Source of the DNA: Bdellovibrionales bacterium RIFOXYD12_FULL_39_22
Lineage (GTDB): Bacteria > Bdellovibrionota > Bacteriovoracia > Bacteriovoracales > Bacteriovoracaceae
Reading direction: 5' to 3'
Assembly (NCBI GenBank): GCA_001770205.1
Contig: MEQL01000012.1
Coordinates: 124,001 to 146,896 of the forward strand
Length of the DNA: 22,896 nucleotides
In this document: piece by piece, positions 1 through 22,896 of the stretch
Numbering within the stretch: the first letter of the stretch is position 1
Layout: each line of letters starts with the position of its first letter
The notes under the pieces: generated by a model
Database searches by the model: none
Seen by the model: the letters and a program-made list of their open reading frames with translations, nothing else
What the model was told of the DNA's origin: nothing
Made by a program: the position numbers and the translations under genes

Positions 1-27
1 TGTCAATATTGGCGGATAGAAATTATT

Positions 28-1584
28 TCAGTCTTTATTTTTGATTAAACAGTCCATGACATACTTCAAATTATTACCAGATAAATTTTTCGGGAGCTTA
101 CCGCGCAAAAAGGTTGCTTCAATCTTGATATCCCGAATGTGATGCTTTTCTACTTGCAAAATATTTTCAGAAAGTATTACAAAATTAGCATATTTGCCTT
201 CCTGCAATGATCCGTGCGTTTTCTCCATGAAAGATATTTTTGCTCCGGCAATAGTGTGCATTTTGATGGCGTCCATCACCTCCACACTCTCGGCCGAATT
301 AGGGTGATTACAGGCAGAATGGATTCCCCAAATTGGATTAGGCAAGGTAGTCGGGCCATCAGAACCTCCGGCCAACAAAATGCCGGCAGCAAGCATACTT
401 TTTAGTGGCATAAAATTTTGTGTGCGCTGGCCCAAAATAGATTGCAAATATTCCATTGGCTCTAACTCCCAATGTAAAAAAGGCGTTTGCAAAGCTATAC
501 ATATCCCTAGCTTTTTTACTCGAGCAATTAATTTCTCATCCATCAACTCCGCATGAATGATCGTGTGTCTATGATCTTTGCGTGGATTCTCTCTTAAGGC
601 CGTTTCAAACGCGTTTAAGGCCTGCTCAATTGCCGCATCTCCGATGGCATGCAAGGCCATTTGCAACCCGCTATTGTGTGCTTCTTTTACAAAGGAATTT
701 ACCTTTTCTTGAGAATAGTAGAGTACTCCTTTATTGCTGATATCGTGATTGTAGGGTTCTTTGAGTGCCGCATCTACACTTCCAAAGCAACCATCTAAGG
801 CCGTCTCAAAGCATCCTCCGATACAATCAAGTTTTCGCCGTAAAACTTTTTGCACATTCATCGTCTGATAATAAGTTTTTATATTTATCGGAAGTCCTCT
901 GGCCGCGAAACGCATCAAATCAACATCAAAAGGAATACCTACTCCTTCCACACTACTGATAGATCCAATACCGTTTTTAATTAATTGATTGCTTCCTTCC
1001 ACCAAATTGGTGAAGATTTTTGCGAGAGAAACTTTCTTTGAAATATAATTTACTACCTCATAAAAGGCCTCTTGAAAAAACTGTCCACTTTCTTTTTCAA
1101 ATCCCCTTTTTTCCAAAACGACGGAAGGTAAGTGAGAAATTAGAGCTTCATTGGCCATCGCCGCATGGCCATCATATTTTATTAATAAAAGTGGATGACT
1201 GGTAATTTTGTCTAAATCCTTACTGGTCGGCAAGCGCTTTTCTTTTAATGTATGAGCAGAAATCCCAAAACCTAAAACTATTTTTTCTTCTAAATGTTGC
1301 GCTACATACTTCCCAATAATAGCTTGGAGCTCCCGAAAGTCACCGGCATTTCGACAATCAAGCCCTAGATTAAAAAAAGCATAAGATGAAAAATGAATAT
1401 GGGTATCAAAAAAAGCAGGCAGTACTGTTTTTTTTTGCAGGTCAATTTTTTTCGCACTTTGATATTGGTGAGGAATTTTATTGCCAGTAAAGACAATCTT
1501 TCCTTGGTCCTCCACCAAAACAGAAAAAATGGTATTTTGCTCGTCACATGAAATAAAATTTCCATTTTCAAAAATTGTGGCCAT
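28..1584 (-). CDS. Amidohydrolase family 3 (YtcJ-like) metal-dependent hydrolase
   Basis: N-terminal FENGNF...IDLQKKTVLPAFFDTHIH (HxH metal site), HAIGDAAI, IIHAE, GSDGP and GSLQEGKYANFVIL motifs. Start placed at ATG 1584, which follows GAGGA; the ORF track starts at GTG 1596. Confidence 0.9.
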   Translation of the reverse strand: MATIFENGNFISCDEQNTIFSVLVEDQGKIVFTGNKIPHQYQSAKKIDLQKKTVLPAFFDTHIHFSSYAFFNLGLDCRNAGDFRELQAIIGKYVAQHLEEKIVLGFGISAHTLKEKRLPTSKDLDKITSHPLLLIKYDGHAAMANEALISHLPSVVLEKRGFEKESGQFFQEAFYEVVNYISKKVSLAKIFTNLVEGSNQLIKNGIGSISSVEGVGIPFDVDLMRFAARGLPINIKTYYQTMNVQKVLRRKLDCIGGCFETALDGCFGSVDAALKEPYNHDISNKGVLYYSQEKVNSFVKEAHNSGLQMALHAIGDAAIEQALNAFETALRENPRKDHRHTIIHAELMDEKLIARVKKLGICIALQTPFLHWELEPMEYLQSILGQRTQNFMPLKSMLAAGILLAGGSDGPTTLPNPIWGIHSACNHPNSAESVEVMDAIKMHTIAGAKISFMEKTHGSLQEGKYANFVILSENILQVEKHHIRDIKIEATFLRGKLPKNLSGNNLKYVMDCLIKNKD

Positions 1585-1749
1585 CTTTTTCCTCACTATC
1601 TTAAAAGCAATCTGTTTTCAAAGAGTTTGTCTGTATATTTTTTTGACGCCCATGTAATTTATCGTCACTAAAGTTTTCATTCATTTTGCCATTTAGCTCT
1701 ATATGATACTTTAATCTTACAGCTTTATAATTATAAAAAGGTAATAATA

Positions 1750-4695
1750 ATGAAAATTAACTGGAAATTTCCACTGCTATCTCTACTCCTCACCTATACC
1801 CTAACATTTAGCTCCATTTCTTTGGCCTTTGAATTTAAAAACATAATAAAAGACACCACTCAATACTGGGGAAATTCCGCTTCCAAGGCCAAAGAAAAAA
1901 GTAAACAGGCCATTGGAAAAATTGCTCCTAAATTTAAAAAAATACTAGATAAATACTTTAAAAATGTTAACTGCATAGAAAACTGTGAAATTGATAATAA
2001 ATTGCTTACCATGCAAGCAGAAGTATTTGAACGAGAGGCCATCCGTTTTGAGATTGCTTTCACTGATTTTTTAAATACTGGAGCAACACCTCGCTTGGTT
2101 GTACAAGAAAAAGGAATCACACTAAGGGAAAAAATAGATTATCCCCGTAAAGTAGTAGAGTACACAATCTTGGCAAAAGAGTTTGTTAACAAATCAGAAC
2201 AAACAAAAGAACTAACTATTAATTTGAAATTTCTAATACCAAAATTGCTAATGCAAAACGACGAAAGCTTTGTCACGAAAGAATATCGCCTCCATCTTCT
2301 CGTAAAAAATGCCAATCGAGCGCCACTATTATCGGTACCAAACTATGTCGATATTATAGGTGCGGCCAATGGAGGATGGTTTAGTGCTAGCGCTGCCGAT
2401 CCAGATGGTGAAGAGGTTACTTTAGAATGTGATGCAAAAAAAAATAGTAATGGAGAATACTTTGTAGAAGATGAAACAAATTGCACGGCCTATGATGGCG
2501 ATAAAAATGATCCAGAAACACTTTGGGACAGTAAAACCGTACAACTGCGGCGTAATAATACCGCTCCACAAATCTTACTACCAGAGGAATTATACCTTAA
2601 TAGTCTCGATGGCCGTTTAGAAGTTATAGTTCACGACCAGGAAAATGACCCCATCCAAACTACTTGCCTATTTAACGAACAAAATATTTGTCCAAGCGGA
2701 ATAATAGACAGTGAACAATTTCCGTTAAATAAAGAGAGTAATTTGCTTATCCGATCTACTGATGGCATTTTAGTTAGCAATAAAATAGTTTCGATAAAAC
2801 ACACCACCAATTTAGACAAAGAGATTTCACTTGTGCTAATGCCAAATGGCAACTACGTTGGGAATATAATTCAAAATGAAGAGTCTATGGAACTTATAGA
2901 AAGCAATCTTTCCAGCATAATTTTCAATGCTGGACGCTGGACATATGTTGTTTACGAGAACTACAAAGAAGGCCTTTTTGCTAAGTTTAAAATTGGTGAA
3001 CACATTGTTAATTATAAATTTAATGTTAGTTCTGCCGATGATTTAAATATATTAAAAACAAATGCCATACTGGCGCAAAATAGCACTAATTACAAACGTG
3101 AACTCTCTATTGATTTACCCTTTTCACCCCAATGTCAAAATTGCATTCGTCTATATGATGATGAAAAAAAAGAAATTAACAACTTTGCCTACCCTCATTT
3201 ACAAATGGAACTCAAAGAGAACTCTTTTGTTATAAGCGTATTGTGGAACGATTTGCCAGGAGAAAAAAACGATAGTTTTTACCTTCAACTGGATAAACAG
3301 ATTTATCACATCACCTTAAAAATTCTTCGCCCCTACCCTTCTATCCTCCTAAACGGATCTCCACTGCGCGAAAACGCGGTGATTAAATTTACAGAAGGCG
3401 ACTCGCTGTCATTAAATTTTTCCCTAGAAAAAGGCGAAAGTTTTTCTAGCATTTACCAGGAAATTTCAATTATCGGTTTAAACGATGGCCTTATTATTTT
3501 TGACGCCGACTCCGAACGCCCTGTACACCAAATCACGATGAATAACATTTTAAATAAAACAGTCGGACTAGTAAAACGGGCCGGCCTCTATCGCCCAGTA
3601 ATGCGCTTTACCACTAAAAATGGAATCAAAAACGACTTCACTTTTTCTTTAAAAATTCTTCCCAGTGCTGTCCCGGCCTTCGGTGTTAGTTTTCTAAATT
3701 TGCGCAATTTACAAGGAAACACTTCCGTTAAAATCGATCAGATATTTAATATGGTCAACGAATCCAATCGCATTTTTGCAGGATGGAAAAAACTTGTTGT
3801 TGCTAGTTATGAGGAAATAGACATTCATGATGATTCCAATGAGCGACTGGGAAATGACTATTACATAAATGACAATTCGGCCGCTCCCATCCGTCCACTT
3901 TATAACGGTAAAAAAACCGTCATCCTTTCAGATCTGCGTTCAATCACTAAAAAATATATCAAAAATGGAACCCTTCCTATTTTTCTTGCCAATAACCTCT
4001 TAGCATCTCACGGCTCGATTGTTGGTGTGGCCATTCTCACCGTCAACGGTATTTTTCCCAATATTGTTCTTGGTAACTCTGCTTATGACTCCACTTTGGC
4101 CCACGAAATAGGCCATACTTTCACACTTCAACATCCTTTTCACGCCGAGGATAACCCTTCTGTGACTTTATGCTCACTCAAAGAAGCTGAACAAAAGAGC
4201 GTTTGCGAAAAAAGCTCCATCACCGGTAATATCGTTTTTCCCGAAAAAAATATAACGGTGGAACCACTAAGTGGCCGGCCTTTAACTGGAGATGGAATCG
4301 ACGATACTACACTTGATGGATATGGTGTCTCCATTTATAAAAATTACTGCTATGCAACCACCTTTGGCCAACAAGGCCAATTTGCCAGTAAGTTTTTCTG
4401 CTCAGATAGTGCTCCGGGAATTTTCTTGGCCAACGCATCTTCTTCCGAAAAAGAGCAAAAAGATAGATCTGAAGCAGTTTGCTGGAAGGAGCGCGATTAT
4501 CGCGAAAAAGTAACCTTAAAATGTCAATATGGTTTTGCCGATGATGATAGTGATACGCGTATAGGAAAAAACATTATGGGTTATTGGAGAATTGGAAATG
4601 ATCTGTTTTTCACCCAACAACAAAAAATTAAAATGGATCAGGCAATTGCTGATCAAAATTTGGTATTGGCCAATCTATTTGCGACTGGCCAATAG
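1750..4695 (+). CDS. Large secreted zinc metalloprotease, C-terminal M43 (pappalysin/ulilysin)-like metzincin domain, N-terminal Ig/cadherin-like modules
   Basis: Signal peptide (MKINWKF...ISLA). Zinc motif TLAHEIGHTFTLQHPF. Met-turn NIMGY followed by FTQQQKIKM, as in M43. NRAP...ADPDGEEVT and NTAP...DQENDPI resemble Ig/cadherin repeat motifs. Confidence 0.8.
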   Translation: MKINWKFPLLSLLLTYTLTFSSISLAFEFKNIIKDTTQYWGNSASKAKEKSKQAIGKIAPKFKKILDKYFKNVNCIENCEIDNKLLTMQAEVFEREAIRFEIAFTDFLNTGATPRLVVQEKGITLREKIDYPRKVVEYTILAKEFVNKSEQTKELTINLKFLIPKLLMQNDESFVTKEYRLHLLVKNANRAPLLSVPNYVDIIGAANGGWFSASAADPDGEEVTLECDAKKNSNGEYFVEDETNCTAYDGDKNDPETLWDSKTVQLRRNNTAPQILLPEELYLNSLDGRLEVIVHDQENDPIQTTCLFNEQNICPSGIIDSEQFPLNKESNLLIRSTDGILVSNKIVSIKHTTNLDKEISLVLMPNGNYVGNIIQNEESMELIESNLSSIIFNAGRWTYVVYENYKEGLFAKFKIGEHIVNYKFNVSSADDLNILKTNAILAQNSTNYKRELSIDLPFSPQCQNCIRLYDDEKKEINNFAYPHLQMELKENSFVISVLWNDLPGEKNDSFYLQLDKQIYHITLKILRPYPSILLNGSPLRENAVIKFTEGDSLSLNFSLEKGESFSSIYQEISIIGLNDGLIIFDADSERPVHQITMNNILNKTVGLVKRAGLYRPVMRFTTKNGIKNDFTFSLKILPSAVPAFGVSFLNLRNLQGNTSVKIDQIFNMVNESNRIFAGWKKLVVASYEEIDIHDDSNERLGNDYYINDNSAAPIRPLYNGKKTVILSDLRSITKKYIKNGTLPIFLANNLLASHGSIVGVAILTVNGIFPNIVLGNSAYDSTLAHEIGHTFTLQHPFHAEDNPSVTLCSLKEAEQKSVCEKSSITGNIVFPEKNITVEPLSGRPLTGDGIDDTTLDGYGVSIYKNYCYATTFGQQGQFASKFFCSDSAPGIFLANASSSEKEQKDRSEAVCWKERDYREKVTLKCQYGFADDDSDTRIGKNIMGYWRIGNDLFFTQQQKIKMDQAIADQNLVLANLFATGQ

Positions 4696-4709
4696 AGTGG
4701 ATTGATGGT

Positions 4710-4748
4710 TGATCTTCTATTTCTACAAGATCAGTTTCTACTTTATTT
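4710..4748 (+). terminator. Possible weak intrinsic terminator after the protease gene
   Basis: TGATCTT(N10)AAGATCA inverted repeat at 4710-4733 followed by a T-rich tract. The stem is AT-rich, so support is weak. Confidence 0.25.
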
Positions 4749-4844
4749 AAATAGTGGACTATTTTTCTTGGCGGGAAAAATGGTCTATATAACACCATTG
4801 TAAATGAATAACCACTCGCCTAGACTAATTTCAAGAAATAGAAT

Positions 4845-6677
4845 GTGTCTGTTTGCCAAGGGGAGCTTATTAAAAAGGTTGCACTAGTTTTTCCTACTAA
4901 AATCCGCCATGATGCCTTTTACGGTTTTGTGCTTCCTCCTCTGGGATTAGAGCGAATTGCCGCCCACCTAGAAGACATTGCCCTGGTGGAAATTTTTGAT
5001 CTGCGCTTTGAAAAAAACATTATTTCCGCCATGAAAAAATTTGCTCCTACCATAATTGGCATTAATATAAAAACCACCATGCATGCACAGGCCAACTATC
5101 GACTGGCCGTGCATATTCGAGAAAATTTTCCACACGCAACTATAGTGATGGGTGGATTGCACGCCACCCACTGCTACCAAGAGGCCTTACAATATAGCGA
5201 CTATGTCATTCGTGGCGATGGAGAGCTAAGTTTCAGACAATTTGTAGAGGGAATAGCTCCTGACAAAATTGCCGGCCTTTGCTATAAAAAAGATGACGAG
5301 CTAATTACCAATCCACTGGCCACTCCTGCAGAATCGCTAGATCTCCTTCTTCCCCCGGCCCGACATTTACGAAAGAAAAAATATTATTATGGGGCATATC
5401 CTCTTTTTCGCATGGATTTACTAGAAAGTTCACGCGGCTGCACTCACTACTGCACTTTCTGCTCCCCGGCCGCTTCATATCCGGCCTGTTATCGTACACA
5501 CTCGCCGCGCTACGTTGTTGATGAGATTAAAAGAATTGCGCAAACGGGAGTTAAATTTTGTTGGTTAACAGATGATCAACTAGGCGGTGATCTTCCTCGA
5601 CTTGAACAAATATGCGATCTACTTATTGCTGAGAAAATTACTATCTTGTTTTTTGCCTTCATCCGCCCTTTTTTAGGACAAATGGAGCTTAAAAGAAAAA
5701 TGGCACAGGCCGGATTTATCATGCTCTCCTATGGGGCAGAATCCCCCAATCCCTCACAACTGCTTCGCTACGGAAAAAACCATCCTCTTGTTGACAACTT
5801 CATTGCCAACGTTAATCGAGAATTTAAAGAGGCCCAAATTGTGCATATTGGAAACTCCTATGTATTTGGGGACCCTAAAGATTCAAAAGAGGCCATCGCC
5901 AATATTGGAATTTTTGCACGCCAGCTTGACCCCAACTTTATTGAACCTCTCTATGCACAACCATATCCAGGAACTCGCTATCGAGAAGAGCTAAAAAAGG
6001 AAGGACTTCTGCTTGATCGTCCATGGAGTGATTTTACCGAGGCCCGCCAGTTAGTGGCCCACCCACAACTTGATGAAGAAGAACTAAAAAAACTTAGAGT
6101 GAAAATTTGGTTGGATTTTTTAACACCCAAAAAATTTTTCTCGCAAATGAATGTTCCCATCTCTCTTTATCAACGCGCTAAAATATCTCGAATACGAGTG
6201 CTTCTTTTTATGAAGAGAGTGGAAAAAATTATTTTTGGCTGTTTACTGGAAGATAAAATTTACCGTGATTGCTACCGTCAAATGGTTTATGACTACTTTC
6301 ACCATCACCTTCCAAATTTTCCCAAAGAGGAGATGGATTTCACTCTCGCCATCCCAGGAATTTTAAATTTACTGGGCCTAAATTTTATTCCAAAATGGTT
6401 TAATGGCAAAACAATCTCTCTAGAAATTGTCGAATTAAAAAATGTTCTGGCCTCATTCAATCTCTGTTTTTATCAAACTAAAATCTCCAAGGCCTATGCT
6501 CTGGCCGGGAACTTGCCAGATGAAGTGCGTAGCATAAAATTTAAAATCCCCTTAGCTCTCCTGGCCTCTCGTCTGGCCACAGAATCATATCTTCTTCAAT
6601 CCTATTTTGATGTTCGCATAGTACTACAAACAATTTTTTCAAAGTTTCGCGAAGGCCTGCGCCAAATCTTTTTTTAA
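4845..6677 (+). CDS. Cobalamin (B12)-binding radical SAM enzyme with C-terminal extension
   Basis: N-terminal B12-binding domain (PPLGLERIAAHL, IVMGGLHAT, DYVIRGDGE), CxxxCxxC in SSRGCTHYCTFC, then FxxTDD-like, YGAES and PYPGT motifs. Start codon uncertain (GTG 4845 has no clear SD). Confidence 0.92.
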   Translation: MSVCQGELIKKVALVFPTKIRHDAFYGFVLPPLGLERIAAHLEDIALVEIFDLRFEKNIISAMKKFAPTIIGINIKTTMHAQANYRLAVHIRENFPHATIVMGGLHATHCYQEALQYSDYVIRGDGELSFRQFVEGIAPDKIAGLCYKKDDELITNPLATPAESLDLLLPPARHLRKKKYYYGAYPLFRMDLLESSRGCTHYCTFCSPAASYPACYRTHSPRYVVDEIKRIAQTGVKFCWLTDDQLGGDLPRLEQICDLLIAEKITILFFAFIRPFLGQMELKRKMAQAGFIMLSYGAESPNPSQLLRYGKNHPLVDNFIANVNREFKEAQIVHIGNSYVFGDPKDSKEAIANIGIFARQLDPNFIEPLYAQPYPGTRYREELKKEGLLLDRPWSDFTEARQLVAHPQLDEEELKKLRVKIWLDFLTPKKFFSQMNVPISLYQRAKISRIRVLLFMKRVEKIIFGCLLEDKIYRDCYRQMVYDYFHHHLPNFPKEEMDFTLAIPGILNLLGLNFIPKWFNGKTISLEIVELKNVLASFNLCFYQTKISKAYALAGNLPDEVRSIKFKIPLALLASRLATESYLLQSYFDVRIVLQTIFSKFREGLRQIFF

Positions 6678-7760
6678 ATCTTCCATTTCTTCCAGTCCAA
6701 AGCAAAGCCTTACTAATTTTTTGGTAATTCCCATTTGTGCCTTTTCAGCGTCATCCATAGAGGCATGACTTCCCGTATACGGACGGGCCACCATAGATGT
6801 TACACAGGCCATCCCTGTGCCAGTGCCAAATAGTTGTAGTGAATCACAAAATTTAACATAGGGATCTTCGGCCGCAAGGGCCTCGACAAATTCAAAAAAT
6901 ATAATTCCCCCGTAGGAAGTCATCTGTTTACCGTCAATGTGAGGATAATATATTTTTTTTATCTGCCTAACCTCTTTCAAAAAATCACACATTTCTACAG
7001 TAACCCGATGATGCTCTCTCATTCGCAACGGTAGTGTTTGCAGGGACCGGCGCAATAACCAGGCAGAAAAAGGAGATAAAATTGCTCCCGTATAAAAACG
7101 CTCTTGTCGCAAACTCTCTGCAATCTCTGGATTGTTGGTTAAAATAACCCCTCCCATAACGTCGCTATGGCCAGAAAAATATTTTGTTGCGCTATACAAA
7201 GAAATATCGGCACCATGTTCCAGTGGTTTTTGAAATAGTGGTGTGGCCCAAGTGTTATCTACTACCACCAGACAATTTGCACTAGTGGATTTTGCTCGGG
7301 AGGCCACCTCTTGGATATTAATCGTTTTTAAAAATGGATTAGTAGGAGTTTCAAAAACAATCATATCACAATCTGCCGGGATCTGGGCAATCCCCTCTGG
7401 CGTAGAGAGATCTAGTACTGTCAATTTTATTTTAAGTTTTTCACAAAAACGTTGAAAGAGTTTGTAGGAACAACCATAGATATATTTATTAATTAAAAGA
7501 TGCTGATGAGGACGCAATAGACCTAATACAATCGTAATAGCAGTCATACCAGTGGTAACTGCCAACGCATACTCGGCCCCTTCTAAAATTGCCACTGCCG
7601 CTTCAAACTCTGCCGAGTTGGGATTATCTTTTCTGGTATAAAAATAGGGACTACTACTTTCAAATGCCGAATTCTGAAAAATAGGCGTCACTGAAGGATC
7701 GCCTCCATCAATGCAAGTTTTTATTTTTAACATCTGAGTAATTGGAGAATTTTTTTCCAT
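6639..7760 (-). CDS. PLP-dependent Cys/Met metabolism enzyme (cystathionine gamma-synthase/lyase, methionine gamma-lyase family)
   Basis: YTRKDNPN, TGMTAI, IYGCSY, FETPTNP, VVDNTWATP, SATKYFSGHSDVMGG (PLP-binding Lys) and LVRLCFGLE. Start placed at ATG 7760 after GGTGG; the ORF track starts at 7781. Confidence 0.9.
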   Translation of the reverse strand: MEKNSPITQMLKIKTCIDGGDPSVTPIFQNSAFESSSPYFYTRKDNPNSAEFEAAVAILEGAEYALAVTTGMTAITIVLGLLRPHQHLLINKYIYGCSYKLFQRFCEKLKIKLTVLDLSTPEGIAQIPADCDMIVFETPTNPFLKTINIQEVASRAKSTSANCLVVVDNTWATPLFQKPLEHGADISLYSATKYFSGHSDVMGGVILTNNPEIAESLRQERFYTGAILSPFSAWLLRRSLQTLPLRMREHHRVTVEMCDFLKEVRQIKKIYYPHIDGKQMTSYGGIIFFEFVEALAAEDPYVKFCDSLQLFGTGTGMACVTSMVARPYTGSHASMDDAEKAQMGITKKLVRLCFGLEEMEDLKKDLAQAFAKL

Positions 7761-7918
7761 TTGCCTACCACCTTCGCCCAAAGCATAGAAAAAAAGCCTC
7801 TCGATGAAAAGGTATTTTTGTTCCTTCTTTTTCTTTTTGGGCCAATTCTGTCTTTTAATACTTGATTATCATCTCCAGATATAGGAAGCTATTTTGTAAA
7901 ATTTGAGAGGTGTACTTA

Positions 7919-8413
7919 GTGAGATTTTACCTAGTAGATAGAATTACCGAAATGGAACTGGGCAAGAGCGCCAAGGGCCTAAAATGCTGGTCACTAACCG
8001 AGGGGATCTTTAATGAACATTTCCCTGGATACCCCATCGTTCCTGGCGTTTTGGCCATTGAATCGATGGCCCAACTGCTGGGTATTTTGCTAGAAAAAAG
8101 TCATTTGGCAAATTTTGGAGAAGAACACGAGTCGTACGCCGTCTTATCTATTGTTCATAAAGCAAAATTTAAAAGTTTTTTACTTCCGGGAGATCGCGCG
8201 GAGATGGTGGGAAAACTTAATACTTTTGATATAAATCATGGCAATGGCGTGGTTGATACTTTTGTCGATGGAAAGCTTATTAGTAGTTGCGATCTTAGCT
8301 TTGTACTCATTCCAAAAAGTAAAATGCCCAACGAACGCTTAGTTGATATGAGAAATGAATATTTTAATATTCTAACGCAAGCAGAATCCCAGCGAGGCCA
8401 GACTATTTTGTGA
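7919..8413 (+). CDS. FabZ/FabA-like 3-hydroxyacyl-ACP dehydratase (accessory)
   Basis: FYLVDRI and HFPGYPIVPGVLAIESMAQ with the catalytic His and Glu intact. GTG 7919 sits 6 nt after AGAGGTG; the ORF track starts at GTG 7910. Confidence 0.9.
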   Translation: MRFYLVDRITEMELGKSAKGLKCWSLTEGIFNEHFPGYPIVPGVLAIESMAQLLGILLEKSHLANFGEEHESYAVLSIVHKAKFKSFLLPGDRAEMVGKLNTFDINHGNGVVDTFVDGKLISSCDLSFVLIPKSKMPNERLVDMRNEYFNILTQAESQRGQTIL

Positions 8414-9492
8414 AAAAACGTCTTTTTATAACAGCAGTCAGTTTTCGTATTCCAGGAGTACAATCTTTTGATGGATTAAAATATTTAAATACCCATAAGC
8501 TTCACTCTCAACCACACTTCTTAGGGCCAGATAAATCTCAAAAATTGAGCGTACACCATCTAGATATAAGTGAGTCCGCGCGCTACTACCCTTCACTCAA
8601 AGATGTAAAAGTTATGCGGGAAGATGTTTTAGCGGCGGCCATTTGCGGCCAAGAGATTTTTGAGTCAGCACAAATTCCCGCCCATCTGCGCGCCACTATT
8701 CCACTTTATATGGGAAACGGAGTCTGTCTAGACCAACTACTAGGTAGTATCAACGAAATTAGTTCCGCCTACTCTTCCCACGATTTGGGAGATGATATTG
8801 CCGCCAGACATCGAAGAGTGGAAAAGGCCACTCCCGCGCTTTTTGTCTTAAATGTTCTGACCAACGCTTCTCAAAGTTTTGTCTCTCAATATTCTGGGGC
8901 CAAAGGCGATAATACTGTTTATGGAAATAGTTCACACTCTACCGTTGATGCGCTAGAGGAGGCCATTTACACACTCTCTCAAGAAGAAGCAGAGATGGCC
9001 TTGGTCGGAGCGGCCAATGGCGCCGGACTCTTTTTTGCCTTAACCTTTCAGAATCTGGCCAATCTCTCCTCTTTCGACTGGCGACTCTCTAATGCTGCGG
9101 GCATGCTGCTTATCGAAACAGAAGAGAGCGTCAAAAAACGTCAAGCAACTCCCATAGCGGAAATTTTATCTCTTCAAAAAAGCACCACCAGGCCTTCTTT
9201 ATTTTCCAAGCAAGAGTTGATCTATAATTCGTTTCAGGAGAGATCTCAACTTGCCTATTTCTCCGGAGGCCTAGGAGAAGGAGATTATCAACTTGAGAAA
9301 AAAGTAGTTGAAGAAAAATGGAAAAAAGCTTTTAGTTATTATCCCATTTGGGGTTGCATGGGCGTATTTGCTCCCTTAATGAATATCTATGGTGCCTGTT
9401 TTCATTTACAGAGCACCTCCGAAAATATCGACTGTTTAAATAACGATCCCTATGGAAGGTCCTCCCTCATTCGTCTTGGGAGGGTAGTCTAA
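8410..9492 (+). CDS. Non-catalytic beta-ketoacyl synthase-like protein (chain-length-factor-type partner)
   Basis: KS-like segments (VLNVLTNASQSFVS...GAKGDNTVY, ALEEA...AEMALVGA, AAGMLLIETEE). NSSHS replaces TAC, SGGLG replaces HGTGT and WGCMG replaces xGH. GTGA overlap with the upstream gene. Confidence 0.75.
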   Translation: MKKRLFITAVSFRIPGVQSFDGLKYLNTHKLHSQPHFLGPDKSQKLSVHHLDISESARYYPSLKDVKVMREDVLAAAICGQEIFESAQIPAHLRATIPLYMGNGVCLDQLLGSINEISSAYSSHDLGDDIAARHRRVEKATPALFVLNVLTNASQSFVSQYSGAKGDNTVYGNSSHSTVDALEEAIYTLSQEEAEMALVGAANGAGLFFALTFQNLANLSSFDWRLSNAAGMLLIETEESVKKRQATPIAEILSLQKSTTRPSLFSKQELIYNSFQERSQLAYFSGGLGEGDYQLEKKVVEEKWKKAFSYYPIWGCMGVFAPLMNIYGACFHLQSTSENIDCLNNDPYGRSSLIRLGRVV

Positions 9493-10811
9493 TGCAAAAA
9501 GGGCAACGGGTCTTTATCGTAGATTACGATAGCTGCTCTCCACTAGGAATTGGCAACGAAAATATCATGAAATCCATTCATGATAACTATTCTGCCGGAA
9601 ATACTATCACCTCTTTTAGCACGGAAGGATTAGGCGCTACGGGGGCAGCAGAAGTCCGCGGCGACTTGGCAAAAATTTATGCCAATGAATTGCCGCAAAT
9701 AAAAAAAATGGCACACTACGATAAAAAACTTGAACTAATGGTGGCCAACTACCATCTAATGAAAACACGTTTAGAAAAAATGCTAATGCCAATTCCCGAA
9801 GAGAAAAAAGGTGTTATTTTAGGATTAGGATTAGATGTCACTCCCTTGGAAACAATTCAGGCAGAATTTTTTGCCTCTTCTACTAACCCGGCCTGGAATT
9901 ATATCAACGCTATTGAAAAATTAAATTATGGCCAAGGCCGAGTCAATACTCTTCTTAACCCACTAGACATCTCTGCCATCTACTTGGCCGAAAAACTAGG
10001 TCTGGCCGCTTTTCAAAAAACTATTTTGACTGCCTGTACGGCCTCAACGCAAGCAATTATCTACGCAACGCGAGCTCTACAAACTGGCGAGGTAGAAGCA
10101 GTTCTGGCCGGTGGAACTGATTCGATAATTAACTTGATGGCCTATTTGGCCTTCGGCAAACTCGGCGTTATGTCTACCTCTTCAGAACATCCCTCTAAAT
10201 ATTGCAAACCGTTAGATCTCGCACGCAGAGGAACGCTTATTGGAGAAGCGGCAGGCCTTTCTCTGTTGGCAAATGAGGAGGCGGTTAGCAAATATTCTTT
10301 GCCCACAAAATTTGAAATAATCGGTATGGGGAACACTCTGGATGGATATAAAATTACTGCCCCGGACCCCAAAGGCCTTGGCATGAAAGCGGCCATAGGT
10401 AATGCTGTGGCCTCCGCCCAAATTTCTGCTGAGCAAATTGACTATATAAATCTGCATGGTACTGGCACATTATCCAACGATGAAATAGAGCTACAATCTA
10501 TTGTCGAACTTTTTGAGGAAAAAGCGGCCAACATTTCTGTTAGTTCTACTAAATCACGACATGGCCATGCCATTGCCGCCGCAGGCATTCAAGAATTTAA
10601 TTTATTAATGAGTTGTATGGAAGAAAATATTGTCCCCTATAATCTCAACTTAGAAAACCCTATCAGTGTTACTCACCCCATTGATATCGTTATGCATGAA
10701 AATAAAAAGAAAAACTTAAACATTGGAATGACTAATAATTTTGCCTTTGGCGGCGTTAACAGTTCTATTATTATAAAGAAAGTTAGTTATGGATCTAGCA
10801 TTACAAAATAA
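9492..10811 (+). CDS. Beta-ketoacyl-ACP synthase (FabF-like), catalytically intact
   Basis: TACTAST (Cys), INLHGTGT (His), KSRHGHAIAAAG (His), GEAAG and NNFAFGGVN. TAATG overlap with the upstream gene. Confidence 0.93.
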   Translation: MQKGQRVFIVDYDSCSPLGIGNENIMKSIHDNYSAGNTITSFSTEGLGATGAAEVRGDLAKIYANELPQIKKMAHYDKKLELMVANYHLMKTRLEKMLMPIPEEKKGVILGLGLDVTPLETIQAEFFASSTNPAWNYINAIEKLNYGQGRVNTLLNPLDISAIYLAEKLGLAAFQKTILTACTASTQAIIYATRALQTGEVEAVLAGGTDSIINLMAYLAFGKLGVMSTSSEHPSKYCKPLDLARRGTLIGEAAGLSLLANEEAVSKYSLPTKFEIIGMGNTLDGYKITAPDPKGLGMKAAIGNAVASAQISAEQIDYINLHGTGTLSNDEIELQSIVELFEEKAANISVSSTKSRHGHAIAAAGIQEFNLLMSCMEENIVPYNLNLENPISVTHPIDIVMHENKKKNLNIGMTNNFAFGGVNSSIIIKKVSYGSSITK

Positions 10812-11550
10812 AATTGTGGCCATCACCGGATGTAATGGCGGTATCGGAGTTGCAGCAACTATCTCCTTTTTAAAAGAAGGAGCAAAAGTCGTTGGACTAT
10901 ATCGAGAGTCAATCTCCAAACTTTCAGAAATTTTTACCCGCATTAGCGAATTGGGCCTTAACGAAAAGCATTTTATGCCTATTGAAGTTGACATCAATTC
11001 CACCACTTCCATCCAAGAGGCCATAAAAAAAATCATAGCAGAATGGGGACAAATTGATGTTTTAGTAAATAATGCTGGTGCCACACTGGAAACACCATTT
11101 TTGGCCTTAAACGATGATGATTTTGAATCCATCTATGTATCCAATTTTTCCTCGCTGGCAAAAGTTAGCCGAGAAGTGGGAAAAATCATGATGCGACAAA
11201 AATTTGGTAACATAATCAATGTCTCTTCCTTGGTATCTGAACGCTTTGGCCGAGGAGTATCTGTCTATGCGGCCATGAAAGCGGCGGTTAACCGACTAAC
11301 CGAAGTAATGGCCTTAGAGATGGGGAAAAAAAATATTCGGGTTAACGCTGTATGCCCTGGTGTCGTCGAAACATCTATGAGCAATGCCCTTCAGGAGCGA
11401 CACGGCCAGATGCTAATTGAGCAAACCCCACTTAGACGGTTTGCTTCTCCCGAAGAAGTTGCCCACAGCATTTTGTTTTTATCTTCTGAGGCCACCGCCT
11501 CTTTTATAACTGGTAGTAAACTTTTTATAGACGGCGGTATACGCCTGTAA
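10789..11550 (+). CDS. 3-oxoacyl-ACP reductase (FabG-like SDR)
   Basis: TGCNGGIG Rossmann motif, LVNNAG, NVSS, YAAMK catalytic YxxxK, IRVNAVCPG and FITG...IDGG. Confidence 0.92.
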   Translation: MDLALQNKIVAITGCNGGIGVAATISFLKEGAKVVGLYRESISKLSEIFTRISELGLNEKHFMPIEVDINSTTSIQEAIKKIIAEWGQIDVLVNNAGATLETPFLALNDDDFESIYVSNFSSLAKVSREVGKIMMRQKFGNIINVSSLVSERFGRGVSVYAAMKAAVNRLTEVMALEMGKKNIRVNAVCPGVVETSMSNALQERHGQMLIEQTPLRRFASPEEVAHSILFLSSEATASFITGSKLFIDGGIRL

Positions 11551-11567
11551 CCTTTTCGTGAGGAAAT

Positions 11568-11957
11568 ATGGAACAAAATGTAATTTTTGAAAAAGTTAGA
11601 CAAGCACTTATTTCTAGTTGCAGACTTTCATCCGCAGATATCATTCCAGAAAAAACCTTAATTGAAGATCTTAATATAGACTCAATTGATCTGATCGATC
11701 TGCTTTACACTTTAGAGAAGGATTTCAACATTAGCATGAAGATAAGTGAATTTGAGACCTACGCAAAATCGGCCATTGGTGACAAACCTTTTGCGATAAA
11801 TAATATCGTTACCCCCGAAGGCCTAGAATCACTACGAAAAACGATGCCAGAAATACCTGCAGACAAAATTACTCCAGGCCTTTCGGTTGCCAAAATCCCC
11901 TACCTCTTATCCGTGCAATCACTTTGCAACATAGTAGAAAAAAAACTACAAAACTAG
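11568..11957 (+). CDS. Acyl carrier protein, long form (129 aa)
   Basis: LIEDLNIDSIDLIDLLYTLEKDFNI phosphopantetheine-site helix II pattern, terminal SVQSLCNIVEKKL helix, and GAGGA SD upstream. Confidence 0.88.
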   Translation: MEQNVIFEKVRQALISSCRLSSADIIPEKTLIEDLNIDSIDLIDLLYTLEKDFNISMKISEFETYAKSAIGDKPFAINNIVTPEGLESLRKTMPEIPADKITPGLSVAKIPYLLSVQSLCNIVEKKLQN

Positions 11958-11967
11958 CATACTCAAT

Positions 11968-13113
11968 ATGGTAAATATATATCGCCTAAAAACCAATCGC
12001 ACCCTTTTTTCCTTCGGAGAAAATATCGGGGCAGTACCAGTGGGCGATAGCACTTTGAAAGACTTTCAAGAAAAAATTGTCCACGAGGCCGGCATGACAT
12101 TACGAGAAGCAACATGCCCTGAGCAAATTGGTGATGACGATTTTTTGGCCTTTGAAGATGATCTTCTCTTCACTAAAGATTTTTTGCTGGCCGTTTTAAA
12201 CCTCCTTTCAACTCAAAATAGTAGTTGTGAATTTTATTTTTCCGACAATACTTTTAATCGTCGCTTCCTTCTTCCCTTCACCAATGACAAGCAATGGCAC
12301 TGGACATACGCTTTTCGCTACTACAAAAAAAAAGGCCCTTCTTTTTTAAAAATTTTGATCCCCCAAAAAATTTTTGAAAACCATATAAAACTTCCCTCTC
12401 AAATTGTTCCTTCCGGCAAATACCATGTAGACCAATGCGCAATCTGGATCTCAAAAATGGCATCTCCCTTTCACCTCCTTTACGCTAACTTGGCACTAAA
12501 TTTAGGACGGGCCATCAGCATACAAAACAAAATACCGCCATCTCTAACGCAGATTTTTTTTCCTCTCAACTCTCGTCCCTATTTTTGGGCGCTTCGTCGC
12601 TTAAATAAATTTGGCAAGCGAAATAAAATTCATCCCTCCGCAATTTTAGAAGGAGTAGAACTGGGCGATGATGTTACTATTGGTGCCAACTGCGTTGTGC
12701 GTATGAGCAAGCTGTGCTCCGGCACGACCTTAGAAGACAATGTAGTGATTAACTACTCCATCCTCGGTTGCAATAACTTTGTTTCTGCTGGCAATTTTAT
12801 TAATCTATGTATGAGTTATGAAAATGTGTTCTTGATTCATGGCCCCTATCAATTTTCCATTTTTGGCAAAAATGTGGCCGTCATGGCCGTAATAAATTGT
12901 GATATCAGATTGGATAACCAAGAAATAACCATTCCTACCAACGCCGGAATGATAAACTCAAGACAGCACTTACTCGGTATTGCCTATGGACATTATGCCG
13001 TGGTGGGGGCCGGAAATATTATTGCGCCTGGAAGAATTGTTCCCAATAGACTAAAGCTTCCACCGCCTGACAACATATTAACGACTAAATTCAAACAAGA
13101 GGTGCCTCTTTGA
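11968..13113 (+). CDS. Hexapeptide-repeat (left-handed beta-helix) protein, putative acyltransferase, with uncharacterised N-terminal domain
   Basis: NKIHPSAILEGVELGDDVTIGANCVV...TTLEDNVVINYSILGCNNFV and YGHYAVVGAGNIIAPGRIVP are LpxA/LpxD/GlmU-type hexapeptide repeats. Confidence 0.75.
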   Translation: MVNIYRLKTNRTLFSFGENIGAVPVGDSTLKDFQEKIVHEAGMTLREATCPEQIGDDDFLAFEDDLLFTKDFLLAVLNLLSTQNSSCEFYFSDNTFNRRFLLPFTNDKQWHWTYAFRYYKKKGPSFLKILIPQKIFENHIKLPSQIVPSGKYHVDQCAIWISKMASPFHLLYANLALNLGRAISIQNKIPPSLTQIFFPLNSRPYFWALRRLNKFGKRNKIHPSAILEGVELGDDVTIGANCVVRMSKLCSGTTLEDNVVINYSILGCNNFVSAGNFINLCMSYENVFLIHGPYQFSIFGKNVAVMAVINCDIRLDNQEITIPTNAGMINSRQHLLGIAYGHYAVVGAGNIIAPGRIVPNRLKLPPPDNILTTKFKQEVPL

Positions 13114-14162
13114 AGCGACTAACCATTTTAGGCGCCACCGGCTACACCGGAACTCTTATTTGCCAACTCTTAGAGGAAAAAAAAATTCCTTTCACTGCCG
13201 CTGTACGAAGTCTTGAAAAACTCCCCTTCTATAATCAGTTAAAAGCATCTGTTAAAGTTGATCTGGCCAACCTAAATGAAATAACTCAACTTCTAAAACA
13301 AACCGATATCTTGGTAAATTGTGTAGGGCCCTATTCTCTCTTTGGGCCGATACTAATGAAGGAGTTGCGCAAATATCCTATTTACTATCTGGATCTCTCT
13401 GGGGAGCAAAGTTTTGTTAAAAACTCTCTTGATCAACACCTTCCAAATAGTGCTTACATTATTCACTCTTGTTCTTTTGAGTCGGCACTCGTTGATCTTT
13501 TGGCCTTTAACTTTCTGGATTCTAAAAAAAATTACCATCTCATCAATTCCTTTTACTATTTTGATTCAGCAAATCCTTCTCGTGGCACTCGCTTTACAAT
13601 GAAAGTTCATGGATACTTTGACCAATTTGCTATTAATCACGGCCAGCTAATAAAAATTACACGGCCTTTTGCTCTCAACTCTCTTAACTTTCCTCAACTA
13701 GAAAATTTAACCTCAGCGCTCTTCACTCCTTATCCCGAAGTTTTATTTTTTCATAAAAACTTTCAAGTGCAAGAATGTGGAAGTTTCTTGATAATGGATG
13801 AAGCGATGATTCAATTTGCGCTGGCGCGCACCAACCACGCCCCTCCGCCTCTTGAGAGTGTGGTGGCAAAATTAGCAAACACTCAACTATCTGGGCCGGC
13901 CCCCGAAGTTCGTCAAAAGCAATTTTTTCGCATCTTCATAATGGCCGAAGAAGCGGCCGGGGTAAAAAAACTAATATCCCTTGCAGGATATGATATGTAT
14001 GGAATAACTGCCAAACTTGCCGTACAGGCCGCAGAGTTTTTATTAATAGGTGATAAAAAATTAGGCCAAACAGTTTCTCCGGCAGAAGCATTTCATGCCG
14101 ATGGCCTACTTCAAAAAATTACTCACGATGCCAATCTAAGCTCTTCATCGATTTGCTTATAG
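13110..14162 (+). CDS. Saccharopine dehydrogenase-like NAD(P)-binding oxidoreductase (candidate trans-acting enoyl reductase)
   Basis: ILGATGYTG, LVNCVGPYSLFG, YLDLSGE and CSFES motifs. TTG start overlaps the upstream stop (TTGA) and follows an AGAGGTG SD. Confidence 0.82.
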   Translation: MKRLTILGATGYTGTLICQLLEEKKIPFTAAVRSLEKLPFYNQLKASVKVDLANLNEITQLLKQTDILVNCVGPYSLFGPILMKELRKYPIYYLDLSGEQSFVKNSLDQHLPNSAYIIHSCSFESALVDLLAFNFLDSKKNYHLINSFYYFDSANPSRGTRFTMKVHGYFDQFAINHGQLIKITRPFALNSLNFPQLENLTSALFTPYPEVLFFHKNFQVQECGSFLIMDEAMIQFALARTNHAPPPLESVVAKLANTQLSGPAPEVRQKQFFRIFIMAEEAAGVKKLISLAGYDMYGITAKLAVQAAEFLLIGDKKLGQTVSPAEAFHADGLLQKITHDANLSSSSICL

Positions 14163-14172
14163 GCCGATTTTG

Positions 14173-14595
14173 CTATGGGATAGCTAATTCGGGTAAAATC
14201 ACAATTCCTTGAATTTTTTGCCGCGCAATTATATTGCCCATAGATTCCACTCCCTTTAATTCAGGTAGTGAATGAACACGTAACGTCTCAGGGGCAGAGG
14301 GAGCATCTAAAACAATCTTCTTATTGCCTACCAAAATGGAATCTACATCTTCAATATATAAAACTTCACCATTTGCAACAAAAATCTTAATAGCGGCCAT
14401 GGATGCGCGCTTACCGGCGCCGGTTAACTCGCCAGCTAAAATTTTATATCCCGACTCCTCCAAATGGATAACATCGATACCACTTCGAAGTAAAACATTT
14501 CTTACTGCCTGGCCAGCACCTGTTAATTCACCTCCAAAACTCTCCATAGAAAAGATAACTAACAAAATCAAGAGCGATAAAATTACTTTTTTCAT
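14173..14595 (-). CDS. Small secreted hypothetical protein with duplicated GELTGAG motif
   Basis: Sec signal peptide MKKVILSLLILLVIFSMESFG and an ATGA overlap with the upstream regulator. Confidence 0.75.
   Translation of the reverse strand: MKKVILSLLILLVIFSMESFGGELTGAGQAVRNVLLRSGIDVIHLEESGYKILAGELTGAGKRASMAAIKIFVANGEVLYIEDVDSILVGNKKIVLDAPSAPETLRVHSLPELKGVESMGNIIARQKIQGIVILPELAIP
14413..14532 (-). repeat. Intragenic peptide repeat GELTGAG x2 (14512-14532 and 14413-14433)
   Basis: Codons GGT GAA TTA ACA GGT GCT GGC versus GGC GAG TTA ACC GGC GCC GGT encode the same peptide. Confidence 0.85.
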
Positions 14596-15389
14596 TGTAA
14601 GACTCCAGGTTTTTTAGAAGACTCAATGGTATCTGCTAAATTGACAGTAAAATATGGAATCATCCCTTGATTACTCTCTTCTTTCATAATGGCCAAAGTC
14701 TTTTTGGCCGCCTCTCTTTGCACATCTTTAATTTTTTTTATTCCATCCTCATTCATTGATTCAGATAGTGTGTAAAAGATATTTTTATTATCACTTAACT
14801 CTTCTGGCTTGTAAAATTCTACCAACTCTTTTAAATGTTTCTTGGCCAAGAAAAGGTCTATGGAAAAATTTTTTTCCTTAGCATGAATCTCTCCGTTATT
14901 ATGAACATTAAGAAAATTGGCCTCTTTTAAAAGATCATACTTTGCCACACCAATTTCGCCAAACATCTCTTTTATTTTTGCCAGTGTTGTCCCACAGCGA
15001 TTAGCGGCCAATTTATAAATTAGATAGCTGGTAGTATCTTTTAACGCCTCATTGATCTCATCAGAAAAAACATATTCTTTGTTGTCAGTATAAACATAAC
15101 CACCAAAGGCCCGATTCAACATCTCTCCCACTGGCCCATCCACAGATTTTAGCAGAGTGGGAACTCTCTTTTCTTTATAGATCGTGCTGATAATGTTTAA
15201 TACCGTATGAGGGGCGGGTTCGTTTTTAGTAGATTGATGAATAATTCGACGTAATGTTGTTGTCCCCACTCCCGACTTTTTGGCCAATCCATTTATGCTC
15301 ATATTTGGATACCGCTCAAAATATTGATTAATTAAAACCTTCAGTTGATCATTTATGGAAGATGTTGGTTGTTGGGTTTCATTTTTCAC
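14592..15389 (-). CDS. TIGR02147/DUF4423-like protein with N-terminal XRE-type helix-turn-helix (putative transcriptional regulator)
   Basis: PNMSINGLAKKSGVGTTTLRRII HTH, a central winged-helix-like segment, and a C-terminal YTLSESMNEDGIKKIKDVQ pattern like DUF4423. GTG start after GAGGG. Family assigned from memory of the pattern, not a search. Confidence 0.7.
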   Translation of the reverse strand: MKNETQQPTSSINDQLKVLINQYFERYPNMSINGLAKKSGVGTTTLRRIIHQSTKNEPAPHTVLNIISTIYKEKRVPTLLKSVDGPVGEMLNRAFGGYVYTDNKEYVFSDEINEALKDTTSYLIYKLAANRCGTTLAKIKEMFGEIGVAKYDLLKEANFLNVHNNGEIHAKEKNFSIDLFLAKKHLKELVEFYKPEELSDNKNIFYTLSESMNEDGIKKIKDVQREAAKKTLAIMKEESNQGMIPYFTVNLADTIESSKKPGVLQ

Positions 15390-15545
15390 AATTATTATTC
15401 CCTCACAACTAACTTTTCCTCCTAATTTAAAAATATAGCAATAATATTTCTCTCCCCCATGCCTTATCGTGGCAATTGTAATATTTTTTTAAATTCTCTC
15501 CTCTTTCCACCAGGTAATTTCTTCACAGCAGTGCCACTTTGTCTC

Positions 15546-16340
15546 CTATCTAAAACGTAATCCGGGACGAACGGGACGCATAGGTGGCAGCGGCCGGGGA
15601 ATAGGCGGTGGCCCGACTTCTCTACCACAAACAGCAGTTTTGACCTTAAAAGTCATTAGCCCACTCATATCCTGGCTATCCAATAATATCATGGCATGGG
15701 CACGAGTGCCTGGAGTTCTGCTCATATCCATTGCTCTAATAACATTTTTTAGTTTTAGTAATACTCGATCCTCTCGATGCCCAATACAATGGCCTTTTAT
15801 CGGAATAACAGTGCGTTGAGAAACAGTCCAATTTTCATCCGTCATACCTCTCCACTTTTTCAAAAAAAATGAATCATCTTTATTAGCACTATTACGCCCA
15901 CCTCCACTCTCCCAAGACTCTAGATGGCTTTTAAATTGAGCAAACGCTCCTTCTTCAGTCATAGTATATCCACGAAAATCAGATGACACTTCTAAGGCAG
16001 AAATAACTCGTCCAGCAGGAACAACTACGGGAATTGCAATATTACATACCTTATGATCAAGCGTTATCATCCCTTTACTTTGAGCAACTGGATTATCGGC
16101 ACTTGCTTCATTATTGTCATTTTCTCCTTTGTACTGAGGAACTTCCGCAATAAAGTCATCAAAAATAATTGTCAGAACTTGCCCATCTGGACTAGTGGTA
16201 ACACTAGATGTCCCCGCGCGACAACCAGTTCCGCGCAACGTGGGATTTTCAAAGCGCATGTTTGCGGCATATCCCAAAGAAGTTGTGAGCAACAACATCC
16301 CACTAAAAACTACCATCATCTTTATAAATTTTTTACACAT
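15546..16340 (-). CDS. Secreted DUF4360-like protein (paralog 1) with Pro/Arg-rich tail
   Basis: Signal peptide, GTGCRAGT...SPDGQVLTIIFDDFIA, KVCNIAIPV and DFRGY. Start at ATG 16340 (AAGGAG SD) or ATG 16385 (AAGGAGG SD). Confidence 0.8.
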   Translation of the reverse strand: MCKKFIKMMVVFSGMLLLTTSLGYAANMRFENPTLRGTGCRAGTSSVTTSPDGQVLTIIFDDFIAEVPQYKGENDNNEASADNPVAQSKGMITLDHKVCNIAIPVVVPAGRVISALEVSSDFRGYTMTEEGAFAQFKSHLESWESGGGRNSANKDDSFFLKKWRGMTDENWTVSQRTVIPIKGHCIGHREDRVLLKLKNVIRAMDMSRTPGTRAHAMILLDSQDMSGLMTFKVKTAVCGREVGPPPIPRPLPPMRPVRPGLRFR

Positions 16341-16460
16341 CCAAATTTCTCCTTGTTCATCGTTTCTTTTGTTTGCCTTCGTCATCTCTCACCGTCCTCC
16401 TTCTTTATTAACTAAAATTTTCACAAAAAAAAACTTCTTCTATAATGTTTGAAAGCATTC

Positions 16461-16506
16461 TGCGCCACTTGGCGCATTTACTCCTAGCAATCGTCCACGT
16501 GGCGCA
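16461..16506. promoter_or_regulatory. Paired operator-like sites between the divergent DUF4360 genes
   Basis: Perfect inverted repeat TGCGCCA-CT-TGGCGCA at 16461-16476 and a second copy CCACGTGGCGCA at 16495-16506, offset by 30 bp. Confidence 0.55.
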
Positions 16507-16666
16507 CTTTTCATTACACGGCAGCAAATTGCAATTGCCGAACGAAAAATTATCAGCGATTTTGTAAGCATGATCAAAATGTGAATTCCAGGAAGGGTTC
16601 GTTTTGATAAAAAACTAAAACCTGGCCGGGAAGACAACGTGGCCTTAACCTTAGGAGGAAAAAATT

Positions 16667-17269
16667 ATGAAGTATCTACTAACATCTCTTTCACTGTTTG
16701 TTTCATTAGCACTTTTTGTCGGATCAGCAATGGCCGATGACATCTCTTTAGGAGAACCTGGATATGGTGGAACTGGCTGTCCACAAGGTTCCGCCTCCGC
16801 CACCTTGAGTCCCGATGGAAAAGAGTTAAGCATTATCTTTGACCAATTTGTTGTAGAAGCTGGAGGGGCCACACGCCGATCTATCGGTCGAAAAAGTTGT
16901 AACGTCTCTATTCCAGTTCATGTGCCAGGCGGCTTTAGTATCTCTCTAATTGATGCCGACTACCGAGGATACGTAATGCTTCCACGTAGCGCTTCTGCTA
17001 CTTTCACTGCTGAGTACTTTTTTGCCGGACAAAGAGGCCCAATGTTCTCTAAAGTTTTCTCGGGCCCAACTGATACTGACTATACTTTAGAAGATACTCT
17101 TGGAATTTTTGCTAACGTTTGGTCGGCCTGCGGTACTGACGTAAACCTACGAGTCAATGCCAGCATGCGTGTTATGACCAGATTAAATCAAGAGGCACTT
17201 GCAACTGTTGACTCTGCCGATTTCTCTGCAGGGATTGTTTACCGAATTGCCTTCCGTCGTTGCCACTAG
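16667..17269 (+). CDS. Secreted DUF4360-like protein (paralog 2)
   Basis: AGGAGG SD, signal peptide ending AMA, YGGTGCPQGSASATLSPDG...IFDQFVV, RKSCNVSIPVHVPGGFS, ADYRGY, WSACG and terminal RRC. Confidence 0.88.
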   Translation: MKYLLTSLSLFVSLALFVGSAMADDISLGEPGYGGTGCPQGSASATLSPDGKELSIIFDQFVVEAGGATRRSIGRKSCNVSIPVHVPGGFSISLIDADYRGYVMLPRSASATFTAEYFFAGQRGPMFSKVFSGPTDTDYTLEDTLGIFANVWSACGTDVNLRVNASMRVMTRLNQEALATVDSADFSAGIVYRIAFRRCH

Positions 17270-17311
17270 TCATCAAACAACGCCGTCTATCATCAGCCTC
17301 TTGATGAGCAA

Positions 17312-17345
17312 AGAACCCCAGAAGAAATTCTGGGGTTCTCATTTT
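17312..17345 (+). terminator. Rho-independent terminator after the DUF4360 gene
   Basis: 12-bp perfect stem AGAACCCCAGAA / TTCTGGGGTTCT with a GAAA tetraloop, followed by CATTTT. Confidence 0.8.
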
Positions 17346-17351
17346 GATCAC

Positions 17352-17380
17352 TCGCCTATTGCTGTTAAATATGCTACTAT
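17352..17380 (+). promoter_or_regulatory. Candidate sigma70 promoter for the crotonase-msbA operon
   Basis: Extended -10 TG-C-TACTAT at 17372-17380, a weak -35 (TCGCCT) 17 bp upstream, and a GAGGA SD before ATG 17418. Confidence 0.4.
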
Positions 17381-17417
17381 TTTTTTCTAATAATTAAATA
17401 ATCTGAGGATTAAAATC

Positions 17418-18233
17418 ATGAGTTTTTATCAGCGTCCCTTTGCCGATCTTCTAATTACTACGAATAAACATCTTTTAACCATTACACTTAATCGGCCAGA
17501 ACAAAGCAATGCTATCTCATTACCAATGATTGACTCCCTTAAACAGGTTCTCTCTTATGCCGATACTGATAATGAAATTCGCGTTATTATCCTAACTGGC
17601 GCGGGAAAAAGTTTTTGCGCCGGTGGAGATGTCAAGGCCATGGAAGAACAAAGTGGGATGTTTGCCGGCGAATCCAATGAATTGCGTAATCGCTATATTC
17701 AAGGAATCCAAGAAATTCCTCGCAGTATAGAAGCTCTTCAAACCCCAATTATAGCTATGGTCAACGGCCCGGCGATCGGTGCCGGCTGTGATTTATCAGT
17801 AATGTGTGATCTTCGCGTGGCCGGAAAATCTGCCAAGTTTGCCGAGACTTTTTCTAAACTATCGCTAGTTCCTGGAGATGGAGGAACTTTTTTTTTGCAA
17901 CGAGTAGTCGGCTACTCTAAGGCCATGGAGATGTTTTTAACTGGCGATAGTTATAATGGCGAACAAGCACTTGCCATGGGGCTTATAAATAAACTGTGCG
18001 ACGATAATAATCTGGAAAATGAAACCTTTGAATTGGCCACAAAAATTTCGCAAAATGGCCCTATTGCTCAGGCCATGACCAAGCAAGCATTGAAGGCCTA
18101 TAAGTTTTCGGATCTTTCTTCCCAACTAAATATGCTGGCCACCTTCCAAGGCATTGCTCAACGAACTCATGATCATCAGGAAGGGCTGGCGGCACTAAAA
18201 GAGAGACGCTCTCCTCAATTTAAAGGCAACTAA
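17418..18233 (+). CDS. Enoyl-CoA hydratase/isomerase (crotonase) family protein
   Basis: ITLNRPEQSNA, LTGAGKSFCAGGDV, IAMVNGPAIGAG, LVPGDGG and ERRSPQFKG. Confidence 0.92.
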   Translation: MSFYQRPFADLLITTNKHLLTITLNRPEQSNAISLPMIDSLKQVLSYADTDNEIRVIILTGAGKSFCAGGDVKAMEEQSGMFAGESNELRNRYIQGIQEIPRSIEALQTPIIAMVNGPAIGAGCDLSVMCDLRVAGKSAKFAETFSKLSLVPGDGGTFFLQRVVGYSKAMEMFLTGDSYNGEQALAMGLINKLCDDNNLENETFELATKISQNGPIAQAMTKQALKAYKFSDLSSQLNMLATFQGIAQRTHDHQEGLAALKERRSPQFKGN

Positions 18234-18237
18234 AATC

Positions 18238-19950
18238 ATGCGCACCTTCATTTTTAATTTTCGCCCTTATATCTCCCAGCATTGGACAAGAATTATTGGC
18301 TCAATCGTACTCTCCTTTGCCTTGGCCGGAATCAAAGGTTATCAAATATATTTGGTAAGGCCTATCTTTGATAAAGGTCTGGCCCCTAACGCTACTTTTC
18401 GCAGCATTTTTATTTTAGCATCACTGCTATTGGCACTGTCACTTATCAATTTTCCTATTCGCTTTTTGCACTTTTACTGGATCCGTTTCGTCGAAGAACG
18501 AGTAATGTGTGACTTACGTCTTAAATTAATGGCAAAATTTCAAAGACTGCCAATGTCATATTACTCTACTGCCAAACAAGGAAAACTGATTTCTGCTTTA
18601 ACCAATGATACTACCATCATTGCCCAAGGCCTTCGCGCCATTATCGATATCATTAGAGAGCCAGTTACCGCTATTATCATGTTAGGAGTGGCAATGTATC
18701 ATGATTGGCAATTGACGCTTGTAATGCTCATCGTTACTCCACTTTTTCTGGCCATTTTTATTGCCACTGGTAAAAAATTAAAACGAACACAAGAAGTTGT
18801 TCAAGAAGATTTGGCCATTATGGCCCACAATGCCACCGAAGGGATCATGGGACAAAAAATTTCCAAGGCATTTAATCTGCAAAATTATATTATTTTACGT
18901 TTTCATAAGGCCCAGGAACTTTTTTTTAAATCTAAAATCAAAACTACCTTCATTGAAGAATTCACTCATCCATTAGTAGAAGTTGTTGGCGCACTGGCCT
19001 TTTCCGGAGTAATTGTCTTCGCCCACTTTCGCATCACCTCAGGACAATTATCCACCGGAGGATTTGTCAGCTTTGTGGCCGCACTGGCCATGGTTATGGA
19101 TCCTATTCGCAAATATTCCCAGGCCAACGTTAAATTGAGTCAGGCCACCGCCGGAGGAGATCGCGTTTTCTCTCTACTGGCCTTAGATGAAGAAATAGAC
19201 CGCGGCCAACTTATGCTTGATAAATTTCATCACTCCATTGAGTTGAAAAATGTCACCTTCTCCTACGGAGAGGGCGCTATTATTAAAAATCTCTCACTTA
19301 CTATAAACAAAGGCCAAAAAGTGGCATTGATAGGTCTTTCTGGCTCTGGCAAATCGACTATAATCAATTTGCTGCTAGGCCTTTATCCCATAAATAGCGG
19401 AGAGATTCTCATTGATGGCCATCCGATAGGCTCCATTAAATTACAATCACTGCGAAAAATCTTTGGACTTGTTAGCCAAGATATCTTTTTATTCAACGAT
19501 ACCATTCGAGAAAATTTGCAGGTGGGAAAAAACATCTCTGATAAAGATCTTCAGCGTGCACTTAAAATTTCTTATGCCGATAACTTCATTCGCGAACTGC
19601 CTCGACAACTAGACACAGTAATAGGAGATCGAGGCACACGCCTTTCGGGGGGGCAACAACAACGGTTAACTATTGCCCGCGCTTTTTTACAAAACAATGA
19701 CGTACTACTTTTTGATGAGGCCACTTCGGCATTGGATAACGAATCAGAAAAAATTGTCCAACAGGCACTAGAAGAGTTAGCGCAGGAAAAAACAGTTGTG
19801 GCCGTGGCACATAGATTATCGACAATTCAAAATTACGATCAAATCTATGTTCTAAAGGCCGGAGAGCTAATTGAGCAAGGCACTCACTCTACCCTTATGG
19901 CCAATAACTCTGACTATGCTCGGCTGTATGAGCTAAGTCAGAAAGTATAA
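18238..19950 (+). CDS. MsbA-like ABC exporter (fused TMD + NBD)
   Basis: N-terminal transmembrane domain, Walker A GLSGSGKS, VSQD Q-loop, signature LSGGQQQR, Walker B/D-loop FDEATSALDNESE and AHRLSTI. Confidence 0.92.
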   Translation: MRTFIFNFRPYISQHWTRIIGSIVLSFALAGIKGYQIYLVRPIFDKGLAPNATFRSIFILASLLLALSLINFPIRFLHFYWIRFVEERVMCDLRLKLMAKFQRLPMSYYSTAKQGKLISALTNDTTIIAQGLRAIIDIIREPVTAIIMLGVAMYHDWQLTLVMLIVTPLFLAIFIATGKKLKRTQEVVQEDLAIMAHNATEGIMGQKISKAFNLQNYIILRFHKAQELFFKSKIKTTFIEEFTHPLVEVVGALAFSGVIVFAHFRITSGQLSTGGFVSFVAALAMVMDPIRKYSQANVKLSQATAGGDRVFSLLALDEEIDRGQLMLDKFHHSIELKNVTFSYGEGAIIKNLSLTINKGQKVALIGLSGSGKSTIINLLLGLYPINSGEILIDGHPIGSIKLQSLRKIFGLVSQDIFLFNDTIRENLQVGKNISDKDLQRALKISYADNFIRELPRQLDTVIGDRGTRLSGGQQQRLTIARAFLQNNDVLLFDEATSALDNESEKIVQQALEELAQEKTVVAVAHRLSTIQNYDQIYVLKAGELIEQGTHSTLMANNSDYARLYELSQKV

Positions 19951-20205
19951 CTTAAACTTTTGCCTGAGATTATTTTAATCATCGTATATTTATGCCAAGA
20001 TGATTTGGTTACAGAAACATGGCCGATTTCAAACTAAAATTGATCAGAACTATTGAGCATGCCCCAATTTCTTGTCACATTTTTTCAAAACAATTGTAAG
20101 CGAAAGTCACGTTTAAATGCATAATCTCCCGAAATGATTAGACTTACTTAATAATCACTTGTTTCTACCCCTGACTGTGTAAAAATATATTGATCGGAGG
20201 ACACT

Positions 20206-21591
20206 ATGTACTTACTAACAGTAAATATTGAAGCATTTGTATTCGTAAGTTTGCTAATATTTATTGGTTGTACACCGTTTGTTGATCTAGCATCAAAGGA
20301 TCTATGTAGCAATGGAAGTAGTTCTCTACAATCAAAATGTTCTGATGAATCAACCAAAACTGACACTCCGACCAACGAGGTTAACCAATCTCCAGATGTT
20401 AACAACGGTAACATTGATAACCGTATTGAATTAGCATTTAGATCACAGAAAGCAATAGAATATGGTTTTGACTTCATGGAAACATTTGATGATTTACTGG
20501 ACTGGAAGCCTCTTGATATAAATGGTGTTCACTTGAATACCATTGTTCATTCCCATCACCCCAAAAGATTGAATGGGGCGAATACGTTGCTTAATACGAT
20601 GGATTATTGGAGCAGCTCACCAGCGCCGCACAATTTTATTATGGATCATAGGGAGCGAGGCGGTGTCATTTGGGATCCAAAAAATATTGGTAGCGGCAAG
20701 TCGCTAGTTATGAATGTCGCCGGGGCCCAGCAGGTGGATGGCCAAAATCATGGGATGACTAGATTTGGTGCTACTCTTTCTGCAACGGGCCTGGATGTTG
20801 AGGAGAATGCGAAGGCCGGATATCGAAGCGATGCTTATGTATTTTTTATGGTCTATCATCCTCAGAATTATTACCCAACTTGCGTTGCTAGAAGCGGTGG
20901 TAAAACAAAAGCAGATTGTGGAGGTGTGGAGAGTGATTGTGGAGGTAGTAGTCCCTGTGGATATTTCAACGAAAGTGAACTTAAAAGCAGCGGTTATGAT
21001 TCATTTGCATCTACTGAAAAATTTATTTCTTGGGGAACGGCCGGTGTTACTCCATACACAACTTTCTTGACGACCCACTGGGGAATGGATGGGGAATATC
21101 CAGTAGAGCCATATACTGGAACGAGTGCGATTATGTATCATGGCGTTCATAATAACTACCCAGAATTCCAATTTGAGGGAATGCATCATCTAACGGAGGG
21201 AAGAAGTGGATATACTTGCGCTAATGATTATGGCAAATACGATTACCCAGTTAATCCATACACCGGTGGGCATCCACCGCAAAATGAGTGGTACGGGGTG
21301 GAAGCAAGATTGGCGCCAAACGTGGTGGTAGATGAGAGTTCGGTGATGGAGTTGTGGTGGTATGAAAAAGATGGAACAGAACATTATCTTGGAAGTAGAA
21401 ACAGTGGCCCTTGGATGTCCAGTTGTGATTTGGCAGCTGGCCTAACTGTAAATAGAATTTTTATTGGCGGTAATAATAGTAACACCTGGAAGATTGGGCC
21501 AAGAATGAAGGGTGAATATTATGTCGATGACTTTATTATTAACGGAACAAGGATTGGGCCTTTATATTTTCAGCGTAAATTAGAAAATTAA
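20206..21591 (+). CDS. Hypothetical exported protein (possible lipoprotein) with a probable C-terminal beta-jelly-roll (LamG/lyase-like) domain
   Basis: GGAGG SD, hydrophobic N-terminus ending FIGC, Ser/Thr/Asn linker, and a C-terminal NEWYGVEARL...MELWW...IFIGGN...YYVDDFII pattern. Fold assignment is inference. Confidence 0.65.
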   Translation: MYLLTVNIEAFVFVSLLIFIGCTPFVDLASKDLCSNGSSSLQSKCSDESTKTDTPTNEVNQSPDVNNGNIDNRIELAFRSQKAIEYGFDFMETFDDLLDWKPLDINGVHLNTIVHSHHPKRLNGANTLLNTMDYWSSSPAPHNFIMDHRERGGVIWDPKNIGSGKSLVMNVAGAQQVDGQNHGMTRFGATLSATGLDVEENAKAGYRSDAYVFFMVYHPQNYYPTCVARSGGKTKADCGGVESDCGGSSPCGYFNESELKSSGYDSFASTEKFISWGTAGVTPYTTFLTTHWGMDGEYPVEPYTGTSAIMYHGVHNNYPEFQFEGMHHLTEGRSGYTCANDYGKYDYPVNPYTGGHPPQNEWYGVEARLAPNVVVDESSVMELWWYEKDGTEHYLGSRNSGPWMSSCDLAAGLTVNRIFIGGNNSNTWKIGPRMKGEYYVDDFIINGTRIGPLYFQRKLEN

Positions 21592-22634
21592 GTAGAACCT
21601 AATGTAAATTTGAAATGTTCTGATTTTCCGAAATCACTATCACTCTTATTACTAAAAACTCGTCCTGATCGTTGCAGGCCGTTGCCCAAAAGCCCCGAAA
21701 AGAAAATTCCAAATCGCTCTCCGAAATTGATTGGGCATAAAAGACCTACCTCTACCCCTAATCGTTGATATGCTATTCCTGTTAATGTTGCAAGTTTATC
21801 TCCAAACGCCGCCCGTTTACTCTCATCAACCAATGCTCCAGATCCTTCCAAAGCAAAATAAGCGAAATCAAGATTTGCCAAAGCATGAACTCCAAAATTA
21901 AATCCGCTAGAAATTTCTGTTTTAGGAAGACTTTCCTCGATAGCAAGATCTGTGGCCAAGCTTGTGCCGGTCGACGTGATATCAATCAAAGGAAAATCTA
22001 TTCCCAAGGAAGCTCCCCAGTTTATAGATTTCATATCCGCGCGTTTGACAATCAACTCATCTCTAATAGTTGTTTCTTCGGTAGTATTATCATTGGAATT
22101 TTGATCCGTTGATGCTAATCCCGAATCGATAGATATCCCACCGGATAACGCATTCAGATCCGTATAGTACCCATTAGTTTTTTGATAAAATATTCTGATT
22201 GCCCAATACCCAAAGCTATACCCAAATACAAAATCATCAAATTTTGACTTGCCATATTTCCGTGCACGATCTGAATCTTTGGTAAACATATCACTCTTCC
22301 ATGAAACAGAAAAATCGAGCACCGATAAATTAATTCCAAAAACCGTAGTAGCACTTGGTGAATATTCAATACGCTTATCAATTGCTTCTATATCGCTGCG
22401 TCCTTCGCCAACCGAGAATAAAATTCCGCTAGACGGAATCTCTATAAAAGTACCAACTTTAATAGCATATTTAGATAATGAGGTAGTTGTTGTTACTTGG
22501 TCAGTTGTCGGATCTGGTATTGAAGATGCCCCATCTTTCGCTGGTAGAACAACTTGCGAAATAGACTCCACCGCATTTGCCTTTAGCGTTATTAATATAA
22601 TAAATGATCCAATAAGCGGCAGTATCTTTGACAT
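21588..22634 (-). CDS. Putative outer-membrane beta-barrel protein (DUF4421-like), possibly C-terminally truncated
   Basis: GGAG SD, signal peptide ending ANA, and amphipathic strands (IEYSPSATTVFGINLSVLDFSVSW, IFYQKTNGYY, RADMKSINWG). Confidence 0.6.
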   Translation of the reverse strand: MSKILPLIGSFIILITLKANAVESISQVVLPAKDGASSIPDPTTDQVTTTTSLSKYAIKVGTFIEIPSSGILFSVGEGRSDIEAIDKRIEYSPSATTVFGINLSVLDFSVSWKSDMFTKDSDRARKYGKSKFDDFVFGYSFGYWAIRIFYQKTNGYYTDLNALSGGISIDSGLASTDQNSNDNTTEETTIRDELIVKRADMKSINWGASLGIDFPLIDITSTGTSLATDLAIEESLPKTEISSGFNFGVHALANLDFAYFALEGSGALVDESKRAAFGDKLATLTGIAYQRLGVEVGLLCPINFGERFGIFFSGLLGNGLQRSGRVFSNKSDSDFGKSEHFKFTLGST

Positions 22635-22654
22635 CCATATTCTCCATTTTTTAA

Positions 22655-22683
22655 ATTATATTTTATTTTTATGAAGAATAGAA
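22655..22683 (-). promoter_or_regulatory. Candidate sigma70 promoter for the barrel gene
   Basis: Minus strand reads TTCTAT-17 bp-TATAAT, about 20 nt upstream of the ATG. The AT-rich context lowers specificity. Confidence 0.35.
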
Positions 22684-22896
22684 GAAACAGAGGCCATTAT
22701 CAAGTTTTTTGCTCAACATGCTCGAATATAGGTGATCGGTATTTTCATGTTGCGTATAGGTTATGAGTTGGTCTGAGGAACAAAGCTGTTAAGGGGACAT
22801 TTTGAGTGCGGCAATCAAGATACCGACATACCTTTTCTCAGGATATTATTATTTTTGCATACAAATAACTTTCACTAACTATGTAAGAACTTGCTT

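Follow-up and report, generated by a model that had tools for sequence, protein, structure and literature searches.

What does a compact line of type II FAS-like genes make when a PLP gene and a B12 radical SAM gene stand beside it, and is the line complete? The question is raised by a stretch of 22,896 nucleotides (the window) from Bdellovibrionales bacterium RIFOXYD12_FULL_39_22, for which an earlier note had proposed a self-contained system for elongation, reduction, and transfer of an unusual acyl chain. As described here, the window very probably carries the FAS genes of a larger conserved cluster, about 12 genes in all and dedicated to such a chain, whose other half lies on contig C25 of the same genome. 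The cluster is apparently undescribed, as no description of this gene set was found in literature titles and abstract openings.

A compact accessory operon

The genes discussed are the following (window coordinates):

4845..6677, + strand: B12-binding radical SAM enzyme, 610 aa, family B12w (Pfam B12-binding 48 bits, Radical_SAM 38 bits)
6639..7781, − strand: Cys/Met-metabolism PLP lyase (PF01053 320 bits; probable start ATG 7760)
7910..8413, + strand: FabZ-like dehydratase (PF07977 56 bits; probable start GTG 7919)
8410..9492, + strand: Cys-less ketosynthase-fold protein, 360 aa (weak FabF matches; KS folds by profile, E 3.5e-6)
9492..10811, + strand: active ketosynthase, 439 aa (Cys-His-His triad)
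10789..11550, + strand: FabG-like ketoreductase (TIGR01830 204 bits; NNAG and YxxxK motifs)
11568..11957, + strand: long acyl carrier protein, 129 aa (PF00550; Ser39 in DSID)
11968..13113, + strand: GlmU/ST0452-like protein, 381 aa (degenerate nucleotidyltransferase-like N-domain and left-handed beta-helix)
13110..14162, + strand: saccharopine-dehydrogenase-like NAD(P)H reductase, 350 aa (PF03435 25.3 bits, cut-off 25.1)

The last seven of these (7910–14162) are co-oriented open reading frames for FabA/FabZ-like, KS-like, KS, SDR/KR, ACP, hexapeptide, and NAD-binding reductase proteins, and the successive intergenic distances of −4, −1, −23, +17, +10, and −4 bp confirm the earlier description of genes that overlap or sit no more than 17 bp apart. 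The same is true of the reported absence of fabD, fabH, and plsX, none of which was matched among the 19 window proteins scanned, and of the adjacency of the PLP and B12 radical SAM genes, which overlap convergently by 39 bp; the PLP gene is divergent from fabZ. Conserved N-termini suggest the starts listed for the PLP gene and fabZ. Between positions 4000 and 15500 the window has no differences from one public contig, possibly the source record of the same DNA. Because a search baited with the beta-helix protein brought up 39 non-redundant loci and the same families occur together at 24 of them, the arrangement is not due to chance.

Housekeeping FAS II was considered as an identity for these genes and rejected. 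The genome carries fabD-fabG-acpP-fabF on C37, fabH on C39, and fabZ-lpxA on C48, and the window KS belongs to a separate, cluster-specific clade of 30 rows (SH-like support 100, stem 1.18), in agreement with the accessory role first proposed.

Several of the encoded proteins depart from their nearest models. The FabZ-like protein scores 88 bits against the FabZ model, below the cut-off of 113, with HFP and PGVLAIE motifs present. All 22 aligned orthologues of the KS keep its triad (Cys182/His322/His357) unchanged. Its partner, whose gene adjoins the KS gene as in KS/CLF type II PKS systems, has Ser175 where the catalytic Cys is expected and is, by analogy, a candidate chain-length factor; its earlier description as a dead KS holds here and for the 20 of 24 orthologues in which this Cys is absent, but not for the four that retain it. 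The ACP has a C-terminal extension of about 50 aa, conserved in 28 orthologues, and its PDB matches reach at most about residues 1–93.

The protein previously called a beta-helix transferase does contain the helix, with an architecture of the GlmU/ST0452 rather than the LpxA/LpxD type. Its best folds are GlmU/ST0452/GMPP (AlphaFold pLDDT 92.8; best Foldseek match ST0452, E 1e-9, TM 0.5). An identity as LpxA or LpxD was rejected given scores of 21–22 bits against cut-offs of 207–231 and a different domain layout; the genome's own lpxA is on C48. Six residues (H169, H222, H291, D312, R314, and H342) are invariant in an alignment of 55 homologues, and the protein is a candidate acyltransferase. 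The reductase, for which a PDB search gave no informative match, is from its borderline Pfam match a candidate trans-acting enoyl reductase; its orthologue at locus L003 scores 37.5 bits against PF03435. Mycobacterial Rv2953, whose annotation names both saccharopine dehydrogenase and a putative trans-acting enoyl reductase (PMC3089613), likewise places such a domain within a lipid biosynthesis cluster, a likeness drawn through a borderline shared Pfam match.

The other half of the cluster

Found in Bdellovibrionota and Bacteroidota, the conserved cluster comprises genes for FabZ, the Cys-less KS, KS, KR, the 129-aa ACP, the GlmU-like protein, the saccharopine-dehydrogenase-like reductase, MMPL, IorAB, an AmrS-type radical SAM enzyme, and the PLP lyase. 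In the study genome, C25 carries IorAB, MMPL, a partner of about 520 aa, and the AmrS-type gene, so that the line in the window is not self-contained as had been supposed. The C25 genes include the genome's best IorA, IorB, MMPL, and AmrS matches, and their closest fetched homologues (41–79% identity) are in genome G261, where both halves of the cluster are contiguous.

The cluster is rare and patchy: two samples of 401 genomes each contained it 6 times. Nineteen of the 24 loci with core genes are fully visible, and the other five stop at contig ends. One locus, L101, ends right after the PLP gene, so one more gene there could be unseen. All 19 uncut clusters have both AmrS and PLP genes, the PLP gene directly following the AmrS-type gene in 18; in the exception, G261, a 97-aa AmrS module is on the other side of the PLP gene with the B12 gene in between. 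Eighteen of the 19 encode an enzyme that decarboxylates 2-oxoacids (IorAB in 16, E1 in 2), indicating non-orthologous replacement at this step, and the remaining full cluster, L088, has neither in view.

The AmrS-type enzyme resembles the AmrS of the AmmeMemoRadiSam system in passing the TIGR04337 cut-off (278–290 bits against 220) and has a PFL-activating-enzyme-like fold (Z 20). That system was rejected as an identity, however, because the AMMECR1/AmrA partner (PF01871) is missing from all five cluster genomes searched (controls positive in 5 of 14). The cluster type further differs in its location in biosynthetic clusters and in an extra C-terminal beta module of about 100 aa ending in DRAH(F/Y)P, either fused or encoded separately.

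The PLP lyase is a fold-type I enzyme with the SATK lysine motif, as in methionine/cystathionine gamma-lyases, and its family conserves the motifs YGC and GTGMA. It falls below the CGL, MGL, and CGS cut-offs (260 against 550 for MGL, 264 against 594 for CGL), and with GTGMA replacing the ESLGG loop, assignment as a standard methionine/cystathionine gamma-lyase was rejected.

One proposed tailoring slot, two types of enzyme

A di-iron desaturase is encoded in 16 of the 19 full clusters (6 DesA-like, 10 of a second type) while the other three encode a radical SAM enzyme of the B12 kind, and no cluster has both or neither (Fisher p = 0.001, a value overstated by kinship among the clusters). The two B12 families in this slot are mutually only about 25% identical, and starred tree branches require at least two changes for the second. 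The proposed link of the PLP and radical SAM genes to the operon is thus borne out for both, the former as a core gene in all 19 clusters and the latter as a variable one in 3. Among the radical SAM enzymes, it is the AmrS type, which does not bind B12, that accompanies the cluster as a conserved partner; the B12 enzyme put forward earlier as the tailoring candidate is a variable part that alternates with the desaturase.

The B12w enzyme has its CxxxCxxC motif at 199, and its best NCBIfam match is BchE. In BchE/AcsF-type pairs, the same step is performed by either a B12 radical SAM enzyme or a di-iron enzyme that depends on O2. The cluster resembles such pairs in this match and in the mutual exclusion of the two enzyme types, but the score is 123 bits against a cut-off of 481, the substrate is presumably an acyl chain, and the equivalence is drawn from gene patterns only. 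An orthologue (61%) is found in one of 236 other family genomes, G261, there too beside the PLP gene, and about 45 other full-length homologues are 44–63% identical. In three of five named Riflebacteria/Wallbacteria records, B12w and the short AmrS type are 5, 9, and 14 accession numbers apart, with contigs of equal length; in two of the five, B12w and AmrS are on different contigs.

Genome-wide, PF00487 (desaturase) has no match in the study genome or G261 and is matched in the desaturase-type genomes G237 and G313; the study genome carries the B12 gene but lacks a desaturase. Its sole COX1-family protein carries HLWVE, the nitric oxide reductase motif. An account based on O2 is not clean, because G313 has a cluster desaturase yet no COX1-family match.

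An anaerobic lifestyle by itself might account both for the missing desaturase and for the B12 enzyme. In a doubtful but appreciable alternative, the B12 enzyme would be a C-methyltransferase or ring former adding a branch; this would mimic the double bond only physically, or else would coincide with desaturase loss because the two follow anaerobic life. The picture of the cluster would be unchanged. B12w homologues come from lineages presumed to be anaerobic, and the HpnR, HpnJ, and P-methylase models give scores of similar order to that of BchE. Moreover, the majority of cobalamin-dependent radical SAM enzymes carry methylase annotations, with oxidations and cyclisations also known (PMC13459092, which cites BchE as well). 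Methylation or cyclisation of the chain, as first suggested, is one of two readings of the B12 enzyme. Against it stands the strict choice of one enzyme type or the other in all 19 full clusters, each type being represented by two unrelated families, for which a single required step is the simpler account.

A proposed pathway

Gene content and order, catalytic residues, the KS clade, the division between two contigs, and the alternation of desaturase and B12 enzyme are observations. The full chain of biosynthetic steps, from priming through export, is predicted from them and is plausible, if not quite probable. The AmrS-type enzyme and PLP lyase would convert an amino acid, probably a sulfur-containing or radically modified one, to a 2-oxoacid. 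Its decarboxylation by IorAB, whose place an E1-type dehydrogenase subunit takes in some clusters, would yield an acyl-CoA primer, replacing FabH. The radical enzymes may, in addition, receive reduced ferredoxin from IorAB. By analogy, KS and its Cys-less partner would form a KS/CLF-like heterodimer working on the long ACP, with malonyl-ACP loaded through FabD borrowed from the host; KR, FabZ, and the saccharopine-dehydrogenase-like reductase would complete a full reductive cycle. The single tailoring slot would be served mostly by a membrane di-iron desaturase and elsewhere, including the study genome, by the B12 radical SAM enzyme, most simply an O2-independent stand-in. The GlmU-like protein would then move the acyl group onto an acceptor, and MMPL would export the product. 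In two Paenibacillales genomes the split AmrS type adjoins aminotransferase and NRPS genes, which is consistent with amino-acid chemistry. The further proposal of a new lipid class, AmrS-primed or AmrS-sulfur-modified, with the B12 enzyme as an O2-independent acyl desaturase/oxidase carrying out the chemistry of the di-iron desaturase it replaces, is speculative and on balance unlikely; if true, it would give the AmrS family its first biosynthetic role.

Another rather unlikely scheme casts the PLP enzyme as a C–S lyase releasing sulfide, methanethiol, or persulfide, with AmrS inserting sulfur into the (unsaturated) acyl chain to give a thioether or sulfur ring and IorAB mainly clearing the 2-oxoacid by-product and reducing ferredoxin. 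The retained YGC, the Cys116 signature of methionine gamma-lyase, speaks for such chemistry, but the replaced cystathionine-lyase loop speaks against it. In G054, G115, and L100, AmrS-PLP-desaturase-beta-helix sets of four genes occur with core FAS and Ior genes not in view, so that chain tailoring fits these sets better than priming, a point for this scheme and against the pathway above. Against the scheme, ferredoxin supply is impossible for E1 subunits, and the Paenibacillales AmrS loci have no C–S lyase in view. Two MiaB-like methylthiotransferase homologues (200–236 bits, below the cut-off of 251) on the C25 half favour sulfur chemistry, but none turned up in the other fetched loci.

It is very unlikely that the cluster genes of the study genome are a broken remnant, as might be suggested by the separate contigs, the unrelated genes flanking each half, and the division of AmrS into 359 and 97 aa. 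Every ORF is intact with catalytic residues conserved, the identical AmrS split occurs in G261 and two Paenibacillales genomes, and there are about 100 stand-alone homologues of about 360 aa.

Comparison with known systems

The highly reducing KS/CLF type II PKS systems (aryl polyene, ishigamide) share with the cluster a KS with a non-catalytic KS-fold partner, a stand-alone ACP, KR, DH, and an MMPL exporter. The cluster differs in its candidate enoyl reductase, its 129-aa ACP, its radical SAM/PLP/2-oxoacid module, and the lack of a core adenylation enzyme. Its KS scores 113 and 105 bits against the structures presumed to represent these systems (PDB 6qsp and 6kxd), below the 176 bits for plain FabF.

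The rhizobial acpXL-fabZXL-fabF2XL-fabF1XL-adhA2XL-lpxXL cluster for very-long-chain fatty acids similarly combines two KS-fold genes with FabZ and an ACP of its own. The lipid A analogy offered earlier nevertheless fails on KS clade, ACP type, and accessory genes. The KS proteins of acpXL-fabZ-type loci (13 rows, labeled from neighbourhood and host) group in a clade distinct from that of the 30 cluster rows, and AcpXL-type ACPs are about 92–101 aa long, against 129 aa here; on PRK06508, the presumed AcpXL model, the window ACP scores 35 bits versus 83, and its top PDB match (32 bits) covers residues 7–81 only. Among the 19 window proteins, no Pfam match to LpxXL acyltransferase or AdhA2XL dehydrogenase was obtained, nor was any such conserved neighbour family recognised.

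Anammox cluster I (kuste3603–3608) encodes amxACP, amxFabZ, amxFabF2, amxFabFmut, a phytoene dehydrogenase homologue, and a B12 radical SAM enzyme; an anammox FabF partner that lacks the Cys takes part in a heterodimer of the KS/CLF kind (bioRxiv 10.64898/2026.05.19.726425). Both systems have an ACP and FabZ of their own, pair an active KS with a triad-less one, include a B12 radical SAM gene, and lack FabH within the cluster. The earlier ladderane analogy nevertheless fails on other genes that define the anammox cluster: the B12 enzyme scores 69 bits (68.9) against 360 for TIGR04072 and is missing from 16 of 19 full clusters, and no phytoene dehydrogenase homologue was found among the window or C25 proteins scanned. 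Core genes for KR, the GlmU-like protein, the reductase, MMPL, IorAB, AmrS, and the PLP lyase go beyond anammox cluster I. The KS scores 147 bits against 9s5h_B, presumably an anammox protein, and 176 against Thermus-type FabF; the KS tree has no identified amxFabF2 row.

A lipid A secondary-acyl or ladderane-like pathway is a very unlikely alternative, suggested by 'specialized' ACPs as best PDB matches of the ACP (32 bits, residues 6–81), by the gene content shared with anammox cluster I, and by an MsbA-like gene about 4 kb downstream, but opposed by a KS clade apart from both acpXL-type and TIGR04072-locus KS, by window proteins lacking lipid A acyltransferase, Zn-ADH, and phytoene dehydrogenase matches, and by the occurrence of the MsbA-like family in just 5 of 49 neighbourhoods. 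The system, accessory and type II FAS/PKS-like, matches none of the known systems compared.

Implications

Three protein groups that are poorly understood can be studied in the compact setting of this cluster: radical SAM enzymes of the AmrS type that lack the partners they usually have, GlmU-like beta-helix proteins with no functional nucleotidyltransferase motif, and 130-aa ACPs accompanied by a Cys-less KS. Given its rare and patchy occurrence, the cluster might also make a lipid that marks particular lineages. That a B12 radical enzyme occupies the slot of an O2-requiring desaturase in relatives suggests an O2-free lipid modification, and the alternation predicts either radical, O2-free desaturation or oxidation of the acyl chain or a methyl branch that replaces the double bond.

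Two Halves of One Cluster

The genome of Bdellovibrionales bacterium RIFOXYD12_FULL_39_22 (3.95 Mb, 39% GC) carries the operon on contig C12, of which the window is the end, and the closest matches of its KS and neighboring proteins are Bacteriovoracaceae records. The seven same-strand genes claimed in an earlier note are indeed present, with gaps of -4, -1, -23, +17, +10, and -4 bp, as is the pairing of a dead with an active KS: the triad C182/H322/H357 is invariant across 22 orthologues of the KS, and in the KS-like protein Ser replaces the catalytic Cys, which is missing in 20 of 24 orthologues. The two adjacent genes were also confirmed; the PLP gene and fabZ are divergent, and the B12 radical SAM gene is convergent on the PLP gene. 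The idea of a self-contained line, however, has to be given up: the operon in the window is half of a cluster, because genes on contig C25 complete it and in a relative, G261, the two halves are contiguous. The proteins of this single G261 block are the closest matches to both halves among those fetched. The halves are as follows.

Window 7910-14162, all on one strand: FabZ-like protein, KS-like protein, KS, KR, 129-aa ACP, hexapeptide-repeat (beta-helix) protein, reductase
C25 6004-18646, second half in the same genome: iorB, iorA, 519-aa protein, MMPL, split AmrS gene

Inserted in the C25 half (8368-13389; L157:3369-8390) are an HgcAB-like corrinoid fusion (308 bits against a cut-off of 285), two methyltransferases, and two MiaB-like radical SAM genes; at another locus, L090, an HgcAB-like homologue (34%) adjoins the beta-helix gene. 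Scans for promoters (22 found, 22.5 expected) and terminators (12 found, 9.3 expected) were at chance. The sequencing runs listed as containing the DNA include no RNA run, the DNA runs being groundwater and soil metagenomes, most of them possibly its sources.

Beyond the operon, window 14173-15389 encodes two proteins without a family match, one of 265 aa whose N terminus looks helix-turn-helix-like and a secreted-looking one of 140 aa with an internally repeated GELTGAG motif. Two divergent DUF4360 secreted-protein genes follow (15546-17269), and then a two-gene unit (17418-19950) of enoyl-CoA hydratase and MsbA-like ABC transporter (480 against 602 bits), which is not kept beside the cluster elsewhere.

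Conservation and Separation from Housekeeping Synthesis

As bait in GTDB genomes the KS drew mostly generic FabF, with only three close relatives among 80 loci, and the beta-helix protein was therefore chosen as marker. It was found in 6 of 401 genomes of the organism's own phylum, in 6 of 401 of the order of genome G401, and at 38 metagenome loci; named homologues come from Crocinitomicaceae, Salibacteraceae, and Phaeodactylibacter. Dereplication at 90% left 39 loci. A KS is visible in 24. In 19 of these (the full clusters) it is joined by the Cys-less KS and by the AmrS and PLP genes, and the remaining five end at contig ends. The cluster is real and conserved, with the recurrent order fabZ, Cys-less KS, KS, KR, ACP, beta-helix, reductase, desaturase, MMPL, iorA, iorB, AmrS type, PLP lyase. 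At L088 (5771-7801) the operon is broken between KS and KR by an opposite-strand gene of 676 aa. Locus L003 (VHBC01000005.1), titled Sphingomonadales, has flanks that by eye are Bacteroidota-like and a cluster that groups with those of G491, G540, and G790, a possible mislabel.

That the line is accessory to housekeeping fatty acid synthesis, as earlier proposed, is borne out by the genome's own fabD-fabG-acpP-fabF on C37, fabH on C39, and fabZ-lpxA on C48, and by the KS phylogeny. In a FastTree analysis of 114 KS rows, which gave long-branch warnings, 30 cluster KS form a single clade (SH-like 100, stem 1.18) that excludes the genome's own FabF, 13 acpXL-type rows, and the KS of TIGR04072 loci, which, fetched from Planctomycetota, contained no identifiable anammox cluster I and were used as outgroups only. 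Locus L078, automatically labeled a cluster member from a weak 42-bit match, falls outside the clade and represents a different cluster.

The rhizobial acpXL cluster comprises acpXL, fabZXL, fabF2XL, fabF1XL, adhA2XL, and lpxXL. The likenesses to it and to anammox clusters that had been suggested were not sustained: the cluster belongs neither to the acpXL system, from whose KS rows its own stand apart, nor, apparently, to anammox cluster I as described in bioRxiv 10.64898/2026.05.19.726425. It is not a member of the AmmeMemoRadiSam system either. In how it works it may resemble a highly reducing KS/CLF type II system. The gene set is apparently undescribed, at least in the freely accessible literature that was searched.

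Two further accessory clusters occur in the genome. One, a FAS II cluster (C35:119901-135075, L158), has IorAB, MMPL, a ~515-aa protein, two KR, FabZ, KS-like, KS, a Tes-like radical SAM (292 against 450 bits), a 761-aa B12 radical SAM of a second family, and a long ACP alignable with that of the window over its entire length. The other (C41:62806-79135, L159), with labels partly by eye, has MMPL, AMP-ligase-like, two KR, KS, ACP, KS-like, FabZ, and asparagine-synthetase-like genes.

Proposed Priming and Release of the Chain

Of the 19 full clusters, 16 have IorAB, two have an E1 dehydrogenase subunit, and one has neither. The PLP protein has a gamma-lyase fold, scores below all equivalog cut-offs, and keeps YGC, presumably corresponding to Cys116 of MGL, while ESLGG has become GTGMA. 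A lyase yielding a 2-oxoacid, an enzyme converting 2-oxoacid to acyl-CoA, and the lack of FabH together suggest that the line is primed by an amino-acid-derived unit: the PLP lyase would form the 2-oxoacid and the 2-oxoacid enzyme the acyl-CoA that starts the chain. A rival is that the lyase donates sulfur for radical sulfur insertion. Sets of AmrS, PLP, desaturase, and beta-helix genes without the fatty acid synthesis genes (G054, G115, L100) favor it, as do the two MiaB-like genes on C25, although the latter were found in no other fetched locus.

The predicted model of the beta-helix protein (pLDDT 92.8) matches two-domain ST0452/GlmU proteins (E 1e-9, TM 0.5). Its invariant residues gather in two places, the helix between the domains and the beta-helix, and its alignment contains no conserved glycine-rich nucleotide motif; it is a putative acyl transferase. 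Its look-alikes in the Atlas are unnamed Myxococcota and Chloroflexota clusters. At L100 (5022-10041) and L120 (11187-19372) the gene stands with a different cassette in place of the KS pair, labeled by eye as sterol-desaturase-like, adenylate-forming, FabH-like, SDR, and metallo-beta-lactamase. The reductase is a borderline match to saccharopine dehydrogenase, the domain of the putative enoyl reductase Rv2953 (PMC3089613).

The Conserved Radical SAM Enzyme

The radical SAM enzyme conserved in the cluster is of AmrS type (TIGR04337, 278-290 bits against a cut-off of 220), with a PFL-activase-like core and an extra module ending in DRAH(F/Y)P, for which a search within the larger protein gave no fold match. 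AMMECR1 is absent from all five cluster genomes searched, so that the enzyme does not act in the canonical three-gene system. On plasmids only distant AmrS proteins (30-36%) were found. A search of Paenibacillaceae was empty (0/136), and one across the order Paenibacillales gave two of 401 genomes, G1484 and G1548 (L172-L175). Here split AmrS genes are divergent from cupin, aminotransferase, a three-module NRPS of 3.5-3.9 kaa, MFS, and SDR genes; the NRPS specificity codes point, though not decisively, to Thr, an ornithine-like residue, and Asp/Asn. In G1484 a YczE-like membrane gene, of a family also present in three FAS-type clusters, follows the split genes.

One Proposed Slot, Different Enzymes

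The proposed link of the B12 enzyme to the operon stands in part. The enzyme occurs in two of 237 genomes of the family and adjoins the PLP gene in both, yet only three of the 19 full clusters carry any B12 radical SAM. An initial reading of the gene as unrelated to the cluster was dropped after evidence from G261, the family genomes, homologues, and shared records. There are about 45 further full-length homologues, and those with a taxon name belong to Riflebacteria and Wallbacteria; in three of five named records the homologue lies 5-14 accession numbers from a short AmrS type and in two on a separate contig. For three further B12 homologues and beta-helix homologues, the longest contigs are equal in size (6721, 15024, 23021), a proxy judged by eye. 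The C-terminal 155 aa of the B12 enzyme had no usable Atlas match, which leaves the guess of an SCP2-like lipid-binding domain there unsupported. Elsewhere in the genome (C57:61267-69971, L161) four B12 radical SAM genes of the second family stand in tandem, with an MMPL gene divergent from them.

The proposed tailoring slot is filled in the 19 full clusters by a DesA-like desaturase (six), a second desaturase type, often MMPL-fused (ten), or a B12 radical SAM (three: G261, whose enzyme is of the window's family, and L088 and L101, whose enzymes are of the second, ~25% identical); desaturase and B12 enzyme never occur together and are never both missing. The significance of the alternation (Fisher p = 0.001) is overstated by the non-independence of kin, and the four slot labels require eight changes on the beta-helix tree. 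Genome-wide, PF00487 has no match in this genome or G261 and is present in G237 and G313. The sole COX1-family protein here, without an NCBIfam match, has HLWVE, a motif of nitric oxide reductases. G313, with a desaturase and no COX1-family match, counts against a clean oxygen story.

The BchE/AcsF pairing is a known case of this kind. Most simply, the pattern would reflect a single tailoring step that is required and can proceed with or without O2; nearly as likely, a methyl branch stands in for the double bond. On the former reading, it is possible, if rather doubtful, that the B12 enzyme is an oxygen-independent radical desaturase and, jointly, that the cluster would provide the first biosynthetic role for AmrS.
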